Sequence record: NC_130088.1
Reading direction: 5' to 3' (one strand)
From: a phage
DNA: 49,713 bases
Shown: positions 1-49,713 of the stretch, one piece after another
Numbering within the stretch: the first letter of the stretch is position 1
Layout of the letters: the number at the start of each line of letters is the position of its first letter
Program-made: the position numbers and the translations under genes
The notes under the pieces: model-generated
What the model saw: only the letters and a program-made list of their open reading frames with translations
Database searches by the model: none
What the model was told of the DNA's origin: nothing

Positions 1-17
1 TGCAACGCCAAAAGATA

Positions 18-40
18 ACCCGCCTTGCGCGGGTTTTTTT
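18..40 (+). terminator. Rho-independent terminator-like hairpin (ACCCGCC..GCGCGGG) plus T-run
   Basis: GC-rich dyad followed by TTTTTTT; near-identical hairpin recurs at 16233-16257. Confidence 0.55.
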
Positions 41-46
41 GTGTCT

Positions 47-68
47 GTAATTTAGCTGTAATTTAGCT
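47..68 (+). repeat. Perfect tandem duplication of an 11-bp unit GTAATTTAGCT (x2) upstream of the small terminase gene
   Basis: Direct reading: 47-57 and 58-68 identical; a related single-copy context occurs near 14117. Confidence 0.8.
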
Positions 69-100
69 ATAATCATGCCTCAACAATGGAGGATTCTATT

Positions 101-625
101 ATGTCGAAAAAAACAGAAGCGCCAGCGGCTGAAAGCCTGAATTTTAAGAAACTATGGAATAAGCAATATTCAGATCTCATTGGCACTAAACTTGATAAGC
201 GCACAACGCTAACGCCAGAGCAGGTTATGAATTTGATTGTTCAGTATTTTGAATGGGCTGAATCAAACGCAATAAAGGCTGGTGAAACTGCCACATTTCA
301 GGGGCGTGTTTATCAGGACACGATTCACAAGCCACGCATTTTCACATGGGAAGCGTTGAAGTTGTTTTGTGGTTTTTCCGGCACAGCACTAGCGAAATGG
401 AAATTAAAGCCTGGTTATGATGTTGTAATTGAATTTGCTGAATCGGTAATTAAAGAACAAAAATACCAGTTAGCGGCAAACGGAATGATTAACAGCACAA
501 TGATCGCAAAAGAGCTTGGAATTGATAAGGGCGACACGTTCAATATTAGTGCCAATGCTGAAACGGAAGTTAACACGGAAGAAGCAATGAAAAACGCCGT
601 CGCAAGCGTTCTAAGTAAAATTTAA
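101..625 (+). CDS. Putative terminase small subunit
   Basis: Position immediately upstream of the large terminase; GGAGGA SD before ATG at 101; no motif recognised, assignment by synteny. Confidence 0.45.
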   Translation: MSKKTEAPAAESLNFKKLWNKQYSDLIGTKLDKRTTLTPEQVMNLIVQYFEWAESNAIKAGETATFQGRVYQDTIHKPRIFTWEALKLFCGFSGTALAKWKLKPGYDVVIEFAESVIKEQKYQLAANGMINSTMIAKELGIDKGDTFNISANAETEVNTEEAMKNAVASVLSKI

Positions 626-636
626 AGGTGAATGCT

Positions 637-2208
637 ATGTTGATTTGGGAAGATTTAACAAAACTTGAAAAGCTGGCTATTAAGGAATTAAGCACACACG
701 ATTTTGATACTTTCGTTAAAATCTGGTTCCCGATCCAGCAGGGAGAAAAATGGATTCCTAACTGGCACCACCTTTATATTGCAAGGGCAATTGATGAAAT
801 TATTGAAGGTGTGCGCAAAGATACCATTTTTAACGTAACGCCAGGTTCAGGCAAAACAGAATTACTTTCGATCCACTTTCCGCCTTATTCATATTTGAAA
901 TTGAACAAGGTGCGAAATCTGAATATTTCGTTTGCTGATACACTGGTTAAACGTAACAGCAAGCGTGTGCGCGATCTGGTTAACTCGCGAGAATGGCAAG
1001 AGCTTTACCCCGCAAAAACTGGTACAAGCAAGGATGATGAATTCCAGATCCTTAATGACGCTGGCAAAGTTCGCCTGGAAATGATTAGTAAATCAATGGG
1101 CGGTCAGATTACTGGTAGTCGTGGCGGTTACATCACTCCAGGCGTTTATTCAGGTTGTGTGACGCTTGATGATCCAGAAAAGCCGGATGATATGTTTTCG
1201 AAGGTGAAACGTGAGCGCGGTCAAATGATCGCAAAGAACACAATTCGATCACGTCGCGCACATTCAGAAACGCCGATTATCGTTATTCAGCAGCGTCTAC
1301 ACGCGCAGGATATGACATGGTTTCTGATGAATGGCGGAATGGGTATTGAATTTGATCAGATATCAATTCCGGCGATGGTTACAGAGGAATACGGGAAATC
1401 GCTTCCTGATTGGTTACAGCCTCATTTTGAAAAAGATGTGCTTTCGTCTGAATACATCGTTATTGACGGCGTGAAGTATTATTCTTTCTGGCCTAGCAAG
1501 GAAAGCATTCATGATCTTAAAGCGCTACGCGATGCGGATTTGTACACGTTCCTTTCTCAGTATCAGCAAGAGCCAATTGCTCTTGGCGGTAACGCAATTA
1601 ACGTTGGATGGTTCCAGTATTACGGAACCGGAGAAAAATCAACGATGCCAAAACCGGATCGCTTTGATTATACGTTTATTACAGCAGATACCGCTCAGAA
1701 AGAAGGTGAGCTAAACGACTACAGCGTTTTATGTTATTGGGGCATGTTCAAAGGCCGTATATATTTTATTGACGGTGTGCGCGGAAAATGGGAAGCGCCA
1801 ATGTTAGAAACACAGTTTAAAGCGTTTGTTAAACAGTGCTGGAACCGTAACAAAGAATGCGGAAACTTGCGTAAAATTTACGTGGAAGATAAAGCGAGCG
1901 GTACAGGTTTGATCCAGAATTGCCGCAAAGCATTTCCGATAGAAATTACGCCAGTGCAACGCGATAAAGACAAAGTAACGCGCTGCATGGACGCTCAGCC
2001 AGTGATCAAGAATGGTTATGTTGTATTGCCTGAATCGCATCACATGCTTGCTGAATTTCTGGCAGAGGCGGCGGCATTCACTTATGATGATAGCCATCCT
2101 CATGATGATATTATGGATAACCTTTTTGATGCTGTTAATATTGAGCTTAACCTTGCTGATAATGCGGTTGATAGAATGAAGCGTTTAGCTGGATTAGCGA
2201 AGCGTTAA
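637..2208 (+). CDS. terL: Terminase large subunit
   Basis: About 520 aa with N-terminal P-loop-like VTPGSGKTE, acidic nuclease-like C-terminal half, position before portal. Confidence 0.8.
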   Translation: MLIWEDLTKLEKLAIKELSTHDFDTFVKIWFPIQQGEKWIPNWHHLYIARAIDEIIEGVRKDTIFNVTPGSGKTELLSIHFPPYSYLKLNKVRNLNISFADTLVKRNSKRVRDLVNSREWQELYPAKTGTSKDDEFQILNDAGKVRLEMISKSMGGQITGSRGGYITPGVYSGCVTLDDPEKPDDMFSKVKRERGQMIAKNTIRSRRAHSETPIIVIQQRLHAQDMTWFLMNGGMGIEFDQISIPAMVTEEYGKSLPDWLQPHFEKDVLSSEYIVIDGVKYYSFWPSKESIHDLKALRDADLYTFLSQYQQEPIALGGNAINVGWFQYYGTGEKSTMPKPDRFDYTFITADTAQKEGELNDYSVLCYWGMFKGRIYFIDGVRGKWEAPMLETQFKAFVKQCWNRNKECGNLRKIYVEDKASGTGLIQNCRKAFPIEITPVQRDKDKVTRCMDAQPVIKNGYVVLPESHHMLAEFLAEAAAFTYDDSHPHDDIMDNLFDAVNIELNLADNAVDRMKRLAGLAKR

Positions 2209-2221
2209 TGTGTAAAATCAA

Positions 2222-2247
2222 AGGCTGGAATATTCCGGCCTTTTTTA
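2222..2247 (+). terminator. Imperfect hairpin GGCTGGAAT/ATTCCGGCC plus T-run
   Basis: Dyad plus TTTTTT; near copy of the hairpin at 5894-5916. Confidence 0.4.
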
Positions 2248-2261
2248 TTATGGGGGTATTT

Positions 2262-3557
2262 ATGAGCGACAAGGTAAAGGCCATTACTAAAGAAGATGGT
2301 TACAACGAAATTTTCGGATCTAAAGATGGAACGTTTAGGCCAAATGCTTTTTACATGCAAAGTGCGGCATTTAAAACGTTATCGCAATTTTATGAAGAAG
2401 ATGGAATGGCGCGGCGCATTGTCGATGTTATTCCAGAAGAAATGGTGACGCCTGGTTTTAAAGTTGACGGCGTGAAAAATGAAAAGTCTTTTAAATCGCG
2501 CTGGGATGAATTGCGATTAAACGCTAAAATTATTGATGCGCTTTCATGGTCGCGTTTATTTGGCGGTTCTGCAATTCTTGCTGTTGTTGCTGATAACAGA
2601 ATGCTGAAATCACCTGTAAAGCCTGGTGCACAACTTGAAGATATTCGCGTATATGATCGCTATCAGATCACCATTCAGGAACGTGAAACTAATGCGCGGA
2701 GTGTTCGTTACGGTGAGCCGAAACTTTATAAGATCTCACCTGGCGGAGATATACCGGAATTCTTTGTTCATTACTCGCGTATTTGCATCATTGATGGTGA
2801 GCGCGTATCTAATGAAAAACGCCGTCAAAATGATGGTTGGGGCGCAAGCATTTTAAACAAGCGTTTGATTGAGGCGATTGTTGATTATAACTATTGCCAG
2901 GAATTAGCAACTCAATTGCTACGCCGAAAACAACAAGCAGTATGGAAAGCGCGTGATCTGGCTTTGATGTGCGACGATGAAGAAGGGCGCTATGCGGCGC
3001 GTTTGCGTTTGGCTCAGGTTGATGACGAAAGCGGAGTTGGTAAGGCAATTGGTATTGATGCCACCGATGAAGAATATGAGGTTCTCAATTCTGACGTTTC
3101 CGGCGTTCCAGATTTCTTGCAGGAAAAGATTGATCGAATTGTTGCACTAACTGGCATTCATGAAATCATCCTCAAAAATAAGAACACTGGCGGCGTTTCA
3201 GCGAGTCAAAACACGGCGCTAGAGACTTTCTATAAGTTAATTGATCGCAAGCGCGGAGAGGATTACAAGCCGATTCTTGAATTCCTTTTGCCGTTCATGA
3301 TCTCAGAAGCGGAATGGTCGATTGAATTCGAGCCGTTAAGCGTTCCGAGTGATAAGGATAAAGCTGAAATCATGGCTAAAAACGTTGAGTCAATCGTTAA
3401 GCTGAAAGCAGAGCAAGCGATCGATCTTAAAGAAACGCGAGATACTTTGCGATCAATCTGCCCTGACATTAAAATTAGTGATGGTGACAACATTGAACTA
3501 CCAGATCCAGAAGAACAGGAACCGGAACCAGGAACGGAGGAATTAAACAATGAATGA
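2262..3557 (+). CDS. Portal protein
   Basis: About 430 aa, directly downstream of terL, acidic C-terminus; start moved to ATG after GGGGG SD. Confidence 0.75.
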   Translation: MSDKVKAITKEDGYNEIFGSKDGTFRPNAFYMQSAAFKTLSQFYEEDGMARRIVDVIPEEMVTPGFKVDGVKNEKSFKSRWDELRLNAKIIDALSWSRLFGGSAILAVVADNRMLKSPVKPGAQLEDIRVYDRYQITIQERETNARSVRYGEPKLYKISPGGDIPEFFVHYSRICIIDGERVSNEKRRQNDGWGASILNKRLIEAIVDYNYCQELATQLLRRKQQAVWKARDLALMCDDEEGRYAARLRLAQVDDESGVGKAIGIDATDEEYEVLNSDVSGVPDFLQEKIDRIVALTGIHEIILKNKNTGGVSASQNTALETFYKLIDRKRGEDYKPILEFLLPFMISEAEWSIEFEPLSVPSDKDKAEIMAKNVESIVKLKAEQAIDLKETRDTLRSICPDIKISDGDNIELPDPEEQEPEPGTEELNNE

Positions 3558-4290
3558 TGTCTCATGGAGATTTCCAGAGGCAACGAGGCGCGACGTTGAT
3601 CGCGCCTTACAATTGCTTGTGAGGGATCTTGTTGTAAGAATGCGCCGTAACACAAAGCGCCTTAAATTTGATGATCAGGTTAGTGAGGCGGCGGCAGATA
3701 ATGAATCATACGCAGAGGAATTAATTTCAGCATTCATCGCGCTACTGCCAACTTTCGCGATATCCATCTATAAATTCAACTCAAAGGAATTTATCAGGAT
3801 CGCAAATAAGACAGGAGGCAAGAATAATTTAGCCGTCCTGTTGCTGATTGGTCGAGGTGCTAACGCTGGTGAATCGTGGTACGCGCCTAAATATCACGTA
3901 TGGCGGCAAATGGTGCGCGACTCTATCAGAAAGATGGTTGACAATATTCTTGACGATTGGGAAATGCAAGTAAGGTTAGCCGAATTGCACGAAGCGGATC
4001 AGAAAAGATTAAACGCAATTATCGAAAGGCGATTTAAGGTCTATAAAAATTGGGCGTCACGTCGCACTTCTGGTATAGTTGGCGCTTGGAATAGCGTGTT
4101 AATGTATCAGCGTTGTGTTGATGCTGGCGTTACCCATTATATTTGGCGCGGTCAGTTAGATGATCGCGAGCGTGAAAAACATTTGATGTGGGAAAAGAAA
4201 CGGATCGCCTTAACATCTAATCACGTTTTTCCTGGTGAGGAATTTAATTGTCGTTGTTGGGCGCAACCGGATTGGGAGACAGCAAAATGA
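3550..4290 (+). CDS. Head morphogenesis protein (Mu F-like minor head protein)
   Basis: Follows portal; C-terminal ...FNCRCWAQPD motif typical of Mu F-like proteins. Confidence 0.6.
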   Translation: MNDVSWRFPEATRRDVDRALQLLVRDLVVRMRRNTKRLKFDDQVSEAAADNESYAEELISAFIALLPTFAISIYKFNSKEFIRIANKTGGKNNLAVLLLIGRGANAGESWYAPKYHVWRQMVRDSIRKMVDNILDDWEMQVRLAELHEADQKRLNAIIERRFKVYKNWASRRTSGIVGAWNSVLMYQRCVDAGVTHYIWRGQLDDREREKHLMWEKKRIALTSNHVFPGEEFNCRCWAQPDWETAK

Positions 4291-5396
4291 AAAAGGTGCA
4301 ACGTTTTGATAGCGTAAGAGTAAAGGCGCATTTTGATGAACATGGTTTTTTAGTTGATCGGCCTATTGTAGCGCGGATTGGTTTGCAGATTTACCAAACG
4401 CCATTTGGAGAGCGTAGGGAGTTCAGGCCAGCAAGTGAAGTATTCAAGGCTGATTCACTGGCAACCTATGCAGGAAAACCAATCACAGTAGGTCACGTCA
4501 CCGTAACGCCGGAAAATGCGCGTAATGTTGTTGTTGGTACTTGTTCAGGCGCTGGCATTCCAAATGGGATCGGAGTTGAAGCGCCTTTGAATATTTACGC
4601 AAAGGATGCAATTGAAAGCGCGAAGAAAAAACAAACGGCTGAAATCAGCGTTGGCTATACTTCAATTGATATTGATAAGCCAGGTTGGGGGTCTAATGAA
4701 ACGGGCGAATACATCTTTGAAGAAGATCTAAAAGATGGTGAGCAGCCGCCGAAAGATTGGGTTAAGTTTGATGCGCTACAAACAAACATTAGCGTAAACC
4801 ATATCGCGCTTGTTTTTAAAGGTCGTGCAGGAATTGCAAAATTGAATCTTGATAGCGAGCAGGAATTCCCGTATGATACTGACGTTAAATTAAATAAAGA
4901 GGACGAAGTTATGACCGTTAAAATTAAACTGGATGGTGCTGTTGAATTTGACGTACCAAAAGAGGTTGCTACCTTTATCGAAACCGTAAAGGCAGATGCT
5001 GAAAAAGCCAAAACCAAAGCCGACAGCCTGGAGGCAGAGCGTGACGCGCTACAGTCGAAAGTTGACGGCATTCCGGCGCAGATTGAAGAAGCAGTGAAAA
5101 AAGCAAAAGCTGACGCTGATGAACATGCCGCACTGGTCGCTACCGCTTCCGAAGTTGGCGTAAAATGCGACGGACTAACAGCCAAAGAAATTAAGATCGC
5201 ATATGTGAAAGAGGTCATGGGTAATGACATTAGCGCAAAGGCTGATGCATATATTGATACCGCTTTTGATATCGCGAAAGAATCTGATAAAATGGCGGCT
5301 CAACGTATTGCACTGAAAGGCGATTCAGCAAAAGAAAAAGAAGATGGCGCGGATTCTGTTTTAAATCCTTCCGCGCGTCTGAACAAAGCTAAATAA
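4287..5396 (+). CDS. Putative prohead protease / scaffolding protein
   Basis: ATGA overlap with upstream gene; globular N-terminal half and Ala/Lys/Glu-rich coiled-coil C-terminal half typical of scaffolds; position between head morphogenesis and capsid genes. Confidence 0.5.
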   Translation: MKKVQRFDSVRVKAHFDEHGFLVDRPIVARIGLQIYQTPFGERREFRPASEVFKADSLATYAGKPITVGHVTVTPENARNVVVGTCSGAGIPNGIGVEAPLNIYAKDAIESAKKKQTAEISVGYTSIDIDKPGWGSNETGEYIFEEDLKDGEQPPKDWVKFDALQTNISVNHIALVFKGRAGIAKLNLDSEQEFPYDTDVKLNKEDEVMTVKIKLDGAVEFDVPKEVATFIETVKADAEKAKTKADSLEAERDALQSKVDGIPAQIEEAVKKAKADADEHAALVATASEVGVKCDGLTAKEIKIAYVKEVMGNDISAKADAYIDTAFDIAKESDKMAAQRIALKGDSAKEKEDGADSVLNPSARLNKAK

Positions 5397-5408
5397 GGAG
5401 AAAATATT

Positions 5409-5897
5409 ATGGCTCAGATTTCAGCAAGTTATCATGTTGCAATGGCTCGCGCCTTGCCTGGTCAAGTTTCCGACACTTCCGCGTATAACATCGACGGAGC
5501 TTGTGTTCTTGAGAATGCAGCAGGCAATCAGAATAAGCCTGTTTTTGTTGGTGTGGCGGTCCAGCATGGCGGCGTTGACGCCATGGGCAATAAGCTGATT
5601 AAGCCGATGGCGGCAAGCGGCAAGGCTTACGGCGTTGCTATTCGATCCAACTTCCAGACCACATCTAAAGATGGTCGCATGGTTTATGAAGCTGGTAGCG
5701 GAATTAACGTAATGACTAAAGGGCGCGTTTGGATGTTATCTGTAGAGTCGGAAGCGCCAGCATTCAAAACAGCTATCAAACTTGATGATTCAGGACAGGT
5801 TGATTTAACGTCTGGATTAATTGAAACCACTTGGATCGCAACTGGAGACTTTACGGAATTCCAAGGTCTAAAACTCGTTGAGGTTCAACTGGTATAA
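5409..5897 (+). CDS. Head-module protein, paralog A (possible decoration/structural protein)
   Basis: 162 aa; shares blocks (YNIDG, GRVW/GRIW, C-terminal VQL) with the next gene. Confidence 0.45.
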   Translation: MAQISASYHVAMARALPGQVSDTSAYNIDGACVLENAAGNQNKPVFVGVAVQHGGVDAMGNKLIKPMAASGKAYGVAIRSNFQTTSKDGRMVYEAGSGINVMTKGRVWMLSVESEAPAFKTAIKLDDSGQVDLTSGLIETTWIATGDFTEFQGLKLVEVQLV

Positions 5898-5916
5898 TAA
5901 TAAGGCCGGATTATTC
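5894..5916 (+). terminator. Perfect hairpin GGCCGGATTATTCCGGCC plus T-run
   Basis: 18-bp palindrome followed by TTTT. Confidence 0.6.
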
Positions 5917-5940
5917 CGGCCTTTTATATATGGTGGTTTT

Positions 5941-6381
5941 ATGTCTGATTACGGTTCTATAATAGGTATAGTTGAAAATGGGTGCTTGGTAGATTCAAGC
6001 CTTTATAATATAGATGGCTCGCCAGTTATGGATGTTTCAGCCGTGATAGGTAAGGCCGTATGTGTTGATCGCATATCTTGCGGTTACAAAATAATCAGCC
6101 ACAATTTTAATGAAAACTCAAAGCATTACGGAATCGTTACGCGTGATTATATTGATTTTTGCAAAGAATATTACGACGCCGGAGATCCTGTTAACGTAAT
6201 AACTCATGGTCGAATTTGGGTAATCACTCAGGACGAACAGGATATTCCATCGTATAAAGATCCTGTTTTTGTTAAAGACAATGGCTCTATATCAACAAGT
6301 GGATTTCCTACTAGTTGGTTTTTTACTGGCGAATACGTAAGATATTCACACGGATATATTTTACTATCAGTTCAGTTGTAG
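5941..6381 (+). CDS. Head-module protein, paralog B
   Basis: 146 aa from ATG after GGTGG SD; paralogous to 5409-5897. Confidence 0.45.
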   Translation: MSDYGSIIGIVENGCLVDSSLYNIDGSPVMDVSAVIGKAVCVDRISCGYKIISHNFNENSKHYGIVTRDYIDFCKEYYDAGDPVNVITHGRIWVITQDEQDIPSYKDPVFVKDNGSISTSGFPTSWFFTGEYVRYSHGYILLSVQL

Positions 6382-6430
6382 CGTGCTAACACAAAAAACA
6401 CTTGAACGTTTAACAAAAAATGCTATATTA

Positions 6431-6454
6431 AAGCCGTTATTGTGACGGCTTTTC
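6431..6454 (+). terminator. Hairpin GCCGT..ACGGC plus TTTT
   Basis: Dyad plus T-run before capsid gene. Confidence 0.4.
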
Positions 6455-6470
6455 TATGAGGGGAAATATT

Positions 6471-7448
6471 ATGTCTAAAGAAAAAATTAAATTTGATGAA
6501 TTTGAAGCGTCTGTGATTTCTAATCACCTGCAACTGCAAGGCGCTAAAAACGATGCGTCTGATATGGGGATTTGGACGGCTCAAGAGCTACACAAAATTA
6601 AGTCTCAGGCTTATGAGAAAGAATATCCGGCAGGTTCCGCACTGCGTGTATTCCCTGTAACGTCCGAGCTTTCCGATACTGATAAAACTTTTGAATACCA
6701 GACTTTCGACAAAGTAGGTCACGCAAAAATCATCGCTGATTATACTGATGATCTGCCAACTGTTGACGCGATGATGACTTCTGAATTTGGTAAAGTGTTC
6801 CGCCTTGGTAATGCGTTCCTGATTTCCATTGACGAAATCAAAGCAGGTCAACGCACTGGCAAGAGCCTTTCCACTCGCAAGGCAAACGCCGCACAGAATG
6901 CGCATGATCAGCTTGTCAATCACCTGGTTTTCAAAGGCTCTAAGCCGCACAAAATTATCAGTGTGTTTGAACATCCGAACATCGCAACTATCAACTCCGC
7001 AGGTTGGAACAACGCCGCAGGTACTGGTAAAAAGCCGGAAACAGCACAGGATGAATTAGAGCAAGCGATTGAAAAAATCGAAACGCTGACCAACGGGCAG
7101 CACCGCGCTACTCACATTCTGATCCCGCCGTCAATGCGTAAGGTTTTGAGCGTTCGTATGCCGGAAACCACCATGAGCTATCTTGATTACTTCAAGCAGC
7201 AGAATGGAGGTATCACTATCGAATCCATTTCCGAGCTTGAAGATATTGACGGCGCAGGGACTAAAGCGGCGCTGGTTTACGAAAAAGATCCGATGAACAT
7301 GAGCATTGAGATTCCAGAAGCGTTTAACATGCTGACCGCGCAACCTAAAGACCTGCATTTCAAAGTGCCTTGCACCTCTAAATGTACTGGCCTGACGATT
7401 TACCGTCCGTTGACGCTGGTTCTGATTAAAGGTCTTGTAGTAGGCTGA
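6471..7448 (+). CDS. Major capsid protein (probable)
   Basis: 325 aa, strong SD GAGGGG, strong terminator directly after, position in head module. Confidence 0.65.
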   Translation: MSKEKIKFDEFEASVISNHLQLQGAKNDASDMGIWTAQELHKIKSQAYEKEYPAGSALRVFPVTSELSDTDKTFEYQTFDKVGHAKIIADYTDDLPTVDAMMTSEFGKVFRLGNAFLISIDEIKAGQRTGKSLSTRKANAAQNAHDQLVNHLVFKGSKPHKIISVFEHPNIATINSAGWNNAAGTGKKPETAQDELEQAIEKIETLTNGQHRATHILIPPSMRKVLSVRMPETTMSYLDYFKQQNGGITIESISELEDIDGAGTKAALVYEKDPMNMSIEIPEAFNMLTAQPKDLHFKVPCTSKCTGLTIYRPLTLVLIKGLVVG

Positions 7449-7464
7449 TAATTCAATTAATATA

Positions 7465-7491
7465 GGGAACCGTTAAAAGGTTCCCTTTTTT
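7465..7491 (+). terminator. Strong rho-independent terminator (GGGAACC..GGTTCCC plus T6)
   Basis: Perfect 7-bp stem and T-run after capsid gene. Confidence 0.7.
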
Positions 7492-7509
7492 ATATATGGA
7501 GAAAAACAA

Positions 7510-7782
7510 ATGGCTAAAGAAAAAGAAATTACACTGGTTAACACTGGCGTTGCACTGATTATTATTGATCGCGTTGACGTTATGCCAGGTAAAGAAATTA
7601 CCGTTGCGGAAAGCGTGTTAGAGCGTCAAGGCACTAAAGCACTTATGGCAGAAGGTAAGCTAACAATCAAAGATAACAGCGATCTCAATGCTGAAATCGT
7701 TGAAGCGTTTAAGAGCAAGCGCAAAAAAGATCCGAACGAAGGCAAGACAAAAAAAGAGCTTGAGGACGGCGGCGAGTATTAA
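7510..7782 (+). CDS. Small head-associated protein (hypothetical)
   Basis: 90 aa, SD GGAG, flanked by terminators. Confidence 0.4.
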   Translation: MAKEKEITLVNTGVALIIIDRVDVMPGKEITVAESVLERQGTKALMAEGKLTIKDNSDLNAEIVEAFKSKRKKDPNEGKTKKELEDGGEY

Positions 7783-7787
7783 TTAAT

Positions 7788-7814
7788 AAAGGCGCTTATT
7801 TAGTGCCTTTTTTA
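7788..7814 (+). terminator. Hairpin AGGCGC..GTGCCT plus T-run
   Basis: Dyad plus TTTTTT. Confidence 0.5.
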
Positions 7815-7827
7815 TTGGGGGTAAATC

Positions 7828-8232
7828 ATGAATGATATTGAGATCTTAGAGCAGATTTATAAACTTGCTCCAGCATTTAAAAAAGTAGATCCTGAATTGA
7901 TTCAGGCATGGATCGAATTAGCAAAAGATTTCGTTTGCGTTAACCACTTCAAAGACAAGTACAATCGCGCTGTTGCTCTTTATACGTTGCACCTGATGAC
8001 TCTTGACGGCGCAATGAAACAGGAAGGTGAAAGCGTAGAAAGCTACTCGCATCGTATAGCGTCATTTTCCCTGACTGGTGAGTTTTCTCAGACATTCAGC
8101 AAAGTTAGTGACGACACAAGCGGTAACACGTTGCGCCAAACGCCGTGGGGTAAAATGTATGAAGTTCTTAACAAGAAAAAAGGCGGCGGATTTGGCCTTA
8201 CAACTGCCTTTCGTCGGAGGTGCTCACGATGA
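7828..8232 (+). CDS. Head-tail connector / head completion protein (by synteny)
   Basis: 134 aa, SD GGGGG, translationally coupled to next gene. Confidence 0.4.
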
Positions 8233-8600
8233 ATTATGAACAAATCAGATCTATGGCATCGGCTGGAATTAATTTTTTTAGCGATGGAACTGGTGAATTT
8301 GATTGCATTACTCAGCCTGGAAGCGTTGAAATTGTTGGCGGTATTGAGGTTGAAAAACCTGAAATAAAGGTGAAGATTAAAGGTCTTGTGAGAGCACCAC
8401 GGACGCGAGAAGTTGACGGAGAGACAATTAGAGTTACCGACAAGTTAGGCGTTTTTAATGCTGATGTAGAGCTTAAAAACGGATATCAGATTGATATCGA
8501 CGGCGAGCGTTATGTTATGGTTGAAACAAGACCAATCAGACCAACAAGCATTACCGTTGCTTACCGTCCAATAATGCGGAGGGTTGCGGTTCATGGCTGA
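8229..8600 (+). CDS. Head-tail joining protein (by synteny)
   Basis: ATGA overlap, SD GGAGG. Confidence 0.4.
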
Positions 8601-9033
8601 TTATTCGATCCGAGAATTTCATGGCAATGTTGATAAATGGATCGAGCAAGTAGAAAGCGGATTGAATGACGTGATTCAGATTTTTGGTGAAAAGGTTCAC
8701 GGCGCATTAGTTGATATTGCGCCAGTGGACACAGGACGATTCAAAGCCAATATGCAGATCACAGCAAACAAGCCGCCTCTTTACGCGCTCAATCAATATG
8801 ATCCTGATGGTGAGAAAACAAAGGCGGAAGGTCGCAGGACGCTTTATGCTTTATTGCATGGCGGCGGCGCTATTAAATCAATATACTTTTCCAATATGCT
8901 GATTTACGCTAATGCTCTTGAATATGGTCATTCAAAGCAAGCGCCAGCGGGGGTATTTGGTATTGTTGCGATCCGGTTGCGCTCTTACATGGCGGAAGCG
9001 ATAAGGGAGGCGAGAAAGAAAAATGCACTATGA
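8593..9033 (+). CDS. Head-tail joining / tail attachment protein (by synteny)
   Basis: Overlapping start, SD GGAGGG. Confidence 0.4.
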   Translation: MADYSIREFHGNVDKWIEQVESGLNDVIQIFGEKVHGALVDIAPVDTGRFKANMQITANKPPLYALNQYDPDGEKTKAEGRRTLYALLHGGGAIKSIYFSNMLIYANALEYGHSKQAPAGVFGIVAIRLRSYMAEAIREARKKNAL

Positions 9034-9412
9034 ATTATCTGTTGCGGCAAGAATGGCGCTGGCTCAAGAATACGAAAGCGAATATATGATCGCTTATGAA
9101 AACGTTGAATTTACGCCACCAAAAGGCGGCGGCATTTGGCTGAAATATGACTACAAAGAAGCAGATACAATAATTCATGATCTGAAAAGGAAATGCATTA
9201 GTTATATTGGAATGGTTCAGATCGGAATTGAATTCCCGCCAGGATCAGGAATTGATAAGGCTCGCAAGCTGGCAAAAAATATTGCTGATTTCTTTGAAGA
9301 TGGTAAAATGCTTGCGAATGGTTATATTTCAGAAGGTGCGAAAGTGCATCCAGTTCAGAAATCAGAATCAGGCTGGTTTTATCCAGTACGTTTTTATGTT
9401 CGTTACGATTAA
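9023..9412 (+). CDS. Tail completion protein (by synteny)
   Basis: 129 aa, SD GGGAGG. Confidence 0.4.
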   Translation: MHYELSVAARMALAQEYESEYMIAYENVEFTPPKGGGIWLKYDYKEADTIIHDLKRKCISYIGMVQIGIEFPPGSGIDKARKLAKNIADFFEDGKMLANGYISEGAKVHPVQKSESGWFYPVRFYVRYD

Positions 9413-9426
9413 TAAAGGGGGCTATT

Positions 9427-10086
9427 ATGCACTTACCTAACGGAGCACAGATTTTTATTGAGAATACTCGCGGCTCAGAAATCAAAGCAACAGCAATCAG
9501 CAACGCAACAGATCCGGTGTTTACCGCGTCTAATACTGGCGGATTGAAAAAAGGTGATTATGTGATTGTCACTGTATCAACATGGGGTAAACTTCTTGAT
9601 CGTGTACTGCGAGTTAAAGAGGTTAGCGATAACACAAGTTTCACGCTTGAAGGTATCGACACCACTGATGAAAACGTTTTTCCGTCCGGCGCTACTGGTA
9701 GCGTTATGAAAATTGAATCATGGACAGAGATCCCATGCGTACAGGACTTGGGGCAGGACGGCGGCGAGCAGCAGTATTACAATTACCAGTGCTTGAGCGA
9801 TGACCAGGAGCAGCAGTTACCAACCTATAAAAGCGCGGTGTCACTGACTTACACCTTTGCGCATGAGTACGATAATCCGATTTATCCGCTCTTGCGTAAG
9901 GCTGACGAATCCGGCGACGTTAAAGCATTGCGCATGTATGTACCAAAAGCAAAAGAAATGCGACTTTGGGCTGGTGTGCTTTCTTTCAACGAGATCCCAC
10001 AAACGGCGGTAAACGAAATGGAAACCGTTTCTTTGTCGGTATCCCTGAAAGGTCGCTTTACTTTCTTGCCTTCTACTCAGGCTTAA
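9427..10086 (+). CDS. Major tail protein (probable)
   Basis: 219 aa, precedes chaperone G/GT and tape measure; followed by terminator. Confidence 0.55.
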   Translation: MHLPNGAQIFIENTRGSEIKATAISNATDPVFTASNTGGLKKGDYVIVTVSTWGKLLDRVLRVKEVSDNTSFTLEGIDTTDENVFPSGATGSVMKIESWTEIPCVQDLGQDGGEQQYYNYQCLSDDQEQQLPTYKSAVSLTYTFAHEYDNPIYPLLRKADESGDVKALRMYVPKAKEMRLWAGVLSFNEIPQTAVNEMETVSLSVSLKGRFTFLPSTQA

Positions 10087-10090
10087 TTTA

Positions 10091-10117
10091 AAGGGGCGCA
10101 TTGCGTCCCTTTTTTAT
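10091..10117 (+). terminator. Terminator hairpin with embedded TTGCGT -35 and TAATAT -10 17 bp downstream
   Basis: GGGGCGC..GCGTCCC plus T6; TTGCGT-17-TAATAT. Confidence 0.5.
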
Positions 10118-10157
10118 TTGATGTAATATCACCTCAATATTTAACCACTCAGGAGAA

Positions 10158-10478
10158 ATGACAATGGCTAAAATGAAATTGACTCTTGCCCCGCTTCCAG
10201 ATTTCAAACTTCCAGTTAAATTTGTATTGCCGGATGGTAACGAGCAAAAAATTGTGTTTACCGTTAAGCATAAAAAGGCCAGCGAGATTCAAGAGCTTTA
10301 CCAGAAAGAAGGTATTAAAGATTCTGAATTCATCATGAATGTTGCCGTGGGTTGGGATCTGGAAGAAGAATTCAACGAAGAAAACGCGCAACTGTTAGTT
10401 GATTATTATCCTGGCGCGGCGCTGGCTCTTATGGGATCTTATTTAAGTGCGCTGGCAGGGCAACGCGTAAAAAACTAA
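10158..10478 (+). CDS. Tail assembly chaperone (lambda G-like)
   Basis: 106 aa acidic protein immediately upstream of tape measure gene. Confidence 0.65.
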   Translation: MTMAKMKLTLAPLPDFKLPVKFVLPDGNEQKIVFTVKHKKASEIQELYQKEGIKDSEFIMNVAVGWDLEEEFNEENAQLLVDYYPGAALALMGSYLSALAGQRVKN

Positions 10479-10795
10479 AAAGGGCGGTTTATCTGTATTA
10501 TCAGAAACCGCCGACAGATGCAGAATTGCAAGCCGTAGGATTAACCCGCGCAGACTATGAAGGAGAAGATCCGCCAGAGGTCATATTTGATGAAAGTATG
10601 ATGCAATCATGGGATATATTTTGCGCGATGGGTACACAGTGGCGTAGTGCTGGCGCTGGTGCTTACGGTTTTGATTATAATGTTTTGCCTATGTTATTCA
10701 GAATCTATAAAATAGACGATGAAGAAATGGCCTTAAATGACTTGCGCATCATGGAACAAAAAGCACTGGAAATGATGCAAGCAAATAACAAATAA
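10158..10795 (+). CDS. Tail assembly chaperone GT-like fusion made by -1 programmed frameshift at A_AAA_AAC (10469-10475)
   Basis: -1 frame is open from before the slippery heptamer through 10795; no independent SD/ATG for the downstream ORF. Confidence 0.5.
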
Positions 10796-10818
10796 AGCGC
10801 CTACGGGCGCTTTTTTTA
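10795..10818 (+). terminator. Hairpin AGCGCC..GGCGCT plus T7
   Basis: Dyad plus T-run. Confidence 0.5.
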
Positions 10819-10832
10819 TGAGGGTAAAATAT

Positions 10833-13742
10833 ATGGCTGAACAATTTGCAGGTTTAACACTTGGCGTGAACGTCGAGCAGTTAAACAAAGCTGTTAAGTC
10901 GTTACAGGACTTTAAAAAAGCCAACGACGAAGCAAAGAAAGGCGTTGAGAGCTTTGTTAACGAGGAAGAAGTTGCAAAGCAAAAGGCTAAACAGTTAGCC
11001 GATGAATTAGCGAAACAGAGCCGTGAATTTAAGAGAATTCAGGATACAGTTGATCCGACAGCGGCAAAAATGCGCAAGCTGTCACAGGCAGCAAGTGATC
11101 TTGATAAGCTATGGCAAAAAGGGATTGTACCTGATGAAACATTCTTCCAATTAGGGAGCATGTTGGAAACTCAGATCAGTAAATTGGAGCGCAACAAAAA
11201 GGCGCTTACGGAAGAAGGCCGCGCAGCGTTGGAAGAATCACGCGCCAAAGAGAAAGCAGCGGCAGCAGGAAAGAGCTTCCTTGCGGATCTAGAATCACAA
11301 GCGGCGGCTCTTGGAAAAACCAAATCTGAATTACTGGAAATGAAAGCGGCGCAACTTGGCGTAAGTGCTCAGGCCGCACCATTCATTGCACAGCTTAAAG
11401 CGCAAGAAAAACAGATGAAGTTAACCGGAATTAGCGCAGGGCAATATAACCAGGCAATGCGAATGCTTCCGGCTCAGATCACTGACGTTGTAACGTCGCT
11501 GGCTTCCGGTATGCCTGTTTGGTTGGTTGCAATCCAGCAGGGTGGACAGATTAAAGATTCTTTCGGCGGTGTTGGTAATACGTTTAAAGCGCTGTTGTCG
11601 TTTCTGAATCCGGTAAACGTTGGCCTTGCCGCATTAGCCGTTTCAATGGGTGCTCTTGTTAAGGCTGGTTATGATGCGTATAAATCGCAACGTGACTTGC
11701 AAGAGGCGTTGGTGCTGACTGGTGGATATGCTGGCACAAGCGGCGCACAGTTCGATAAGCTGGCGCAGGACATTAATAACAGCACTGATGCGACGATAGG
11801 AAACATCCGATCCATCGCAACAGAGCTTGCAAAATCCGGCAAATTCACTATTGATCAGATTAAATCGATCACAAAGACTACCGCTCAGTGGTCAACGGTA
11901 ACGGGTGAATCAAGCGATAAGATTACTGGTTACTTTGATAAGATTGCTGGCGATCCGGTTAAAGGTCTTGCAGAGCTAAACGAGCAATTCAACTTTTTAA
12001 GCGAAGGGCAGTTAACTTATATTGCAGACCTGGAGAAAACGAAAGGAAAAACGGAAGCAGTGACGGCGGCGACAAAGTTATTTGCTGATGTTATGGATCA
12101 GAGATTAGCTAAACTGGCAGACTCCGCAACGCCATTAGAAAAGATGTGGACGAACATTAAAAAATGGGCGTCAGATGCTTGGGGATGGGTTGGAGATCAC
12201 ACGCTGGCGGCGCTTAACCTGATTATCGACGTTGTAGCCGGAACGGTTGAGCAGGTTAGATACTTGCTTAATCAGGGTGATATTCTCATTGGTGAATTTA
12301 TTGTGTCGGCAACTAAGACGATGCAAAAAATACCAGGTCTTGATAATGTTGGCGATTCTGTAATTTCGCAACAACAGAAGATCATTAATAACGCCAAAGA
12401 GAACAACAAGGAGTTATTAAAATCAATTGCCGAACGTAACGAGCGAGTCAAAAAAGGCGAGCAGGGTTACATTGACATGATGAAAAATCGTGCGGCGGTT
12501 GAACAGCAATATGCTACTAAAACAAAGGAGAATGTCAGGAAGGAAGCCGAGGAATTAGCCAAACGCGATAAAAAGCAAAAGGCTGAAAAAGTTAAGGTAT
12601 CGGCTGGCGATAAGCTGGAAGAACAATATCAGCGTGATATCCTGGCGTTAGAAACTCAATTAAGAGTTTTGAAAGAGCATAAGACGATCACTGATACCAT
12701 AAGCCAGCAACGTAAATCTTTATGGGCTGAACAGGCTAAAATTCAGATTCTGCAAGAAGCCTCAACAAAGCGGCAACTTACTGATGAAGAAAAAAGCATT
12801 TTAGCCAACAAAGATAAGATCCTGGCGATGGCTGAACAAAAAGCTATTTTAGGAGATCAGATTGTTGCACAAACGCGACTTAATCAGTTGCAAGATAGCT
12901 CAATCAAGTTTATCCAGCAGCAGAAAGCAGCAACAGAAGCACTAGCCAAAACCAGAGGGTTAAGTGAACGTGAAGCAGCAAGAGCGGCGGAACGTGCAAA
13001 GGTTGAGGCTGATTATCTTGCCAAAGGAGGCAAGGAAGGAGATCCGCAACTCACCGCAATGATGGATGCATTAGACAATCGCTATAAAGAGGAAGATGCT
13101 AAACGTGCTGATTGGTTGGCTGGCGCTAAAAATGCCTTTGCGGAGTACGGCGAGGAAGCAATGAACATGTATGATAATATCGGCAACATTGCGAGCCAGG
13201 CGCTAAACGGCCTATCGCAACAAATGGCTGATTTTTTGACTACTGGACAAGCAAACTTCAAAGACTTTGCAAAATCGATCATTAGCCTTATTGTTCAGAT
13301 GATCACAAAGATGGTTATCTTCAATAGCATTTCCGGCATGATGGGCGGCTCAACCTGGACGCTTGGAAGCCTTTTAAGCGGTGCTGGTTTTGCTGGCGGC
13401 GGTTATACTGGCGACGGTGGCAAATATGATCCGGCTGGCGTTGTTCATAAGGGTGAGTTTGTTTTCACCAAAGAGGCAACGCAAAGAATCGGAGCTAAAA
13501 ACCTGTATCGCATGATGCGAGGTTATGCAAACGGCGGTCAAGTAGGAAGCGTGACAACTGGCGGCGCTGGCATCAATCGCGGTGCATCGCAATTTGCATT
13601 TGGTGATATCAACGTTAACATTGACAACGGTCAAGATCCAAAAGGGATGGAAACTGGTATCAAGATGATTTTCACTGAAATGATTCAACGGTCATGCTCG
13701 CAAGGTGGCGAGGTTTATAATTTTGTTCATGGGAGGGCTTAA
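10833..13742 (+). CDS. Tail tape measure protein
   Basis: About 970 aa, long coiled-coil Ala/Lys/Glu/Gln-rich, Gly-rich C-terminus, position after G/GT. Confidence 0.85.
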   Translation: MAEQFAGLTLGVNVEQLNKAVKSLQDFKKANDEAKKGVESFVNEEEVAKQKAKQLADELAKQSREFKRIQDTVDPTAAKMRKLSQAASDLDKLWQKGIVPDETFFQLGSMLETQISKLERNKKALTEEGRAALEESRAKEKAAAAGKSFLADLESQAAALGKTKSELLEMKAAQLGVSAQAAPFIAQLKAQEKQMKLTGISAGQYNQAMRMLPAQITDVVTSLASGMPVWLVAIQQGGQIKDSFGGVGNTFKALLSFLNPVNVGLAALAVSMGALVKAGYDAYKSQRDLQEALVLTGGYAGTSGAQFDKLAQDINNSTDATIGNIRSIATELAKSGKFTIDQIKSITKTTAQWSTVTGESSDKITGYFDKIAGDPVKGLAELNEQFNFLSEGQLTYIADLEKTKGKTEAVTAATKLFADVMDQRLAKLADSATPLEKMWTNIKKWASDAWGWVGDHTLAALNLIIDVVAGTVEQVRYLLNQGDILIGEFIVSATKTMQKIPGLDNVGDSVISQQQKIINNAKENNKELLKSIAERNERVKKGEQGYIDMMKNRAAVEQQYATKTKENVRKEAEELAKRDKKQKAEKVKVSAGDKLEEQYQRDILALETQLRVLKEHKTITDTISQQRKSLWAEQAKIQILQEASTKRQLTDEEKSILANKDKILAMAEQKAILGDQIVAQTRLNQLQDSSIKFIQQQKAATEALAKTRGLSEREAARAAERAKVEADYLAKGGKEGDPQLTAMMDALDNRYKEEDAKRADWLAGAKNAFAEYGEEAMNMYDNIGNIASQALNGLSQQMADFLTTGQANFKDFAKSIISLIVQMITKMVIFNSISGMMGGSTWTLGSLLSGAGFAGGGYTGDGGKYDPAGVVHKGEFVFTKEATQRIGAKNLYRMMRGYANGGQVGSVTTGGAGINRGASQFAFGDINVNIDNGQDPKGMETGIKMIFTEMIQRSCSQGGEVYNFVHGRA

Positions 13743-14089
13743 TGTTAGATGAATTTACCTGGTGTACGCAGATTCAGAGCGGCGGCGGTGTAATGACAAC
13801 TACCAATAACGACAGGGAAGTTGTTTTTGGTAACGGCTATCGCCAAAAGGCATCTTCTGGATTTAACACGGAAAGGAGGGAGTTTTCTATTGTATATGTT
13901 GGCAATGATTATAAGGCTGTTAAAGCATTTATGACGGATCACAGGTTAAAGCCTTTCTTGTGGAAAACTCCAGACGGTAGTTTTGGGTTGTTTACCGTAA
14001 AAGCCGGAACGGTTGGACTAACACCAATTAGCCGAACCGCTCAGGAAGTCAAAGCAACTTTTACGGAAGAATTTACATCAATGCGATAA
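13742..14089 (+). CDS. Minor tail protein M (lambda gpM-like)
   Basis: 115 aa; blocks FGNGYRQ, FLWKTPDG and TFTEEF resemble lambda M as recalled from memory. Confidence 0.75.
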   Translation: MLDEFTWCTQIQSGGGVMTTTNNDREVVFGNGYRQKASSGFNTERREFSIVYVGNDYKAVKAFMTDHRLKPFLWKTPDGSFGLFTVKAGTVGLTPISRTAQEVKATFTEEFTSMR

Positions 14090-14093
14090 ATCA

Positions 14094-14117
14094 AAGCCGC
14101 CTTGTGCGGCTTTTTTA
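14094..14117 (+). terminator. Terminator hairpin GCCGCC..GCGGC plus T6 with embedded TTGTGC -35 and TATAAT 17 bp downstream
   Basis: Dyad plus T-run; TTGTGC-17-TATAAT. Confidence 0.5.
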
Positions 14118-14155
14118 TTGTGTCTATAATGGTGCTTTATTGGAGGGCATAAAAT

Positions 14156-14914
14156 ATGGCTGAAAAACAGATCAAAAAGACTTTTGAAAATTGTCTGCAA
14201 TCGCTTTTTCCTGGTGAGATTATTACTCTTATCGAGGTTGACGGCACGAAATTTGGTGCTCAGGTTTACCGATTTCACGCTGAAAATATCGCATACACGC
14301 CAGAGGAATTAATGCAAGCGCGTGAAACTGGAATATTGCCTCCGAAAGATATTAAGTTTCGCGGTGAAATTTACGGGGCGCGGCCTTTTGGCATCACAGG
14401 GATCGGATTTACCAGTAACGGGAAAGCAGAAAAACCACAATTAGCGCTTTCTAATTTAGATAGCCGTGTATCCGCTTTAATCAGATCCTATAATGGCATG
14501 ATGCAAGCAAAGGTTACAATATGGGTTACATCGGCTGATTTAATTGATGATGAAGGTAATGTGGAGGACGGCGCATATAGAAAGTTGGTTTATTATATTG
14601 AGCGTCCGAATTTTGTTAATCAGACAGTTGCACGTTTTGAATTAACATCACCTTATGATATGGATGGAATTATGATCCCGCCACGACTTACGCAAAGCGT
14701 TTGTTATTGGGCGCAACGTGGATGGTATAGAAGCGGTAAAGGTTGCGGATATAACGGATCTGCAATGTTCGATAAAGATAATAATCCTGTAACAGATCCG
14801 AGTAAGGATTATTGCGCCGGAACGGTAACAGCTTGCAAATTGCGTTTTGGTCCTGAAAATGAATTAGATTTCGGCGGAGCGGCTGTTGCTTCACTGTTGA
14901 GGAAAAACCAATGA
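14156..14914 (+). CDS. Minor tail protein L (lambda gpL-like)
   Basis: 252 aa, C-terminal cysteine cluster as in Fe-S containing L proteins; synteny. Confidence 0.75.
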   Translation: MAEKQIKKTFENCLQSLFPGEIITLIEVDGTKFGAQVYRFHAENIAYTPEELMQARETGILPPKDIKFRGEIYGARPFGITGIGFTSNGKAEKPQLALSNLDSRVSALIRSYNGMMQAKVTIWVTSADLIDDEGNVEDGAYRKLVYYIERPNFVNQTVARFELTSPYDMDGIMIPPRLTQSVCYWAQRGWYRSGKGCGYNGSAMFDKDNNPVTDPSKDYCAGTVTACKLRFGPENELDFGGAAVASLLRKNQ

Positions 14915-15633
14915 TTAATGCAAAAATTAAACTTGAAATTATGCGACACGCTAATGATGTTTATCCTAATGAATGTTGCGGCCTGGTAACTCAAAAATCA
15001 CGCGTCCAGAAATATCACCGGATCGATAACGTAAGCAAAGAGCCGGAAAAGCATTTTGAAATGGACGCGACACAATACGCAGAGGTTGAGGATAGCGGCG
15101 CGGATATTATCGCCATAGTTCACAGCCACACAGGGGAAGGGGCAACAACAATCCCTAGCGCACACGATTTGTGCATGTGTGATGAAACTGGTGTTTCTTG
15201 GGTTATCGTTTCGATACCAGAAGGAGACATGAGAATCATAGAGCCACAATCACGGCCTTTGATTGGTCGCCCCTGGTCGCTTGGTGCTTATGATTGTTGG
15301 GGTCTTATTATGGCATGGCATAAAGAGCAAGGCGTGATCCTGAATGATTTCCGCAAGCAGTATGAATGGTGGAAGCCGGAACATGGCGAAAACCTTTATC
15401 AAGATAATTACTTGAAAGAAGGTTTTATAGAAACAGGTGAACCGCCAAAGCCAGGTGATATGATCATAATGCAGTTGCAAGCGCCAGTATGGAACCACGC
15501 CGGAATTTATTTAGGCAACAATCAACTATTGCATCATGCATTCGGCAAGTTGTCGCGAGTTGATTTATATTCTGGATGGTATCAGGAACACACAACAATG
15601 ATTTGCAGACATAAGGATCTGAAAAATGAATAA
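14911..15633 (+). CDS. Tail assembly protein K (MPN/JAMM plus NlpC/P60-like)
   Basis: HSHT..H..D metal motif and Cys/His peptidase-like C-terminal half; ATGA overlap with L. Confidence 0.75.
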   Translation: MINAKIKLEIMRHANDVYPNECCGLVTQKSRVQKYHRIDNVSKEPEKHFEMDATQYAEVEDSGADIIAIVHSHTGEGATTIPSAHDLCMCDETGVSWVIVSIPEGDMRIIEPQSRPLIGRPWSLGAYDCWGLIMAWHKEQGVILNDFRKQYEWWKPEHGENLYQDNYLKEGFIETGEPPKPGDMIIMQLQAPVWNHAGIYLGNNQLLHHAFGKLSRVDLYSGWYQEHTTMICRHKDLKNE

Positions 15634-16225
15634 GGTTATCAACGTAAAATTATCAGGCTCATTAGGTCGCCGCTTTGGTGTTTTCCATAAATACGCCGTT
15701 GAGAGTTGGCCTGAATGCGTAAGGGCATTATCAAGCCAGGTTGAAGGATTCAAAGAATTTATGCAAAGTGAAATCGGATCAAAGATGAAATTTGCAATTT
15801 TCGTTGATGGTAAAAATGTTGGTCTGAATAATGATAGCGCATGGCGTTGCGCTCGCGAGGTTCGAATTGTTCCGGTTCCAACAGGTTCAAAAAGCGGCGG
15901 TTTATTTCAGGTTGTTTTGGGTGCTGTTATTATGGTTACTGCGTTTTTCACTGGTGGTGCATCGCTGGCGGCTATGGGTGCTTTTTCATCGGCTGCATTT
16001 ATGATGGGTGGCGCAATGGCTCTTGGCGGAGTAATGCAGATGATTAGCCCACAACAAGGAGGAATGAGAATGGAGAGCCAAAGCGCAGCAAATAAACCAT
16101 CATATGCGTTTGGTGGTGCTGTTAATACTACGGCGGCAGGTTATCCGGTTCCGTTGCCTTATGGTTATAGAACTGTTGGAGGCGCTATATTCAGTGCTGG
16201 CTCATACGCAGAAGATAAACTTTAA
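15626..16225 (+). CDS. Tail assembly protein I (lambda gpI-like)
   Basis: 199 aa, Gly/Ala-rich hydrophobic C-terminal half, overlaps K. Confidence 0.65.
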   Translation: MNKVINVKLSGSLGRRFGVFHKYAVESWPECVRALSSQVEGFKEFMQSEIGSKMKFAIFVDGKNVGLNNDSAWRCAREVRIVPVPTGSKSGGLFQVVLGAVIMVTAFFTGGASLAAMGAFSSAAFMMGGAMALGGVMQMISPQQGGMRMESQSAANKPSYAFGGAVNTTAAGYPVPLPYGYRTVGGAIFSAGSYAEDKL

Positions 16226-16232
16226 TTATATA

Positions 16233-16257
16233 AACCCGCCGTTGCGCGGGTTTTTTG
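16233..16257 (+). terminator. Terminator hairpin with embedded TTGCGC -35 and TACAAT 17 bp downstream
   Basis: CCCGCC..GCGGG plus T6; TTGCGC-17-TACAAT. Confidence 0.55.
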
Positions 16258-16306
16258 TTACATGTACAATGGCAGCACGTTTAAATAGCACAAAAGGTTA
16301 AAAGCT

Positions 16307-19300
16307 ATGATCAAAAATATGATAACTGGCAGTAAGGGCGGTTCTTCAAAGCCTCATACACCTGTTGAAATGGAAGATAACCTAATTTCAATTAACAGGA
16401 TCAGAATTCTTTTAGCTGTTTCTGATGGTGAAGTTGATCCAGACTTTTCATTGAAAGATTTATATTTTGATGACGTTCCGGTTATGAATCATGATGGTTC
16501 ACTAAACTTTCAGAATGTTAAGGCAGAATTCAGACCAGGGACGCAAACGCAGGATTATATTCAGGGGTTTACTGATACAGCCAGCGAAATTACAGTTGCT
16601 CGCGATCTGACAGCCGCAACGCCTTATATTATTTCCGTGACTAATAAAAACCTTTCCGCGATCCGTATTAAAATTTTAATGCCGCGAGGGTTTACGCAGG
16701 AGGATAACGGAGATTTAACAGGCGTTCGCGTTGAATATGCAGTTGATATGGCTATTGATGGCGCTGAATATAACGAGGTTTTGCATGATGTGATCGAAGG
16801 TAAAACAATGAGCGGTTACGACAGAAGCCGCAGAATTGATTTACCTGCTTTCAATGAGCGTGTTTTATTGCGCGTTCGTCGCCTGACAGACAGCACGTCA
16901 GCGAGAGTTACCGATCTGATTAAAATGCAAAGCTATGCGGAAGTTGTAGACGCTAAATTTCGTTACCCATTGACTGGTTTAGTATATGTTGAGTTTGACA
17001 GCGAATTATTCCCTAATGCGTTGCCGAATATCAGCATTAAGAAAAAATGGAAAATCATTAATGTTCCGTCAAATTATGATCCTATTTCCCGCACTTATTC
17101 AGGGTCATGGGATGGAACATGGAAAAAGGCATGGAGTAATAACCCTGCTTTTGTTCTGTATGATTTGATTACCAATCAGCGTTACGGACTCGATCAAAGA
17201 GAATTAGGCATCGCGCTTGATAAATGGAGCATTTACGAATGTGCGCAGTATTGCGATCAGATGGTTCCAGACGGTAAAGGCGGAACAGAGCCGCGCTATC
17301 TTTGCGACGTTGTGATCCAGAGCCAGGTAGAAGCGTATCAGCTTGTGCGTGATATTTGTTCAATCTTCCGTGGAATGAGCTTTTGGAATGGTGAGAGCCT
17401 TTCAATCGTGATCGATAAGCCTCGCGATGCGTCATACATCTTTACTAATGACAACGTGGTTAACGGCGATTTCAGCTACACGTTTGCCAGCGAGAAAAGC
17501 ATGTACACGCAATGCAACGTGACTTTCGACGACGAACAAAACATGTATCAACAGGACGTTGAGGGTGTTTTTGAAACAGAGGCAGCGTTACGTTTTGGAT
17601 ATAACAGTACGTCAATAACTGCTATCGGTTGCACACGACGCAGCGAAGCCAACCGCCGTGGACGCTGGATTTTAAAAACCAACGTCAAGAGCACAACAGT
17701 AAACTTTGCTACTGGCCTGGAAGGTATGATCCCAACGGTAGGCGATGTAATTGTTGTTTCGGATAACTTCTGGTCAAGCGCTTTGACGCTGAATCTATCA
17801 GGTCGATTGATGGAGGTTAACGGGTTGCAGGTGTTCACGCCGTTTAAGGTTGACGCAAGAGCAGGTGATCGCATTCTGGTAAATAAGCCGGATGGTAAGC
17901 CAGTTGGTCGAACCATTGCGCGTGTGAGTGATGACGGTAAAACGCTAACGCTAAACACGACATTTGGCTTTGACGTTCAGCCGGATACCATTTTTGCAAT
18001 TGAGCGAACAGATATTGCACAGCAACGATATGTTGTAACCGGAATCACTAAGGGTGACGGTGATGAAGAATTTACCTACAACATAACGGCTGTTGAATAC
18101 GATCCTAACAAATACGATGAAATTGATTATGGCGTAAACATTGATGACCGTCCGACTTCAATCGTGCAGCCTGACATTTTGCCAGCACCGCAAAACGTCA
18201 AGATCGAATCTTATTCGCGAGTTGTTCAGGGTGCGAGCGTGGAAACAATGCACGTTTCATGGGATAAGGTTGAATATGCAAGCCTTTATGAAATGCAGTG
18301 GAGAAAAGACAATGGCAACTGGAACAACACGCCGCGCACAGCCAACAAGGAAACGGAAGTTGAAGGTATTTACGCAGGAAACTATCACGTAAGGGTTAGA
18401 TCTGTTGCAGCTAATGGTTCAGCGTCTGGATGGTCAGCAATTGTTAGCGCCGGATTAACTGGCAAAGTTGGCGAGCCAGAAAAGCCGATTAACCTTACAG
18501 CGTCTGACAATGAGGTTTTCGGCATTCGCGTAAAATGGGGTATGCCGGAGGGTTCTGGTGATACAGCTTACATAGAGTTGCATCAAGCGCCGAACGGTGC
18601 TGATGGTCATCCTATTGTTGATGAAGCAACGCTCTTAACGCTGATACCGTTCCCGCAATATGAGTATTGGCATTCAATACTGCCAGCGGGTCATGTTGTC
18701 TGGTACAAGGCAAGGGCAGTTGACAAAATCGGGAATGTGTCTGATTGGACTGACTTTGTGCGCGGCATGGCTTCCGACGATACGAGCATTATCACGGATC
18801 ATATTAAGGTCGATATTGAAAATTCTGATGGATATAAGTGGTTACAGGAAAACGCAATAAAGGCCAATGATAAGATCCACAGCACAGCGGAATCAGTGAT
18901 TGAAAACGCATTAGCGAATGATAAAGATGTGCGACGTATGCGAGTTGAAAACGGCAAGCGTAAAGCGGAGTTCTTGCAATCGCTGAAACTCATTGCAGAC
19001 GAAACAGAAGCAAGGGTAACGCAGGTCACTCAAATGAGTGCGCAATTTGACGAGAAATTAACGGCTCAAAATAGCGAATTGAGAGAGGTAATTGCTAACA
19101 GCACTGAAACCATTAGCCAAAGGATTGATCAGCTTACAGCTACGTTTGAGAGCGAAATTGATGGTGTTAAGCAGGATATCAAAGCACAGATAACTGATGT
19201 TAACCAGGCAATCACCAATGAAGCGGAAGCGCGAGCGTCAGCGGATAGGGCGTTATCAACTCAAATTGGTGATACCCAATCAGCGGTTAACCAGAAACTT

Positions 19301-20083
19301 GATTCATGGGTTAACGGTACAAGCGTTGGTGCGATGTACGGCGTTAAGTTGGGGATCAGGTATAACGGGCAGGAATATAGCGCAGGCATGGCGCTTTCTC
19401 TTGTCGCTGATGGTGGAGGAGTTAAATCACAATTCCTGTTTGATGCTGGACGATTCGCGATCATCAACAATGCTCAAAGCGGAGCCTTTACATTGCCGTT
19501 TGTAGTTGAGAATAACCAGGTGTTTATCAATAGCTTGCTTGTGAAAAACGGCTCTATTGGAAATGCTCAGATTGCGGATCAGATTAACTCTAACAACTGG
19601 CAGAGCGGCGCGGCTGGATGGATGATTAATAAGAATGGTTATGCTGAATTTAACCAGATAACGGTAAGGGGTACGGTGTACGCAAACGCCGGATCATTCA
19701 CTGGTAACGTTTACGCTACAGATGGTTGGTTTAGGGGTACTGTTTACGCTGAAAAAATTGAGGGTGACGTTGCAAAGGCTGTTGTTCTTCCGTTTAACGG
19801 ATCGGTTCACATTCCGGCGGTTAACTACAACAGACATCTTGTGATCCCTTATGTTGGTATTCATGGGTACACATATTCAGGTGGTACATGGGGCGGCGGT
19901 ACTGTTTGGGTTGATTCAACATATGGCGGTCGCCTTGCTAACGTTCAGGCAACTGCAATGCATGGCGGATCAAGTGGTTATGTTCTGTTGCCAGCAGGTA
20001 ACGCAACTACGCTTTCATATGGTGGAAATCTAAACCACGCAAACGCAGTACCGATCTTAACAGTTCTGCTATTCAAAGCATAA
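16307..20083 (+). CDS. Tail tip / host specificity protein J-like central fibre
   Basis: 1258 aa directly after M-L-K-I; Gly-rich C-terminal receptor-binding-like region. Confidence 0.85.
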   Translation: MIKNMITGSKGGSSKPHTPVEMEDNLISINRIRILLAVSDGEVDPDFSLKDLYFDDVPVMNHDGSLNFQNVKAEFRPGTQTQDYIQGFTDTASEITVARDLTAATPYIISVTNKNLSAIRIKILMPRGFTQEDNGDLTGVRVEYAVDMAIDGAEYNEVLHDVIEGKTMSGYDRSRRIDLPAFNERVLLRVRRLTDSTSARVTDLIKMQSYAEVVDAKFRYPLTGLVYVEFDSELFPNALPNISIKKKWKIINVPSNYDPISRTYSGSWDGTWKKAWSNNPAFVLYDLITNQRYGLDQRELGIALDKWSIYECAQYCDQMVPDGKGGTEPRYLCDVVIQSQVEAYQLVRDICSIFRGMSFWNGESLSIVIDKPRDASYIFTNDNVVNGDFSYTFASEKSMYTQCNVTFDDEQNMYQQDVEGVFETEAALRFGYNSTSITAIGCTRRSEANRRGRWILKTNVKSTTVNFATGLEGMIPTVGDVIVVSDNFWSSALTLNLSGRLMEVNGLQVFTPFKVDARAGDRILVNKPDGKPVGRTIARVSDDGKTLTLNTTFGFDVQPDTIFAIERTDIAQQRYVVTGITKGDGDEEFTYNITAVEYDPNKYDEIDYGVNIDDRPTSIVQPDILPAPQNVKIESYSRVVQGASVETMHVSWDKVEYASLYEMQWRKDNGNWNNTPRTANKETEVEGIYAGNYHVRVRSVAANGSASGWSAIVSAGLTGKVGEPEKPINLTASDNEVFGIRVKWGMPEGSGDTAYIELHQAPNGADGHPIVDEATLLTLIPFPQYEYWHSILPAGHVVWYKARAVDKIGNVSDWTDFVRGMASDDTSIITDHIKVDIENSDGYKWLQENAIKANDKIHSTAESVIENALANDKDVRRMRVENGKRKAEFLQSLKLIADETEARVTQVTQMSAQFDEKLTAQNSELREVIANSTETISQRIDQLTATFESEIDGVKQDIKAQITDVNQAITNEAEARASADRALSTQIGDTQSAVNQKLDSWVNGTSVGAMYGVKLGIRYNGQEYSAGMALSLVADGGGVKSQFLFDAGRFAIINNAQSGAFTLPFVVENNQVFINSLLVKNGSIGNAQIADQINSNNWQSGAAGWMINKNGYAEFNQITVRGTVYANAGSFTGNVYATDGWFRGTVYAEKIEGDVAKAVVLPFNGSVHIPAVNYNRHLVIPYVGIHGYTYSGGTWGGGTVWVDSTYGGRLANVQATAMHGGSSGYVLLPAGNATTLSYGGNLNHANAVPILTVLLFKA

Positions 20084-20096
20084 AAGGAGGTAAATC

Positions 20097-20135
20097 AATG
20101 CCCTGGCTTAACGGTCGGGGCATTTGTTTTCTTTT
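20097..20135 (+). terminator. Putative terminator after J (stem AATGCCC/GGGCATT plus T-rich tail)
   Basis: 7-bp stem, 14-nt loop, TGTTTTCTTTTG tail. Confidence 0.35.
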
Positions 20136-20487
20136 GTTCCATGATGTTCACAACTTAATCCGGCGTAAAATTGAAAACGTCTTGATAACAAAAAGAACAA
20201 ATGAAATATCTATATAATAACATACACTTAGAGTTTAATTATTATTATATATATCTATTTGTATTCTTCTTGTTTCTATTGTTCTCTATGGTTTGTGGTT
20301 GTTGTGTGTTTTGTATTGGTTGATGGTTATATATCACATGGTATGTATTTATATATGGTATGCGGCGTAAATGCGTGAACAATGTAACACAAAAACAACA
20401 ATCAGTAAAATCATAAACTTACGATGTGATTTTGTTGTCAGTGCCTACTTTGAACGTATGCAAAACAAAAAGAACACATAAAACATA

Positions 20488-20515
20488 TTGACTACATGAA
20501 ACATTCGCATATAAT
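20488..20515 (+). promoter_or_regulatory. Near-consensus sigma70 promoter TTGACT-16-TATAAT (early promoter A)
   Basis: Hexamers read directly; A-rich UP-like tract upstream; precedes the exonuclease gene. Confidence 0.7.
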
Positions 20516-20543
20516 GCAGACATACCAACGAGAGGATGACCAA

Positions 20544-21599
20544 ATGAGCGATTTTAAAGTTTACACCTTTGACCAGTTAACCAACGGTGAATATCACGAT
20601 CCGAAAGGCTGGGCGGCTGAATACGTTAGCGGTTCAAGCCTGGCAGAAATCTTTGCAAGTTGTCCGGCAGCATGGAAATACAGACCACGCGAGGAAAGCA
20701 AAGCGCTTGTTTTCGGTACGCAGTCACACACAAACTTCCAGAGTAGTGAGCTATTCGCAAAAGAGTACCGCAGAGCGCCAGCGCCGGAAGATTATGAAAA
20801 CCTGATTACGAGCCAGGCAGCATTGGCAGCGAAATTAAAATCTTTTGGCCTGACTGGTACAAGCGGTAAAACGTATCCAGATCTGATTAAGATGATGGTT
20901 GATTGTGGTGAGGATCTAAATGTGCAATGGCTCATTGAAATGATCGCAGAAAGCCAGGCGCGAGCGGATAACGTTGAATTGGTTCCGGCTAAAGATTACG
21001 ACGCTTGCGTTACCATGCGCCGCGTACTGGAAAGCATACCTGAACACAACGCTTGCATGAATAGCCCAACAGCACAACGCGAGCTATCAATTTTCGGCAC
21101 TATAAAAGGCGTGAAAGTCAAAGTAAGGCTTGACCATGTTGATATTTGCAAGGATGTGCTTGCAACGGTGATTTCCGGCTATGACGGTGAAGGGAATCCG
21201 GTTTATGAAACCACGCGATTTGATGAAGCGATTGTGATCACTGATTATAAAACAACGTCAAGCGCTAACCCGTCAGAGTTTGCAAGGCTGGCATTCAATC
21301 ACGGATACTACTTGAAAATGGCATTGCAGCATGACCTATTCAAGAAAGCGTATCCAGAAGAAACGCGCCCCGTAGTAGTCAGATTGCTGGCGCAGGAAAA
21401 GAAAGAGCCTTATTTACCGATTGCATACCGCATGACAGACGAACAATTGAAGATCGGACGTCTGCAATACATGAGCGTTATCAACCAGTTTGCAGAATGC
21501 CAGGCTAATGACGTTTGGCCTTCATATGCAAACGGTGAGCCGGAAATTGACCTGCAAACGCCTGATTGGGTACGCAGACAATACAAAGGTTTTTTATAA
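20544..21599 (+). CDS. Putative recombination exonuclease (PD-(D/E)XK-type)
   Basis: 351 aa; D..D(V) and ITDYKT motifs consistent with a PD-(D/E)XK nuclease; followed by Erf-like and SSB genes. Confidence 0.5.
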   Translation: MSDFKVYTFDQLTNGEYHDPKGWAAEYVSGSSLAEIFASCPAAWKYRPREESKALVFGTQSHTNFQSSELFAKEYRRAPAPEDYENLITSQAALAAKLKSFGLTGTSGKTYPDLIKMMVDCGEDLNVQWLIEMIAESQARADNVELVPAKDYDACVTMRRVLESIPEHNACMNSPTAQRELSIFGTIKGVKVKVRLDHVDICKDVLATVISGYDGEGNPVYETTRFDEAIVITDYKTTSSANPSEFARLAFNHGYYLKMALQHDLFKKAYPEETRPVVVRLLAQEKKEPYLPIAYRMTDEQLKIGRLQYMSVINQFAECQANDVWPSYANGEPEIDLQTPDWVRRQYKGFL

Positions 21600-21600
21600 A

Positions 21601-21642
21601 TAGCACTTTTTGCTAAAACAGCCATTCGATGCGTGGTATACT
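21601..21642 (+). promoter_or_regulatory. Conserved 19-bp box plus -10-like TATACT (class-2 promoter-like unit)
   Basis: TAGCACTTTTTGCTAAAAC, 21-nt gap, TATACT. Confidence 0.5.
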
Positions 21643-21674
21643 ACACGCATCAACCAACAAGAGAGGAAATAAAA

Positions 21675-21965
21675 ATGGAACAGCAATTCAATGAACAAGA
21701 CACTCAAGACGTGCGCGATCATGTAGGCGGATTTGTAAGCGCATTAGGCATTATGCAACGCCAGTTCTTACGAGTAATTGATCCAAGCGAATCACCGGAA
21801 ACTCTTGAATACGTTCGCAAGGTTGCATATTCGATTGATAGCGTTGTGTTAACAGTTCTTCAAATGGAGAATAACGAAGAACACCGCAAGATGATTAATC
21901 AGGCAAGTGAAATCATGATCCAGAATTTGATTGATTATCACAACGAGAACAAAGAAAAGCATTAA
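21675..21965 (+). CDS. Hypothetical protein
   Basis: 96 aa from ATG after AGAGAGG SD. Confidence 0.4.
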   Translation: MEQQFNEQDTQDVRDHVGGFVSALGIMQRQFLRVIDPSESPETLEYVRKVAYSIDSVVLTVLQMENNEEHRKMINQASEIMIQNLIDYHNENKEKH

Positions 21966-22011
21966 TTAACACGGCGGCGCAAGCCGCCATTATTAAACCG
22001 GAGTCAATGAA

Positions 22012-22674
22012 ATGAAATTTTCCGATCAAAACGCAAACGTAATTAAGGCATTGTTTGAGGCGCGTCAGTTATTCACAAAAGTAAAAAAGGATAAGCAAAA
22101 CACGCACCTGAAAAACAAATATGCAACTCTTGACAGCGTTCTTGATGCTATTATGCCTGGCCTTACTGATAAGGGTTTATTCCTTACTCAAGATCAGAAA
22201 GTTGGCGAAGATTTGAAATCAATGACGGTTTTAACTCGCTTCATTCACGTTGAATCAAATGAATGGGTTGAATATAGTTTCACGTTGCCAATGCAGAAAT
22301 TAGATCCGCAAGGTGGCGGCTCAACAAACAGCTATGCGAGACGTTATGCACTTTGTACCGCTCTTGGACTGGCAACAGCTGACGATGACGCAAATCTTGC
22401 CACCAAAAACGCGCAGGATTGGAAAAAAGATCTTGATGCTTGCGATAACCTTACAGACTTGCAAGAAACGTTTAAAACGGCTTACAAGCAATCTGACGCA
22501 GCAAACCGCCGAATCATTAAAGAGCATTACGACAAGCTGAAAGCAAAAATGGAAATCGGAAAGGCTCGTGGTTTTAATCCGGCTGAACCAGCGGCAAATG
22601 TTGCGAAGAATGAAAAAGTTGAAAACAAACCGCAACAGGAAGTAAAATCACAGTCTATCACTGACTTTGAATAA
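22012..22674 (+). CDS. Erf-like single-strand annealing protein (probable)
   Basis: 220 aa between exonuclease and SSB; sequence pattern consistent with the Erf family as recalled. Confidence 0.5.
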   Translation: MKFSDQNANVIKALFEARQLFTKVKKDKQNTHLKNKYATLDSVLDAIMPGLTDKGLFLTQDQKVGEDLKSMTVLTRFIHVESNEWVEYSFTLPMQKLDPQGGGSTNSYARRYALCTALGLATADDDANLATKNAQDWKKDLDACDNLTDLQETFKTAYKQSDAANRRIIKEHYDKLKAKMEIGKARGFNPAEPAANVAKNEKVENKPQQEVKSQSITDFE

Positions 22675-22675
22675 T

Positions 22676-22706
22676 TTATCGCGGGGCGATAACGCCCCGA
22701 TAAGGA
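22676..22706 (+). promoter_or_regulatory. GC-rich hairpin (CGGGGCG..CGCCCCG) directly upstream of the SSB ribosome-binding site
   Basis: Perfect 7-bp GC stem with ATAA loop, no T-run after it. Confidence 0.35.
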
Positions 22707-22712
22707 AATAAA

Positions 22713-23138
22713 ATGCACGTAATCACCGGAGAAATTCGCAAAGAGCCATTTGTAAAGCAAGGCGCAAACGGCACATTATACATCGTTGAGCTTTCGGAGT
22801 CATTTAAAGATCGTGAAGGTAATCGACAATACACCAATTACAAATTCTTCTTTAATGCTAAAAGCGACGGCATGAATAATTGGTATCGTGAAGCATTTCA
22901 GCAGGGTAAAGTTATTTCTGTATCATGCGATCAGTTACGCATTGATAGCCAGGAATACAACGGGCAGATTTATAACACATTGACGGCGGCGGGCTTTCCT
23001 AATCTTTTATTCAGTCAACGCGGAGAAGGGCAAGCGCCACAACAGCAGCAACCTCGACAGCAACAACAATCGCCACGCCAGCAAGCGCCTCAAAACAACG
23101 AGCCGCCTATGGATTTTGATGATGATATCCCATTCTGA
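22713..23138 (+). CDS. ssb: Single-stranded DNA-binding protein
   Basis: 141 aa; Gln/Pro-rich linker and acidic C-terminal tail MDFDDDIPF characteristic of SSB. Confidence 0.85.
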   Translation: MHVITGEIRKEPFVKQGANGTLYIVELSESFKDREGNRQYTNYKFFFNAKSDGMNNWYREAFQQGKVISVSCDQLRIDSQEYNGQIYNTLTAAGFPNLLFSQRGEGQAPQQQQPRQQQQSPRQQAPQNNEPPMDFDDDIPF

Positions 23139-23140
23139 TA

Positions 23141-23172
23141 AAAGAAAAGGAGCCGAAAGGCTCCTTTTTTAT
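23141..23172. terminator. Bidirectional terminator (AAGGAGCC..GGCTCCTT flanked by A-run and T-run)
   Basis: Between convergent ssb and tail-fibre genes. Confidence 0.7.
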
Positions 23173-25541
23173 TACTTAGCAATCTGAATAAACATTGATT
23201 GCATTTCCTCGATCATCTTTTTCATTTCTGCTACTTCATTTTTTAGCTCATTGATTTCATCTTGTTGCTTCTGAATGGTTTCATTCTGCTTATCTGAATC
23301 ATCAATCATTTCATTAATTGCGTTAACCAAAAGAGCAGTTACACCGCCATAGCTAACACCTAAATATTCTGAATCTGAAATCTTGTAAACCGCTTCCGGT
23401 AAAACAGTTTGCACGTCTTGAGCTATTACACCAGCCTCCTCAGAATAGAAAGAATATTCATCTTCATCAAGATTGTTGCGCTTAAAATAAGTGTAACCTT
23501 TTATTGATTTCACTTTTTCTTTAGCGCTTTCAATCTCTTTTAGGTTTGCTTTCAGGCGAATATCGGAAGTGTTAACCCATTGCACAGCAGACGCATAACC
23601 AGCATCGTTAAACCCATAAACAGCGCCCCTTACATTAAAATGAGCCTCGCAACCTCCAGCGCTATATCTGACAACATCAAGACCAGCAGCCCAATCGCCA
23701 CCCCATCGAACAACCTTAAAGACGTTTGCGGCAGCATCATCACCAGGTAACTCAACAAGAAGGCCGCAAGCACGATCGCGCCAAGCATCCCAACCTCCAG
23801 CGGCAATCTGACCACCAATTAGCGCATTACCGCCGCCAGTTCTAGCACCTGAAACTCTAATGCCGTTAGCGTTATTATCAACAGGCCATATATTTAAAAG
23901 TCCGTTAAGGTGCATGTTTTGAGCATCGAATGAAGACACATTTCTACCGTTGCACATTACTTGCAAAATGCCATCACCGCCCCACTTAAAGCCTGTATCA
24001 GTGTCACCAATTACTAACGCATTACTTCCAAGCGCATTACCAATACCCCTACCGATAACTATTGAATTGTAATTTAGCGCGTTGCCACTTTCATCAAACT
24101 GATAATAGTTTGTGTCGCCACCTTCTCTAGTTACTTGAATAGTTGCCTTTGCAATCCCACCCTGAATTTCGTTGTAAATTCTTGAGTATGAAAGCTGTAC
24201 ATTTTCTGGACTTTTGTTTATTAAATAAAGAATTCCAGAGTTTGCAGAGTTTGCAGAGTTTTTTTCTGTTAGGCTTATTCCTCTAAAAACAGGAATGTCA
24301 GTTTCACCAATGCCAAAGTTATTCCTTGCTTGGCTTACGTTTGCTGCACCTGTGCCGCCCTGTAGAATTCCAAGAGGAATATACTGTTGCGATGCGATAT
24401 TCCAGTAACCCCAACCATCGTTACCAACTGTAAGGTATTTGATCTTATCCGGCGACCGAATAAACGTTTCACCATCGCCCTGATCAAATCGGTCAATCTG
24501 GAAATTAATTCTTGCTTGCGTTACGTTTTCCGCACCAGTACCGCCAGCACCAACAGAAAGAGCGGATGTGCTGTTATCGCTATTTCTTGCAACTCGCCAC
24601 TCGCCGTTGTTTGCGATCCGTAATTCATAAGTCCATGCAGGGTTACGAAATGAGTTATAATCACCTGGATTTTGACCCTTAACTGAATTAACAGCCTCAA
24701 CTTTCAGCGCCTCCCTTGCTAAATCTTTATTAGCAAGATCATTAAGATTCTGATCCTTATGCAGAAGGTTTTCAGGGTTAACTTGTTGTGCCCATTGGCG
24801 AGCTTCATCACGCGCAGTTTCAGCGCCTTGTTTAGCGTTTCCGGCTGCAACGTTTGATTGTTCAGCGGCAAGTTGTGATTCCTTTGCTGCATCGCGAGCA
24901 TTAACAGCCTCGTTTTTAATTGATCCAATTTCAGCAACGGCGCTATCTTTTATTTGTTGCGTCTGCGTTTTTATTGCGTCAGTGTCTGCCTTAATCTGAT
25001 TGGTTTCATTGACGGCAGCATCCTTAATCTGTTGAGTTTCTGCAATCGCAGTATCTTTAATTTGCGTAGTCTCAGAAACAGCGGCATCCTTAATAGCTTG
25101 CGTGTCGTTTTTTAATTGCTCAGTTGCGGCGCGATCTGCATCCGTTTTTTGTGCGGAAGACTCAGCGCGAGCAACAAGATCCTGTAATGTTTTAAGGTCA
25201 AAGTTTTTGAAGAATTCAATTGCTTCCTCAATAACCGTTTCTTTACTTTGGTAATATCTCAGCGTTTCCGCTACATCTTGCGCCATTCCATCGACAGTTA
25301 GCGAGTCATTCAACAGGATTACATAATTTCCGTTTGCTACTGGCTCGCCGTCAGTCTGGATCGCTTTCATTTCCGTGTCGCTTACAATATCGCTGATAAC
25401 CGCCAGCTTTAAAGGCGTGGTTAAAAAAACGATTGTTGCGCCAGTGCGAATAAGAGAAAGCGGCTCACGCCATTTTGTGCCAGTACCAGTGATAACGCCT
25501 TGTGCGTCCATTGCAGCCGTACCAGTGCGATATAAAGCCAT
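23172..25541 (-). CDS. Tail fibre protein with C-terminal intramolecular chaperone (S74-like) domain
   Basis: 789 aa; N-terminal anchor, repeated IKDxAVxET coiled-coil units, Gly-rich beta-helix-like region, C-terminal SDIRLK... chaperone-like block. Confidence 0.75.
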   Translation of the reverse strand: MALYRTGTAAMDAQGVITGTGTKWREPLSLIRTGATIVFLTTPLKLAVISDIVSDTEMKAIQTDGEPVANGNYVILLNDSLTVDGMAQDVAETLRYYQSKETVIEEAIEFFKNFDLKTLQDLVARAESSAQKTDADRAATEQLKNDTQAIKDAAVSETTQIKDTAIAETQQIKDAAVNETNQIKADTDAIKTQTQQIKDSAVAEIGSIKNEAVNARDAAKESQLAAEQSNVAAGNAKQGAETARDEARQWAQQVNPENLLHKDQNLNDLANKDLAREALKVEAVNSVKGQNPGDYNSFRNPAWTYELRIANNGEWRVARNSDNSTSALSVGAGGTGAENVTQARINFQIDRFDQGDGETFIRSPDKIKYLTVGNDGWGYWNIASQQYIPLGILQGGTGAANVSQARNNFGIGETDIPVFRGISLTEKNSANSANSGILYLINKSPENVQLSYSRIYNEIQGGIAKATIQVTREGGDTNYYQFDESGNALNYNSIVIGRGIGNALGSNALVIGDTDTGFKWGGDGILQVMCNGRNVSSFDAQNMHLNGLLNIWPVDNNANGIRVSGARTGGGNALIGGQIAAGGWDAWRDRACGLLVELPGDDAAANVFKVVRWGGDWAAGLDVVRYSAGGCEAHFNVRGAVYGFNDAGYASAVQWVNTSDIRLKANLKEIESAKEKVKSIKGYTYFKRNNLDEDEYSFYSEEAGVIAQDVQTVLPEAVYKISDSEYLGVSYGGVTALLVNAINEMIDDSDKQNETIQKQQDEINELKNEVAEMKKMIEEMQSMFIQIAK
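24236..24260 (-). repeat. In-frame 9-bp tandem repeat (CAGAGTTTG x2.8) encoding NSANSANS within the tail-fibre gene
   Basis: Direct reading. Confidence 0.8.
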
Positions 25542-25582
25542 AATTTCACCTCATAGCATTTTTTGTTAAAATAGGTCATGTA

Positions 25583-25611
25583 ATTATGCTACAGCCATTT
25601 GTTACATGCAA
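25583..25611 (-). promoter_or_regulatory. Sigma70-like promoter TTGCAT-17-CATAAT for the tail-fibre gene
   Basis: Read on minus strand; GAGGTG SD follows. Confidence 0.55.
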
Positions 25612-25634
25612 TAAAAAACCCCGCCGAAGCGGGG
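25612..25634 (-). terminator. Rho-independent terminator (CCCCGC..GCGGGG plus T-run on minus strand) after the primase gene
   Basis: Perfect 6-bp GC stem, A6 on plus strand. Confidence 0.65.
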
Positions 25635-25701
25635 CATCGTTAACGACAACGAGAAGTCAATGAAACAGATTCATCGAAAAGTGTTAGTAGCAGGATGAAT
25701 A

Positions 25702-26628
25702 TTATAATAAGTCACTTGCCTTGTAAAGCCTCCGCTCTATTCCATTTTTGAATTTACCGTTAATTGGTAACATTACGTCTAATTCGCGATCATCAGCAGC
25801 AATCAAAGTATCGCGATCATTAGCATGGCACACAACGCGCATTTTGCGATCACCTTTGTAGCGATACGCTACTATTTCAAGATTCGACGCAGAAAAACAA
25901 GCCCACACCTCTTGTCCAGTTGCCAAGTGGATGTGTTGCGCATCAATCCAATCAACGCAAAGGTAAATTGTTTTGTCAGTCTTGCCAGTTACTGCAACAG
26001 AGCCTCGCGTATAATCCTTAGCGTAAAAACTGCTTTGACCTTCCTCATTGACGAAAAGAATATTACACATATCATCGTCCAATTCATCACTATGCACTAG
26101 GTGGCAAGGAATGGCGTGAATATGTTCGCAATATCCGTTGTCGTGAGTTTTTACGCCAACTTGATACGATTCGCCGCCTAATGGATAAAACGCCTCAAAA
26201 ACGCTTAGATTTGTTATTTCCATGCGTTCAGTTTTATCCATAACCTCAACACATTTTTCATGAGTTGCTTGCGATCCGAAATTGTAACCGGAGTCACGTT
26301 TTGCCGCTTTGTTAGCCTTGTTGACAACCTCAACCGGAACCAGGTTTAACCATTCGCCTAGAGTGTCGATTGCTTCACTGTAATTTTCACCACGTATGCG
26401 CATGAATAATCCGATCCCTGAATCATTCCCGCATTGGTTGCAAATGTTGCCGCCGTCGCCTTTCTCGTTGATTTTGTCCGTCCATCTGAAACGGTCTTTA
26501 CCTCCACAATAAGGGCATGGTTGATGCTTTCCGTTAAAGGTTAATTGAGGAATATCACAAAGTTTCATCAATGCCGCTTGCCACATTCCGCGCATCTTTG
26601 GGATCACTTCTTCTTTCTGGTAATGCAT
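25702..26628 (-). CDS. DNA primase (zinc-ribbon plus TOPRIM-like)
   Basis: CPYCGG..C..C zinc ribbon at N-terminus, acidic DxD-like motifs later; GGAGG SD. Confidence 0.6.
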   Translation of the reverse strand: MHYQKEEVIPKMRGMWQAALMKLCDIPQLTFNGKHQPCPYCGGKDRFRWTDKINEKGDGGNICNQCGNDSGIGLFMRIRGENYSEAIDTLGEWLNLVPVEVVNKANKAAKRDSGYNFGSQATHEKCVEVMDKTERMEITNLSVFEAFYPLGGESYQVGVKTHDNGYCEHIHAIPCHLVHSDELDDDMCNILFVNEEGQSSFYAKDYTRGSVAVTGKTDKTIYLCVDWIDAQHIHLATGQEVWACFSASNLEIVAYRYKGDRKMRVVCHANDRDTLIAADDRELDVMLPINGKFKNGIERRLYKASDLL

Positions 26629-26645
26629 TTCTCAACCTCCAAATA

Positions 26646-26676
26646 AAAAAACCTGGCACGATGATAAACCATGCCA
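26646..26676 (-). terminator. Terminator hairpin (CCTGGCA..TGCCAGG) with T-run on minus strand
   Basis: Dyad plus A7 on plus strand. Confidence 0.55.
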
Positions 26677-26687
26677 GGCCGGAATTT

Positions 26688-27296
26688 TTAGCAATCAGTG
26701 CTATCGACGGAAATCACAACGCGTTTCTTCTGATTGGCTTCCTTTGCTTTGCGCCGTTCTTCTTTCGCCTTATCGCGTTCAGCTTTGCGCCGCGCTTTCT
26801 CCTTCTCGCGTTCTTCTGGACTCATAGACCGCAACGGATCGTAAGGCCGCACAAATCCTCTTGCTTCCGCCTCCTCTTTGGTTACAAATCGCATCAGCTT
26901 TCTGTTGCTGCAACGATTCTCTAATGGCTTGCCGTTATTATCAAATTTGATATCTGGACGGCAATATGAAGCGCGGAAGCCGTTAAAACCTTTGCGTCTG
27001 TAATCTTTCTGGATCAGTTCAGCGCCTTTAGTTGAAATCATGCCGCGCTCTTTCCATCCCCATACTGTTTTAAGGTTAACGCCAATTTCACGCGCCAGGG
27101 CAGCGCAACCGCCATAAGCGCTAACCACTTCATCAAGCCTAGCTTTTAATCCTGCCCTTACTTCTTCCTTTAGTACCAGATAACCGCTAACAGGTGCGCG
27201 GCGCTTCCTGTCTTTACCACGCCTTACGCCGTTGTTACCATTGATTGTGCGTTTGTCGATTTCTCCCGTTGAGGCCGCAATTTTGATTTCGCTCAT
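26688..27296 (-). CDS. HTH DNA-binding protein with basic Lys/Arg/Glu-rich C-terminal tail
   Basis: HTH-like segment GGCAALAREIGVNLKTVWGW; AGGTGA SD; divergent from helicase gene. Confidence 0.45.
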   Translation of the reverse strand: MSEIKIAASTGEIDKRTINGNNGVRRGKDRKRRAPVSGYLVLKEEVRAGLKARLDEVVSAYGGCAALAREIGVNLKTVWGWKERGMISTKGAELIQKDYRRKGFNGFRASYCRPDIKFDNNGKPLENRCSNRKLMRFVTKEEAEARGFVRPYDPLRSMSPEEREKEKARRKAERDKAKEERRKAKEANQKKRVVISVDSTDC

Positions 27297-27307
27297 ATTT
27301 TCACCTA

Positions 27308-27349
27308 TAGCACTTTTTGCTAAAACTATTGAGTAAGTTTGTGTATGAT
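27308..27349 (+). promoter_or_regulatory. Conserved 19-bp box plus TATGAT (class-2 unit) upstream of helicase
   Basis: TAGCACTTTTTGCTAAAAC, 21-nt gap, TATGAT. Confidence 0.5.
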
Positions 27350-27384
27350 ATGGTGCAAATGGCATTTAGTCAAAAGGATAAGTA

Positions 27385-29358
27385 ATGATTCCTAACATTG
27401 AAAAACAGATTGAAGAACTTGGAGCGGAAAAGATAAAGGCAATACAAAAACGCTTCACAGTTGGTGAAATTGTGCCTTACGAATATCAATGCGTTGCATA
27501 CGTTGAGATCGCAAAGCGTTTAAGCCGTTATGAACATCCGTTTTTTGTTAAGGCGGCTGTATCGGCAGGTAAAACAATCATCTTTGCTATGGTTGCGGCT
27601 CAGTGCCGTAAAATGGGGTTGAAAGCGTTATTTCTGGCGCGTCAATCTGAAATTGTGGATCAGGATTCAAAAGAGATTAGCGCCTTTGGTGTTCCGAATT
27701 CCGTTTATTGCGCTGGCCTGAATACCAAAAGCGCTTATTTCCCGATTGTTGTCGGATCGGAAGGCACTGTAATTGGTGGATTGAATAAAGCGTTGGGTGA
27801 TTACGTCCCGCAAGTTTTAGGTATAGACGAATGTCATCAAGTCAACTGGAATGATATTGTTGAAGCCGAGGAAAACGGCGAAAGCATAGAGCAAATGATG
27901 ACACCGAAAGGTGAACCAGTTGAAGGCAATCCGTTGCTGATTGGTTCAGGCCGCGCACAATACACCATTATCATTGCAGAAATGCGCCGCCGTTGTCTTG
28001 AGACTTACGGTCATCAGTTGCGTATATTTGGAATGACCGGATCTGAATATCGCGGAATTGAGCCGATACTTGTCGAAGATAAAAGAATTCCTGGGTTTTG
28101 GCGTGAGCAGATCACAAACATTGATACTGATTACCTGGTAAAATTTGGTTCAGTTGTTCCCACTTATTTTGGCAATGTTGGTGATTTGGGTTACGACTTA
28201 TCAGAATTTACGCCAGTGAATGAATTTGGCGTTGCTGATTATGACCAGAAGCAATTAAAGGCCATGAGTGACAAGATTCACCAATCAGGAACCATGACGC
28301 AGAAAATAATGCAGATGGTTCACGAGGTGATGAAAAACCGCTTGTGCGCTCTTGTTACTTGCGCTGACGAAAGGCACTGCAAAGAGGCGGCGGCGGCGCT
28401 TCCGCCTGGCACGAAATATCACATTATCACCGGAAAAACTGGAGAGAAACAGCGGCGCTTATGGCTTGAGGATGCATATGAAGGGCGCGTTAAATACATC
28501 TTCCAGGTTCAGGCGCTAACAACTGGCGTGAACGTTCCTCCGTGGGATACTTCTGTTATTTTGCGCAAGATCGGAAGCCTGACGCTATTAACTCAGCTTT
28601 TGGGGCGCGGTATGCGTCAATTAAAAACTTACCATAAAGAAGTATTGGGAATGCACAAAACAGATCATCTTGTTTTGGACTTTTCCGGCACGATGTTTGA
28701 AATGGGTAATTTGTATTTCGATCCGATGTTAGAGCAAGCGCAATTCCAGTTACGTAAATCACAGGACAAAGATCCGAAATATTGCCCGATTTGCGGTACA
28801 GAAAATTCATTCTATGCTCGCCGTTGCATTAATGAGGATGAAAACGGAAATCGTTGTGAACATTTCTGGACGTTCCAGGAATGTGAGGATCAGATTGATG
28901 ACCGCACAAAGAAAGTTATTGTAAAAGGTTGCGGCGCAAAAAATGACGTTGCGGCGCGTGTATGCCGTTGCTGTAATGTTCAGTTACGCGATCCAAATGA
29001 TAACTTATCCGGCAAGATGTACCGTAAAAACGATTGGTGCGACGTGTTAGATTTTAATGTGACGCTGACAAAAAACCAGGCTGGCGTAATATTCTGCTAC
29101 ACGTTACGTGATAGTGGCGGCGTAGAATTCAGGGCATACGAAAAATATTTCCCTGAATCAGAACACAAGATATGTAAAACGCTTTGGACAAAGGCGGTTA
29201 GAACACATGTTATAGATCGCCAAGCCGCAAACTTTATGATCACTTGCCGCAATGCAATTAAGATCATGAGTTATGCGGGGCAAATATTGCCGCCAAAACG
29301 TGTTACCCATCGCAAGAACACAAAGAAAGAAGATTTGATCGCACAGAAGGAGTTTTAA
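27385..29358 (+). CDS. SF2 (DEAD/DEAH-like) helicase with C-terminal zinc-ribbon motifs
   Basis: Walker A SAGKT, DECH box, CxxC..CxxC clusters near C-terminus. Confidence 0.75.
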   Translation: MIPNIEKQIEELGAEKIKAIQKRFTVGEIVPYEYQCVAYVEIAKRLSRYEHPFFVKAAVSAGKTIIFAMVAAQCRKMGLKALFLARQSEIVDQDSKEISAFGVPNSVYCAGLNTKSAYFPIVVGSEGTVIGGLNKALGDYVPQVLGIDECHQVNWNDIVEAEENGESIEQMMTPKGEPVEGNPLLIGSGRAQYTIIIAEMRRRCLETYGHQLRIFGMTGSEYRGIEPILVEDKRIPGFWREQITNIDTDYLVKFGSVVPTYFGNVGDLGYDLSEFTPVNEFGVADYDQKQLKAMSDKIHQSGTMTQKIMQMVHEVMKNRLCALVTCADERHCKEAAAALPPGTKYHIITGKTGEKQRRLWLEDAYEGRVKYIFQVQALTTGVNVPPWDTSVILRKIGSLTLLTQLLGRGMRQLKTYHKEVLGMHKTDHLVLDFSGTMFEMGNLYFDPMLEQAQFQLRKSQDKDPKYCPICGTENSFYARRCINEDENGNRCEHFWTFQECEDQIDDRTKKVIVKGCGAKNDVAARVCRCCNVQLRDPNDNLSGKMYRKNDWCDVLDFNVTLTKNQAGVIFCYTLRDSGGVEFRAYEKYFPESEHKICKTLWTKAVRTHVIDRQAANFMITCRNAIKIMSYAGQILPPKRVTHRKNTKKEDLIAQKEF

Positions 29359-29360
29359 AA

Positions 29361-29768
29361 ATGGTTACTGATAAAGGCGATTATCTGGAGTATTACGACA
29401 AATCAGATCCAGATGACAGAAAAGAGGAAGCGCACCAGGTTGATTCTTATTCATGGTTAACATATGAGTTTCCAATGTGGCTTGTTTGGCACACTAAAAA
29501 CGAAGGGAAGAAAACAATAGGCACAGCAGTAAAGGATCAGCAAGCAGGTGTAAAAAAGGGAGTAAGCGACATTCTAATCCTGACTGGTTTTATTGGCTGC
29601 AAATATGCATTCATTGCAATTGAGCTTAAACGAGCCAACAAGAAAGGAACTAAAGTAAGCCAGGAACAAAGGGAATTCTTGCGCCGCGTTAGGGAATGCG
29701 GAGGATTTGCCGCAGTATGCTATGGTGTAGATCAAGTAAAATTGGCTATCGCAGACGCTACAAAATAG
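29361..29768 (+). CDS. VRR-NUC domain nuclease
   Basis: 135 aa; D..IELK PD-(D/E)XK-like core; directly follows helicase. Confidence 0.55.
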   Translation: MVTDKGDYLEYYDKSDPDDRKEEAHQVDSYSWLTYEFPMWLVWHTKNEGKKTIGTAVKDQQAGVKKGVSDILILTGFIGCKYAFIAIELKRANKKGTKVSQEQREFLRRVRECGGFAAVCYGVDQVKLAIADATK

Positions 29769-29808
29769 CACTTTTTGTTAAAACAGGCGCGACGGAATGC
29801 GCCATAAT
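29766..29808 (+). promoter_or_regulatory. Conserved 19-bp box plus CATAAT (class-2 unit)
   Basis: Box starts at the TAG stop of the upstream gene. Confidence 0.5.
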
Positions 29809-29839
29809 GCACACATCAGAACGAAACGGAGAATTAACC

Positions 29840-30118
29840 ATGAAAAAGATGTTATCAGTAGTTGCTTTATCACTTGCCATTGTCGGTTGCATGGATAAAC
29901 CAAAAACATATATTTGCGGAAATGAAGCGTTTGAGGTTACAAGCGAATATATGAAAGTTGTGCAAGGTAAAAGCACAGGCGTTGTAATGGATAATATCAG
30001 CAAAAATCAATATAAGCTGTTTACGCCAATTGGAACGGCTTTTTACACTGTTAACGATAGCACCATTGATATTAAAGTTGGCGTTTATCAGAACACTCTA
30101 ACTTGCGAGGTAAAATAA
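29840..30118 (+). CDS. Small lipoprotein, candidate superinfection-exclusion protein (Cor/Llp-like)
   Basis: 92 aa; signal peptide with lipobox AIVGC; GGAG SD. Confidence 0.5.
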   Translation: MKKMLSVVALSLAIVGCMDKPKTYICGNEAFEVTSEYMKVVQGKSTGVVMDNISKNQYKLFTPIGTAFYTVNDSTIDIKVGVYQNTLTCEVK

Positions 30119-30119
30119 A

Positions 30120-30860
30120 ATGGCTAAGGATTTTCAGGACAAAGCAACCATTGATACTTTTGAGCCGGAAATGGATTTTCATGAACTGCAACACGGCAGA
30201 TATTCAGATATTGCTTTACGTTCAGGCGGTCATTATCAGCCAGTTAGAGAAAACCCATTATTTAAGGTTAGCGGCAACCGTTATGCAGGAAGTAAAACGC
30301 CGGACGTAGTGCGCGACTTGTGGGAAACTCCAGATGAAATTGTTGAATACCTTGCTGAACGTTACGGCAAATATGATCTTGACGCAGCAGCAACGGAAGA
30401 TAATAAAAAATGCGATAAATTTTACAGCAAAGAAACAAACTGCTTAAAGCGTTGGTGGGGTAGCAATAAGCACGTTTGGTTAAATCCACCATACAGCAAT
30501 CCAGATCCATTTATCAAAAAAGCAATTGAGCAGATGGAACACGGAAACCAGATTGATATTTTACTTCCGGCTGATAATTCAACTGCATGGTTTAGTGACG
30601 CACAAAAACACGCGGCAGAAATTATCTGGATTACTGGTGAAACCTGGAAGGATGAAGAAGGTCGCGAATATTCCAGAACTGGTCGAGTAGCGTTTATTTC
30701 TGGCATGACAGGTGAGCCAGTTAGCGGAAACAATAAAGGTAGTGTAATTTTTATCATGCGCCAATTGGAAGAAGGTGAGCAACAGCAAACGCACTATGTG
30801 AAGATTAGCGACATTTGCCCTTCCGTAAAAAATAAACGAGCCAAAGCGCGGAGTATTTAA
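30120..30860 (+). CDS. dam: N6-adenine DNA methyltransferase (phage Dam-type)
   Basis: NPPY motif (LNPPYSN) and overall pattern of phage N6-adenine methyltransferases. Confidence 0.8.
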   Translation: MAKDFQDKATIDTFEPEMDFHELQHGRYSDIALRSGGHYQPVRENPLFKVSGNRYAGSKTPDVVRDLWETPDEIVEYLAERYGKYDLDAAATEDNKKCDKFYSKETNCLKRWWGSNKHVWLNPPYSNPDPFIKKAIEQMEHGNQIDILLPADNSTAWFSDAQKHAAEIIWITGETWKDEEGREYSRTGRVAFISGMTGEPVSGNNKGSVIFIMRQLEEGEQQQTHYVKISDICPSVKNKRAKARSI

Positions 30861-30861
30861 A

Positions 30862-31092
30862 ATGAGCATTCGATTAGCCGATCACATGAAATGGGATTTA
30901 TTTGTCGGTATGACAATTCGCTTACTTGATAAGCATGGTTATAACGATGATAAAATGGAGTTGATAAACTGCCTGGATATGACATTTGACGAAATCAAAG
31001 TTGCGCCTTTGTACATGTGGGAAAGAAAAATTGAGCACGACCTGATACAATACAAACGCAGAGAGGGCGCACGATTTTTCAATGTGAAATAG
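30862..31092 (+). CDS. Hypothetical protein
   Basis: 76 aa, overlapping start/stop with dam. Confidence 0.4.
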   Translation: MSIRLADHMKWDLFVGMTIRLLDKHGYNDDKMELINCLDMTFDEIKVAPLYMWERKIEHDLIQYKRREGARFFNVK

Positions 31093-31142
31093 CACTTTTT
31101 GTTAAAACCCGCTACGGCGGGTTTTGTATTATGTGCTTAACG
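31090..31142 (+). promoter_or_regulatory. Conserved 19-bp box plus hairpin plus TATTAT (class-2 unit)
   Basis: Box begins at the TAG stop; CCCGC..GCGGG hairpin in spacer. Confidence 0.5.
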
Positions 31143-31162
31143 GAAAACAAGAGGATTTAAAA

Positions 31163-31327
31163 AATGAAAATCGTAAACGTCGAATACTTCAAAGATGCGC
31201 AATGGCTGGCTAAAGAATCATTGTTTATGCTTGATCGCAAAAATCCAAAGGTTATTGCACAAATACTTTGGAATGACGCAATGGAGTTACTTAAAAAGGC
31301 TTACGGTTATGAAAGTGAAGAAAGGTA
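31163..31327 (+). CDS. Small hypothetical protein (54 aa, below ORF-track cutoff)
   Basis: ATG with AAGAGGA SD; continuous with neighbouring operon. Confidence 0.35.
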
Positions 31328-31551
31328 AAAAGGAAACTTGGGAGCTTGCTAAAAAAGGCGGTCTTGATGAAGGGATCGCCAAAATAGCAAAGTATTTCGA
31401 TATTAAAGACGTGTGCGTTATTGTTGGTGACGAAATGGCGTATGTTGAAGAAAAGCCGCGACGTGTTCACCGTGTTCCAGCAATACCAACAACAATCGAC
31501 TATAAAGAAGTTATTAACAAAACCAAAGAGCAGAAGAAATATTACAAATGA
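31309..31551 (+). CDS. Hypothetical protein
   Basis: 80 aa from internal ATG (MKVKK...). Confidence 0.35.
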   Translation: MKVKKGKKETWELAKKGGLDEGIAKIAKYFDIKDVCVIVGDEMAYVEEKPRRVHRVPAIPTTIDYKEVINKTKEQKKYYK

Positions 31552-31634
31552 GATACATTTCTGTTATTTTGTTGCCGCCTGTTATCGCTTGGGTTATTAT
31601 GTACGCCGTTGTTATGAATTAAGAGGATGTTAAA

Positions 31635-32750
31635 ATGAGTTTAAAAAAGATTACCGACGAGCAATTGATCGCTGAACGTGAGGCGGGTTTAAAACTGCGT
31701 GAGATTGCGGAAAAATACGGAATGAGCTTGCGCCAGGTTGAGCACCGCCACAGCAAATTAGCAAAGCGTGGCGAGATCTCAACTATCGGATCACCTGGCT
31801 TTGCGGTAATTGGCGAGTCAAAGTTAGTTGATAAAAACGGCAATACTAAACTAACCTGGATTAAGACGCACAAAGATAAAGACCAGTTAGAGGCAATAAT
31901 GCAAGCGGCTATGGCTGCATTTTCTGGCGAGTTGCCACGCCTGGAACCACAGCCGGAAAAGATTGCTGACTATTCGAAAACCCTTGCGCTATATCCGATC
32001 TTTGATATTCATATTGGTGCAATGGCTCATAAGCATGAAAGCGGCGAGAATTACGACACGGCAACGGCAGAAAAGATCATGAATGAATTCTTTGATTATG
32101 CCGTCGATAAAGCACCGAATAGCGAAAAGGCTGTATTGCTGATTGGTGGTGATATGATTCACAGCGACGGCCTGGAGGCTGTAACACCTGCAAGCGGTCA
32201 CGTTTTGGATCAGGATTCGCGATATGCGAAACTTGTTTATGTTGCCATTCGAGCCACGCGCAGAGCAGTAAGCCGAATGCTGGAAAAACATAAAGAGGTT
32301 GAATTGCAGATCATTGAAGGTAATCACGACCAATCAGGAATGATCTGGCTACGTGCTGCAATGGCGGCGGCGTATGAGAATGAGCCACGCGTAAAGGTTG
32401 ATGTTTCTCCGCGTGTCGTGCATCACACTCAATATGGTAAAACTTTCCTGGCTTATCATCATGGTCACACTGTACGCAAGCCAGAAACGCTTTTAATGAT
32501 GTGTGCAGCGGATTGGCGGGAAGATTTCGGAAACTCCAATTCAATGTATGCGCATGTAGGGCATTGGCATCACCAGACTGTTACAGAAACGAGCCTTGGC
32601 ATTGTTGAGGTGCATAGCACTATGGCAGCAAAAGACGCTTACGCCGCGCGTGGTGGCTGGCGTTCACGTCGCAGGGCGGCGGTAATTATTTATGATAAGG
32701 AATATGGCGAAATAGGGCGCTTTATGTTTTACCCTGAAATGATTGCTTAA
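31635..32750 (+). CDS. Metallophosphoesterase (calcineurin-like) with N-terminal HTH-like segment
   Basis: Motifs D-x-H, GGDMIH, GNHD, GHWHH; N-terminal LKLREIAEKYGMSLRQV. Confidence 0.6.
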   Translation: MSLKKITDEQLIAEREAGLKLREIAEKYGMSLRQVEHRHSKLAKRGEISTIGSPGFAVIGESKLVDKNGNTKLTWIKTHKDKDQLEAIMQAAMAAFSGELPRLEPQPEKIADYSKTLALYPIFDIHIGAMAHKHESGENYDTATAEKIMNEFFDYAVDKAPNSEKAVLLIGGDMIHSDGLEAVTPASGHVLDQDSRYAKLVYVAIRATRRAVSRMLEKHKEVELQIIEGNHDQSGMIWLRAAMAAAYENEPRVKVDVSPRVVHHTQYGKTFLAYHHGHTVRKPETLLMMCAADWREDFGNSNSMYAHVGHWHHQTVTETSLGIVEVHSTMAAKDAYAARGGWRSRRRAAVIIYDKEYGEIGRFMFYPEMIA

Positions 32751-32761
32751 TTAAATTATCA

Positions 32762-32792
32762 AGAAAAAGGCTGGCTAAGTGCTGGCCTTTTT
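32762..32792 (+). terminator. Terminator-like hairpin plus T7
   Basis: Imperfect dyad and T-run. Confidence 0.45.
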
Positions 32793-32861
32793 TTGTTTTT
32801 GTGGTTAACATATTCACACTAATTTTGGCATTGACATTTTAATTTAATTGAGGATCAGATT

Positions 32862-33086
32862 ATGAGAGACTTTCTTTTAATGGCGCAAAACTCTTTCGGA
32901 GGTGCAACGGTAGTTGGAACTTTTACTGGTGAGTTTTTGCTTGCACTTGCTACGTTTATTTTGTTCGCTATTTTCGGCTGTTGGGGCGCATGGCTGAAAT
33001 GGCGTGATAGTAAAGCGATCCGAGAGGCTTTAGATTCAGGGGATTTAAAAACGGCGCTTAATCTACGGCAGAAAGAGAGGGTGTAA
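32862..33086 (+). CDS. Putative holin
   Basis: 74 aa, hydrophobic TM segment(s), charged C-terminus, immediately upstream of and overlapping endolysin. Confidence 0.55.
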
Positions 33087-33580
33087 TGACAATCAAGAAA
33101 GGTATAGCCGCCACCGTCACAGGGGCGGCTTTAATGTTGGCATCGCCTTTGATTGAAGAAATTGAAGGCGTAAAGTATAAGCCTTACAAGGATATTGCGG
33201 GGATCTGGACTGTATGCCACGGCATTACAGGAAAGGATGTGATTCTTGGAAAGGAATATACCAGGCGAGAATGTGACGCGCTATTAGCAAAACACATGAA
33301 AGTAGCGGCTGACGCTGTTGATAAGGCTGTTAATGTTGAAATTCCTTTATCAATGCGAGCGGCTCTATACTCATTCACTTTTAATGCTGGTACTGGCGCG
33401 TTTCGTAAGTCAACCATGCTGAAAAAGATCAACAATGGTGATCTATGGGGCGGTTGTGGTGAGCTATGGAACTGGACATACTACCGGAACCCTAAAACTG
33501 GCAAGAAGGAAAAATCAAGAGGATTGAAGAATCGCCGCGCCGTCGAATATAAATATTGTGTAAGGGATCTGAATAAATGA
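33086..33580 (+). CDS. Endolysin (lysozyme-like) with N-terminal signal-anchor-release-type hydrophobic segment
   Basis: Lysozyme-like block [22 protein letters not shown]; N-terminal hydrophobic stretch. Confidence 0.8.
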
Positions 33581-33966
33581 AAAGAAAATTACTGGCTATT
33601 ATGATGTGCATTGCTCTTTCTGGTTGTTCAGCTTCAAGCGTGTTACCTGGTCTGATTGGTAGCAAGCCTGATATAACGGCACAGGCTGGAGCGGAGAATG
33701 TGAAACAGACTGTTGGTGTAACCGCAAAGCAGGATACATCAAGCAAGCAGGAAACCACATTCAAAGAATCGGCAGTTGGTCAAGTTGACACATCCAATAA
33801 AAAGCAGGTTAGCACTTCAAGCATTAAGGCAGATAACATCACAGCGGAAAGAATAGAGATCAGAAATAATGATGGTCTTAATGTTCCGGCAATCGCAATG
33901 GGTATATTGATGTTTATTGCTGGTATGCTGGCAGGTTGGACACTAAAACGTAATAAGGCGGCATAA
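33577..33966 (+). CDS. Unimolecular spanin (N-terminal lipoprotein signal plus C-terminal TM helix)
   Basis: Lipobox LSGC at N-terminus and C-terminal TM segment; overlaps endolysin stop. Confidence 0.7.
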
Positions 33967-33981
33967 GCCGCCTTTTCTTTT
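33955..33981. terminator. Bidirectional terminator (AAGGCGGC..GCCGCCTT)
   Basis: Between convergent lysis cassette and leftward operon. Confidence 0.6.
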
Positions 33982-34204
33982 AAAAAATATTGTTCATTAA
34001 GTCTTGGAAACTATTACCGCTATAATCCTTTTCCTCAATAATGTGAGCACCTTTCTTTTTTATATCCCACAGCATTTTTTCATATTCGCAGCGGTTAATG
34101 CCAAACGCACTACCATCATCAACATATGCGGTTCCTTTGTTGTTGAAAACGTCAAATGTAACATTAACAACGCGAGTGGTTTTGATGGAATATTTTAATG
34201 ACAT
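33980..34204 (-). CDS. Hypothetical protein
   Basis: 74 aa, preceded by class-2 box and SD. Confidence 0.45.
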   Translation of the reverse strand: MSLKYSIKTTRVVNVTFDVFNNKGTAYVDDGSAFGINRCEYEKMLWDIKKKGAHIIEEKDYSGNSFQDLMNNIF

Positions 34205-34237
34205 TTTGAATTTCCTTTTGTTCGTTTCGATGAAACA

Positions 34238-34280
34238 ACTATACCCGATACAAGATCGGGTGTTTTAACAAAAAGTGCTA
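34238..34280 (-). promoter_or_regulatory. Conserved 19-bp box plus TATAGT (class-2 unit, minus strand)
   Basis: Box/gap/-10 read on minus strand; CATCGAAAC leader follows. Confidence 0.5.
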
Positions 34281-34475
34281 TTCGAATTTTCTTACGTGAA
34301 TAAGCAATTCACCATCTTGATTTGTCAGTTGATGCTCTTGATCTTCAAACGCTCTCATATCACTGTAAAGCAACAGCATTAGCGCATAGACAAAATCATC
34401 ATGCTGAATTTGCATTGCTGAACTTTCTTTCAAAATAAGATCTATCAAATGCTGGCTTGCTGAATAATTCTTCAT
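34278..34475 (-). CDS. Hypothetical protein (start uncertain)
   Basis: ORF overlapping the upstream gene end; may start at an internal ATG. Confidence 0.3.
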   Translation of the reverse strand: MKNYSASQHLIDLILKESSAMQIQHDDFVYALMLLLYSDMRAFEDQEHQLTNQDGELLIHVRKFE

Positions 34476-34791
34476 CGCTCATTTTCTCAATGTTCATCAT
34501 TTCTGAAATGTACACATTTTTATCACCTTCCAGGCTATGCAACTCAAAATTGAAAGGGCGTTTAATTTTGTTCTTACACCAGTATTCAAGATTAATGCCG
34601 TCCAAATATCCAAAACCCATAAGGCGAGAAATAAACTCTTTACTCACACTTGATGCGAAATAGCGGGGCGTTACCCCCGCATTTTTGGCGAGCCTTTCAC
34701 ATTCACGGTGACGGAATATAAATCTTGCAAACTCTTGGCGATTGAATTTCTCTCTAGACTCGCAAAAGCGATACAGATCTAATAAGAACAT
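34399..34791 (-). CDS. Hypothetical protein
   Basis: 130 aa. Confidence 0.4.
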   Translation of the reverse strand: MFLLDLYRFCESREKFNRQEFARFIFRHRECERLAKNAGVTPRYFASSVSKEFISRLMGFGYLDGINLEYWCKNKIKRPFNFELHSLEGDKNVYISEMMNIEKMSDEELFSKPAFDRSYFERKFSNANSA

Positions 34792-34793
34792 GA

Positions 34794-36374
34794 TTACCCC
34801 ATTAACGCCGGATTGACATAAACAAATTTACCCACGCTGCAAACATAATTCTTTTCTTCAAGCATTGGCAATAATTGTTCCTCAATTCGTTTCATCACGC
34901 CTGATTGACCTGTAAACGGCTTAACCTTACGCGCACTTTCATAGATAGCTCTTGCATTGGTAACGCCTTTATTTTGACGTGAGATCTTAATGATGATTTC
35001 AATTAACTTGCTCATTTCGGCATCATCGCCAGCGTGACCGGAAGCATTCGCGGCGTTGATATATGTTTTGCTTAATTCGCTGAACATCACCAAAGCCTCT
35101 TGCATTGTCTCAACTTCAATTTCTCGCGACTTTTGCGGCGTACCGTTTGGATTAAACCAATTGCGGATCGTGTGCAATACTGACGCAATGCGGATCACTT
35201 GCTTATCCATTTTACCCAAAGCACCACGCAACATTGTATGTGAATATTTCCCGCCGTCTGCTAAATCTGGCTCTAATTGCTGGCGAGCAATATTAAGAAC
35301 ACGCATTGCAGAACGTGACGGCTTCAATACCACATTTTGTTCAGTCATGATGTTATGAATCAACTGGAAATATTGCGCCTTTAATTCTTTATCAACTGGC
35401 GTGTAATCAAGATCACCATTTTCATCAATAAATACACGCTCTCCTAACATTGTTTTTTCACGTACAAGCAAGAAACGTTCACTAACACCAATACCACGCG
35501 CCCCTGCATCCATTATCCCTTTTATCGTTTCATCCTGGGCAATTACGCTCATGCAGCCCAACGCAACAAAACTCATATTATTTTCAGAGTTGGCGCGAGC
35601 TATTGAAACGTGTCCGGCGTCCCATGCTTTTAGAACCAATTCGCTGTTAGTCTTGCGATCACTGTTAGCGTAAGTCAATCCGAGTAAGCTGTTGATGCTT
35701 GTTGCTTCATCTGAAATGACAGCAAAGTTACCCTGGCGATTGTTGATCTTTGCTAAACCTTCCGGCGTGGTGTCTGATACCGGAAAAACGATATCGCACA
35801 TTTTTTCTAACTTTTCCTCTAATTCCTCCTTTTCCTCAAACAACGCCGCTAACTCAGTGCCGGAACGCTCAGCTTTCAATTCCTTTTCAACGCCTTTTAA
35901 TTTCGCTGCGATCTTCTTTCGCTCTTTCTTGCGTTGTTCGTTGATTCGCTCAACTTCACAGACCATTGGCGCAATAGCCAGGCTGTTGATTGCTGATTTA
36001 CCAGTTGATGGCGGCTGACTGGTTACAACATAAAGAGCCGTTGGTTGTTCAGTGTCGTGGTACTCAACTTGGAAGCGTCCAACCATAGCGGCGGAAACGC
36101 AACCTATGAAATGCATATAGGCCGATGATTCAGGAAATTGAACAGATTGCGCAATGCTACGTGACAGTTTACCCACAACATCAACATCATTACCCAAAGA
36201 GATCACAGGATAACGGTCATTAGCGCCGTTGATATCCTTCACAGGTTCCCAAAAGCTGGACGATTGGCGGTAGCCGTTCGACTGAATAGCAACGCGAAGC
36301 GGCGATGTTCCCTGCGATTCTGCAATGGCTATAACTTGTTGAGGTGTCAATTTGTTGGTGTCAAAGTCAAACAT
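34794..36374 (-). CDS. Large hypothetical protein (526 aa) with P-loop-like PPSTGKS segment
   Basis: AAGGAG SD; first gene after class-2 unit at 36402-36444; function not recognised. Confidence 0.5.
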   Translation of the reverse strand: MFDFDTNKLTPQQVIAIAESQGTSPLRVAIQSNGYRQSSSFWEPVKDINGANDRYPVISLGNDVDVVGKLSRSIAQSVQFPESSAYMHFIGCVSAAMVGRFQVEYHDTEQPTALYVVTSQPPSTGKSAINSLAIAPMVCEVERINEQRKKERKKIAAKLKGVEKELKAERSGTELAALFEEKEELEEKLEKMCDIVFPVSDTTPEGLAKINNRQGNFAVISDEATSINSLLGLTYANSDRKTNSELVLKAWDAGHVSIARANSENNMSFVALGCMSVIAQDETIKGIMDAGARGIGVSERFLLVREKTMLGERVFIDENGDLDYTPVDKELKAQYFQLIHNIMTEQNVVLKPSRSAMRVLNIARQQLEPDLADGGKYSHTMLRGALGKMDKQVIRIASVLHTIRNWFNPNGTPQKSREIEVETMQEALVMFSELSKTYINAANASGHAGDDAEMSKLIEIIIKISRQNKGVTNARAIYESARKVKPFTGQSGVMKRIEEQLLPMLEEKNYVCSVGKFVYVNPALMG

Positions 36375-36401
36375 CTAAAAATCTCCTTCTTGTTGCCGCT
36401 A

Positions 36402-36444
36402 ATTATAACGGCAACATTCTACAGCCTTTTAGCAATTCGTGCTA
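36402..36444 (-). promoter_or_regulatory. Conserved 19-bp box plus TATAAT (class-2 unit, minus strand)
   Basis: Box contains the TAG stop of the upstream gene. Confidence 0.5.
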
Positions 36445-36690
36445 TTTGATCGGCTCAACCCTGGCTAATAACTTTCCGTCTATAATGCTATGACATTCAA
36501 GAGTTTTAGGATCGAATGCAAGCGAACGATGGAACGTATGACCAATCAGCAAATATGAATGCTTATCCCTGATGCGATAGACCGTTTCACCTTCCTTTAA
36601 TGACGATATCGCACTAAAAACAACCTTGTAACGATATTTTTGCATAGCCTCAGAACGGTGAGGAATGTAATCTTTTTCCGGTAAACTCAT
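36442..36690 (-). CDS. Hypothetical protein
   Basis: 82 aa. Confidence 0.4.
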   Translation of the reverse strand: MSLPEKDYIPHRSEAMQKYRYKVVFSAISSLKEGETVYRIRDKHSYLLIGHTFHRSLAFDPKTLECHSIIDGKLLARVEPIK

Positions 36691-37049
36691 GAGTATTTGG
36701 CCTCAAACAGATAAGCACCGCCAGCGGCTGAAAATCCAACTTCTTCCCGATACAGAGTGAAACGGTCGCCGTTTTCGTCGAAAACATATCCAGCAACAGC
36801 ACCTAACACGCGGCCTTGTTCGATCTGGTAACGCTTATCGGCTTTGAAAGTTTTCTTGATCTGCATGGAGTGGTTTACCCGTGTGCATTTAATGGTTTTG
36901 GTCTTAACATTTCGGAATGTTAATCCTGTTAAGTTGGCGTGAATCCATTTCCCATCTAACTTAACGAAAGTATCATCATTTTCGTCTACCCGCGCTTTGT
37001 ATAGGCGGTTATCAGATCCGATAAGTTTGATTGATTTGAATTTAGCCAT
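36687..37049 (-). CDS. Hypothetical protein
   Basis: 120 aa. Confidence 0.4.
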   Translation of the reverse strand: MAKFKSIKLIGSDNRLYKARVDENDDTFVKLDGKWIHANLTGLTFRNVKTKTIKCTRVNHSMQIKKTFKADKRYQIEQGRVLGAVAGYVFDENGDRFTLYREEVGFSAAGGAYLFEAKYS

Positions 37050-37081
37050 TTGATTTATCTCCTTTTGTTTTCGTTGAAATC

Positions 37082-37124
37082 ATTATGCCGGATACGTGAT
37101 CCGGCGTTTTAACAAAAAGTGCTA
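37082..37124 (-). promoter_or_regulatory. Conserved 19-bp box plus hairpin plus CATAAT (class-2 unit, minus strand)
   Basis: GCCGGAT..ATCCGGC hairpin in spacer. Confidence 0.5.
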
Positions 37125-37817
37125 TTTCTGATTTGCCAGGCATACAGCAAGCGCAAAGCCGCGCGGAGTGAGTGAGCGGATCAGCTTTGTTCGCTTAGAC
37201 TTGCCGCCGAGCTTTTGCCAGCCTGGATTGTTGTTCCCTGTTGGCAATACTGCGTTTGTATCCGGCATTACAAAGCCGTTACCCGTCCAAAGACAAGTTT
37301 TTTTGGTGTACGCATCGCGAGCGGGAATGATTTCAGGAAAGTGAGGATGTTTATCATCTTCCGGCAACAGACCTCCAAACGCGCAAGGATGAAAGATAAA
37401 ATCAGGTTGCCGCCACATTGACGACAGAACACTAACAGGATTCTCAATCATATATGGAACGTTAAACCGATCCGCAATATTGGCAGCAATCTTTGCCGTT
37501 TCAACCGCCTTTTTCTGGAAGTCTGGATCACGTTCACGCTTTGCTGCAAAGTGACGCGATCCGCTAACAGCTAAATCAGTGCATGGAGGGAATGCAATAA
37601 TAAAATCTGGAGTGCCAAAGACGCGCATCATTGCGTTATGCTGGAATGATAATCCGATCCACTCATTCAAATAAACGATGTTGGGATGAGTCACGCGCAC
37701 TGATTGGTAATCACCATGATCAGCACCGTCGAAATTAAAGCACAGCACTTTGTGACCACGTTCAGCCCACGGCAACGCAGCATAACCAGAACCATCAAAT
37801 AGTGAGAAAATAAGCAT
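37122..37817 (-). CDS. Putative DNA cytosine-5 methyltransferase-like protein
   Basis: FDGSG (motif I-like), FPPC (PC catalytic motif-like), ENP (ENV-like); start set at internal ATG with AAAGGA SD; unusually short for this family. Confidence 0.4.
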   Translation of the reverse strand: MLIFSLFDGSGYAALPWAERGHKVLCFNFDGADHGDYQSVRVTHPNIVYLNEWIGLSFQHNAMMRVFGTPDFIIAFPPCTDLAVSGSRHFAAKRERDPDFQKKAVETAKIAANIADRFNVPYMIENPVSVLSSMWRQPDFIFHPCAFGGLLPEDDKHPHFPEIIPARDAYTKKTCLWTGNGFVMPDTNAVLPTGNNNPGWQKLGGKSKRTKLIRSLTPRGFALAVCLANQK

Positions 37818-38015
37818 GTTTAAATCCTTTCTGTATGACCTTGTAAGGCGTTTTGTTTGTAGGTGTGACAATCGTATTAGTTACGGCCTGAAATCGCGAC
37901 ATAATGCGAAACAGGCCGCTATTTTTTACTTACAGAATGGGCATGTTGTTTTATCACCGCTTCCGCCGTGTTTTGGACAGCAAATTTTTTCGATAGGTGT
38001 CATTTTAAATACTCC

Positions 38016-38258
38016 TTAGAATGGGAAACAGCGCTTGCAAGATGGATCGAAGTTACAACCGCAATCATTGATTATTGCGTTAGGATCAGCAAGCATCACG
38101 CTACTTTCTTGATCCATATCCATAGCGCCTAATGCGTCATCAAGCGTTATTTCAAGATAGGCAACTTTAAGCGCCCATTCCTTGTTGAGTCCAGCCGCCT
38201 CCGCTTCATGTAGGCGAGCAAAGAAAGCATCTTGAACCATATCAACCCCACTTCTCAA
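38016..38258 (-). CDS. Hypothetical protein
   Basis: 80 aa. Confidence 0.35.
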   Translation of the reverse strand: MRSGVDMVQDAFFARLHEAEAAGLNKEWALKVAYLEITLDDALGAMDMDQESSVMLADPNAIINDCGCNFDPSCKRCFPF

Positions 38259-38463
38259 TAAACATGCTCATTTCGTCAATCATCGCGTAAGCATCGCTTT
38301 CAGTCATGCGACGGATTCTTCCGCCTGGGTGTTCGCCAACAGCGTAACCAGTTTTTACGCGGGTAATCGTTAACTGATGGAATCCAGAATCGCGATCCAT
38401 TTTCAAAACTACTTTCCCGTGAGCTTTGACAATGTTCATGATGGATTCAGTTTTCAGTTTCAT
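38242..38463 (-). CDS. Hypothetical protein
   Basis: 73 aa. Confidence 0.4.
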   Translation of the reverse strand: MKLKTESIMNIVKAHGKVVLKMDRDSGFHQLTITRVKTGYAVGEHPGGRIRRMTESDAYAMIDEMSMFIEKWG

Positions 38464-38494
38464 TTTTGATTCTCCATTTTGTTTATGTGAAAGT

Positions 38495-38537
38495 ATGATA
38501 CCAATCAGAGCGTTATCGTTTTTAGCAATTCGTGCTA
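38495..38537 (-). promoter_or_regulatory. Conserved box (GAATTGC variant) plus TATCAT (class-2 unit, minus strand)
   Basis: Box overlaps the last codons (NSTNC*) of the upstream small ORF. Confidence 0.5.
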
Positions 38538-38689
38538 TTTACGGCGATAAACGGATATCCTGTTAAATCTGCATTTCTATAACGTGCAGACCTAACCCAA
38601 CAGCCGCCTTTGCTCATAATTAAAGCGTTTTTATGGCGAATGTTCACGCGGTAAATTCTTCCGGTTTTTATGTTTTTGAAGTAGGTCAT
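38522..38689 (-). CDS. Small hypothetical protein (55 aa, below ORF-track cutoff) ending NSTNC
   Basis: TGATG-type coupling to the upstream gene; hand-translated; C-terminus encoded by the conserved box. Confidence 0.35.
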   Translation of the reverse strand: MTYFKNIKTGRIYRVNIRHKNALIMSKGGCWVRSARYRNADLTGYPFIAVNSTNC

Positions 38690-38919
38690 AATTTAACCTC
38701 ATGATACTCTATAAACTCTTGCACATATGCGCATTCGCGCGGCGACTCCTGGCCTTTTATCACCTCACAGCCACCATTAAACAGATAGCAGTGCTGGCAA
38801 AGGTTGCCACCTGCGTTTTCCTCAGCGATCTGAATTCCGGTACACAAACCGCCACCAAACCTATGAGGAAAATCGTAAGCCTGGCAGCGGCACGTTGCTT
38901 GATTCCGCTTACGTTTCAT
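38686..38919 (-). CDS. Small cysteine-rich (zinc-binding-like) protein
   Basis: 77 aa with about 8 Cys in CxC / CxxC arrangement. Confidence 0.4.
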   Translation of the reverse strand: MKRKRNQATCRCQAYDFPHRFGGGLCTGIQIAEENAGGNLCQHCYLFNGGCEVIKGQESPRECAYVQEFIEYHEVKL

Positions 38920-39200
38920 TAGATGTTCTCGCTAATAAACTGGATAACCTGGCGAAGATGTTTTTCATCTTTAATTAATGCTGGCAATTCTTCCATAACT
39001 TCTTTTTTAAGATAAATGTTTGCATTCCAGGTGAATGAGCCATCACCATTTACGCGGTAAGAGCAAAGCCATTCGCAATCATTATCAGATTCCCAAATGC
39101 ACAGCGTTTCAAATTCTTCAAACTTGTTGTAACCCGTTTCAATGCTTAACTCAATGCCACGTTTGCCAGCGAAGTTAGTAGTTGTTTTTGATACCATCAT
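38919..39200 (-). CDS. Hypothetical protein
   Basis: 93 aa. Confidence 0.4.
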   Translation of the reverse strand: MMVSKTTTNFAGKRGIELSIETGYNKFEEFETLCIWESDNDCEWLCSYRVNGDGSFTWNANIYLKKEVMEELPALIKDEKHLRQVIQFISENI

Positions 39201-39232
39201 TTTAAAATTCTCCGGTTCGTTTCGATGAATGC

Positions 39233-39275
39233 ATTATGCCAAAACAAACCGGATCGCTTTTAACAAAAAGTGCTA
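39233..39275 (-). promoter_or_regulatory. Conserved 19-bp box plus CATAAT (class-2 unit, minus strand)
   Basis: Box/gap/-10, CATCGAAAC leader. Confidence 0.5.
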
Positions 39276-39377
39276 TTTAATTAAAATACGAATACCTTTT
39301 CGCACGCTTTCCGTCGCCTCCGTAATGGTCATTAGCAACAGCAAGAATCCAAGCGTTAGGAATAAAAAATAGCTTCA

Positions 39378-39572
39378 TCAATCACTCTCCATGACAATTA
39401 CAGGCTCCAGGCGCTCAAGCACCACTTTGAAATCGGAGTAAAAAGTAGGGCGACGTTTTGTTAATTCCTCATATGTATCAGTTGCCAGGCAAGCGCGATC
39501 ACCTTCATAGCACACAACTCGCTTACCATTTGCGCGACTGATTGCAACGACGCGATAAGTATTATTGATCAT
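39378..39572 (-). CDS. Hypothetical protein
   Basis: 64 aa. Confidence 0.35.
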   Translation of the reverse strand: MINNTYRVVAISRANGKRVVCYEGDRACLATDTYEELTKRRPTFYSDFKVVLERLEPVIVMESD

Positions 39573-39805
39573 TTCATCACCTCAATTGAATAAATACTTT
39601 CAACTCCTGGCGCGTATAACCGATCTCCATCTTCAGTTATGCAAAGACAAAGGGCAAGGCCGCGATTGTCTGAAATATGCAAGTCATTTTGTCTATCCAT
39701 CAAAATTTCATATTCGCGATCTTCATCAAAGCGCCAAACGCTTAACATGCACTTTCCAGATGATTTAACTTTTACTTTCTTTCCGGCGAAATTTAAACGA
39801 CTCAT
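39569..39805 (-). CDS. Hypothetical protein
   Basis: 78 aa. Confidence 0.35.
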   Translation of the reverse strand: MSRLNFAGKKVKVKSSGKCMLSVWRFDEDREYEILMDRQNDLHISDNRGLALCLCITEDGDRLYAPGVESIYSIEVMK

Positions 39806-40020
39806 TGCGCCACCTCCACAGTTTCAAATACGGTATTGAATGCCAGAAGTTTAAATTTCTTGCCAGGCTCAACCACTGCGATATTCCAGGTAATGCCGCC
39901 GTGATATGCAACCATATCATCAATATCAACAGTAACCTCAGTACCTTTTTTGAACAATCCTTTTTCGTGGCTCGCATCGCGTACAGTAACCACAGTTTCG
40001 AATTGAGTTTGAATTTCCAT
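39802..40020 (-). CDS. Hypothetical protein
   Basis: 72 aa. Confidence 0.4.
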   Translation of the reverse strand: MEIQTQFETVVTVRDASHEKGLFKKGTEVTVDIDDMVAYHGGITWNIAVVEPGKKFKLLAFNTVFETVEVAQ

Positions 40021-40051
40021 CGTTAATCTCCTGATTGGTTTCGATGGGGTA

Positions 40052-40094
40052 ATTATATCAAGATACCCCGATCCGGTTTTAACAAAAAATGCTA
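40052..40094 (-). promoter_or_regulatory. Conserved 19-bp box plus TATAAT inside a hairpin loop (class-2 unit, minus strand)
   Basis: GGGGTA..TACCCC stem around the -10. Confidence 0.5.
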
Positions 40095-40095
40095 T

Positions 40096-40530
40096 TTACA
40101 GCCATTCGCCGGAAACAATGAAATCAGTGAAATCGTCATGATCCAAAATGCTGTGATAGCCAGTGCAATAATCATTTTTAACCATGTTACCACGCAAACG
40201 CACATAATCATCCTTTCGATCCGTAATCCAACGAATAAAGCGAGCGTTACGTTGTGGTATCGTTCCGGCGTAAGCCTCTTTGAATCCAATGTGTGCGATG
40301 AATGCCACAAAGCGGATTTGCAAGCCTGGATTGTCTTTCTTTGCCTCGTTAACCAGGTCGCGGAAGTTTTCACGCGTTGGCTTTACCGGAACCAATTCGC
40401 CTAACTCGATCATGCGGTTGAAGTCTGAAATGCTGGAATATGATTGCATAAACAGCCCATCGCTACCAAACATCACAACTCCGTTTTCGATGAAGTAAGT
40501 TTGTCCGTTGTATTTGTTTGTGTATTTCAT
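40096..40530 (-). CDS. Hypothetical protein
   Basis: 144 aa from internal ATG with GAGG SD. Confidence 0.45.
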   Translation of the reverse strand: MKYTNKYNGQTYFIENGVVMFGSDGLFMQSYSSISDFNRMIELGELVPVKPTRENFRDLVNEAKKDNPGLQIRFVAFIAHIGFKEAYAGTIPQRNARFIRWITDRKDDYVRLRGNMVKNDYCTGYHSILDHDDFTDFIVSGEWL

Positions 40531-40561
40531 CGTGAATTCCTCAGTTAGTTTCGATGAAGTA

Positions 40562-40604
40562 ATCATAGCAATTCGTGACTGATTGGTTTTAACAAAAAGT
40601 GCTA
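40562..40604 (-). promoter_or_regulatory. Conserved 19-bp box plus TATGAT (class-2 unit, minus strand), first unit of the leftward operon
   Basis: Box/gap/-10, CATCGAAAC leader. Confidence 0.5.
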
Positions 40605-40613
40605 TTCATGCAG

Positions 40614-40643
40614 TAGACCGATTGGTCTAGACCGTTTGGTCTA
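40614..40643. promoter_or_regulatory. Operator-like composite palindrome TAGACC-gatt-GGTCTAGACC-gttt-GGTCTA
   Basis: Three GGTCTA half-sites in alternating orientation; a fourth GGTCTA at about 41086. Confidence 0.4.
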
Positions 40644-40700
40644 ATGAACGCATCGTTTTGTGTATCGAACGCATTCATGATCCTGTTACGTGATCGTTAT

Positions 40701-40781
40701 ATGATCAGATGATGATTGATGTGTGAGATTTTGTGATTGAAATTGATTTGATTTGATTAGATTTGAGTAGTGAGTGAGTAG
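40701..40781. repeat. Iteron-like array of short direct repeats (GATT / TGATTGA / GTGAGT units) in AT-rich DNA
   Basis: Direct reading; no ORF. Confidence 0.5.
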
Positions 40782-41247
40782 AAATAATCACACCTTGCCG
40801 ATCAGTGAAAACTTTTCCCGCAAAACATCACTCCAGGCTACGCGCTGTTATCTTCCGTTCATGGGTGTTCACAAATCTATCCGGCGTAGTTCTCCGACGG
40901 TTCTATGTGTTAGCCACACAAAAAGAACAAAATAAAACTCTATATAATAATAATTAAAACAGTAAGTTATCTATATATATGTATTTATTTGTTTCTATAC
41001 TGTTTCTAATGTTCCATATGGTTAGTGGTGGGTGATATATTGTTGATGGTGGTATTTGGTTAATATTTAGCCTATTGCGCCTGGTCTAGTGGTGGATTGA
41101 GAAAAATATATTTATATATAGGAATCCGCGAAAATTCATGAACGTATGAACAGCCAAAGAACGCGTTTTCAATTTCAAGTAAAACATTCACTTACGCTGA
41201 AAATTTGTTCCACTATAGGTATGGAACGTAAGCACACAAAAAACTAC

Positions 41248-41276
41248 TTGACGAGAACAAATGGCGGCGATAATAT
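41248..41276 (+). promoter_or_regulatory. Sigma70-like promoter TTGACG-17-TAATAT (early promoter B)
   Basis: Hexamers read directly; leader and SD paralogous to promoter A. Confidence 0.65.
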
Positions 41277-41312
41277 GCCACAACGAACTAACCAACAGGA
41301 GGATAACCAATC

Positions 41313-41762
41313 ATGGCAACTACCAAAGAGTTTTGCGACAGCTTGCGTGAACTGGCGAAGAAGTTAGCAAGCGGAGAGCTTGATAATTACATCATTGCCG
41401 ATGCTCTTATCGAGGACAATCTCGACGAGCAAGACCGGAAGAAGGTCAACGCCTCATACATTCGCACGATCATGAATCGCGTCCCTGACGTGAAGGAGAT
41501 CGGAACGGTTTCAATTACTCGCACTGATCCGGTTGAGGAAGCGCCAGGGTTTAAGGTGGCAATCAACCGCGAGGCAAAGCGACAGGTATTCACAAAAAAT
41601 GATATTCCTGCACTGGAAAAGCGGATCGGTGAGCGAATCGCCAAGCGACTGCTAAACACAATGCCAAATATCACGGATCTGGAAGGTGAACAACTCCAGG
41701 GCGCGGCAATAGGAATTAAACGTTATCAGGATCTGATTAAGTCATTTGCAACGGGGGAATAA
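41313..41762 (+). CDS. Hypothetical protein
   Basis: 149 aa, SD AGGAGG. Confidence 0.5.
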   Translation: MATTKEFCDSLRELAKKLASGELDNYIIADALIEDNLDEQDRKKVNASYIRTIMNRVPDVKEIGTVSITRTDPVEEAPGFKVAINREAKRQVFTKNDIPALEKRIGERIAKRLLNTMPNITDLEGEQLQGAAIGIKRYQDLIKSFATGE

Positions 41763-41765
41763 ACC

Positions 41766-42014
41766 ATGAATTACGAAACCAAGGAAAATATTGCAAAGGT
41801 AATTATTGGCTCATTGGGTAAAGTTGAGCTAACCCAAAAGCAATGGGAGGAAATACAGGAAATTCACCGTAACATGATCTCGCCGCGAATCATCGTTAGA
41901 TCGAAAGGCAATGAGTTTAAATATGTTGCTGGTTCGCCAGCACTTAAAACGACAGTTAACGTGCTACTCAATAGCGGTGAAGAATTCGAAGTTGTCAAGG
42001 AGCGCGTAGATTGA
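41766..42014 (+). CDS. Hypothetical protein
   Basis: 82 aa. Confidence 0.45.
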   Translation: MNYETKENIAKVIIGSLGKVELTQKQWEEIQEIHRNMISPRIIVRSKGNEFKYVAGSPALKTTVNVLLNSGEEFEVVKERVD

Positions 42015-42110
42015 AAGCATTCGCCTTTGTCGCTGCAATGTGGTGTGTTGTTATTGATAGTACTGGCGTGGCGCTGGTTGTGTTAGGTCTGATTTTGTTG
42101 GGGGTGTTTG

Positions 42111-42224
42111 ATGAATAAGAAACTTTTAGATCATGCCGTGGTGTTCTTTATCGCTGCTGCTGGATTTTCGCTGTTGTCAATTGCTTTTTCAATCCTTGCT
42201 TTTGCCGTGTCAATGCTGAAATGA
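42111..42224 (+). CDS. Tiny hydrophobic peptide (37 aa, single predicted TM helix; below ORF-track cutoff)
   Basis: GGGGTG SD; hand-translated MNKKLLDHAVVFFIAAAGFSLLSIAFSILAFAVSMLK. Confidence 0.3.
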   Translation: MNKKLLDHAVVFFIAAAGFSLLSIAFSILAFAVSMLK

Positions 42225-42247
42225 CGGATTACATCCTGATTGGTAAA

Positions 42248-42290
42248 TAGCACTTTTTGTTAAAACTCAATTGGGGTGGTTTGGCATAAT
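42248..42290 (+). promoter_or_regulatory. Conserved 19-bp box plus CATAAT (class-2 unit)
   Basis: Box/gap/-10, CATCGAAAC leader. Confidence 0.5.
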
Positions 42291-42321
42291 TACCCCATCG
42301 AAACGAAACGAGGAAAACACA

Positions 42322-42480
42322 ATGACTACATTAATCACCTGGGAACACGAAGCAAGCCAGCCAGTAACCCGCGAGTTTGAAACTCTTAGCCAGGCTTATC
42401 TGCTGGCTGCTAACGGTGGTTATTACAAGGCGCAAGTCATTGATGAAATTGGGGTGATTGTTTATGAGTTTAAAGCGTGA
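42322..42480 (+). CDS. Small hypothetical protein
   Basis: 52 aa from ATG after GAGG SD. Confidence 0.35.
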   Translation: MTTLITWEHEASQPVTREFETLSQAYLLAANGGYYKAQVIDEIGVIVYEFKA

Positions 42481-42664
42481 TGTGGCCTACCAGAGTGCAT
42501 ACGGTACGCGCCAATACAAATGGGACGGCGTGAACGTTTGGACTCGCGGATTCCCTGGAGAGATCTGGAAGCAAGCAATTGGCTGGCCTCAACCGAACAT
42601 GACAAAAAATGATTTGGAATACTACGTTAACAAGGGTGAATTTAAGGAGTGTGAAAATGTTTGA
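42464..42664 (+). CDS. Hypothetical protein
   Basis: Overlapping start with upstream gene. Confidence 0.35.
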   Translation: MSLKRDVAYQSAYGTRQYKWDGVNVWTRGFPGEIWKQAIGWPQPNMTKNDLEYYVNKGEFKECENV

Positions 42665-42926
42665 ACTGAAACGCGTAACTGTTGAGATCCTGAATGATGG
42701 CTCTTACGATAGAATGAAACACTTAACCTTCCCGATCCGCATTGAGAATTGCATTGATTACGGTATTGAAGTTGGCATGGTTGACGTTCCTCTTGATGCA
42801 CTTATCGCGGCTGGCTATGACAAAGAGAAGGCCAATGTGCTGATATACCTGATAGCTATGAAAGCGACACACATTTTCCGTTCACCTATGGTGAATGCCG
42901 GATTGTTGATTGAGGTTATAAAATGA
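42657..42926 (+). CDS. Hypothetical protein
   Basis: 89 aa, SD AGGAGTG. Confidence 0.4.
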   Translation: MFELKRVTVEILNDGSYDRMKHLTFPIRIENCIDYGIEVGMVDVPLDALIAAGYDKEKANVLIYLIAMKATHIFRSPMVNAGLLIEVIK

Positions 42927-42987
42927 GCAGTTGGCACAATGAACATGTAATGCAATTCTACCGCCACAGAATAAAGAAAATGATCAA

Positions 42988-43030
42988 TAGCACGAATTGC
43001 TAAAACTAAATCATGGGCATTTGTTATAGT
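42988..43030 (+). promoter_or_regulatory. Conserved box (GAATTGC variant) plus TATAGT inside a hairpin (class-2 unit)
   Basis: GGGCA..TGCCC stem around the -10. Confidence 0.5.
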
Positions 43031-43064
43031 GCCCATCGTTGAGTTAAGCAAAGGAGAATCAACA

Positions 43065-43637
43065 ATGTTAAAAGCGAATGAAATCAACTTCCCGATCATC
43101 TTTAATTTTCCTGCTGATTATACAATGAAGAACATAACATTCGAAAATGATTCAGGCAATGGCACCTGGGCCAATGGGAATAAAAGCGGATTGCCGCTAT
43201 CATATTTCATTAAACAGCATAATGCTCAAAACCCATACAACACAGAGGGTAAGCCATATTTTTACAAAATGGCGGCAAAGAAAGAGAAAAAGCGAGAAGA
43301 TAACGATCTGTTAGATGCGCTGAAATATTTAAATATCAGGACTGGCCATGTTAATTTAAACGGTGCTGTATTTACTGCGTCAGTCGGATCTAAAGATTAC
43401 GATTACATTTGCAAGGTTGAAAATATGCCAGTTGGCGCAGCGCTTTTAGGTGTTCAGCGTGAAAGTGGCGAATGGGACGAGTTGAAATTTAAACCTCGCC
43501 GCATTGAAGTACACGACGATGTTATTTGCTTGCTTTCCGGTTATTCTGGAGGTTACAAGAGCGGCAATAATTACGGCGCTGAAATCAACATTAAGCGCGG
43601 CACTAACGTAAAAATCAAAAACAGCACGAATTGCTAA
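43065..43637 (+). CDS. Hypothetical protein ending NSTNC
   Basis: 190 aa, SD AAAGGAG; C-terminus encoded by the conserved box. Confidence 0.5.
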   Translation: MLKANEINFPIIFNFPADYTMKNITFENDSGNGTWANGNKSGLPLSYFIKQHNAQNPYNTEGKPYFYKMAAKKEKKREDNDLLDALKYLNIRTGHVNLNGAVFTASVGSKDYDYICKVENMPVGAALLGVQRESGEWDELKFKPRRIEVHDDVICLLSGYSGGYKSGNNYGAEINIKRGTNVKIKNSTNC

Positions 43638-43664
43638 AACAGAATTTTGGGCTTGCGGTATAGT
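43622..43664 (+). promoter_or_regulatory. Conserved box (GAATTGC variant) plus TATAGT (class-2 unit)
   Basis: Box/gap/-10. Confidence 0.5.
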
Positions 43665-43696
43665 AAGCCCATACCAAACAACGAGAGGATCACAAA

Positions 43697-44023
43697 ATGG
43701 AATTAGCACGTAACGCGGTTTATGGCTTACACCTTAAAGGCGGCAAAGGCTCAACTTATGCGCACCTTTTTCATGTTAACGAGCGTGGTCAGATGGATAT
43801 CGCAATGTTTGTTGACCAAAGGGTTAAGAAAGGTGGTGAGGGTGATTGTGATACATTCCGACCGGATTTAGTTGAATACGATCACACATACAGTCATGAT
43901 CACTGGATTGGTCACGGTCGCAAGTTTGTAATGGTTAATAGCCACGTTACCGACACAAGCAAAATCACTGCATCGCAGTATAAGCGCATGGCTCGCAAGG
44001 TTATGAAGTTAGAAGCGCAATAG
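43697..44023 (+). CDS. Hypothetical protein
   Basis: 108 aa, SD GAGAGGA. Confidence 0.45.
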   Translation: MELARNAVYGLHLKGGKGSTYAHLFHVNERGQMDIAMFVDQRVKKGGEGDCDTFRPDLVEYDHTYSHDHWIGHGRKFVMVNSHVTDTSKITASQYKRMARKVMKLEAQ

Positions 44024-44063
44024 CACGAAATGTTAAGCGGCCATGTGTGCTGATTGGTACAAT
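44021..44063 (+). promoter_or_regulatory. Degenerate conserved box plus TACAAT (class-2 unit)
   Basis: TAGCACGAAATGTTAAG, 22-nt gap, TACAAT. Confidence 0.4.
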
Positions 44064-44095
44064 GACCGCATCAACCAACAATAGAGGATAGAAAA

Positions 44096-44203
44096 ATGTC
44101 AAAAGAATCAATTAAGCAGTTTCTGAAATACGGCTCTATGATTGTGCTCGCTACCGTTGTGCTGGCTGGCATAGCTTACAGTGTCATCGAATTTGTGGGG
44201 TAA
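44096..44203 (+). CDS. Tiny membrane peptide (35 aa; below ORF-track cutoff)
   Basis: SD AGAGGA; hydrophobic core MIVLATVVLAGIAY. Confidence 0.35.
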   Translation: MSKESIKQFLKYGSMIVLATVVLAGIAYSVIEFVG

Positions 44204-44206
44204 TGG

Positions 44207-44749
44207 ATGTTTAAGATCGAATTGTGGGGGAAGGAATACGCTAATCACTACGTTGCAACAAAACAGCGTTTCGTGATTTTCGACCTGGATGGCACATTGT
44301 CAAATGGTGAGCACCGCTTGCACCTGTTGCCAACGGTTGATTTGCATCTTACTGAAAGCTGGAGTGAGTTTAATCGCGCCGCAAAGGATGATTCACCATT
44401 CATGGATAACATTTCCGTGTGCAACGCCATGTTTGACGCAGGATACCTGGTTATCATCCTAACTGGTCGAAGCGATGAAGTCGAAACGGAAACGCGATCA
44501 TGGTTGGCTGAAAACGGCGTTTCTTTCGATTGGCTGATTATGCGCCGCTCAAGCGATAATCGGAAAGATACCGTAATCAAAGAGGAAGTTTTACGGACTA
44601 TCGGCCTGGAGAATATCGTTGCGTGTTGGGATGACTCGCCAAACGTTATTGCGCACTTGCGCGGCATGGGATTGACTGTTTACCAGGTTATTGACTACGG
44701 CGACCAGTTGCACGATCACTTAAAGTCTCACGGAGTTGAAAAGCTATGA
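44207..44749 (+). CDS. HAD-superfamily phosphatase (possible polynucleotide 3'-phosphatase or nucleotidase)
   Basis: HAD motif I FDLDGT, motif II ILTGRS, motif IV WDDSPN. Confidence 0.7.
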   Translation: MFKIELWGKEYANHYVATKQRFVIFDLDGTLSNGEHRLHLLPTVDLHLTESWSEFNRAAKDDSPFMDNISVCNAMFDAGYLVIILTGRSDEVETETRSWLAENGVSFDWLIMRRSSDNRKDTVIKEEVLRTIGLENIVACWDDSPNVIAHLRGMGLTVYQVIDYGDQLHDHLKSHGVEKL

Positions 44750-44922
44750 AACTAAAATGCATCGGTGAATATCCAGGTTTTACGGTTGGCAACATGTACA
44801 ATGCAACAATCGGAATGGATCACACATTTTGTTATGAATGCTATGTTGTCATTGATGATGATGGTGATTCACGTAGCATTGATTTCGAAACAGAGGATTT
44901 TATAGAGGATCGTTATCTGTGA
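44746..44922 (+). CDS. Small hypothetical protein (58 aa; below ORF-track cutoff)
   Basis: ATGA coupling to upstream gene; acidic C-terminal half. Confidence 0.3.
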   Translation: MKLKCIGEYPGFTVGNMYNATIGMDHTFCYECYVVIDDDGDSRSIDFETEDFIEDRYL

Positions 44923-45019
44923 TTGAAAACTATGATCCAATGGCGTTTGCCTGGGGCGTTGGTGCTTTCGTGGTGGCGGTTGTGATTTGCTTATGGGATA
45001 TAAACCGGATGGATAGATA

Positions 45020-45205
45020 ATGCTTACTGCTTTTTTAATTTTGATTGTCATTATGCTTTACGTTTGCGGCGCTTTCCTGATGCGAGCGCTACTAAAAGAG
45101 GCTGACGCTGATGATAAGGATAGTTGGAAGCCGATTATTTTATGGCCTGGATATATCATCGTGCCGATTTACGAACTAATCCGCGATGGTGAGTTTAAGT
45201 GGTAA
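45020..45205 (+). CDS. Small membrane protein
   Basis: 61 aa, N-terminal TM helix. Confidence 0.4.
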   Translation: MLTAFLILIVIMLYVCGAFLMRALLKEADADDKDSWKPIILWPGYIIVPIYELIRDGEFKW

Positions 45206-45206
45206 A

Positions 45207-45249
45207 TAGCACTTTTTGCTAAAACTTGCTAAGGCACATTTGATAAAGT
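45207..45249 (+). promoter_or_regulatory. Conserved 19-bp box plus TAAAGT inside a hairpin (class-2 unit)
   Basis: GGCACA..TGTGCC stem. Confidence 0.5.
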
Positions 45250-45282
45250 GTGCCTTGTCGAGACAAGCAAGGAGAATGACAC

Positions 45283-45579
45283 ATGAAAGTTTTTATGATT
45301 AAACAGTTTGGAAGCACTGCATATTATATCATCAACGACGAGGGAGATATTTTCATTTCGAACTATCCGACTCTTGAAGTTGGGCGTCATTTCAGAAGTT
45401 CAGTTGACGAAAAAGGAATTATCAATATGGTTGAGTGTGGAATGATGGTTCCCTTCAATAAAGAAGCGGCTGAATTATTCCAGCAATCACAGATCCGAAA
45501 GCGCAACCGCAATATTATTTGCTTTACCGTCGCAATGGTTGTAACTGTTGGCTCAATCTTACTTGGAGTGTGGGCGTGA
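45283..45579 (+). CDS. Hypothetical protein with C-terminal TM segment
   Basis: 98 aa, SD AAGGAG. Confidence 0.45.
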   Translation: MKVFMIKQFGSTAYYIINDEGDIFISNYPTLEVGRHFRSSVDEKGIINMVECGMMVPFNKEAAELFQQSQIRKRNRNIICFTVAMVVTVGSILLGVWA

Positions 45580-45761
45580 TGAATCTTGATAATAAAGTTG
45601 AAACGCAAAAGACGATTGATTATCTGCGTGACCTTGCCGACAAGCTGGAGAATAACCAGATTCATTTAAATGAGATCGTTATTGAATCGCGCAACGTTTG
45701 TTGGAACGTTGAAGAAGAAACATTGACAATGCAAGTTTTAAAGGCGGTAGACAATGGCTAA
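45579..45761 (+). CDS. Hypothetical protein
   Basis: 60 aa from ATG overlapping upstream stop. Confidence 0.35.
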   Translation: MNLDNKVETQKTIDYLRDLADKLENNQIHLNEIVIESRNVCWNVEEETLTMQVLKAVDNG

Positions 45762-46329
45762 AATTATCATCCTTAACGCGCCTCCAGGTGCTGGTAAAGA
45801 CACAATCGGCAAGATGATTTCTTTCTATTCGCCTGGTGAGCAATGCCGCATCATTAGCTTTAAAGAGCCAATGTTTGACATTGCATTAGCTATCCTGGGC
45901 AAAGAGAACTATAAGCGCTTCATGTTGGCTTATGATGACAGAGAGCAGAAAGAAAGGCCGCAAACATTCCTGATGGGTATGTCACCGCGTGAGTTCATGA
46001 TCTGGATTAGCGAGGATGTAATCAAACCTAAATTCGGCAAGGATTATTTCGGCGTAAGGTTTAACCAGAAAGTAAAAGAGTGTGATGCTCCTGTTGTTTG
46101 CACTGATGGTGGTTTTCCAGATGAAATTATCGCTCTAATCAATGCTGGTAATGAGGTTAAGCTATGTCGATTGCATCGCGACGGGTTCACGTTTGCAGGT
46201 GATAGCCGCAACTACATTCGAATCAATCCATATTACCAGAAAAACGGATATAGTGAGCACGATTATAAATTGGTTGATAAGCAACCGAATGTAACTGTAA
46301 AGGAAATTATTAGCGATCACCTTAAATAG
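45754..46329 (+). CDS. P-loop nucleotide kinase (dNMP-kinase-like)
   Basis: Walker A PPGAGKDT near N-terminus; size about 190 aa. Confidence 0.55.
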   Translation: MAKIIILNAPPGAGKDTIGKMISFYSPGEQCRIISFKEPMFDIALAILGKENYKRFMLAYDDREQKERPQTFLMGMSPREFMIWISEDVIKPKFGKDYFGVRFNQKVKECDAPVVCTDGGFPDEIIALINAGNEVKLCRLHRDGFTFAGDSRNYIRINPYYQKNGYSEHDYKLVDKQPNVTVKEIISDHLK

Positions 46330-46369
46330 CACGAATTGCTAAAACTTGCGCAAGGCCATTTGTTATAGT
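46327..46369 (+). promoter_or_regulatory. Conserved box (GAATTGC variant) plus TATAGT inside a hairpin (class-2 unit)
   Basis: GGCC..GGCC stem around the -10. Confidence 0.5.
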
Positions 46370-46409
46370 GGCCTTATTCAAGAGAAGCAACCAATCAGAG
46401 GAATAAGCG

Positions 46410-46607
46410 ATGAAAATCAAATGCACAAAATCAAACACCCTGAATCTGACAGTTGGCGCGATTTACCACATGGAAGAAGGTGTAAACGGGTTTAGCCCAA
46501 CTGTAACGCATGAATACGGCGGTCACTTCTTCTTAAACGGTAAAGACGGATTATCTGTAAACGTTGGCTCTTTCGTACTTGCAGAATTTGAGATCGTGGA
46601 GGAATAA
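46410..46607 (+). CDS. Hypothetical protein
   Basis: 65 aa, SD AGAGGA. Confidence 0.4.
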   Translation: MKIKCTKSNTLNLTVGAIYHMEEGVNGFSPTVTHEYGGHFFLNGKDGLSVNVGSFVLAEFEIVEE

Positions 46608-46609
46608 AA

Positions 46610-46774
46610 ATGTTCTGGATTCATTCGCCGCAAGGGTTGCTTTATGTGCCTGGAGTTGAATTAGAAGAACGACGCGACGGCGACACGGTAAACATCATAA
46701 CGAAGGATTCAAAAGGCCACACTCTTAAAACGTATGTTTTTAACACTCCGGTTAAGGTCGAAAAAGATGATTAG
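46610..46774 (+). CDS. Small hypothetical protein (54 aa; below ORF-track cutoff)
   Basis: SD GGAGGA. Confidence 0.35.
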   Translation: MFWIHSPQGLLYVPGVELEERRDGDTVNIITKDSKGHTLKTYVFNTPVKVEKDD

Positions 46775-46949
46775 ATTTATTGGTTTTGTGGCATTGCTTA
46801 TGTGCGGAATATTGCTTACTGACAATGACACTTGGCAAAGCGCTGTTGGCGGTTTACTTATTTTTCTTGCTGGTGGCATGGTTGGCAGTGATGACGCAGC
46901 AAACAAGAATAAACTTTCCGATCATTTACGCAGAGAGACAAAACGATGA
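46767..46949 (+). CDS. Small membrane protein
   Basis: 60 aa with two hydrophobic segments. Confidence 0.35.
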   Translation: MIRFIGFVALLMCGILLTDNDTWQSAVGGLLIFLAGGMVGSDDAANKNKLSDHLRRETKR

Positions 46950-47191
46950 ATAGAAAAATGCTGGTACGCGCATTCGCGAAGATTGCTAAAAGATGGGGTG
47001 ATTCAGCTAAAACACCTTACACGTTTAGTATGTACGGTTACAAGAATGCTCGCGCATGGGGTCGCATCATTGCAGATAACTATGAATCCGAAATGCTGGA
47101 TGCTTACGCAAGCTGGATTGATACGCCGCTAAATGAATGGGGCCAGGCTGAATATGATTGTTTTGCTGATGAAGAAATTTCTTGTTGGTAA
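46946..47191 (+). CDS. Hypothetical protein
   Basis: 81 aa. Confidence 0.4.
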   Translation: MNRKMLVRAFAKIAKRWGDSAKTPYTFSMYGYKNARAWGRIIADNYESEMLDAYASWIDTPLNEWGQAEYDCFADEEISCW

Positions 47192-47203
47192 GGAGAACAA
47201 AAT

Positions 47204-47701
47204 ATGAAAGCTAAAAATGATTTTTATAACTACCTGACAAAAGGCCGTGACTATACCGTTTTGAATAGCATAGATACTCTTTACCTGGTTGTTGCTGATA
47301 ATGGCGTTAGAGTTTGGCTTGATAAAACTCTTTTCGAAAGCGAGCACCTAAGTAACGCAAAGCGGATCGCAGATGAAGCAAGCGCATTAGCAGAGCGTGA
47401 ACGAATTCGCGATATAGTAGCGGAGCAGGTTAGAAATTCATGTTCACCTGGTGGCGATATCTTCAAATCAATGCGCGGTGAAATGACGGTTGGAATTCAA
47501 GATCGCGTAATTTCAAAGTCAGTTGATTCTGTAATTGAGAATGCGCGATTCAATGCGTTGATTAACTCAGAGCATAACGAATACGTCAAAGTATTAGAGC
47601 AACTGCGTGAAGTGCTGCGAGTGCCGGAAGGTGAAAATATAGTGACTCATGCAAAGGTTGTAAGAGCGTTGGCTGATGCGCTGATTGGCCTGCAAAAATA
47701 G
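47204..47701 (+). CDS. Hypothetical protein
   Basis: 165 aa, SD AAGGAG. Confidence 0.5.
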   Translation: MKAKNDFYNYLTKGRDYTVLNSIDTLYLVVADNGVRVWLDKTLFESEHLSNAKRIADEASALAERERIRDIVAEQVRNSCSPGGDIFKSMRGEMTVGIQDRVISKSVDSVIENARFNALINSEHNEYVKVLEQLREVLRVPEGENIVTHAKVVRALADALIGLQK

Positions 47702-47741
47702 CACTTTTTGTTAAAACTTCCGCGAGGGCATTTGTTAAAGT
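47699..47741 (+). promoter_or_regulatory. Conserved 19-bp box plus TAAAGT inside a hairpin (class-2 unit)
   Basis: Box starts at the TAG stop of the upstream gene. Confidence 0.5.
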
Positions 47742-47774
47742 GTCCTCATTGAAGCGAAACATGGAGATTACGAA

Positions 47775-47978
47775 ATGGCTGTATACACTGGCAAGATGTT
47801 TGAATGTCACAATCCGATTTACGGCGGCAACTATGAGCTAATCATTGATGATGATCGCGTTATTCTTGCTGATGATGACGCTGAAGAATATCACGAGGTT
47901 GTAGCGGATAAGTACGATAATGACGTTATGATCTTGGCAGGAAACAACCGCATCAAGTTTTACGCAGTGGAGGAATAA
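47775..47978 (+). CDS. Hypothetical protein
   Basis: 67 aa. Confidence 0.4.
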   Translation: MAVYTGKMFECHNPIYGGNYELIIDDDRVILADDDAEEYHEVVADKYDNDVMILAGNNRIKFYAVEE

Positions 47979-47981
47979 CAG

Positions 47982-48233
47982 ATGATCGCAATCAACCTAT
48001 CAGAAGAACAAGCGAAATCGTTGCTAAATAGCCTGGGATGGCGTTATGGCTCGGGTGAATATGAGCGATTGGATGTTAAAAGCGATGTTGCAAAAGAGGT
48101 TTTCATCCAGCTTGAGCAGCAATTAATGCCACGCTCAACAAGTGCGGCAGAGTTGGCAGTGTGGCGGCACGAAAACGGATTGAACGAAATGGATGTTGAA
48201 AAGTGGAAGCGTAAAAACGAGGTGTTAGCATGA
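47982..48233 (+). CDS. Hypothetical protein
   Basis: 83 aa, SD GGAGGA. Confidence 0.4.
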   Translation: MIAINLSEEQAKSLLNSLGWRYGSGEYERLDVKSDVAKEVFIQLEQQLMPRSTSAAELAVWRHENGLNEMDVEKWKRKNEVLA

Positions 48234-48556
48234 TTTACATTCACTCTTACGGCGTTGGCAAGTTTGGCAGAAAGCAGATCAGAAACATTCACGACACGTT
48301 AGAAGAAGCGCAAGCACAGCAACGCGTTTTAGGTGGAGTTGTTCAGGCTTTCGAACCAGTGGAAGATCTGGAAATGCAAGAGGCCATAAAGGAAATCGTT
48401 GTTGATGAAGTTTCATGTATAATCGACGAATTGAGCACTGACGCGCCAGGGTTCGCAAGAACATTTGAACCAGGCTCAACAGAATGGGATTGCTGGAAGG
48501 TGAAAACCTTAAACAACATTCGAGCAATCTTGGATGGAAAATTTAACGAAAATTGA
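48230..48556 (+). CDS. Hypothetical protein
   Basis: 108 aa. Confidence 0.4.
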   Translation: MIYIHSYGVGKFGRKQIRNIHDTLEEAQAQQRVLGGVVQAFEPVEDLEMQEAIKEIVVDEVSCIIDELSTDAPGFARTFEPGSTEWDCWKVKTLNNIRAILDGKFNEN

Positions 48557-48569
48557 TAGCTCAAATAGC

Positions 48570-48600
48570 GCCTCAATCGCATTATAAGAGGCGCATTTTT
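48570..48600 (+). terminator. Terminator hairpin (AGCGCCTC..GAGGCGC plus T6)
   Basis: Dyad plus T-run. Confidence 0.55.
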
Positions 48601-48615
48601 TAGGAAGGTGATTCT

Positions 48616-48744
48616 ATGCCTGAATACATAAAACCGTCGCAGTGGTGCGCACAGAAGCAAGAAGAAGCATTAGAGCGCGGCGACACTGACACAGCATTGC
48701 ACTACTTTGAAATGTTTCAACTTTGGAAATCAAGAGGACTTTAA
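48616..48744 (+). CDS. Small hypothetical protein (42 aa; below ORF-track cutoff)
   Basis: SD GGAAGGTG. Confidence 0.3.
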   Translation: MPEYIKPSQWCAQKQEEALERGDTDTALHYFEMFQLWKSRGL

Positions 48745-48745
48745 A

Positions 48746-48973
48746 ATGTTTGGACTTAATGAGGCTGAATACAACATTGTTAAACGCGCTGCAAAAGAGT
48801 GCATGAAGGATCTGAAAGTTGAAGTTACGAGCGGCAACAAATACGATCATATTGCGGCTGGCATTATCACCAAACATCACACGCCAATTTCTACCTTAAT
48901 CACTCGCACAAAGTTTGTATGGCTTGCTGGTTATATAGCTGGTCGATGGGGTAAGCCTGGCGAGTACGAATAA
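48746..48973 (+). CDS. Hypothetical protein
   Basis: 75 aa, SD AGAGGA. Confidence 0.4.
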   Translation: MFGLNEAEYNIVKRAAKECMKDLKVEVTSGNKYDHIAAGIITKHHTPISTLITRTKFVWLAGYIAGRWGKPGEYE

Positions 48974-49155
48974 TAAGCACTTGAATCAATGAAGGTTGAC
49001 GGCGTGTTGTATGATTGGTAGATTAAACGCCGTGAACATAAGAGGCTCAATAGAGCAAAGCGCGGCGCGTTAGCCGTAAAACTAAATCGGATTGGATCGC
49101 AAGGCGAATGACAATCGCGGGAACCGTAACCCGCAACCATTCAGGAGAATTCACA

Positions 49156-49317
49156 ATGCAAAACAAAGAAATCGCAAAGGTAACTATCATCGTCGAGCGT
49201 GACGGAAAGAAAACGCGATACAAGAAGCGATTTAAACAAGGCGAGGCGGTATTAGGCCGGATCGGTGATTTCATGGTGAAATTGCAAGAGGATAAGCCGG
49301 ATGGTATTCAAAGTTAA
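49156..49317 (+). CDS. Small hypothetical protein
   Basis: 53 aa from ATG after CAGGAG SD. Confidence 0.35.
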   Translation: MQNKEIAKVTIIVERDGKKTRYKKRFKQGEAVLGRIGDFMVKLQEDKPDGIQS

Positions 49318-49483
49318 GTTAACTATCAGGCGCATGGGTCGTAATTGCGGATCATGTAAACAAGATTTCGAATGCGAGGTTGCAGCATTTGACGAACATC
49401 ACGCCGTCAACCTTGCAAAGCGTTTATCTGGTGCTAACCCTGAAACGCACCAATTTTCAATCAACTATGTGAGGGCTATATAA
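49301..49483 (+). CDS. Small Cys-containing hypothetical protein (start uncertain)
   Basis: 60 aa with CGSC..C cluster. Confidence 0.3.
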   Translation: MVFKVKLTIRRMGRNCGSCKQDFECEVAAFDEHHAVNLAKRLSGANPETHQFSINYVRAI

Positions 49484-49713
49484 TGCTGATGTTCATTGCG
49501 GGTTTTGGTTTTTGTGCGATTATCTGTTTCTTTCTTTATCTTTGTGTTTCGTGGGGTGTGCAGCGTTGCGTAAAAGACAACGAATTAGTGATCGCCATTT
49601 ACGAAAACAAAACTGATAAATGGAAGATTACTAAAAACTTTGAAAAGATTGCTGATGAAATTGCATTTCGTCGCAAGTTTGGCAAGCCTGGAAGCATCAA
49701 GTATATTGATTGA
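49483..49713 (+). CDS. Small membrane protein (N-terminal TM helix)
   Basis: 76 aa; ends at the last base of the window. Confidence 0.4.
   Translation: MLMFIAGFGFCAIICFFLYLCVSWGVQRCVKDNELVIAIYENKTDKWKITKNFEKIADEIAFRRKFGKPGSIKYID

Follow-up and report, generated by a model that had tools for sequence, protein, structure and literature searches.

The window analysed here, the 49,713 nucleotides of record NC_130088.1, is the sequence of Citrobacter phage Devorator (Drexlerviridae, genus Tlsvirus) and is 100% identical to OL539461.1. Judged by sequence, this T1-like phage has two DNA methyltransferase genes that stand alone, one for a T1-type Dam (gp33) and one for a compact Dcm-like cytosine-C5 enzyme (gp47). 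Translation confirmed both reading frames and their motifs at the positions that an earlier note on this DNA had given (Table 1). Both genes come from phage families that are already known, and the finding is genuine but ordinary. The family assignments, fold, motif conservation, synteny and word statistics described below were obtained in the present analysis. Around the two genes lie helicases, lysis genes, a VRR-NUC nuclease that is conserved across Drexlerviridae, and small proteins from PHROG families whose function is unknown. No cognate restriction endonuclease gene adjoining either methyltransferase was found in the neighbour annotation or with Pfam and PHROG profiles, and both are therefore treated as orphans and not as parts of type II restriction-modification systems. 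Each of the two genes would belong to a transcription unit of its own.

Table 1. Features of the two methyltransferase genes in the Devorator window (residue numbers of gp47 count from ATG 37817)
Feature	Position	Strand	Residues	Basis or remark
Dam gene gp33, T1-type phage N6-adenine DNA methyltransferase	30120..30860	+	246 aa	profiles, T1 identity
DLDAAA element of Dam	30375..30392	+	aa 86-91	translation; identical in T1 Dam
NPPY catalytic motif (motif IV) of Dam	30483..30494	+	aa 122-125	translation; T1 Dam has WLNPPYS
Terminator-like hairpin after gp34	31103..31126	+		10-bp stem, 5 G-C pairs
Compact Dcm-like C5-cytosine methyltransferase gene gp47	37122..37817	-	231 aa from ATG	
C-terminal element SLTPRGFALAV of gp47	37143..37175	-	aa 215-225	I213 to G220 invariant; last helix 219-229
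Motif VIII-like strand KKTCLW of gp47	37287..37304	-	aa 172-177	K172, T174, C175, W177 invariant
Motif VI ENP (ENV-type) of gp47, Glu125	37437..37445	-	aa 125-127	E125, N126, P127, V128 invariant
Motif IV PPC of gp47, catalytic Cys79; T at aa 80	37581..37589	-	aa 77-79	P78, C79 invariant
Motif I FDGSG (AdoMet-binding loop) of gp47	37785..37799	-	aa 7-11	aligns with FDG motif I of DNMT3B in profile search
AAGGA ribosome-binding site of gp47, 7 nt upstream of ATG 37817	37825..37829	-		sequence

The T1-type Dam gene

The gp33 product matches PF05869 (E = 2.3e-62, 210.1 bits, cut-off 28.1), the equivalog TIGR01712 'phage_N6A_met' (E = 1.4e-56, 190.6 bits, cut-off 97.05) and phrog_111 (E = 2.5e-90), and it is labelled DNA N-6-adenine methyltransferase in OL539461.1. 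The (D/N)PPY motif of N6-adenine methyltransferases is present as NPPY, and the description of this gene as Dam-type in the earlier note agrees with PF05869, TIGR01712 and the translation. The T1 Dam protein (YP_003925.1) is 64% identical over its full length, shares both NPPY and DLDAAA, and differs in N-terminal length by 9 residues. From its sequence, DLDAAA is presumably the equivalent of the AdoMet-binding motif I. The T1 dam gene occupies the same genomic place, 3' of an ATP-dependent helicase and a VRR-NUC gene and followed by a small ORF and a terminator. The T1 annotation has a rho-independent terminator at the corresponding syntenic site, behind gene 19, and the hairpin downstream of gp34 probably marks the end of the dam-containing transcription unit.

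Experiments on this relative, using DpnI/MboI digestion and a dam deletion, have shown that T1 Dam methylates GATC (PMC10470545). The same paper states that it has no sequence relationship to E. coli Dam. By analogy, gp33 would use AdoMet to form N6-methyladenine, most likely at GATC.

The compact Dcm-like protein

In Drexlerviridae, gp47 lies in the early leftward operon upstream of a DUF3987 helicase, and the gene order is alike in Devorator, U136B, KarlJaspers, PeterMerian and 45 IMG/VR loci. The GenBank record gives a longer ORF of 249 aa starting at TTG 37871 and names it 'hypothetical protein'. ATG 37817 provides the better coordinates because it is preceded by the AAGGA site and because the equivalent start is used by most of 29 aligned homologs. 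Profile HMM searching, named in the earlier note as a check on this short protein, placed it in phrog_757 (E = 1.7e-87, residues 12-248 of the 249-aa form) and gave no Pfam or NCBIfam match for gp47 itself, with PF00145 missing even at E ≤ 10. The phrog_757 family has 5404 homologous database clusters and 1533 phage records, nearly all full length, and its homologs measure 225-260 aa, so that gp47 is of typical size at 231 aa. PF00145 is matched weakly by 14 of 30 family members (best 1.3e-6), the family profile aligns with motifs I-IV of DNMT3B and of M.HaeIII (E about 0.1), and hhalign of gp47 with E. coli Dcm was not significant. The links of gp47 to canonical C5 enzymes by sequence comparison are thus weak.

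In an alignment of 30 sequences, with identity down to 57%, gp47 shows the order I, IV, VI of the C5 superfamily with G9, G11, C79 and E125 invariant; S10 is also invariant, and F7 and D8 occur in at least 90% of the sequences. The C5 motifs I, IV and VI recognized in the earlier note as FDGSG, PPC and ENP therefore hold, with their key residues invariant, and so does its remark that PCT deviates from PCQ, as gp47 reads PPC followed by T. The canonical QxRxR of motif VIII is absent; the strand YTKKTCLW has Lys172 and Lys173 in place of the two arginines. This segment, a beta strand (174-179) in the AF2 model, presumably corresponds to motif VIII. Separate motifs IX and X are lacking as well, and a single element, IRSLTPRGFALAV, follows after about 40 residues (178-214). 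By sequence this element resembles motif IX (RxLTPRE), yet it stands at the position of motif X. Covariation links it to motif I and to the core sheet through the pairs S10-L216 (rank 10), L176-F221 (rank 12) and R20-C226 (rank 29), and it is therefore assigned the role of motif X.

The AF2 model of gp47 (pLDDT 90.5, pTM 0.89) is, as a prediction, a complete and confident C5-methyltransferase core with the C-terminal helix coupled to motif I. It has the class I AdoMet-methyltransferase fold, and its nearest solved structures are C5-methyltransferases, with DNMT3A/B the best Foldseek matches in the PDB (E 1e-6 to 1e-5). The nearest viral structures, in BFVD, are annotated as DNA-cytosine methylases. 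With M.HhaI, M.HaeIII and E. coli Dcm, gp47 has in common the class I Rossmann core, and with canonical C5 enzymes the motif order I (FxGxG), IV (PC), VI (ENV-type), VIII-like strand and C-terminal helix. It differs from them in length (231 aa against 327-472 aa in these three enzymes), in PPCT for PCQ, ENP for ENV and KK for RxR, in lacking a separate motif IX and hinge, and in a variable (TRD) region of about 40 residues against about 80-140. DNMT3A and DNMT3B resemble gp47 in the FDG-type motif I, the LW(T)GN / FWGN segment that follows motif VIII, the Arg-containing motif X and the small TRD, as seen in sequence comparison including the DNMT3A C-terminus, but the identity is only 14-18%. 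The DNMT3 enzymes have catalytic domains of about 285 aa alone, recognize CpG and form DNMT3L- or homo-oligomers. Having a short TRD in common may be the whole reason for the likeness.

Activity of relatives and possible chemistry

The closest experimental evidence on cytosine methylation comes from a relative, the Dcm of K42. The K42 and KarlJaspers genomes are 95.4% identical, and KarlJaspers Dcm was used as a stand-in for K42 Dcm in the comparison with gp47. KarlJaspers belongs to Hanrivervirus and Devorator to Tlsvirus; KarlJaspers Dcm (bas06_0055, 236 aa) is 65% identical to gp47 end to end, falls into the same phrog_757, and is encoded at the same place, with two small genes and the DUF3987 helicase following downstream. 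It has been reported that K42 Dcm, expressed alone, raises 5mC on the msDNA of retron Ec86 as measured by LC-MS and triggers this retron (Eco1), and that a C82A/E128A/K175A/K176A mutant does neither (bioRxiv 10.1101/2023.08.16.553469). In the alignment these residues are C79, E125, K172 and K173 of gp47. The same study used a dcm+ host, and its CCWGG specificity for K42 Dcm was assumed from E. coli Dcm, with mutation of the msDNA site as the only support (bioRxiv 10.1101/2023.08.16.553469). Among the 35% of residues that differ between gp47 and KarlJaspers Dcm are some in the 182-200 loop, the segment of gp47 that most likely reads the DNA.

By analogy with these relatives, gp47 is probably an active enzyme of compact build, neither truncated nor split nor dead. 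The earlier note had raised truncation, a split or loss of catalysis as a possibility, which would make gp47 dependent on a partner subunit with a TRD or turn it into a mere DNA- or AdoMet-binding protein. M.HhaI, with 327 aa, is longer than gp47 by about 100 aa, and gp47 has no PF00145 match. The earlier note was right that a normal TRD does not fit, since the stretch between KK (aa 172-173) and the motif X-like element at the C-terminus spans only about 45 residues, against about 137 for M.HhaI and about 97 for DNMT3A. In addition, U136B labels the upstream 74-aa gene 'putative cytosine DNA methylase'. However, the short length is normal for the whole family, neither the catalytic Cys nor the catalytic Glu varies, the modelled core appears compact and complete, and K42 Dcm was active on its own. 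The upstream 74-aa protein belongs to phrog_9323, of unknown function, and gives no methylase signal, and the downstream gp46 persists in locus L049, which lacks the dcm-like gene, so that it is not an obligate partner. A relic is thus very improbable.

In an active gp47, Cys79 would attack C6 of the flipped-out cytosine, Glu125 would protonate N3, and the FDGSG loop together with the C-terminal helix would hold AdoMet, the methyl donor. The most likely target would be the inner C of CCWGG. It could instead be that gp47 is an active C5-cytosine modifier of another kind, with a different specificity or with a carboxymethyl group taken from Cx-SAM, as in CmoX, using a cofactor made by the host CmoA. 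CmoX (PDB 8yf3) is a protein of 333 aa, co-encoded with CmoA and CmoY, that targets GC and accepts only Cx-SAM, which it picks through an Arg replacing Asn304 of M.HhaI in motif X, and Cx-SAM is supplied by E. coli (PMC12783734). In the gp47 family, the invariant Arg219 starts the C-terminal motif X-like helix, and the target sequence of K42 Dcm was assumed and not mapped. Against a group other than methyl stands the 5mC increase measured with K42 Dcm. Moreover, DNMT3A/B, which are true methyltransferases and the best structural matches, also have a motif X Arg (GRSWSVPV, which we take to be positionally equivalent), and the annotation of the part of the record covered, like that of the syntenic genomes of T1 and PeterMerian, includes no cmoA- or cmoY-like gene. 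A different specificity is opposed by CCWGG being the sole word whose abundance follows the presence of the dcm-like gene. Altogether this alternative is improbable, although less so than a relic.

Word usage, gene loss and biological role

Word counts over the whole window were compared with first-order Markov expectations. GATC is not avoided, with 287 occurrences against 161 expected (range of expectations 161-255), and CCWGG occurs 114 times against 40. CCSGG, on the other hand, is absent against 34 expected, GGWCC is found 2 times against 33 and CTAG 15 times against 86, and CTGCAG and GGATCC are also strongly avoided. The comparative test covered 53 related loci of 11-22 kb, of which 45 have an intact dcm-like gene and 8 have it absent or disrupted. 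The observed/expected ratio of CCWGG is 1.8-3.9 in the 45 loci with the gene and 0-0.26 in half of the other eight, and none of the loci with an intact gene is purged (Fisher p = 2e-4, kinship ignored). In unbiased k-mer scans of purged loci against their nearest gene-bearing relatives, CCAGG/CCTGG was the most depleted 5-mer (z -6.6 to -8.4), the runner-up word reaching about -3.5, or -8.1 (CATCA) in the L048/L049 comparison. T1 and L036 keep CCWGG without a dcm-like gene, indicating that loss of the gene is not sufficient for CCWGG depletion. The loci also bear on the idea of a truncated gp47. Hardly any CCWGG sites are left in two with truly broken copies, truncated or frameshifted (L059 and L061), whereas the Devorator genome, with its 114 sites, is not purged.

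These patterns suggest CCWGG as the specificity of gp47 and an anti-restriction role for both enzymes in Devorator. During infection, both would methylate the replicating phage DNA, so that many GATC and CCWGG sites could be kept and enzymes that cut unmethylated sites could be escaped, irrespective of host methylation. A cost may be attached, as 5mC made by the phrog_757 family, judging from K42 Dcm, would be sensed by the retron Eco1/Ec86 defence.

The main task of the enzymes might also lie in phage DNA metabolism, such as marking or timing of replication and packaging, or escape from mismatch or very-short-patch repair by the host, with restriction evasion as a side effect. Without dam, T1 has a burst of only about 60% of the normal size, even when the host is dam+ and no restriction system is present (PMC10470545). 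Among the Drexlerviridae of the BASEL study, methyltransferase content was not linked to restriction resistance in any simple way, and both genes lie among replication and recombination genes. However, the strong avoidance of CCSGG, GGWCC, CTAG, CTGCAG and GGATCC next to the retention of GATC and CCWGG, and the purging of CCWGG in lineages without an intact dcm-like gene, are predicted by restriction pressure and not explained by metabolism alone. Such a main task is therefore rather unlikely, and it is compatible with the preferred reading. This reading, which we consider quite probable, is that Devorator carries two orphan methyltransferases with an anti-restriction role, a Dam likely acting on GATC and a compact, active Dcm-like gp47 likely acting on CCWGG.

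For annotation, gp47, labelled 'hypothetical protein' with a doubtful TTG start, is better described as a C5-cytosine methyltransferase of Dcm-like type that begins at ATG 37817. The gene pair would explain the word usage of the genome, in which GATC and CCWGG are tolerated and other enterobacterial restriction sites are purged. By analogy with K42 Dcm, Devorator is predicted to be sensitive to retron Eco1/Ec86 as a sensor of 5mC made by the gp47 family, which is relevant for the choice of phage-therapy or typing hosts. A structural question of modest scope is how an enzyme of about 230 aa with a variable region of about 40 residues reads a 5-bp site, and the link between gene loss and CCWGG purging offers an easily testable case of methylating versus avoiding a site. 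More tentatively, and with the odds against it, the gp47 family could be smaller than any other class of sequence-specific DNA C5-cytosine methyltransferases, with a single fused motif IX/X-like element and a non-canonical reading of the palindrome CCWGG, for instance by dimerizing in the manner of DNMT3 or by using the catalytic loop, and with gene presence or loss deciding on CCWGG retention or purging in each Drexlerviridae lineage. If so, keeping or losing the gene would be a compromise between exposure to EcoRII-type restriction and exposure to defences that sense 5mC, such as retron Eco1.

Two methyltransferase genes in a Tlsvirus genome

Both gp33 (dam) and gp47 (dcm-like) fall into phage methyltransferase families that are known and already annotated; the finding is real but ordinary. 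The 8.3-kb region around both genes shows 100% identity with Citrobacter phage vB_CfrD_Devorator (OL539461.1; Drexlerviridae, Tempevirinae, Tlsvirus; record coordinates plus 7 give window coordinates), and 94-98% identity with Stevie, U136B, phSE-2 and other Tlsvirus phages. In Tls and U136B, relatives that infect E. coli, the proteins are 87-100% identical. The 8.3-kb enterobacterial Tlsvirus query also matched OR786094.1, 'Streptococcus phage MBBL140' (host S. agalactiae), with 94% identity over 96% of the query, and these Drexlerviridae genes recur in about 39 records named 'Campylobacter phage'. The host names of these records are probably contaminant or mislabelled. No restriction-endonuclease gene was found among the neighbours of gp33 or gp47, and both are solitary methyltransferases. 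In promoter scans around the two genes, sites were no commoner than in shuffled sequence.

Features of the two methyltransferase regions (nucleotides of the window, or residues where stated)
Feature	Position	Strand	Description
gp32	29807-30118	+	103-aa ORF immediately 5' of dam
gp33 (dam)	30120-30860	+	ORF, 246 aa
DLDAAA element of gp33	residues 86-91		from translation
NPPY of gp33	residues 122-125		from translation
Hairpin	31103-31126		terminator-like; downstream of gp33 and a small ORF
gp47 (dcm-like)	37122-37817	-	ORF, 231 aa
FDGSG of gp47	residues 7-11		from translation
PPC-T of gp47	residues 77-80		from translation
ENP of gp47	residues 125-127		from translation
25-codon ORF	37926-38003	-	unannotated; gap between gp48 and gp47
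gp48	38016-38240		74-aa gene upstream of gp47; phrog_9323

The earlier note had described a Dam-type gene with an NPPY signature, and this was borne out by the translation, by Pfam PF05869 (E 2.3e-62), by the NCBIfam equivalog TIGR01712 'phage N-6-adenine-methyltransferase' (190.6 bits, cut-off 97) and by 64% full-length identity to the Dam of phage T1 (YP_003925.1); phrog_111 is also matched. Judged by sequence, gp33 is a T1-type Dam. In T1, dam occupies the equivalent position, after an ATP-dependent helicase and a VRR-NUC gene, and a terminator is annotated where Devorator has the hairpin. T1 Dam has been shown to methylate GATC: DpnI cuts the DNA of T1 grown on a dam- host but not that of a T1 dam deletion, which also lowers the burst size to about 60% (PMC10470545). 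The neighbouring gp32 starts with MKKMLSVVALSLAIVGC, a lipoprotein signal with a lipobox, and matches phrog_7420 and, weakly, the Cor superinfection-exclusion family phrog_1119 (E 0.0034); it may be a superinfection-exclusion lipoprotein.

Relation of gp47 to C5-cytosine methyltransferases

The GenBank version of gp47 is a longer ORF that starts at a TTG at 37871 and is named 'hypothetical protein'. The ATG at 37817, which the earlier note had used, appears preferable, because an AAGGA ribosome-binding site is located 7 nt upstream and the equivalent position is where translation begins in most of 29 homologs in an alignment. The TTG start in the Devorator record is unsupported and 'hypothetical protein' is a mildly interesting mis-annotation; sister phages name the equivalent gene 'putative C-5 cytosine DNA methylase' or 'DNA cytosine methyltransferase'. 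The U136B label 'polyribonucleotide nucleotidyltransferase' for gp49 is also among the annotation problems.

The FDGSG, PPC and ENP motifs that had been noticed in this ORF are present on translation. A profile search, named earlier as a check on the 231-aa protein, was positive for phrog_757 'DNA methyltransferase' (1.7e-87), whereas Pfam and NCBIfam profiles gave no match. Homologs are numerous, with 5404 clusters in a large protein database, 1231 members of a 50%-identity representative library (E <= 0.001) and a gp47-type gene in 1533 phage records (tblastn), of which the hosts are mostly Escherichia, Klebsiella, Salmonella and other enterobacteria and the genomes about 40 to 165 kb. Nearly without exception, the homologs are 225-260 aa long. 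In an alignment of 30 sequences, with identity down to 57%, G9, S10, G11, P78, C79, E125-V128, K172, T174, C175, W177 and the C-terminal I213-G220 are invariant.

By sequence, gp47 is only a remote relative of the C5-methyltransferases, but its predicted structure makes the link clear. Weak PF00145 matches were obtained for 14 of 30 family members (best 1.3e-6), and a family profile reached DNMT3B and M.HaeIII over motifs I-IV at an E of about 0.1. The single sequence gave only chance matches among PDB sequences (Cdc48 at E 0.16), and hhalign of the 30-sequence alignment, which was too shallow (Neff 2), gave no significant match to E. coli Dcm (probability 1%, aligned over the PC region only). 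The AlphaFold2 model, made from the family alignment, is confident (pLDDT 90.5, pTM 0.89). Foldseek of this model against the PDB places DNMT3A/B at the top (E 1e-6 to 1e-5, probability 1.00), and its nearest neighbours in BFVD, a set of predicted viral structures, are annotated as DNA-cytosine methylases. A compact methyltransferase fold is also found as one domain of two BFVD proteins from uncultured phages, A0A6J5SE15 (1397 aa) and A0A6J5NPY6 (1126 aa), one annotated as helicase/UvrB-like and the other uncharacterised; these domains show 25-28% identity (TM 0.63-0.64).

Motifs I, IV and VI of gp47 are in canonical positions. While canonical C5-methyltransferases have RxR in motif VIII, gp47 has lysines in the strand KKTCLW (172-177). 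Only about 40 residues (178-214) separate this strand from the last conserved element, IRSLTPRGFALAV. The earlier remark that a normal target-recognition domain has no room here was right. By sequence, IRSLTPRGFALAV is motif IX-like (RxLTPRE), and mean-field covariation couples it to motif I and the core sheet (S10-L216 rank 10, L176-F221 rank 12, R20-C226 rank 29), which, in 192 family sequences with a Meff of 125, is weak evidence that it may have the structural role of motif X. It therefore seems that the variable region of gp47 is minimal and that motifs IX and X are fused into one element, which would account both for the short protein and for the lack of a PF00145 match. Such a very small variable region is mildly interesting in an apparently sequence-specific enzyme.

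Activity of a close relative and the single-gene question

Experimental evidence is available for a related Drexlerviridae phage, K42, whose genome is 95.4% identical to that of KarlJaspers (Bas06) (Wang et al., bioRxiv 10.1101/2023.08.16.553469). In that study, 4 of 4 K42 escapers of retron Ec86 had a disrupted 711-bp dcm, and K42 Dcm expressed alone was toxic only with the retron present. The wild-type enzyme raised 5mC on msDNA by LC-MS, no rise was seen with the C82A/E128A/K175A/K176A mutant, and mutation of the msDNA CCTGG site abolished defence; the CCWGG specificity was assumed from E. coli Dcm rather than mapped. The KarlJaspers gene bas06_0055 (711 bp, 'Dcm-like C5 cytosine methyltransferase') is syntenic with gp47 and its protein is 65% identical end to end; the residues mutated in K42 Dcm align with C79, E125, K172 and K173. 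Another protein, P0091 (236 aa), was rejected as the K42/KarlJaspers Dcm, being a Salmonella phage Sasha-type protein. Literature searches gave no Tlsvirus methylome and no mapped specificity for the gp47 family.

The short length and the deviating motifs had suggested earlier that gp47 may be truncated, non-catalytic or split. It is very unlikely that gp47 is dead or truncated, as the family is uniformly short, the motif residues are invariant and K42 Dcm raised 5mC. A split enzyme could find its other half in gp48, of which the U136B homolog (L002 9114-9338) is labelled 'putative cytosine DNA methylase'. This candidate was rejected, as gp48 belongs to phrog_9323, a family of unknown function, and has no cytosine methylase signal in profile searches; together with the single-gene expression of K42 Dcm and with the downstream neighbour gp46, which persists where one locus lacks the dcm-like gene, this argues against the split reading.

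The 25-codon ORF between gp48 and gp47, MTPIEKICCPKHGGSGDKTTCPFCK, is preceded by a strong Shine-Dalgarno (AAGGAG at about 38010-38015) and is rich in Cys, in an arrangement resembling a zinc ribbon (CC..H....C..C). In four comparison loci (L011, L012, L031 and L061), of which the Dcm proteins are only 61-87% identical, it differs by conservative changes alone (K>R, D>N/T, TT>SS). By sequence, it is probably a real micro-gene.

CCWGG sites and the predicted role of both enzymes

Compared with a first-order Markov expectation, GATC (287 observed, 161 expected) and CCWGG (114, 40) are kept in the 49.7-kb window, and several short palindromes are strongly avoided; counts were 0 against 34 for CCSGG, 2 against 33 for GGWCC, 15 against 86 for CTAG, 0 against 10 for CTGCAG, 0 against 5 for GGATCC and 104 against 177 for AGCT. 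This avoidance resembles the outcome of selection by SsoII/BcnI- and Eco47I/AvaII-type restriction enzymes of enterobacteria. GATC and CCWGG are 'not avoided' rather than 'enriched', because maximal-order expectations (255 and 100, respectively) are near the observed counts.

Among 57 IMG/VR Drexlerviridae loci around the DUF3987 helicase, scored for the dcm-like gene and word counts, CCWGG observed/expected ratios were 1.8-3.9 in 45 of 45 loci with an intact gene and 0-0.26 in 4 of 8 with the gene absent or disrupted (Fisher p = 2e-4, uncorrected for phylogeny). The gene is absent from two of the depleted loci (L048, L049), has lost its C-terminal element by a frameshift in L059, and carries an insertion and an in-frame stop in L061 (HCF1); these hold 0-4 CCWGG sites against 13-18 expected. 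In unbiased 5-mer scans against the nearest gene-bearing relatives, CCAGG/CCTGG was the most depleted word (z -8.2, -8.4, -6.8, -6.6), the next being near -3.5 in three comparisons and -8.1 (CATCA) in the L048/L049 one. T1 and L036 keep CCWGG without the gene; therefore, gene loss permits but does not force depletion. The same depletion was observed in L034, where the dcm-like gene region lies outside the locus, and CCSGG is over-represented in L048 (50 against 25) and L049 (75 against 27).

In PeterMerian (L067, MZ501101.1, whole genome), the gene is intact and divergent (43% identity), and CCWGG is retained (105 against 49). This phage has 1 GAATTC against 20 expected and 0 GATATC against 10.5; avoidance of EcoRI/EcoRV sites, not methylation, would explain its high restriction resistance in the BASEL study.

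The coupling of dcm-like gene loss to CCWGG purging is mildly interesting. Most likely, gp33 would methylate replicating phage DNA at GATC (m6A) and gp47 at CCWGG (m5C), regardless of the dam/dcm status of the host. Methylation would blunt restriction at these sites, and the 5mC activity of gp47 would in turn be sensed by retron Eco1/Ec86. An additional role of both enzymes in phage DNA metabolism is plausible by analogy, because of the burst defect of the T1 dam deletion.

Follow-up and report, generated by a model that had tools for sequence, protein, structure and literature searches.

Gene gp44 of Citrobacter phage vB_CfrD_Devorator (Drexlerviridae, Tempevirinae, genus Tlsvirus; record OL539461.1) encodes a DUF3987-family protein with an MCM-like AAA+ fold, and both assignments are nearly certain. 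We consider it probable that this protein is the ring-shaped (hexameric) replicative helicase of the phage, partnering its primase gp28 and DNA polymerase III of the host. The family is already known: its helicase function was predicted in 2016, and was shown biochemically for one member in 2025.

The 2016 study by Kazlauskas et al. assigned the DUF3987 proteins of phages to the SF6 helicases, as divergent members with a distant relationship to MCM, and proposed that they are replicative helicases; it noted their association with primases and their C-terminal wHTH, and reported an HHsearch tie to MCM for another DUF3987 protein (PMC4889955). Typically the domain is fused to, or encoded beside, primases of the AEP or DnaG type (PMC4889955; PMC5862659). 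A 2018 survey of AEPs counted it with the ATPase domains found beside primases in place of MCM, RepA or DnaB (PMC5862659). The member studied in 2025, AgaPH (PriCT-DUF3987), comes from a pAgo-associated mobile element of Seonamhaeicola sp. [quoted passage not shown]

The gene and its homologues

The window is the whole stretch of phage DNA that was analysed, 49,713 nucleotides (NC_130088.1); its positions equal those of OL539461.1 plus 7. The features discussed here are collected in Table 1. The 526-aa ORF that an earlier note had read from the DNA letters is present, with an ATG start and the Shine-Dalgarno sequence AAGGAG, and by megablast it is 100% identical to DEVORATOR_44 of OL539461.1. 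It is annotated there as ‘hypothetical protein / DUF3987’ and is the longest CDS with a hypothetical label in the deposited record. Near-identical genes in other records, RefSeq included, carry the label ‘DNA helicase’ or ‘putative helicase’, and the homologue in TLS (99.8% identity) is labelled ‘yfiJ: putative ATPase’.

Searching with tblastn found homologues in 919 phage records, and in 899 of these the match is nearly full length. T1 (58.6% identity) and TLS are among these phages, as are many phages of Klebsiella, Escherichia, Salmonella and Shigella, with genomes of ∼45–52 kb like that of Devorator. Having 899 full-length phage homologues, gp44 is therefore not a chance ORF; its distribution is, in our reading, that of a T1-like core gene conserved across Drexlerviridae.

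Table 1. Features of gp44, of its flanks and of the replication genes of Devorator (window positions; aa, gp44 residues)
Feature	Position	Strand	Description
gp28 primase	25702..26607	-	T7-gp4-type zinc ribbon, without the helicase half; Pfam Zn_Ribbon_Prim, E=1.4e-13
gp30 SF2 helicase (ResIII + Helicase_C)	27385..29358	+	The other helicase; belongs to the conserved replication module
Terminator-like bidirectional hairpin	33955..33974	both	Stem of 8 bp, 6 of them GC; at the 3′ end of the leftward block
gp44 CDS	34794..36374	-	ATG start, 526 aa plus stop; DUF3987-family AAA+ (MCM-like, SF6), predicted helicase
C-terminal helical and winged-helix domain, aa 421-526	34797..35114	-	From the AlphaFold2 model
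AAA+ ATPase core, aa 81-415	35130..36134	-	Alpha/beta, MCM-like
Lid/sensor-2 region HTMLRGALGKMDKQVIRIASVLH, aa 379-401	35172..35240	-	Helices 380-387 and 389-405; putative role
GVSERFLL, aa 296-303	35466..35489	-	Candidate arginine finger; G296 and R300 invariant, E299 in 132/140
Sensor-1 strand GCMSVIAQDE, aa 273-282	35529..35558	-	Strand 273-279; putative assignment
Beta-hairpin before the sensor-1 strand, aa 255-270	35565..35612	-	Strands 255-258 and 267-270, invariant R260 between them
Walker B strand FAVISDE, aa 217-223	35706..35726	-	E223 invariant; position 222 is D/A/S in the family, Asp in gp44
Lys/Glu-rich antiparallel helical hairpin, aa 128-192	35799..35993	-	Inserted after the P-loop helix; helices 126-168 and 172-191
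Walker A/P-loop QPPSTGKS, aa 120-127	35994..36017	-	K126 invariant; Q120, P121, G125 and S127 at least 90% conserved
N-terminal small helical domain, aa 1-80	36135..36374	-	Helices 11-21, 25-33, 36-41 and 66-78 (AlphaFold2)
Shine-Dalgarno AAGGAG of gp44	36383..36388	-	Strong; 8 nt 5′ of the ATG; read directly from the sequence

Family assignment

Residues 81-432 of gp44 match the Pfam profile PF13148 (DUF3987) over positions 3-352 of its 364, with E=1.1e-42 and 147 bits, where the curated cut-off of the profile is 27 bits. The PHROG family 2373, ‘DNA helicase’, aligns end to end with the protein (E=2.8e-252), and PHROG 7327 matches its C-terminal 86 residues. The earlier note had called the protein one of unknown function and had proposed a profile search as the check on that reading; the search gives DUF3987 and ‘DNA helicase’, and the label has to be dropped. 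An exhaustive search of a library of representatives at 50% identity yielded 2356 relatives at E<=0.001. Among those listed, many are stand-alone proteins of 500–560 residues, and others have 750–970 residues with DUF3987 at the C-terminus.

Other searches returned nothing of this kind. The NCBIfam search gave nothing meaningful, and the Pfam scan of gp44 contained neither MCM (PF00493) at E<=1 nor DnaB_C, the RecA-fold motor. PDB sequences were searched both with gp44 itself and with a family profile of 112 sequences, at E<=10, reaching no MCM chain and no solved relative. Because these searches did not reach MCM, the MCM link of gp44 derives from its predicted structure. The PDB matches that did appear, to coiled coils and to TALE repeats (residues 7-30, LTPQQVIAIA, E=5.8–8), were dismissed as chance.

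Predicted structure

The AlphaFold2 model of gp44, built with 43 homologues in the alignment, is confident (pLDDT 89.4, pTM 0.87). The core has the MCM-type AAA+ fold; its structural neighbours are AAA+ proteins, and those found in BFVD include primase-polymerase fusions. The N-terminal 80 residues form neither an OB fold nor a beta-barrel nor a zinc tier in the model and have no Pfam match; in a relative in which a primase domain is fused to the ATPase (P0133, described below) the N-terminal region is kept between the two, the match covering query residues 13-523. Inserted in the ATPase core is a charged helical hairpin, modelled with block-mean pLDDT values of 88–97. This is the central Lys/Glu-rich coiled coil of the earlier note, which is borne out both by composition (Lys and Glu make up 26 of the 53 residues 140-192) and by the two long helices of the model.

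Within the MCM group, the chains of replicative MCM2-7 and of archaeal MCM equal or exceed those of MCM8/9 in score against the gp44 model. These scores speak against the idea that gp44 is a recombination or repair motor, acting in branch migration or strand exchange in the manner of ComM or MCM8/9 and aiding the recombination-dependent concatemers of T1-like phages instead of origin-dependent replication. The idea is also opposed by the fusions and synteny of the family, which involve primases and the DnaB N-terminal domain, not recombinases, and we regard it as quite improbable.

Conserved motifs

Conservation was assessed in two sets that reach down to ∼25% identity, 140 relatives in our own alignment and 112 diverse relatives in a second one (A2). 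Six residues, K126, E223, R260, G296, R300 and K388, are invariant in these 112–140 relatives, and Q120, P121, T203, E205, Q280, E299 and E306 are nearly so. The P-loop-like PPSTGKS that had been noticed from the letters is residues 121-127 and falls in Walker A, the first position of which is Gln, not Gly or Ala, throughout the family. The spacing between Walker A and Walker B ranges from 61 to 99 residues in the 140 relatives, with a median of 91; the Lys/Glu hairpin is therefore a family trait and not peculiar to Devorator. A279 is conserved in 130 and Q280 in 139 of the 140 sequences. In the lid region Lys388 is invariant, and Arg383 is found in 103 of the 140.

Roles were given to these residues by combining the secondary structure of the AlphaFold2 model with the motifs of MCM. 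We take K126 to be the lysine of Walker A and E223 the catalytic glutamate of Walker B; Q280 would be sensor 1, and R383 together with K388 sensor 2. The hairpin that carries R260 presumably corresponds to the pre-sensor-1 hairpin of MCM, which would make it a candidate DNA-binding pore loop, and R300 in ‘SERF’ is read, on our assumption, as an arginine finger like that in the ‘SRFD’ of MCM. All the conserved motif residues are intact in gp44, and the protein should therefore be an active ATPase, as predicted from its sequence.

The leftward gene block

The leftward block runs on the minus strand from ∼40566 down to 33980 and comprises 17 CDS, gp57 to gp41. The earlier note had placed gp44 at the head of this operon; it is the 14th of the 17 genes, and a promoter scan of the 67-nt gap before it found no minus-strand sigma-70-like site. 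At the upstream edge of the block, ∼4 kb upstream of gp44, lies a 746-bp non-coding divergent region (40567-41312), the sole long non-coding region that could be a candidate for the promoter of the block. The scan for internal promoters also showed a TATAAT upstream of gp44, inside a hairpin loop and without a usable -35.

gp44 is surrounded by small genes of the early type and lies outside the cluster of primase, helicase and recombination genes. Its neighbours gp41-43, gp45 and gp46 have only PHROG matches of unknown function, in keeping with the earlier description. The methyltransferase-like gene named in the same description, gp47 (37122-37871), matches PHROG 757 ‘DNA methyltransferase’ and has no Pfam match; it is near gp44, three genes upstream, not adjacent to it.

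Such a setting, among small early-type genes and three genes from gp47, can be cited in favour of an anti-restriction, anti-defence or host-takeover ATPase, and the earlier note had implied a link to restriction evasion. None of the defence and anti-defence families of PADLOC-DB matches gp44 at E<=1, and in relatives the context of the gene is replication and recombination. A very large family, with some members fused to primase or DnaB N-terminal domains, keeps all the catalytic AAA+ motifs, and gp44 is a core gene across Drexlerviridae, unlike typical accessory anti-defence genes. On this evidence a role in defence evasion or takeover is very improbable indeed, and the implied link is not sustained.

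Primases in the genome, in neighbouring genes and in fusions

No DNA polymerase and no DnaB-type helicase is annotated in the Devorator genome. Its primase, gp28, aligns to only positions 19-340 of the 667 of PHROG 510 ‘DNA primase’ and is without a helicase half. From these two facts together, the missing polymerase and DnaB-type helicase and the primase that has no helicase half, we infer that gp44 is the replicative helicase. The re-annotation of TLS (2024) likewise lists no polymerase or DnaB; it names the primase, gives the SF2 protein as the only replication helicase, and leaves the DUF3987 gene hypothetical and without discussion.

gp28 and gp44 are on the same strand and ∼9.8 kb apart. 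In relatives at 35–38% identity the DUF3987 gene lies within 0–2 genes of a primase homologue and an SF2 helicase. Two of these loci (L004 and L006) share the order DUF3987, primase homologue, SF2 helicase, gp31-like nuclease, and recombination and SSB genes; their primase homologues match gp28 with E=1e-10 and 3e-14, respectively. In L004 one small gene separates DUF3987 from the primase homologue, and the SF2 helicase is 32% identical to gp30 (E=1e-83). In another locus (L003) the SF2 helicase directly follows DUF3987. In a further one (L002), that of Salmonella phage STGO-35-1, the primase is near, the order being DUF3987, two small genes, a primase and an SF2 helicase of the DEAD-box type. 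Across the relatives no small gene that might encode a partner or loader is conserved on the flanks of DUF3987; only the gp31 nuclease, beside the SF2 helicase, is conserved.

Ten long relatives of gp44 were scanned for fusions. One (P0133) has an N-terminal DnaG CHC2 zinc finger fused to DUF3987 and over residues 13-523 shares 35% identity with gp44; a second (P0228) is a fusion of PriCT-2 to DUF3987; in a third (P0195) DUF3987 is preceded by a DnaB N-terminal domain. The earlier impression that gp44 resembles proteins found beside primases is right at the level of the family, as literature, synteny and fusions agree, and does not extend to Devorator, where the primase is remote.

A rival reading makes gp44 a replication initiator, that is, an origin-melting organizer of the primosome whose winged helix finds and opens the origin and which then recruits gp28, leaving the fork to gp30 or host DnaB. 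Initiator-helicases of the SaPI Rep, Cch and P4 alpha type would be its models. We think this unlikely for gp44, on three grounds. In DnaB the RecA-type motor is C-terminal to the DnaB N-terminal domain, and in P0195 it is DUF3987 that occupies the place of the motor. When gp44 and its surroundings were scanned for iterons or an origin, only short matches in two copies came up, no better than chance, so that no iteron-like repeats above chance lie in or beside the gene, and the TLS study found none either. Finally, AgaPH, the characterized member of the family, is a processive-type 5′-3′ helicase acting on forks (PMC11724360). The roles of initiator and of fork helicase are compatible.

Comparison with known systems

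AgaPH was compared with gp44 by its published description. The two proteins share DUF3987, a Walker A motif with variation, a Walker B motif, a small C-terminal domain and a link to primase. AgaPH has an N-terminal PriCT, and its AEP primase-polymerase partner is encoded immediately upstream, whereas the N-terminus of gp44 consists of 80 helical residues without an assigned domain, and a primase of the DnaG/T7 type ∼9.8 kb away is presumed to be its partner.

With MCM proteins (archaeal MCM, MCM2-7, MCM8/9) gp44 has the core fold in common but no sequence match. It lacks their N-terminal OB-fold/zinc tier, carries a 65-residue Lys/Glu-rich hairpin inserted after the P-loop helix, and begins its Walker A with Gln. 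As to polarity, MCM moves 3′-5′, whereas AgaPH, the one DUF3987 member for which it has been measured, unwinds 5′-3′.

Cch (SCCmec, DUF927), Pri-Rep of SaPI5 and ATPases of the VirE type belong to other Pfam families, and their structural scores against gp44 are clearly below those of MCM. These proteins are origin-binding initiators with known iterons; none were found at gp44. The SF4 helicases T7 gp4 and DnaB have the same job that we propose for gp44, that of a ring helicase to which a zinc-ribbon/Toprim primase is coupled, and the primase half of T7-type primase-helicases is homologous to gp28. Their motor has the RecA fold, in contrast to the AAA+ motor of gp44.

The literature was also searched for defence-escape mutations in the Drexlerviridae helicase; the top paper, on Druantia and Zorya, deals with structural proteins of T3 and Bas37 and has no bearing on gp44. 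A paper on Avs (Nature, 2026) was set aside as not applicable to gp44, since RecA-type primase-helicases are sensed there, not DUF3987.

Proposed role of gp44

As the replicative helicase, gp44 would form a ring on phage DNA that is probably hexameric. The QPPSTGKS P-loop would hold the ATP, Glu223 would serve in its hydrolysis, and the adjoining subunit would contribute Arg300 as arginine finger. Single-stranded DNA would be drawn through the pore of the ring by the beta-hairpin that carries Arg260, and the replication fork of the phage would thereby be unwound. Contacts with DNA or with partners may be made by the winged helix at the C-terminus and the helical domain at the N-terminus, and the ring would work together with primase gp28 and host DNA polymerase III.

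Our confidence in this function is moderate, because gp44 lies off the primase cluster, because the genome encodes a second helicase, gp30, which counts against a fork-helicase role, and because our search of the literature found no experimental work on any T1-like gp44 homologue. According to the classical T1 literature, the synthesis of T1 DNA depends on several elongation functions of the host. If host DnaB were among them, a fork helicase of the phage's own would be less necessary.

A bolder version, which we advance tentatively, is that T1-like phages assemble a hybrid replisome. The MCM-fold AAA+ ring of gp44 would replace DnaB, move 5′-3′ as DnaB does and MCM does not, and be coupled directly both to host Pol III and to a zinc-ribbon/Toprim primase of the bacterial type. 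The family-specific Lys/Glu hairpin might then be a collar that makes up for the missing N-terminal tier of MCM, or a dock for the primase.

Significance

As a discovery gp44 has little value: it is already tagged DUF3987 in GenBank, and near-identical RefSeq genes are labelled ‘DNA helicase’. Annotation could nevertheless be harmonized, for many Drexlerviridae records list the homologue as hypothetical and only the SF2 protein as a helicase. The DUF3987 family has several oddities, namely Gln at the start of the P-loop, a Walker B Asp that varies and a long insertion of charged helices, and sequence search finds no solved structure for it; the T1 or TLS homologue is therefore a convenient E. 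coli model. Work on that homologue could reveal how a motor of the MCM type cooperates with a bacterial primase and polymerase. The hybrid replisome, if true, would be directly testable in a tractable E. coli phage such as T1 or TLS.

Motif variation in the DUF3987 family

The Walker B aspartate position of the MCM-like helicase gp44 is variable across the DUF3987 family, with Asp, Ala and Ser occupying it in 54, 46 and 34, respectively, of the 140 aligned relatives. In the family alignments the Glu that follows never varies, Gln opens the P-loop in almost every sequence, and T203 and E205 of the TPE motif are nearly invariant; these last two residues might compensate in Mg2+ coordination.

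Elements of the surrounding genome

Features accompanying gp44 in the phage genome.
Feature	Window position	Strand	Description
Primase/SF2 helicase locus	25702-29768		gp28, gp30, gp31
Dam-type N6-adenine methyltransferase	30120-30860		separate from gp47, same phage
gp44 C-terminal winged-helix part	34797-35087		residues 430-526; second PHROG match, 7327
Hairpin GTTGCCG-N10-CGGCAAC	36392-36415	-	perfect 7-bp stem
gp47	37122-37871	-	249 aa, TTG start; PHROG 757 'DNA methyltransferase', E=1.7e-87
Non-coding region	40567-41312		746 bp, separating the divergent gp57 (leftward) and gp58 (rightward) blocks
GACTGATTGGT	40577		in non-coding region; related to the 14-nt boxes
TAGACCGATTGGTC / TAGACCGTTTGGTC	40614-40641		in non-coding region; tandem 14-nt palindromic boxes
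21-nt tandem copies	40633-40674		in non-coding region; two copies
TATATA tract	~40920-41120		in non-coding region, beyond tandem copies; AT-rich

The hairpin lies in a 67-nt gap, immediately upstream of the gp44 ribosome-binding site, and carries TATAAT in its loop on the - strand. The element might influence the stability or processing of the RNA, act as a weak attenuator, or belong to an unconventional internal promoter. The intergenic region between the divergent blocks has the appearance of a cluster of operators or of a candidate origin of replication.

The gp28 primase is of the T7-gp4 type without the helicase half, and its gene and that of the SF2 helicase gp30 are divergently oriented; gp30 and the small nuclease gp31 form a conserved pair, present in all distant relatives examined. 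For gp47, a search against Pfam matched no family. By eye it contains FSLFDGSG and PPC, which recall motifs I and IV of C5-cytosine methyltransferases, and the protein is unusually short.

Distribution among phages

In the phage database, a T1-like helicase gene with ∼79% protein identity to the enterobacterial gp44 also occurs in 14-21 records that bear the name 'Campylobacter phage', among them A13a (MG065679, 47 kb); the host was probably mis-attributed in these records, or they stem from contaminating coliphages. The winged-helix part of gp44 has matches of its own: PHROG 7327 is a separate PHROG of unknown function, and, among phage records H36-H41 and H70, several Rtp-like phages have a second partial match and Klebsiella phage KL has the winged-helix match alone, in an unannotated stretch with 43% identity over residues 430-525. 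This pattern suggests that the winged-helix domain is also passed around among phages as a gene in its own right.

Follow-up and report, generated by a model that had tools for sequence, protein, structure and literature searches.

The stretch of DNA analysed here (the window, 49,713 nt, NC_130088.1) is Citrobacter phage Devorator (Drexlerviridae, Tlsvirus), with 100% identity to OL539461. The phage encodes exonuclease VIII (a RecE-like exonuclease), a recombinase and SSB; it is virulent, and its annotated genes include no integrase, lysogeny module or site-specific recombinase. Three ORFs, namely gp50, an Stp-like peptide missing from the annotation of the Devorator record, and gp66 (Table 1), had been predicted to be unrelated and to share the terminal residues NSTNC. 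Their translations are right, pairwise blastp aligns only the terminal 5-8 residues, and they belong to separate PHROGs. The codons AAC AGC originally given for the shared end occur in the copy at 43620 only, the other two reading AAT AGC (also Asn), and a fourth such gene had been missed: gp29 ends ...SVDSTDC via the variant GATAGCACTGATTGCTAA. The annotated GTG start of gp66, at 43029, falls within the -10 hexamer of the predicted promoter in front of the gene. The shared ending is real, and it arises where genes run into a repeated, promoter-associated box with stop codons of its own.

Table 1. Genes, box copies and associated features in the window. In the text, box copies are named by their 5' coordinate; TAG3 and TAA16 denote stops at box positions 3-5 and 16-18, and TA/A a stop completed by the first A of the box.
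Feature	Position	Strand	Remarks
box	21599..21619	+	exonuclease VIII gene (20496-21599) ends TA/A on box position 1
box variant GATAGCACTGATTGCTAAAAA	26685..26705	-	gp29 stop = TAA16; terminator-like T-run hairpin next, z=-6.0
gp29, putative HTH transcriptional regulator	26688..27296 (annotated to 27365)	-	phrog_2856; weak YdaS HTH match
box TATAGCACTTTTTGCTAAAAC	27306..27326	+	helicase operon start, divergent from gp29; no upstream gene, no hairpin (z=0.1)
box	29764..29784	+	endonuclease gene 29361-29768 ends TAG3
box	31088..31108	+	gp34 (30862-31092) ends TAG3; homology edge in Punny, ZerotoHero, DanielBernoulli
box	34262..34282	-	gp42 ends TAG3
box, G-variant	36426..36446	-	gp45 (36442-36690) ends TAG3
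box	37106..37126	-	gp47 (37122-37871) ends TAG3
-10 TATCAT with TGg	38495..38500	-	21 nt past 18-mer of box 38539; predicted promoter for gp49
box, G-variant AATAGCACGAATTGCTAAAAA	38519..38539	-	gp50 stop = TAA16
gp50, 55 aa	38522..38689	-	ends ...FIAVNSTNC; last 5 codons + stop = box positions 1-18; phrog_16768
box	39257..39277	-	gp53 ends TA/A; homology edge in DanielBernoulli
box AATAGCATTTTTTGTTAAAAC	40076..40096	-	gp57 ends TA/A
box	40586..40606	-	start of leftward early arm; no upstream gene, no hairpin (z=0.3)
box	42246..42266	+	-10 TGgCATAAT at 42285-42290
Stp-like peptide, 26 aa	42923..43003	+	ends ...MINSTNC; phrog_6763, E=9e-15, residues 1-23
box, G-variant AATAGCACGAATTGCTAAAAC	42986..43006	+	Stp stop = TAA16
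hairpin ATGGGCA/TGCCCAT	43009..43040	+	encloses extended -10 TGtTATAGT (43025-43030); MFE -13.8, z=-3.6
gp66, 190 aa from ATG	43065..43637	+	AAGGAG RBS; ends ...VKIKNSTNC; phrog_7116
box AACAGCACGAATTGCTAAAAC	43620..43640	+	gp66 stop = TAA16; homology edge in at least 4 relatives
hairpin GGGCTTGCG/...AAGCCC	43648..43671	+	encloses -10 TATAGT (43659-43664); MFE -15.8, z=-4.5
box, A/G-variant AATAGCACGAAATGTTAAGCG	44019..44039	+	gp67 (43697-44023) ends TAG3
box	45205..45225	+	gp70 (45020-45205) ends TA/A
box, G-variant	46325..46345	+	kinase gp73 (45754-46329) ends ...DHLK at TAG3
box	47697..47717	+	gp78 (47204-47701) ends TAG3

The box motif, aAATAGCAC-N4-TGnTAAAAc, is made of two highly conserved half-motifs and is asymmetric and always co-oriented with transcription. 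Devorator holds 19 copies with promoter geometry and 3 atypical ones, where 18 had been counted originally. The 18-mer has 7 matches at up to 3 mismatches (0.06 expected) and the degenerate box 25 (2.9 expected); this excess, together with the stop codons inside the box and its share of the TAG stops in the genome, argues against chance. The box matches in consensus, and is, the published 21/22-bp direct repeat of T1, Stevie and TLS, which likewise is oriented with transcription, lies about 76 nt 5' of start codons, numbers 16-21 copies per genome and has A/T/G sub-variants. The consensus was published as VWATAGCAYKWWTTGYTAAAAV for Stevie (PMC4319613) and as aaATAGCACnnnTTGnTAAAA for the TLS 'DR', about 76 nt 5' of start codons (PMC11447400). 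As the repeat is already known, the finding is largely ordinary. In the repeat papers the elements are described as intergenic and their function is left undecided between stoperator, enhancer and UP-like element (PMC4319613, PMC11447400); the 21-nt phasing, the stop-in-repeat rule, the translated tails and the gene-dependent hairpin are not in them. Devorator and TLS belong to the same genus.

Within the box lie a TAG (positions 3-5) and a TAA (16-18), and its 5' A's complete TA/A. When stop positions are tabulated against the box copies, all 16 co-oriented upstream genes of Devorator close inside the box, 8 at TAG3, 4 at TA/A and 4 at TAA16; copy 42246..42266 is the only one whose upstream gene (gp61, end 42224) stops before it. 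The five ORFs predicted to end at the box TAG (29361-29768, 30862-31092, 43697-44023, 45754-46329, 47204-47701) do so, with a further three on the other, minus strand (34278-, 36442-, 37122-), and box TAGs account for 8 of the 10 TAG stops in the genome (Fisher p=9e-6). Since gp45 ends at TAG3, the G-variant at 36426..36446 is untranslated as NSTNC. Among 81 Drexlerviridae loci, 661 of 686 upstream genes (96%) stop in the box, and T1 repeats the pattern, its ST66 ending ...NSTNC. The box TAG and TAA reach nearly 2 bits in all copies, yet only 59% and 12% of copies use them as stops, and both persist unaltered at the operon-start copies 27306 and 40606, where no gene lies upstream; the DNA motif is equally conserved where untranslated. 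The overlap with coding ends results from a DNA motif that has stop codons built in and from extreme genome compaction, and its consistency, first taken as a sign of gene cassettes moved together with the box, is explainable without cassette movement.

The original description of the box as a regulatory element is borne out. A -10 hexamer lies 21 nt after the 18-mer in 17 of the 19 Devorator copies and 20 nt after it in 2; most hexamers are TGn-extended, and no box promoter has a usable -35. In 699 unique copies from the 81 Drexlerviridae loci, counted with no filter, TAnnnT occurs at offset exactly 21 in 472, no other offset accounting for more than 45; 291 have TGn, and the consensus continues 3' into ccccAt and an A-rich leader. 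The TG of the extended -10 is confined to about half of the copies, and the -10 hexamer itself is sometimes weak (TAAAGT). Devorator has fewer canonical TTGACA-N16-18-TATAAT sites than expected (13 versus 25), and none of them coincides with a box promoter. Given the fixed -10 distance and the lack of a -35, the box has the appearance of an upstream element, at -51..-31, in a repeated promoter, and it is probably the conserved upstream half of about 19 near-identical promoters. The searchable literature yielded neither transcription start sites nor promoter assays for any T1-like phage, and promoter function is therefore read from sequence alone.

Extended -10 promoters with UP or -43 A+T-rich elements (strong T5, T4 early) share with this layout a -35-independent TGn-TAnnnT core and an upstream element at a fixed distance, between -40 and -60. 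What alpha-CTD reads in an UP element is a degenerate A/T tract, whereas the box is an invariant, GC-containing ATAGCAC plus TGnTAAAA, with conservation too strong for a classical UP element. A sequence-specific factor is favoured over plain alpha-CTD contact as the reader of ATAGCAC...TGnTAAAA, and the conserved HTH regulator gp29 would be the best candidate.

A related but rather unlikely alternative is that the box serves chiefly as operator for a DNA-binding protein of the phage, acting by silencing as in the L5 stoperators or as an activator site or enhancer, with the -10 link secondary. Stoperator and enhancer ideas are already in print (PMC4319613, PMC11447400); the co-orientation and the two conserved half-motifs of the asymmetric box would suit a protein site; and the gene for the HTH regulator gp29/ST23 is flanked on both sides by boxes in Devorator and T1. 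A protein-binding role beyond promoters is also suggested by the atypical copies 16284, 25552 and 6427, which adjoin late-gene starts in both orientations, lack promoter geometry and are conserved in T1. The distance to the -10, however, is an invariant 21 nt, which fits a promoter element and not a roadblock. The mycobacteriophage L5 stoperators are likewise many short asymmetric sites in one orientation relative to transcription, located within short intergenic gaps or at their edges, but they serve a repressor that keeps a temperate phage lysogenic and are unphased to the -10, while Devorator is virulent and its box phased. The operator and promoter readings overlap in part, as an activator site at -51..-31 would still be a promoter element.

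The promoter spacer contains a hairpin whose occurrence is associated with the presence of an upstream gene: z<-2 is reached in 76% of copies with such a gene (mean MFE -12.2) and in only 21% of those without (MFE -6.9; random 42-mers -6.6; Mann-Whitney p=1e-12). Stop-in-box, this 3' hairpin of the upstream gene and promoter would together make up one composite gene-end/promoter joint. It is improbable that the box itself acts on RNA, forming with the hairpin a termination, RNase E/III processing or translation-termination signal in which the stops are functional. The frequency of stop codons within the box, the stable hairpin only where an upstream gene is present and the true T-run terminators at two copies (26705 and 31088) would agree with such a role, but the box is fully conserved at the operon starts 27306 and 40606, with neither upstream gene nor hairpin, and it stays phased to the -10 while the hairpin floats, sometimes before the hexamer and sometimes across it. 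Moreover, most hairpins are without a U-tract, and Rfam gives no match.

Devorator was compared with 13 Tlsvirus relatives, giving 35 indel/replacement events. Eleven homology edges lie no more than 2 nt from the 5' edge of a box (boxes 31088, 39277, 40096, 43620 and 44019), both edges fall inside box-to-ATG blocks in 8 events, and every junction overlap above 20 nt (45-86 nt) contains a box. DanielBernoulli is without gp66, the gap running precisely from box 42986 to box 43620; Punny, ZerotoHero and Brooksby have an additional 58-aa gene and box inserted at 43620; and at box 40096 the upstream gene is replaced in 5 relatives, with the crossover inside or adjoining the box. Edges in box blocks (24/70) exceed the 9.7% of a uniform null (p=2e-8), with no enrichment against gene junctions drawn at random (boxes at 18/57, p=0.35). 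Several indels, then, do run box-to-box as the original prediction of mobile cassettes implied, and exchangeable segments do meet at the box, but breakpoints favour box junctions no more than other gene junctions, and 19 of the 35 events are at box-less gene junctions.

The explanation preferred here, with a probability of roughly 0.7, is that the stop-carrying box is the upstream half of a promoter, that the tails are incidental and that the composite joint recombines. The box would form the upstream half (-51 to -31) of about 19 host-RNA-polymerase promoters, followed by the -10 21 nt past the 18-mer, the conserved ccccAT of the start region, a leader rich in A, an RBS and, about 76 nt after the box, the next ATG. 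Through tight genome packing the preceding gene runs into the box, where the incoming frame is always closed by the TAG, the TAA or the leading A's that complete TA/A or T/AA; a frame missing the TAG reads AAT AGC ACG AAT TGC TAA and so adds NSTNC (NSTFC, DSTDC etc. in other variants). The hairpin, possibly a terminator or a stabiliser of read-through RNA, would be squeezed into the sequence-free spacer of the promoter. Given their 45-86 nt of similarity and the exonuclease VIII/recombinase/SSB set, homologous recombination between joints may occasionally add, delete or swap genes.

Similar joints are known as the T4-type PeSLs, repeated combinations of promoter and stem-loop between small early genes (PMC2839356, PMC4122927), which also mark indel/replacement boundaries between close relatives, with crossovers between -10 and ATG; in both, the phage's own short-homology system is the proposed agent of recombination. 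In contrast to PeSLs, which have canonical TTGACA-N17-TATAAT promoters and hairpins shown to terminate, the Devorator joints have no -35, a unique upstream box, hairpins within the promoter and stop codons within the element. The two share no sequence homology, and the PeSL mini-circles and functional assays are without a Devorator counterpart. An integron attC-like site at which site-specific recombination actively moves cassettes is still less likely than an RNA signal: the box-to-box deletions and insertions and the homology edges exactly at box 5' edges would suit it, but Devorator has no annotated enzyme of that kind, the crossovers are scattered from box edge to ATG within the shared sequence, as is typical of homologous recombination, and more than half of the events lie at box-less junctions.

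The tails themselves vary among orthologues. Stop use is 13 read-through and 3 TAG3 in the gp50 family, 13 read-through, 2 TAG3 and 2 TA/A in that of gp66, and 20 TAG3 and 8 read-through in that of gp29, whose T1 homologue ST23 closes within its box as ...NSIFS. In Brooksby, a deletion of 1 nt in the kinase orthologue changes the end from ...DHLK (Devorator gp73) to ...DHLNSTNC. The pentapeptide is an incidental, tolerated tail, an evolutionarily labile by-product and no shared functional motif. That it is a selected C-terminal motif (Cys tag, targeting or degradation signal), with box conservation partly a coding constraint, is very hard to credit: N/D-S-T/I-x-C tails do occur on 4 Devorator proteins and in 18 Drexlerviridae protein families, and every Tlsvirus Stp copy has 26 aa, as T4-type Stp does, and ends in NSTNC, but the 88% of copies without translation conserve these nucleotides just as well, 18 of 45 families differ in stop class (TAG3 or read-through) among orthologues, the read-through frame is the least used (majority state in only 4/45 families versus 15 expected, chi-square p=3e-7), the tail residue tracks the box variant (N/F/D), and the PHROG profiles of gp66 (phrog_7116, to residue 186) and Stp stop before the tail. 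The T4 Stp family is an activator of PrrC and a restriction inhibitor (EcoprrI). ORF 42923-43003 is a true homologue, with 26 aa and a conserved 14-residue stretch, and a pnk gene is also present in Devorator. The last 3-8 residues differ in T4-type and Akira Stp (RB32 ...KTKGVFGRQ, Akira ...INSYEV), which diverge from Devorator Stp at residue 19 or 24 onward, before the tail, whereas the Tlsvirus end is dictated by the box.

In the genome of Citrobacter phage Devorator, the stop codons carried by the repeated box (copies of which are named here by their start coordinates) are properties of the DNA motif and not of the genes that end there. The motif holds a TAG at positions 3-5 and a TAA at positions 16-18, and its leading A's can complete a stop begun in the preceding sequence (TA/A or T/AA). 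When stop position was tabulated relative to the box, all 16 co-oriented upstream genes proved to stop inside it: eight at the TAG (class TAG3), four at TA/A and four by reading through to the TAA (class TAA16). Among the 19 copies, only 27306 and 40606, which stand at operon starts, and 42246 have no gene ending in them, and box TAGs make up eight of the ten TAG stops of the whole genome (p = 9e-6). Of the 686 upstream ORFs of 40 aa or more found at 81 loci, 661 (96%) have their stop between box positions -2 and +18, with 408 cases of TAG3, 80 of TAA16, 68 of TA/A and 46 of T/AA. T1 behaves likewise, its ST66 ending in ...NSTNC and its regulator ST23 in ...NSIFS. Both codons are conserved at about 2 bits across all copies, including those in which they do not serve as stops.

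The original prediction singled out three unrelated ORFs ending in NSTNC and five others ending at the box TAG. The three translations are correct, the proteins fall into three different PHROGs with the tail as their sole common part, and the five ORFs do end at the TAG, as do three further minus-strand genes. A fourth read-through gene, absent from that prediction, encodes the helix-turn-helix (HTH) regulator gp29, which ends in ...SVDSTDC through the variant GATAGCACTGATTGCTAA. The tail arises as a by-product where genes are compacted onto a putative promoter element that contains stops. Clustering of 666 upstream proteins gave 101 families, 18 of which have read-through members, and the stop class differs among orthologues in 18 of the 45 families that have three or more members. 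The kinase family (gp73 in Devorator) has 39 members in TAG3 and 7 in TAA16, the gp50 family 13 read-through and 3 TAG3, the gp66 family 13 read-through, 2 TAG3 and 2 TA/A, and the regulator family of gp29 8 read-through and 20 TAG3. In the kinase of the relative Brooksby, a single T deletion turns ...DHLK-stop into ...DHLNSTNC-stop. The read-through frame is tolerated, not favoured, being the majority state in 4 of the 45 families where 15 would be expected (p = 3e-7). The variable residue of the tail tracks the box variant (GAATTGC gives N, TTTTTGT gives F and TGATTGC gives D), a clean case of a regulatory DNA motif dictating arbitrary C-terminal residues of unrelated proteins. None of these findings amounts to a new kind of biology.

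The box itself is already known, since it is the published direct repeat of the T1 family. The genome yields 25 matches to the 21/22-bp consensus aaATAGCACnnnTTGnTAAAA / VWATAGCAYKWWTTGYTAAAAV, against 2.9 expected, far more than chance would give. After alignment of all copies at the box, 699 unique copies drawn from 81 Drexlerviridae loci were pooled with no filter, and these give the consensus aAATAGCACtttTTGcTAAAac. The published repeat occurs in 16-21 co-oriented copies per genome, each about 76 nt before a start codon; each of the 19 copies in Devorator is co-oriented with its downstream gene, with the ribosome-binding site (RBS) and ATG 70-85 nt past the box start. The genome also belongs to the Drexlerviridae: a megablast search with window positions 38000-46000 returned 100% identity to Citrobacter phage vB_CfrD_Devorator, OL539461 (Tempevirinae, Tlsvirus), together with matches to about 80 T1-like relatives. 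Window coordinates equal those of the record plus 6 up to about 20 kb and plus 7 beyond; the record is 1 nt shorter, and the change of offset falls somewhere from about 20007 to 21008, within or close to the non-coding region 5' of the exonuclease VIII gene. In phage Stevie, 16 copies of the 22-bp repeat VWATAGCAYKWWTTGYTAAAAV were described as asymmetric, mostly intergenic, co-oriented with transcription and without an assigned role (PMC4319613), and in TLS there are 18 repeats of 21 nt, intergenic and some 76 nt ahead of start codons, for which the authors left the function open between a stoperator, an enhancer and a UP-like element (PMC11447400). T1 carries about 20 copies.

The box would span roughly -51 to -31 in a recurring promoter of the extended -10 type, a placement inferred from the phasing geometry and the absent canonical -35. 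In 472 of the 699 copies the 18-mer is followed at exactly 21 nt by a TAnnnT hexamer, no other offset accounting for more than 45, and 291 copies have the TGn extension; beyond the box the consensus runs aAATAGCACtttTTGcTAAAac-N8-gg...t.tG.tAtaaT..ccccAt..aaa..aaa, followed by the RBS. The spacing in the 19 Devorator copies with promoter geometry is 21 nt in 17 and 20 nt in 2. The position of a -35 reads TAAAAC (two of six matches), and many copies combine TGn with TAnnnT at a fixed position, the arrangement by which sigma-70 extended -10 promoters dispense with a -35. The TTGYTA of the box is not a true -35, for it stands 22 bp from the -10, which is too far, and the 17-bp position is taken by TAAAAC. 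A canonical sigma-70 scan detected none of the box promoters. Canonical-like sites number 13 in window positions 38000-48000 against 25 +/- 4.9 in shuffled sequence, about half as frequent, a deficit compatible with the removal of stray promoters by selection or with dependence on box-type promoters; the only one that stands ahead of gp58 is TTGACG-17-TAATAT. A sigma-54 promoter (TGGCAC-N5-TTGCW, with invariant GG and GC 10 bp apart), to which the TAGCAC-N3-TTGCT of the box bears a superficial likeness, was rejected because AG replaces GG and the N3 spacing is 2 nt short.

Downstream of the box, the 42 nt fold far better than shuffled sequence (z below -2 in 14 of 19 Devorator copies), with a family-wide mean z of -2.6 against -0.2 for random 42-mers. 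The stem sequences vary from copy to copy, the hairpin either closely preceding the -10 or spanning it. It is found in 76% of copies in which an upstream gene ends in the box and in 21% of those without (p = 1e-12), the latter having the folding energy of random sequence, and it was therefore assigned to the upstream transcript. Its role would be at the RNA level, as a terminator, stabiliser or processing signal, the upstream gene's hairpin being squeezed into what would be the unconstrained spacer of the promoter. A search of Rfam found no RNA family. The closest functional resemblance is to the promoter-early stem-loops (PeSLs) of T4-type phages, in that a promoter and a stable stem-loop form a composite joint repeated among small early genes. 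PeSLs also delimit the indels and replacements that separate close relatives, for which the counts at the box are given below. They carry, however, a canonical TTGACA-N17-TATAAT, have terminator activity and form mini-circles, whereas the box promoters have no -35 and a different motif, and most box hairpins have no U-tract; the box is not a member of the PeSL family.

The box may be more than a passive UP-like enhancer. One reading, to which we give a chance of little more than one in five, is that it may be the recognition site of a dedicated factor replacing -35 recognition at some 20 extended -10 promoters throughout the Drexlerviridae, and that with its stops and hairpin it may make up a plug-and-play joint common to the family, through which RecE/RecT-type recombination would shuffle early genes. 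If so, any ORF arriving at the joint would receive a stop, insulation and a promoter behind it, and the arrangement would be the siphophage analogue of the T4 PeSLs, built on a new class of promoter. The invariance of ATAGCAC in the box counts for a specific factor, as do the atypical copies beside late-gene starts that T1 and Devorator share; the factor could be gp29/ST23 (58% identity between Devorator and T1), box-flanked in both phages, or a host protein. In T1, ST23 is bracketed by boxes at 35996 and 36443. The protein gp58 (DUF7174), behind the sole canonical early promoter, has a weak winged-helix-like fold and is absent from T1; PDB sequence searches with gp58 and gp29 gave no match. 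T1 has copies (25020, 34901 and 15087) at places equivalent to the three atypical boxes of Devorator (table), and such late-gene-start copies hint that the box may be a protein-binding site in its own right. An L5-type stoperator, the operator of a lysogeny repressor in a temperate phage and not promoter-phased, does not fit, there being no integrase or lysogeny module here and the box being strictly phased to the -10. A literature search for transcription start sites, transcriptomes or reporter assays in T1-like phages found none. The function left open in the 2024 TLS paper can now be recast as concrete, testable predictions: transcription would start about 7 nt past a -10 hexamer that keeps a distance of 21 nt to the box, the box would substitute for a -35, and the hairpins would be part of the upstream transcript.

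The suggestion that gene cassettes move together with the box stands in part. Breakpoints were taken from blastn comparison with 13 Tlsvirus genomes, and 35 distinct indel or replacement events were scored between 28 and 49.7 kb: 8 have both edges in box-to-ATG blocks, 8 have one edge in a box block and 19 have none. For eleven edges the 5' edge of a box is no more than 2 nt away, and every junction overlap above 20 nt (45-86 nt) includes the box. In DanielBernoulli gp66 is missing exactly between boxes 42986 and 43620, and at 43620 an additional gene of 58 aa, together with a box, is inserted in Punny, ZerotoHero and Brooksby. The crossover at 40096 falls inside the box; at 31088 its place differs between pairs, being the box edge in one and close to the ATG in another. 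Genes for exonuclease VIII, a recombinase and an SSB are present in the phage. Edges are enriched in box blocks when the null is uniform (p = 2e-8); when it is drawn from random gene junctions, of which 18 of 57 carry a box, they are not (p = 0.35). Box joints are used for exchange; a preference for them is not demonstrable, and no hot spot is claimed. In relatives, insertions also occur at box-less gene junctions (table), and the box is therefore not required for gene gain. An integron-like system of attC sites was rejected, since the phage lacks an integrase and its crossovers are scattered across the repeat instead of being fixed at one point.

Coordinates of genes, box copies, insertions and non-coding features (window positions unless stated)
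Feature	Coordinates	Strand	Observation
gp50	38522-38689	-	ends ...AVNSTNC-stop
26-aa Stp-like ORF	42923-43003	+	ends NSTNC-stop; not annotated in OL539461
gp66	43065-43637	+	ends ...IKNSTNC-stop
gp29	26685-27326		stretch includes both bracketing boxes; 3' end of gp29 reads through box 26705; 5' end abuts divergent box 27306
Atypical box, no promoter geometry	16284-16304	+	ends 2 nt before tail-fibre gp22 ATG; AAAAGG supplies RBS
Atypical box, no promoter geometry	25552-25572	+	reverse, just upstream of tail-fibre gp27 RBS, after primase terminator
Atypical box, no promoter geometry	6407-6427	-	reverse, before major capsid gene; complement TGCTATATT, TTGAAC 16 nt upstream
Insertions in CF1 (CF1 positions)	12654-13133; 18269-18766		box-less gene junctions
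Insertion in Brooksby (Brooksby positions)	20687-20884		box-less gene junction
HNH homing endonuclease in CF1	31532/31546		an example of these box-less insertions, in window positions
Non-coding gap between two divergent early arms	40607-41312		about 700 nt; gatttgatt-type short repeats; most divergent segment among relatives
Palindrome, same gap	40604-40653		around GTCTAGACC
Inverted repeats, same gap	40971-40990; 41102-41121		with very AT-rich stretches
Sole canonical-looking promoter, same gap	41248		TTGACG-17-TAATAT
Shared element, same gap	40918-41034		about 115 nt; 75-80% identical to relatives' equivalent of the 20.2-kb gap
34-nt direct repeat, 20.2-kb gap	20176-20209; 20453-20486		79% identical; between tail-fibre and exonuclease VIII genes
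Region upstream of terS	20-100		strong terminator AACCCGCcttGCGCGGGTTTTTTT, then two tandem GTAATTTAGCT running into TATAAT
Region of annotated gp66 GTG start	43029-43064		GTG inside -10 hexamer and hairpin of putative 42986 promoter
Region of gp62 overlap	42131-42253	-	overlaps gp61 and box 42246

The gap between the early arms may function as an origin or as an early control region, and the identity of its shared element to the relatives' equivalent of the 20.2-kb gap means that the two large non-coding regions have a sequence element in common. The tandem repeat and TATAAT upstream of terS may be a late promoter or a pac-region signal; in T1 a box copy stands there instead, directly before the terS RBS (8361).

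By its sequence, the 26-aa ORF is a genuine homologue of T4 Stp: it falls in that family (phrog_6763, E = 9e-15), at a similar length of about 26 aa and with a conserved N-terminal stretch, and aligns to Stp of RB32. A homologue had been noted earlier for Stevie and TLS. Similarity of this Stp to the T4-type protein of RB32 stops at residue 18, and to that of Akira (...RIKAIINSYEV, without a box) at residue 23. For annotation practice, genes adjoining a box should be permitted to end within it, and starts lying inside a predicted promoter are probably wrong; since the GTG of gp66 is one of these, the ATG at 43065, with its AAGGAG RBS, is the better start. The annotation of gp62 is probably spurious.

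Follow-up and report, generated by a model that had tools for sequence, protein, structure and literature searches.

Tandem boxes resembling a host NemR operator adjoin a probable packaging-initiation region in the left-end control region of Citrobacter phage Devorator

T1-like phages are a classic, poorly understood group whose regulatory DNA is largely uninterpreted. The window analysed here, a DNA stretch of 49,713 nucleotides, is Citrobacter phage Devorator (100% identical to OL539461.1; Drexlerviridae, Tlsvirus), a virulent, T1-like phage with C. freundii as its recorded host. Its largest non-coding region, the divergent intergenic region of 746 bp at 40567–41312, carries a palindrome followed by a run of short repeats, and the question raised by this locus is what these sequences are and whether phage or host proteins would use them. 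Two adjoining but separable elements make up this part of the left-end control region, a pair of boxes at 40614–40643 and a conserved block at 40676–40830 (Table 1). The joint explanation that accounts best for both, and which we consider probable with some reserve, is that the boxes are NemR-type operators for host NemR, perhaps also RutR, and that the block is the region where DNA packaging is initiated (pac). Rfam and tRNA scans of the window returned no matches. A search of IMG/VR with the gp57 protein, performed for unbiased relatives, gave four loci only, two of which had gp57 in a different context and were of no use for the comparison.

Table 1. Coordinates of features within and around the divergent intergenic region of Devorator
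Feature	Position	Strand	Basis or remark
-10 hexamer TATGAT of leftward promoter P_L	40562..40567	-	exactly 19 nt downstream of the 21-nt element
21-nt T1-like phage repeat aaATAGCACnnnTTGnTAAAA, upstream element of P_L	40587..40606	-	one of 21 copies
Box 1, TAGACCGATTGGTCTA, 16-bp inverted repeat	40614..40629		centre about -66 from the inferred P_L start
Box 2, TAGACCGTTTGGTCTA	40628..40643		shares TA with box 1; centres 14 bp apart
21-nt direct repeat pair with GAACGCAT twice	40633..40674	+	repeat family D2, 81% identity
Three GATC (Dam) sites at 40679, 40692 and 40703, each TGATC	40679..40706		alignment, genome scan
C-free TGATT-rich tract	40707..40788	+	longest C-free run, TGATT density, TLS alignment
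Right flank of the conserved block	40789..40830		alignment of 12 relatives, includes AATCACACCTTGCCGATC
Lone GGTCTA hexamer, outside the element	41083..41088	+	no partner arm at the right spacing
Sigma-70 promoter P_R, TTGACG-N17-TAATAT, canonical	41248..41276	+	for gp58 and the rightward block

The sequence at 40614–40643 reads TAGACC-GATT-GGTCTAGACC-GTTT-GGTCTA. A first-pass annotation of this DNA had described a palindrome with three GGTCTA half-sites here; the palindrome is real, but the half-sites number four and are arranged as two 16-bp inverted repeats of the form TAGACC-N4-GGTCTA, overlapping by 2 bp through a common central TA. Within the 49.7 kb, GGTCTA/TAGACC hexamers occur 10 times, against about 24 calculated for a random hexamer on both strands, and four of the 10 fall inside these 30 bp. 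The full motif TAGACC-N4-GGTCTA is found nowhere else in the Devorator genome, leaving the two boxes as its sole copies. The additional GGTCTA reported near 41086 is present, but it is a lone half-site that reads GGTCTG in Stevie and ElisaCorrea, and being both solitary and not conserved it was treated as a chance occurrence.

Conservation sets the boxes apart from the DNA around them. In 10 of 12 relatives they are almost unchanged, with a single one of the 30 columns varying among the 10 box-bearing phages (P = 8e-5), compared with 25–45% of columns in the surrounding intergenic DNA, and they are retained in phages of E. coli, Citrobacter and Salmonella. In LL5, box 2 carries a symmetric double change that preserves the dyad. 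The two other relatives, ElisaCorrea and CF1, have no box anywhere in their genomes and carry an unrelated cassette at this position; BLAST matches to the ElisaCorrea cassette reflect only the common 21-nt promoter element, the cassette being otherwise without homologue. Scanning viral contigs for single boxes (TAGACCGNNTGGTCTA) gave more than 120 matches, mostly unrelated and of little meaning out of context, the one useful yield being the LL5 variant. To the right, an imperfect dyad around AACGCAT had been proposed. A weak inverted symmetry (ATGAACGC...GCATTCAT) does exist there, but the sequence is better described as a direct repeat of 21 nt (CGTTTGGTCTAATGAACGCAT / CGTTTTGTGTATCGAACGCAT, 81% identical), part of which falls within the cassette replaced in ElisaCorrea and CF1; between 40644 and 40675, the box-bearing phages differ at 8 of 32 columns.

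NemR is a TetR-family repressor of the host that senses electrophiles and hypochlorite, RutR is the pyrimidine regulator of the host, and Umezawa is said to have defined a 'NemR box' in 2008. Box 1 of the phage is identical at 16 of 16 positions to the inverted repeat upstream of C. koseri nemR, and at 15 of 16 to the nemR boxes of E. coli, Salmonella and Citrobacter sp. NCU1, from which it differs by one spacer base. The arms of the nemR box are invariant in Salmonella enterica, Citrobacter sp. NCU1 and C. koseri, the phage motifs beginning at 40614 and 40628 both have arms identical to those of the host boxes, and the spacer pattern G-N-N-T is common to phage box and host nemR boxes. The sequence upstream of nemR in E. 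coli K-12 reads CTTGCAC[TAGACCGACTGGTCTA]CTACACT, with the box occupying the spacer between the hexamers read here as -35 and -10. NemR homologues at 82–86% identity are present in four Citrobacter species other than C. freundii, with the upstream box read in two of these, and a cognate repressor is found in the sampled hosts.

Escherichia and Salmonella both have NemR as a core regulator of the TetR family. It represses its own promoter via an inverted-repeat operator (PMC13178969), and point mutations in the NemR-binding site lead to derepression of the operon. RutR was found by ChIP-chip at exactly the E. coli ydhM/nemR site, and in EMSA it bound 16 of 20 ChIP targets with high affinity, ydhM/nemR not being among the four named low-affinity targets (PMC2475637). 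At the nemR promoter RutR is reportedly without regulatory effect. Each phage box agrees with the RutR consensus TTGACCAnnTGGTCAA at 11 of 14 positions by count, including the A at position 4 and the T at position 13, which equals the score of the ydhM/nemR site. The inverted repeat is reported to be the NemR site, an assignment drawing on indirect citations and cross-species conservation. A literature search for NemR and T1-like phages together found no paper linking the two. Given the identities observed directly, we read 40614–40643 as a mimic of the host NemR/RutR operator.

The tandem arrangement was also found in other bacteria, at 56 loci against about 9 calculated for chance, and at 31 of the 56 the boxes sit upstream of TetR-family regulators. 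The adjoining regulator at these 31 is similar to NemR or RutR and lies mostly at a distance of a few to some tens of bp, and PF00440 (TetR_N) was present in all four adjacent regulators compared with Pfam. Most of these loci extend to the flanking TA, which was unspecified in the search pattern. Among the enterobacterial species genomes scanned the tandem form was absent, except on one metagenome-assembled contig of uncertain origin (L069), and the phage pair is therefore not a simple copy of host DNA.

How the boxes are placed relative to the promoters bears on how they could act. The nearest promoter, P_L, is predicted to drive gp57 and the leftward gene block from a transcription start near 40555. 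Its upstream element belongs to a 21-nt repeat family represented by 21 copies in the genome (0.24 expected), 17 of which show the same 19-nt spacing to a -10 hexamer, and 2 of the 20 columns of the P_L copy vary among relatives. The element is annotated as a repeat_region in phage Stevie and such 21-nt repeats have been described for TLS (PMC11447400); the TLS reannotation paper leaves the palindrome unmentioned and poses the role of the 21-nt intergenic repeats as a question. The opposite end of the control region is bounded by P_R, which corresponds to TLS promoter P01, among only three canonical promoters predicted in TLS, and keeps its -35 hexamer in 12 of 12 relatives. The boxes span about -59 to -88 relative to the inferred P_L start, no sigma-70 promoter overlaps them and no -35/-10 pair brackets them on either strand. 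Because they lie upstream of the P_L core, not over it, and outside any recognisable promoter core, classical repression is unsupported and the classical mode of NemR is inapplicable. The earlier label of an operator-like site is retained for the palindrome, which matches the host nemR inverted repeat, whereas the proposed phage-encoded binders are poor candidates.

The second element, 40676–40830, is conserved in 12 of 12 relatives, among which similarity collapses past about 40830. At its left lies a GATC triplet within 24 bp or less, the sole case in the genome, in which all 12 GATC columns are invariant whereas 13 of the 25 other columns vary (P = 0.0015); the phage has its own Dam methylase gene, and TLS DNA is methylated at GATC. 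The adjoining tract is the longest C-free run of the genome at 82 nt (about 9e-4 such runs expected genome-wide) and contains five copies of TGATT in 82 bp where 0.25 would be expected (P = 7e-6), a density unmatched elsewhere in the genome, with TRF detecting TTGAT x4.8 at 40743–40766. In each of the six Tlsvirus genomes examined, TGATT density peaks at this tract. A run of short direct repeats in AT-rich DNA had been noted at 40701–40781, and the run is real; the repeat tract has a GC content of 0.32–0.35, however, and the truly AT-rich stretch (GC 0.20) is elsewhere, at 40900–40999. Across the right flank, variation affects 18 of 41 columns, compared with about 80% beyond 40831.

Alignment with TLS connects this block to packaging. 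The pac end of TLS as mapped by restriction digests, which is position 1 of its record, falls at 40726 in the alignment, within a block of about 95% identity; the mapping is accurate by estimate to about ±100–150 bp. It relied on a submolar fragment between pac and HindIII, about 6 kb long, and on one between pac and EcoRV of about 2.7 kb, and the actual TLS sites are at 5876 (HindIII) and 2733 (EcoRV). Its exact position was set by the TLS authors on 'AGATTT' by analogy with P22, and AGATTT is not conserved at that spot among relatives. T1 and a Webervirus carry the same kind of array in the same place and with the same layout, the TGATT array being common to three Drexlerviridae lineages, and position 1 of the T1 record is the start of its annotated terminal redundancy. 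The record starts of Sazh, U136B and GS phages were also considered as independent pac evidence and rejected, as they had been set by analogy with T1/TLS. For SU57, a hint only was obtained from PhageTerm, in the equivalent untranslated region.

The small terminase of Devorator belongs to PF16677 (GP3_package). The best regional match to the P22-type pac consensus (GAAGATTTATCTGAAGTCGTTA) covers 13 of 22 positions and ranks 38th genome-wide, and no site matching the IHF consensus was found in the region. When the block is compared with a P1-type arrangement, three invariant TGATCN hexamers precede 40726 and five TGATT follow it. By homology with TLS, 40676–40830 is the probable packaging-initiation region, with 40707–40788 probably forming its core. 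A small terminase of the P22 gp3 type would assemble at this block and make the first headful cut there, and packaging would run rightward; TGATT is presumably what the terminase recognises, and methylation of the GATC sites may matter for pac. To our knowledge, no T1-like pac signal has yet been described down to its sequence. The present analysis narrows the probable pac region to a 155-bp conserved block in which the invariant Dam-site triplet and the TGATT array are the candidate determinants.

The palindrome could alternatively be the operator of a phage-encoded repressor controlling the divergent early promoters, and the first-pass annotation had put forward the HTH protein at 26688–27296 and an HTH-containing phosphoesterase at 31635–32750 as binders. 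The dyad is tandem, strongly conserved and located in the main divergent regulatory region, as such an operator might be, and an HTH 'transcriptional regulator' (phrog_2856) is indeed among the phage genes. In each of the five genomes compared, the box-less ElisaCorrea and CF1 among them, this regulator nevertheless scores 97–98 (% identity x coverage), and together with the second protein, an exonuclease with a sub-threshold HTH hit, it scores 94–99 in five relatives; with both conserved in two relatives that have no palindrome, neither covaries with the site. Across four genomes with boxes and two without, no ORF tracks the presence or absence of the boxes, so that site and protein do not change together, and no phage protein changes alongside the cassette swap of ElisaCorrea and CF1. 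The boxes are moreover identical to a host operator, translating the phage in six frames yields no TetR-like protein, and the site lies off any promoter core, which makes a phage repressor highly unlikely. Equally at issue is the proposal of an iteron array and replication origin, whose repeats would bind an initiator beside an AT-rich unwinding element while the GATC cluster acts as in oriC. We know of no origin mapped for T1-like phages, and a repeat array, a GATC cluster and the GC-0.20 stretch are all present in the largest non-coding region of the genome, but the repeat units are 5–6 bp in length: in place of three or more iterons of about 17–22 bp, the region holds only a 5-bp repeat x4.8, a 14-bp palindrome unit x2.1 and the one 21-nt pair. 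No initiator domain is recognisable in the flanking genes (gp57 matches no Pfam family and gp58 is DUF7174), the primase and helicase are some 12–15 kb distant, a single DnaA box close to the consensus, spotted by eye near 40911, lacks conservation, and about 80% of columns in the AT-rich part are variable. GC skew follows gene orientation and is uninformative on the origin. Since the conserved block coincides instead with the mapped pac end of TLS, an origin is unlikely.

Two further explanations concern the boxes alone. They could form part of the pac signal as a small-terminase site, their likeness to a NemR operator being coincidental: they lie 85–110 bp from the aligned TLS pac end, within the estimated mapping error, and a different dyad, ATTCCA...TGGAAT, at the same relative position in T1 and the Webervirus fits a lineage-specific recognition element. 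Yet ElisaCorrea, whose genome has no boxes, has a small terminase that scores 100 (% identity x coverage) when compared with that of Devorator, and the small terminases of CF1 and TLS score alike (91) although CF1 is without boxes and TLS has them. A 16/16 match to a host operator, occurring twice and with the tandem geometry typical of the TetR family, is also very unlikely to arise by chance, and we regard a terminase site as quite unlikely. That the boxes are a chance palindrome or a functionless, neutral relic of captured host DNA is the least probable of the readings considered, even though two relatives persist without them and the left flank TGCAG in Devorator resembles the Salmonella nemR promoter. 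Variation in only 1 of 30 box columns against that of nearby intergenic DNA, retention in phages of three different hosts, the symmetric nature of the LL5 change and the restriction of the tandem form, among the enterobacterial material scanned, to contig L069 all argue against it.

If the boxes are host operators, NemR of the host would occupy them on the phage DNA, probably as two dimers, and RutR possibly could as well. We infer this binding, and some regulatory consequence of it, from the sequence. At about -59 to -88 occupancy could not block RNA polymerase directly, and two mechanisms seem most likely. Occupancy may tune the leftward promoter or access to pac in response to electrophile or chlorine stress of the host, or replicating phage genomes may titrate NemR off the host genome. 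The boxes would at most be accessory rather than essential, in view of the two natural relatives that have none and of a Keio-collection screen with LL5, whose reported requirements were TolC, LPS genes, PpiB and SecB and named neither nemR nor rutR.

A broader and more speculative proposal, which we advance as a tentative possibility, is that Tlsvirus uses NemR, RutR or both as a read-out of host physiology. With a repressor sitting next to pac and the leftward promoter, early transcription or the start of packaging could be held back until the host comes under stress. In the other scheme, NemR could be titrated by the amplified boxes, inducing nemA and gloA detoxification in infected cells. 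More generally, the DNA separating the leftward promoter from the TGATT array may be an exchangeable cassette for host-factor sites, containing NemR boxes in Tlsvirus, the ATTCCA...TGGAAT dyad in T1 and the Webervirus, and yet another sequence in ElisaCorrea and CF1. Binding of NemR, if it occurs, would couple a strictly lytic phage to the host sensor of bleach and electrophiles, with relevance to phage therapy and to how phages behave in the inflamed gut or in chlorinated wastewater. The identification of the palindrome as a putative copy of the host NemR/RutR operator is, beside the narrowing of pac, the advance made in this work, and even were NemR not to bind, the 'origin/iteron' and 'phage repressor' readings of the locus lose their support.

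Among known systems, the closest counterpart of the boxes is the 'NemR box' of nemRA-gloA, with which they share the same 16-bp TAGACC-N4-GGTCTA and both arms. The host has one box within the promoter spacer, as enterobacterial nemR promoters have a single box, whereas the phage has two overlapping boxes, 59–88 bp upstream of the nearest inferred start, and these adjoin the probable pac region in a virulent phage without a nemR or nemA homologue. As a tandem pair with centres 14 bp apart they resemble the RutR box and TetR-family operators that are bound by a pair of dimers, upstream of TetR_N regulators, a tandem form missing from the enterobacterial genomes scanned apart from contig L069. 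The direct repeats near an AT-rich stretch recall iteron origins such as lambda ori and plasmid oriV, from which the phage region differs in the length of its units (5–6 bp, not about 17–22), in having no initiator domain and in the poor conservation of its AT-rich part. Compared with other headful pac sites (T1, TLS, P1, P22 and SPP1 pacL/pacC/pacR), the presumed Devorator pac is about 8.8 kb upstream of terS rather than inside it, and its region has no IHF consensus site. The small terminase is of the P22 gp3 type, although the P22 pac consensus is absent, and the terminase is unrelated to P1 PacA. As at P1 pac, TGATC-type hexamers with Dam sites cluster beside the presumed cut, and the phage makes its own Dam methylase. 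The pac sites of T1 and TLS are mapped only coarsely; in alignments the Devorator block corresponds to the pac end of TLS and the left end of T1.

The phage DNA was identical (100%, 1.1-kb query) to that of vB_CfrD_Devorator (OL539461.1), a virulent, T1-like Citrobacter phage (Drexlerviridae, Tempevirinae, Tlsvirus) that packages its DNA by the pac/headful route. The palindrome and repeat tract, read in the first-pass annotation as a regulatory hub or origin, are real and non-random, and resolve into two elements, a candidate operator and a candidate pac region, within a single intergenic region. Scans of the window found no tRNA genes or Rfam families. The segment 40567-40845 was common to about 45 phage records at 82-100% identity, and past ~40830-40845 the phage sequences split into unrelated families. 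GenBank record OR786094.1 (‘Streptococcus phage MBBL140’, 49 kb, labelled a Streptococcus agalactiae phage) is 95-96% identical to the Tlsvirus region and has the same end position as TLS; the host seems to be mislabelled, or else the entry is a contaminant.

Features of the intergenic region, its flanking genes and the inferred leftward promoter (P_L)
Feature	Position	Strand	Description
Intergenic region	40567-41312		746 bp; contains palindrome and repeat tract
Tandem palindrome	40614-40643		TAGACC-GATT-GGTCTAGACC-GTTT-GGTCTA
gp57	40096-40530	minus	first gene of leftward block, one side of intergenic region
gp58	41313-41762	rightward	first gene of rightward block, other side of intergenic region
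P_L 21-nt element	40606-40587	minus
P_L -10 hexamer	40567-40562	minus	TATGAT
P_L inferred start	~40555	minus

The palindrome consists of two 16-bp inverted repeats (box 1, 40614-40629; box 2, 40628-40643) with the central TA in common. Of the ten copies of GGTCTA/TAGACC in the whole genome, four, rather than the three half-sites originally counted, fall inside the palindrome; a further GGTCTA (41083-41088), previously taken as part of the array, has no partner arm, is not conserved and was treated as chance. A whole-genome search found no other TAGACC-N4-GGTCTA in the phage. What was read as an ‘AACGCAT dyad’ is chiefly a direct repeat of 21 nt (40633-40674). Column conservation was assessed in an alignment of 12 Tlsvirus phages, ten bearing the boxes and two (ElisaCorrea and CF1 DK-2017) without them. 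A single one of the 30 box columns varied among the ten, compared with 25-45% in flanking intergenic DNA (P=8e-5). In the two box-less phages ~50 bp (40612-40665) are swapped for unrelated sequence, and no box was found anywhere in either genome. The replacing cassette (TCAGCAAAAT[T/G]ACCAACGTTCATCTTAACGAACAATC..., ~50 bp; locus L009, ~585-640, in ElisaCorrea and L010 in CF1 DK-2017) had no further homologues among the phages searched, and the ElisaCorrea copy has its own small dyad, CGAAC-N5-GTTCG. In LL5 (locus L155, 11354-11383) box 1 is intact and two symmetric substitutions in box 2 (TATACCGTTTGGTATA) leave the dyad preserved; selection for symmetry, or the palindrome acting as its own template for mutation, could account for this change.

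E. coli K-12 carries CTTGCAC[TAGACCGACTGGTCTA]CTACACT 14 bp ahead of the nemR start codon. Salmonella enterica, Citrobacter sp. NCU1 and C. koseri also have the box ahead of nemR, its arms invariant and its flanks drifting, and phage box 1 is the same sequence as the C. koseri copy, TAGACCGATTGGTCTA. The host palindrome was reportedly named the ‘NemR box’ by Umezawa in 2008. In Escherichia and Salmonella, NemR belongs to the core TetR-family regulators; point mutations in its binding site derepress nemRA-gloA, and NemR represses its own promoter by way of an inverted-repeat operator (PMC13178969, citing Gray 2013). ChIP-chip placed RutR exactly on TAGACCGACTGGTCTA at ydhM (=nemR), and EMSA gave high-affinity RutR binding at 16 of 20 ChIP targets, the ydhM site not being among the four named low-affinity targets (PMC2475637). 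This match gives good support for reading the phage tandem as an operator sequence of the NemR type, and it is quite probable that the boxes are competent NemR/RutR binding sites. A host-type NemR/RutR operator in tandem is new for this phage group.

When the pattern GACC-N4-GGTCTAGACC-N4-GGTC was searched in bacteria, using one genome per species, 56 loci carried the tandem against ~9 calculated for chance, and most had the flanking TA that the pattern left unspecified. At 31 of the 56, a regulator of ~200 aa similar to NemR or RutR adjoins the motif, in most cases between a few and several tens of bp away. All four motif-adjacent regulators checked against Pfam contain TetR_N (PF00440), and the alphaproteobacterial examples of the 31 fall into the same C-terminal domain class as E. 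coli NemR. The placement of such regulators beside the motif indicates an operator type of the TetR family, with the 14-bp tandem form a natural arrangement. The sole Enterobacteriaceae-labelled locus with the tandem motif (L069, the metagenome-assembled CAZPJM010000034.1) has it ahead of a 385-aa ORF, which is not a TetR-family gene; a similar ORF comes after the tandem motif in a Nannocystis genome (L064).

All ORFs of Devorator and ElisaCorrea were scored (% identity x coverage) against four box-bearing and two box-less genomes, and none tracked box presence, which argues against a dedicated phage-encoded binder. The small terminase scored 100 between Devorator and ElisaCorrea. Neither binder proposed earlier covaries with the boxes: the HTH regulator (26688-27296, phrog_2856) scored 97-98 and the putative HTH-containing phosphoesterase (31635-32750), an exonuclease whose HTH_23 match is below threshold, 94-99 in all five relatives. 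Searching all six reading frames of the phage with a profile of NemR, RutR and 29 motif-adjacent regulators brought up no TetR-like protein; therefore any TetR-type binder must be host-derived.

The boxes abut an example of the 21-nt repeat of T1-like phages, the function of which was an open question in the TLS paper. Devorator has 21 copies across the window, such as 42246-42265 (+), 40077-40096 (-) and 36427-36446 (-). Given that a -10-like hexamer lies exactly 19 nt downstream in 17 of the 21, the repeat is an upstream promoter element. Its TTGnTA and the -10 are 22 bp apart, unlike the canonical -35 spacing. In 15 of the 21 copies, the stretch from element to start codon includes a perfect inverted repeat (5-8 bp, variable in sequence), which brackets the -10 in ~10 of those 15, and a conserved ATCGAAAC leader follows several copies. 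Relative to the inferred P_L start, the box centres lie at ~-66 and ~-80, without overlap of the core, and no other promoters bracketing the boxes were found. At host nemR, as read here, the box instead fills the -35/-10 spacer, and repression by the phage boxes as in the host is not well supported. For LL5, the published outcome of a Keio-collection screen lists only TolC, LPS genes, PpiB and SecB as required, with nemR and rutR not mentioned. An accessory, modulatory role fits these results for a phage with one intact and one doubly substituted box.

The second element comprises three GATC sites (40679, 40692 and 40703), the genome's only such triplet, and a tract with the genome's maximum TGATT density (P=7e-6) and longest C-free run (40707-40788, 82 nt). 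Each of the six Tlsvirus genomes examined has its TGATT density peak in this tract. Conservation of 40676-40830 extends to 12/12 Tlsvirus phages, with all 12 GATC columns invariant while 13 of 25 interspersed columns differ (P=0.0015). Window position 40726 aligns with position 1 of the TLS and U136B records, which the TLS paper gives as the pac end. TLS pac was mapped from submolar pac-HindIII (~6 kb) and pac-EcoRV (~2.7 kb) fragments; with actual sites at 5876 and 2733 the mapping is self-consistent, to an estimated precision of ~+/-100-150 bp. Subsequent fine placement on ‘AGATTT’ by P22 analogy was rejected, as AGATTT is not conserved there and the region's closest match to P22 pac scores 13/22. 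The small terminase is of the P22-gp3 family, and its TLS gene lies ~8.8 kb right of pac. We regard 40676-40830 as likely to be the pac region, which was coarsely known before for this phage group and whose conserved determinants, the GATC triplet and TGATT array, are now delineated.

A replication origin co-located with pac is a less likely alternative. The repeat run on which the idea of an iteron array in AT-rich DNA was based is highly non-random, but its TGATT/GATTT units are 5-6 bp and not iterons; none of 17-22 bp occur in the region. Nothing specific supports an origin. Genes gp57 and gp58 have no recognisable initiator domain, the GC-0.20 stretch (40900-40999) falls in the non-conserved part and GC skew follows gene orientation. 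Within that stretch, CTATATAATA (40938-40949), with a perfect TATAAT, is invariant in 12/12 relatives amid surroundings that are not. It lacks a canonical -35, a promoter scan gave a minus-strand candidate at 40973-40944, and it could be a promoter in either direction. The second-longest C-free run (41016-41070, 55 nt) has ~34 nt absent in most relatives and, together with 41087-41095, holds two TAGTGGTGG and one GATGGTGG, resembling the Chi octamer (GCTGGTGG).

The combined account of a NemR/RutR operator beside a pac region is moderately likely. At the T1 record start, annotated as the beginning of terminal redundancy, a leftward 21-nt element is followed by a dyad, GATC sites and a TGATT array. 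Klebsiella Webervirus VAC8 (locus L208, 975-1075) has the same element order as Tlsvirus, the GATC sites being noted for T1, and a TGATT(G) array follows the dyad in both. Their dyads differ from the NemR box, however, being ATTCCA-N7-TGGAAT(-N4-TGGAAT) in T1 (L024/L023 record end/start junction) and ATTCCAC...GTGGAAT in VAC8, and this slot may accommodate interchangeable cassettes for protein binding. The GATC sites are Dam-methylated in TLS DNA, and Devorator encodes a Dam methylase. In P1 pac, Dam-regulated clusters of TGATC(A/G) hexamers flank the cut, and the resemblance of the GATC/TGATC cluster described here is suggestive, though no more than an analogy.

Follow-up and report, generated by a model that had tools for sequence, protein, structure and literature searches.

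Region B of the phage genome analysed in this study and its paralogous partner, region A, are, judging from their sequences, ancient paralogous modules of about 420–470 nt that have been kept at two fixed places, i.e., the divergence point beside pac and the DNA upstream of the recE-recT-ssb genes. Region B may join an early promoter to a replication-origin-like unwinding module, a reading reached in silico to which we assign a probability of roughly 0.4. The two regions are the best candidates so far for the replication origins of the T1-like family.

The window, which is the whole 49,713-nt stretch of DNA analysed (NC_130088.1), is the genome of Citrobacter phage vB_CfrD_Devorator (OL539461.1), to which it was identical at 901 of 901 nt over 40500-41400. 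Devorator is a virulent T1-like siphovirus (Drexlerviridae, Tempevirinae, Tlsvirus) whose gene order matches that of the phages Stevie and TLS. The genes from terminase to tail occupy 0–20 kb and are followed by recE/recT/ssb, by a block of leftward genes that includes those for the tail fibre, primase and regulator, and by the helicase-to-lysis genes. A leftward block of small genes extends from 34.0 to 40.5 kb, and a rightward block of small accessory genes runs from 41.3 kb round to the terminase. The non-coding gap that holds region B covers 40567-41312. Its neighbors and region A are as follows.

40096-40530/40566, minus strand: gp57, left neighbor of the gap
41313-41762, plus strand: gp58 (DUF7174), right neighbor of the gap
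20125-20545, plus strand: region A, the paralogous partner, with blocks 1-9 in the same order as in region B, upstream of recE/recT/ssb

Region B does lie between divergent operons, as the preliminary description had it. The limits proposed there, 40858-41312, held at their right end, which is set by the start codon of gp58, but not at their left end: the element shared with region A spans 40846-41312 and thus begins 12 nt further to the left. The 280 nt at 40567-40845 are specific to region B and have no counterpart in region A, which is flanked by the terminator of the tail-fibre gene (20097-20124) and the gene for a RecE-like exonuclease (ATG at 20544).

The block-by-block conservation of region B with region A, previously noticed in the letters of the sequence, was borne out by formal alignment, with 62% identical columns and z values of 14–27. 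In the global alignment 305 of 491 columns were identical (z = 14.4 relative to shuffles of 40-nt blocks). The Smith-Waterman local score was 97, compared with 22.4 ± 2.8 in dinucleotide shuffles (z = 26.7) and 25.8 ± 4.8 in block shuffles that keep local composition (z = 14.8). The top BLAST segment was 116 nt long and 76.7% identical (E = 1e-15) and was followed by weaker colinear segments, and the blocks of the two regions were also colinear in the MAFFT alignment. The blocks and motifs of region B, from left to right, are the following.

40846-40888, plus strand: block 1, left half-site array TGTTATCTTCCGTTCATGGGTGTTCACAAATCTATCCGGCGTA, with GTTCA, TGTTCAC(A) (TGTTCACA) and the box CCGGCGTA
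40918-40950, plus strand: block 2, A-rich box ACAAAAAGAACAAAATAAAAC and then TCTATATAATAA; its 16-mer AAAACTCTATATAATA is identical in region A of phage T1
40919-41018, no strand assigned: candidate DNA-unwinding core, the least stable 100 bp of the 49.7-kb genome
40951-41025, plus strand: block 3, AT-rich, with the degenerate IHF-like site AACAGTAAGTTA (exact form AATCAATAAGTTA in relatives) and T-rich TGTTTCTA/TGTTC repeats
41026-41106, plus strand: stretch rich in G+T and poor in C, containing TGGTGG three times and varying in both length and sequence
41107-41165, plus strand: block 5, right half-site array TATATTTATATATAGG, with the box CCGCGAAAAT, tandem ATGAACG/ATGAACA 8 nt apart, and GAAC
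41146-41367, plus strand: spurious ORF of 73 amino acid residues, whose ATG lies inside the second ATGAAC half-site
41179-41213, plus strand: blocks 6-7, second IHF-like site AAACATTCACTTA (exact forms AATCAATAACTTA and TATCAATCACTTA in relatives) and then ATTTGTTCC
41233-41276, plus strand: block 8, A-rich upstream box and predicted sigma-70 promoter, counterpart of TLS P01
41290-41315, plus strand: conserved leader ACCAAC..AGGAGG, Shine-Dalgarno sequence (41297-41302) and ATG of gp58

The duplex stability of the core was -103.1 kcal/mol per 100 bp, about 4.9 standard deviations off the genome mean of -134.9 (sd 6.5). The corresponding core of region A (20180-20279) had a value of -103.2 kcal/mol, and the next stretch of the genome -116.9. 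The cores of regions B and A were the two least stable duplex stretches at windows of 50, 100 and 200 bp alike. Similarly, the two least stable stretches of both Stevie and T1 were found at the A- and B-like loci, and in T1 the instability was kept although the sequence had diverged beyond alignment. In the control with phage P4, the known ori was not among the least stable stretches, and low duplex stability is thus an unreliable predictor of an origin.

The core is bracketed by blocks 1 and 5, which are about 250 nt apart and have their half-sites in inverted orientation, so that block 1 reads as the imperfect reverse complement of the half-sites in block 5. Regions A and B contained six GAACA/TGTTC each (P about 1e-3 for either region), whose orientations were in the same order, and GAAC was found 13 times in region B (P = 5e-6). 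Of the four GTGTAACA in the T1 genome, three are in its region A and one in its region B (P = 1e-5), and 6 of its 17 GATTAAC are in region B, including three tandem CGATTAACA (P = 2e-7). These three tandem 9-mers of T1 were the strongest case of repetition. Iterons, i.e., at least three direct repeats of about 17–22 bp, were not found in the elements, which contained only clusters of 5–8-nt half-sites in both orientations. The repeat units are degenerate and vary between phages as well as between regions A and B of one phage; for instance, region A of KarlJaspers has GGAACA/AGAACA and its region B has GTCAAC twice. Repeats that are this short, degenerate and different are hard to reconcile with one specific initiator. 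We rejected compensatory pairing of block 1 with block 5, as their complementarity showed no excess within the same copy (9.7) over that across copies (8.8) and no covariation was detected. Thus, the inverted repeat is a shared motif array rather than a stem.

The exact IHF consensus WATCAANNNNTTR occurred nine times in the relatives, at two fixed positions, compared with 0.7 expected. Regions A and B of Devorator have no exact IHF consensus, both sites being one or two mismatches off. For the G+T-rich stretch, the C-poor composition of the top strand was kept in all copies, but neither its sequence nor its length was. A second occurrence of the A-rich box of block 2 directly precedes the -35 hexamer of the region A promoter (-40 to -60). 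Moreover, GATC was absent from all 15 Tempevirinae copies, in each of which 1.0–1.6 were expected, and occurs 287 times in the whole genome. Two further candidate features were rejected: a DnaA box, as TTAGCCACA at 40909 was present only in the B copies of Devorator and TLS, and curved DNA, as AA/TT showed no periodicity of 10–11 bp. The element behind the promoter is best read as a nucleoprotein and unwinding module.

The right-hand ~70 nt can be assigned with high confidence, from its conservation, to a predicted host sigma-70 early promoter and its leader. Sigma-70 promoters have hexamers near TTGACA/TATAAT with a spacer of 16–18 nt, and the promoters of both regions are of this form. That of region B consists of TTGACG (41248-41253), 17 nt and TAATAT (41271-41276), so that transcription would start near 41283, and that of region A is TTGACT-16-TATAAT at 20488-20515, with 11 of 12 consensus matches. 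A position-weight scan of 18 copies found TTGAC(T/A/G), 16–17 nt and TAnAAT, 30–40 nt before the Shine-Dalgarno sequence. This conserved promoter was the top-scoring site in 14 of the 18 copies; W011D_A, Henu7_B and GS166_A had no such site and Tls_B was tied with another site. In the other ~300 nt the same scan found no second promoter that was conserved on either strand. In TLS, re-annotation predicted only three intergenic sigma-70 promoters, P01 (ttgacgagaacaaacggcg..gataat), P51 and P57 (German et al. 2024, PMC11447400). P01 and P51 are the counterparts of the Devorator promoters at 41248-41276 and 20488-20515, respectively. The counterpart of P57 is on the minus strand at 27344-27372, upstream of the regulator gene, and is without a large upstream element. 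The region B promoter would fire once the DNA enters the cell and would drive the rightward accessory operon. A literature search found no transcript data or transcriptome for Drexlerviridae phages.

Two earlier judgments bear on this end of the region. The ORF 41146-41367 had been regarded as spurious. In agreement with that, it runs across the promoter and the ribosome-binding site into the beginning of gp58, and the TLS and Brooksby copies lack a counterpart. A small protein was rejected, since neither this ORF nor the other short ORFs were conserved. The designation of the region as an early control region can be retained for the conserved sigma-70 promoter, but is too narrow for what lies beyond the right-hand 70–170 nt, which is all that the promoter and its upstream elements can account for. 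What the upstream part holds, namely the least stable duplex, the inverted half-site arrays, the IHF-like sites and a sequence free of GATC, agrees with a replication-origin-like or nucleoprotein module no less well than with early transcription control.

Devorator encodes proteins that could serve such a module.

34794-36374, minus strand: DUF3987/superfamily-6 MCM-like helicase with a C-terminal winged helix
25702-26628, minus strand: primase of the Toprim type with a zinc ribbon, whose homology to P4 alpha covers residues 28-262 of the latter (E = 5e-12)

The structure model of the DUF3987 helicase (pLDDT 88.9) resembled MCM2-7 (Foldseek E = 3.5e-5, probability 1.0), and its C-terminal end has the helix-strand-helix-helix-strand-strand order of a winged helix. 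According to published work, DUF3987 proteins belong to the superfamily-6 replicative helicases and carry a winged helix at the C-terminus (PMC4889955), and helicase activity has been proven for one of them, which has a primase as its partner (PMC11724360). The helicase is a candidate to be loaded at the elements or to recognize them. Further relevant proteins of Devorator are an SF2 helicase and an HTH regulator. Searches of PDB sequences with the helicase and the HTH regulator returned nothing. In a tblastn search, P4 alpha matched through its residues 28-262 only, and no Pfam Pox_D5 domain was found among the proteins of the window, so that the origin-binding domain of P4 alpha was not detected. 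An origin was also not detected in published analyses, including the TLS re-annotation (German et al. 2024, PMC11447400) and the SU57 paper, and our literature search found no origin mapping for Drexlerviridae.

From these features we infer protein binding, melting and a role in replication. The inverted GAACA/TGTTC(AC) arrays of blocks 1 and 5 would be bound by a recognition protein. This binder could come from the phage, examples being an early DNA-binding protein or the MCM-like helicase with its winged helix, and IHF might assist it by bending the DNA at two sites. The arrays bracket the easily melted core and the strand-asymmetric G+T stretch. Outward transcription could add negative supercoiling and so help to open the core; it would start at the sigma-70 promoter at the right-hand end and, in most relatives, also at a leftward promoter at the left-hand end. 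The sole conserved promoter points away from the core. The phage helicase and the P4-alpha-like primase would then start DNA synthesis at the opened core. In a genome crowded with Dam sites, the lack of GATC might keep SeqA from sequestering the element and so permit repeated firing. A bolder version is rather unlikely, namely that regions A and B form a cooperating pair of cis replication regions in the manner of P4 ori and crr, that the MCM-like helicase recognizes them with its winged helix by way of the inverted GAACA/TGTTCAC arrays, and that they avoid GATC as an escape from SeqA. If this were true, the T1 family would have its first defined origin, and bacterial viruses would have their first example of one that an MCM-like helicase serves.

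The main rival reading, a purely transcriptional role, is somewhat less probable than the origin model. The ~450 nt would then be the upstream control region of an early promoter used by the host RNA polymerase. A-rich boxes resembling UP elements, bends made by IHF and arrays of GAACA sites, bound by a phage early or middle regulator or by nucleoid proteins of the host (H-NS or Fis, for instance), would boost the promoter first and shut it off later, and region A would play this part for the recE operon. Consistent with this, the sole conserved promoter is at the right end and belongs to the set of three sigma-70 promoters predicted for TLS, the predicted start has an IHF-like site about 90 nt upstream of it, and the A-rich box of block 2 is repeated at the position of an UP element (-40 to -60) in region A. 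Moreover, GTGTAACA and TGTTACA bracket the promoter of T1 region B in an operator-like fashion, the B element of Brooksby has been swapped together with the downstream gene, as cassettes of a promoter and a gene are, and both elements are located between divergent transcription units in most genera. However, the third sigma-70 promoter (27344-27372) has no such element, the most conserved and least stable part is 240–360 nt upstream of the start and hence beyond contacts of the UP type, and the A-tract phasing of curved DNA is lacking. Instability at both loci even in T1, an asymmetric stretch that varies and the avoidance of GATC would also be unexpected of an ordinary upstream region. Since initiators often regulate adjacent promoters too, the origin and transcriptional readings are compatible with each other.

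The remaining explanations are minor alternatives. The G+T stretch with its Chi-like TGGTGG could be a pairing site for RecA/RecT or an attenuator of RecBCD, leading to concatemers from terminally redundant ends. Three TGGTGG are present within 65 nt of region B, compared with 0.17 expected, every copy has a top strand rich in G+T and poor in C, region A is just upstream of recE, recT and ssb, and region B, which falls in the ~600 nt that follow the assigned pac end, is thus part of the terminal redundancy. Such a role in recombination or end protection is nevertheless improbable: the TGGTGG motifs all fall short of a full Chi (GCTGGTGG), of which the genome has only one, at 46869, region A of Devorator lacks TGGTGG, and the conserved blocks 1, 2, 5 and 6 are left unexplained. 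It is very improbable that the element specifies a long leader with a regulatory role or a non-coding RNA, for which the preliminary description had proposed a check. Length, conservation and the lack of coding sequence speak for this reading, as does the strand asymmetry, which would give a U+G-rich RNA rightward and an A+C-rich RNA leftward, but no conserved promoter was found upstream of or inside the core on either strand, neither region had a credible Rfam match, and no terminator was found. The RNAalifold consensus energies of 15 copies on both strands were -2.1 and -0.9 kcal/mol, and the z-scores of single-sequence folding were +0.22 and -0.32. An origin primed through an R-loop was likewise judged unlikely, as the rightward RNA would be U-rich and no conserved promoter is upstream of the core. 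Finally, there is only a slender chance that the element is the part of pac recognized by the small terminase. The pac assigned in TLS by restriction mapping and resemblance to P22 pac is within ~120 nt of the left edge of the element; yet region A has the same element and a single pac series was reported, and a B-specific GATT stretch at 40700-40795, conserved at the B loci of other genera, is a better candidate.

The plan that we favor, an early promoter joined to an origin-like unwinding module, can be compared with those of known systems. The oriL and oriR of SPP1, a pac-type siphovirus of Bacillus, are reported (Missich et al. 1997) to be two distant homologous origin regions, each with initiator-binding repeats and an AT-rich segment; the repeats are bound by the initiator G38P, and one origin is located inside the G38P gene. 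Different from SPP1, the Devorator elements are without a known initiator. In lambda ori, SaPI ori and plasmid origins, an AT-rich unwinding segment is found beside or between repeat arrays, with IHF sites and a nearby outward promoter. The plan of the Devorator elements is similar to that of such origins with iterons and a DNA-unwinding element, but their repeats are much shorter than 17–22 bp and no initiator gene is adjacent. Activation of origins by transcription is known from lambda pR and from gidA at oriC. Different from T4 oriF/oriG and the primary origin of T7, no conserved promoter transcribes into the unwinding element of Devorator, whose only conserved promoter is downstream and points away. 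Lambda pL and Mu Pe are early promoters that are stimulated by IHF. Similar to them, Devorator has an IHF-type site about 90 nt upstream of an early promoter and A-rich DNA further up; however, this analogy covers at most ~170 nt of the element, and the IHF consensus is imperfect in Devorator.

Phage P4 has two separate cis regions, ori and crr, with the octamers TGTTCACC/TGTTCACA ('ori type 1 repeats' in the P4 record), which are in tandem at a spacing of 9–11 nt and in both orientations. Devorator has TGTTCACA once in block 1 of region A and once in block 1 of region B, and GTGAACA once in block 5 of region A. Regions A and B, which make up 1.8% of the genome, contain 3 of its 10 copies of the heptamer, without arrays of identical octamers. 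Different from P4, each Devorator array has only one or two such sites, which are degenerate, and Devorator has no detectable homolog of the Pox_D5 C-terminal origin-binding domain (residues 670-768 of P4 alpha), so that the resemblance of TGTTCAC may be due to chance. The helicases also differ, that of Devorator being of the DUF3987/SF6 type and P4 alpha having a D5-type region (Pfam D5_N, DUF5906). The resemblance to P4 is a lead and does not place the elements in the same class.

The promoters themselves had already been predicted in TLS. For the two-copy element, its conservation across the family, its instability and its avoidance of GATC, no description was found in the searchable literature. 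The text and Supplementary Table S1 of the TLS re-annotation list promoter hexamers only and do not mention the ~350 nt of upstream homology between the P01 and P51 loci, and repeats of the origin type were reported not to be found in TLS (PMC11447400). Conserved modules, host-type promoters and the phage's own helicase and primase together make a testable origin candidate for the T1 family. If the modules should be purely transcriptional, they would still show how early promoters are built in a large family that includes therapeutic and contaminant phages. T1 itself belongs to the seven classical T phages.

The distribution of the element points to an old duplication. It was found at both genome positions in Tlsvirus, Hanrivervirus, Changchunvirus, Henuseptimavirus and one unclassified phage (counted together as five genera of Tempevirinae), and a multiple alignment of the Tempevirinae A and B copies gave a single element of nine ordered blocks at both positions. 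The A copies grouped with A copies across genera and were separate from the B copies. Thus, the duplication predates the genera, and both copies have been retained. The distance between A and B within one phage was about the same as that between phages, which argues against concerted evolution. In T1, a member of Tunavirinae, non-coding regions of 527 and ~700 nt are present at the same two positions and with the same layout; they could not be aligned with those of Devorator, except for the exact 16-mer AAAACTCTATATAATA in T1 region A. The full-length B allele was found in only about eight phages, being 98–99% identical among Devorator, Stevie, U136B, ElisaCorrea, Supreme284 and Sazh and 77% in TLS. 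Region A matched 104 records, of which 47 were more than 90% identical and 53 covered at least 80% of the region. A search outside phages, which covered 5,426 E. coli genomes and 72,556 plasmids, found no match to the element, and scans of IMG/VR returned nothing beyond already-known isolates. An evolution study of U136B reported no mutations in region B.

The B-specific DNA to the left of the element carries several features of its own.

40545-40608, minus strand: start signal of the leftward operon, with the 22-nt family repeat, a -10-like TATGAT and the gp57 leader; B-specific
40585-40606, minus strand: 22-nt family repeat AAATAGCACTTTTTGTTAAAAC, annotated as a repeat_region in Stevie and belonging to the direct-repeat family of TLS
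40604-40653, no strand assigned: two overlapping copies of the palindrome TAGACCnnTTGGTCTA, operator-like in appearance; B-specific and identical in Brooksby
40700-40795, plus strand: C-free stretch with GATT/GATTTGA repeats, the likely packaging start; B-specific

A sigma-54 reading of the 21-nt repeats was rejected by eye, their spacing being 2 nt too short. Position 40726 of the window corresponds to the first position of both the TLS and the U136B record in GenBank, and the authors of the TLS work placed pac there, on the basis of restriction mapping and resemblance to P22 pac. Similar GATT repeats were found left of block 1 at the B locus of Henu7, aalborv and Henu8.

The border between this DNA and the element is sharp. 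Brooksby and Devorator were about 99% identical up to 40844 and only about 55% from block 1 on, their homology stopping exactly at 40845. Identity recovered only at the ribosome-binding site, after which the first gene differed, and the flanks were 99% identical. The element acts like a cassette that can be swapped and whose left edge is sharp, and it also marks a precise recombination boundary, 40845/40846, for the exchange of early-gene cassettes.

The 21-22-nt family repeat of Devorator occurs at 20 sites in the window, on both strands, and its function is regarded as an open question by the TLS authors (PMC11447400). Examples of the repeat and the palindrome beside one leftward copy are as follows:

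42247, 42987, 43621, 45206, 46326 and 47698, + strand, family repeat AAATAGCACnnnTTGnTAAAAC
40605, 40095, 39276, 37125, 36445 and 34281, - strand, family repeat AAATAGCACnnnTTGnTAAAAC
40604-40653, palindrome TAGACCnnTTGGTCTA in two overlapping copies, immediately outside the leftward repeat-promoter

Most copies of the repeat were followed by a -10-like hexamer (TATAGT, CATAAT or TATAAT) at a fixed distance, about 22 nt past TTGnTA. A hairpin of 5-13 bp was also present at most copies; its stem sequence varied from copy to copy with complementarity retained, and its position varied as well: some copies have it around the -10-like box, others ahead of it. The repeat, box and hairpin together suggest either a promoter that depends on an activator or a signal acting at the RNA level, such as a nut-like or processing site. 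The double palindrome at 40604-40653, both copies of which were identical in Brooksby, looks like a putative operator for a dimeric protein.

Between the palindrome and region B, one of the two homologous non-coding elements of this genome, lies a further repeated sequence:

40700-40795, C-free stretch of GATT/GATTTGA repeats

The records of TLS and U136B begin within this stretch, and the pac site of TLS has been assigned to this point. Similar repeats were found at the region B locus of Henu7, aalborv and Henu8, and the pac end of T1 contains two copies of GATGTGATTGTTGC. The GATT-repeat stretch is likely the recognition site of the small terminase.

The left edge of region B is a sharp mosaic boundary at 40845/40846, as revealed by comparison of the window with Brooksby (L055, 1363-2060). 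The identity between the two phages was ~99% as far as 40844, after which the element alleles were ~55% identical. The first gene after the element also differed, and identity resumed only at GGAGGATAACCAATCATG. Homology ended at 40845/40846 in many other Tlsvirus phages as well.

Region B also contains Chi-like motifs:

41026-41095, top strand, three TGGTGG motifs (AGTGGTGG, GATGGTGG and AGTGGTGG) within 70 nt

True Chi (GCTGGTGG) has a single genomic copy, at 46869, in the same orientation as these motifs. GATC was absent from the element, both in the window (20125-20545 and 40846-41312) and in all 15 aligned copies; the whole Devorator genome contains 287 GATC sites, about 1.5 times the expectation from composition, and itself carries a Dam methylase gene. 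In block 2 of region A, the other copy of the element, the window has one more A at 20218-20219 (TATAATAACAT) than the GenBank record OL539461.1 (TATAATACAT), which accounts for their respective lengths of 49713 and 49712 nt. This extra A is also absent in TLS and GS166.

Two additional features were identified outside the element:

27344-27372, - strand, predicted third sigma-70 promoter TTGACTAAATGCCATTTGCACCATATCAT, counterpart of TLS P57, driving the HTH regulator gene
34794-36374, - strand, DUF3987 protein, structure model with pLDDT of 88.9

The predicted promoter overlaps with the helicase leader, and its extended -35 TTGACTAAA(C/T)GC also occurs in the promoter of region A in T1 and in other genera. 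The structure model predicts with high confidence that the DUF3987 protein is an MCM-like AAA+ helicase whose C-terminal part (residues ~450-520) forms a winged helix. Its last 86 residues also correspond to a distinct PHROG of unknown function.
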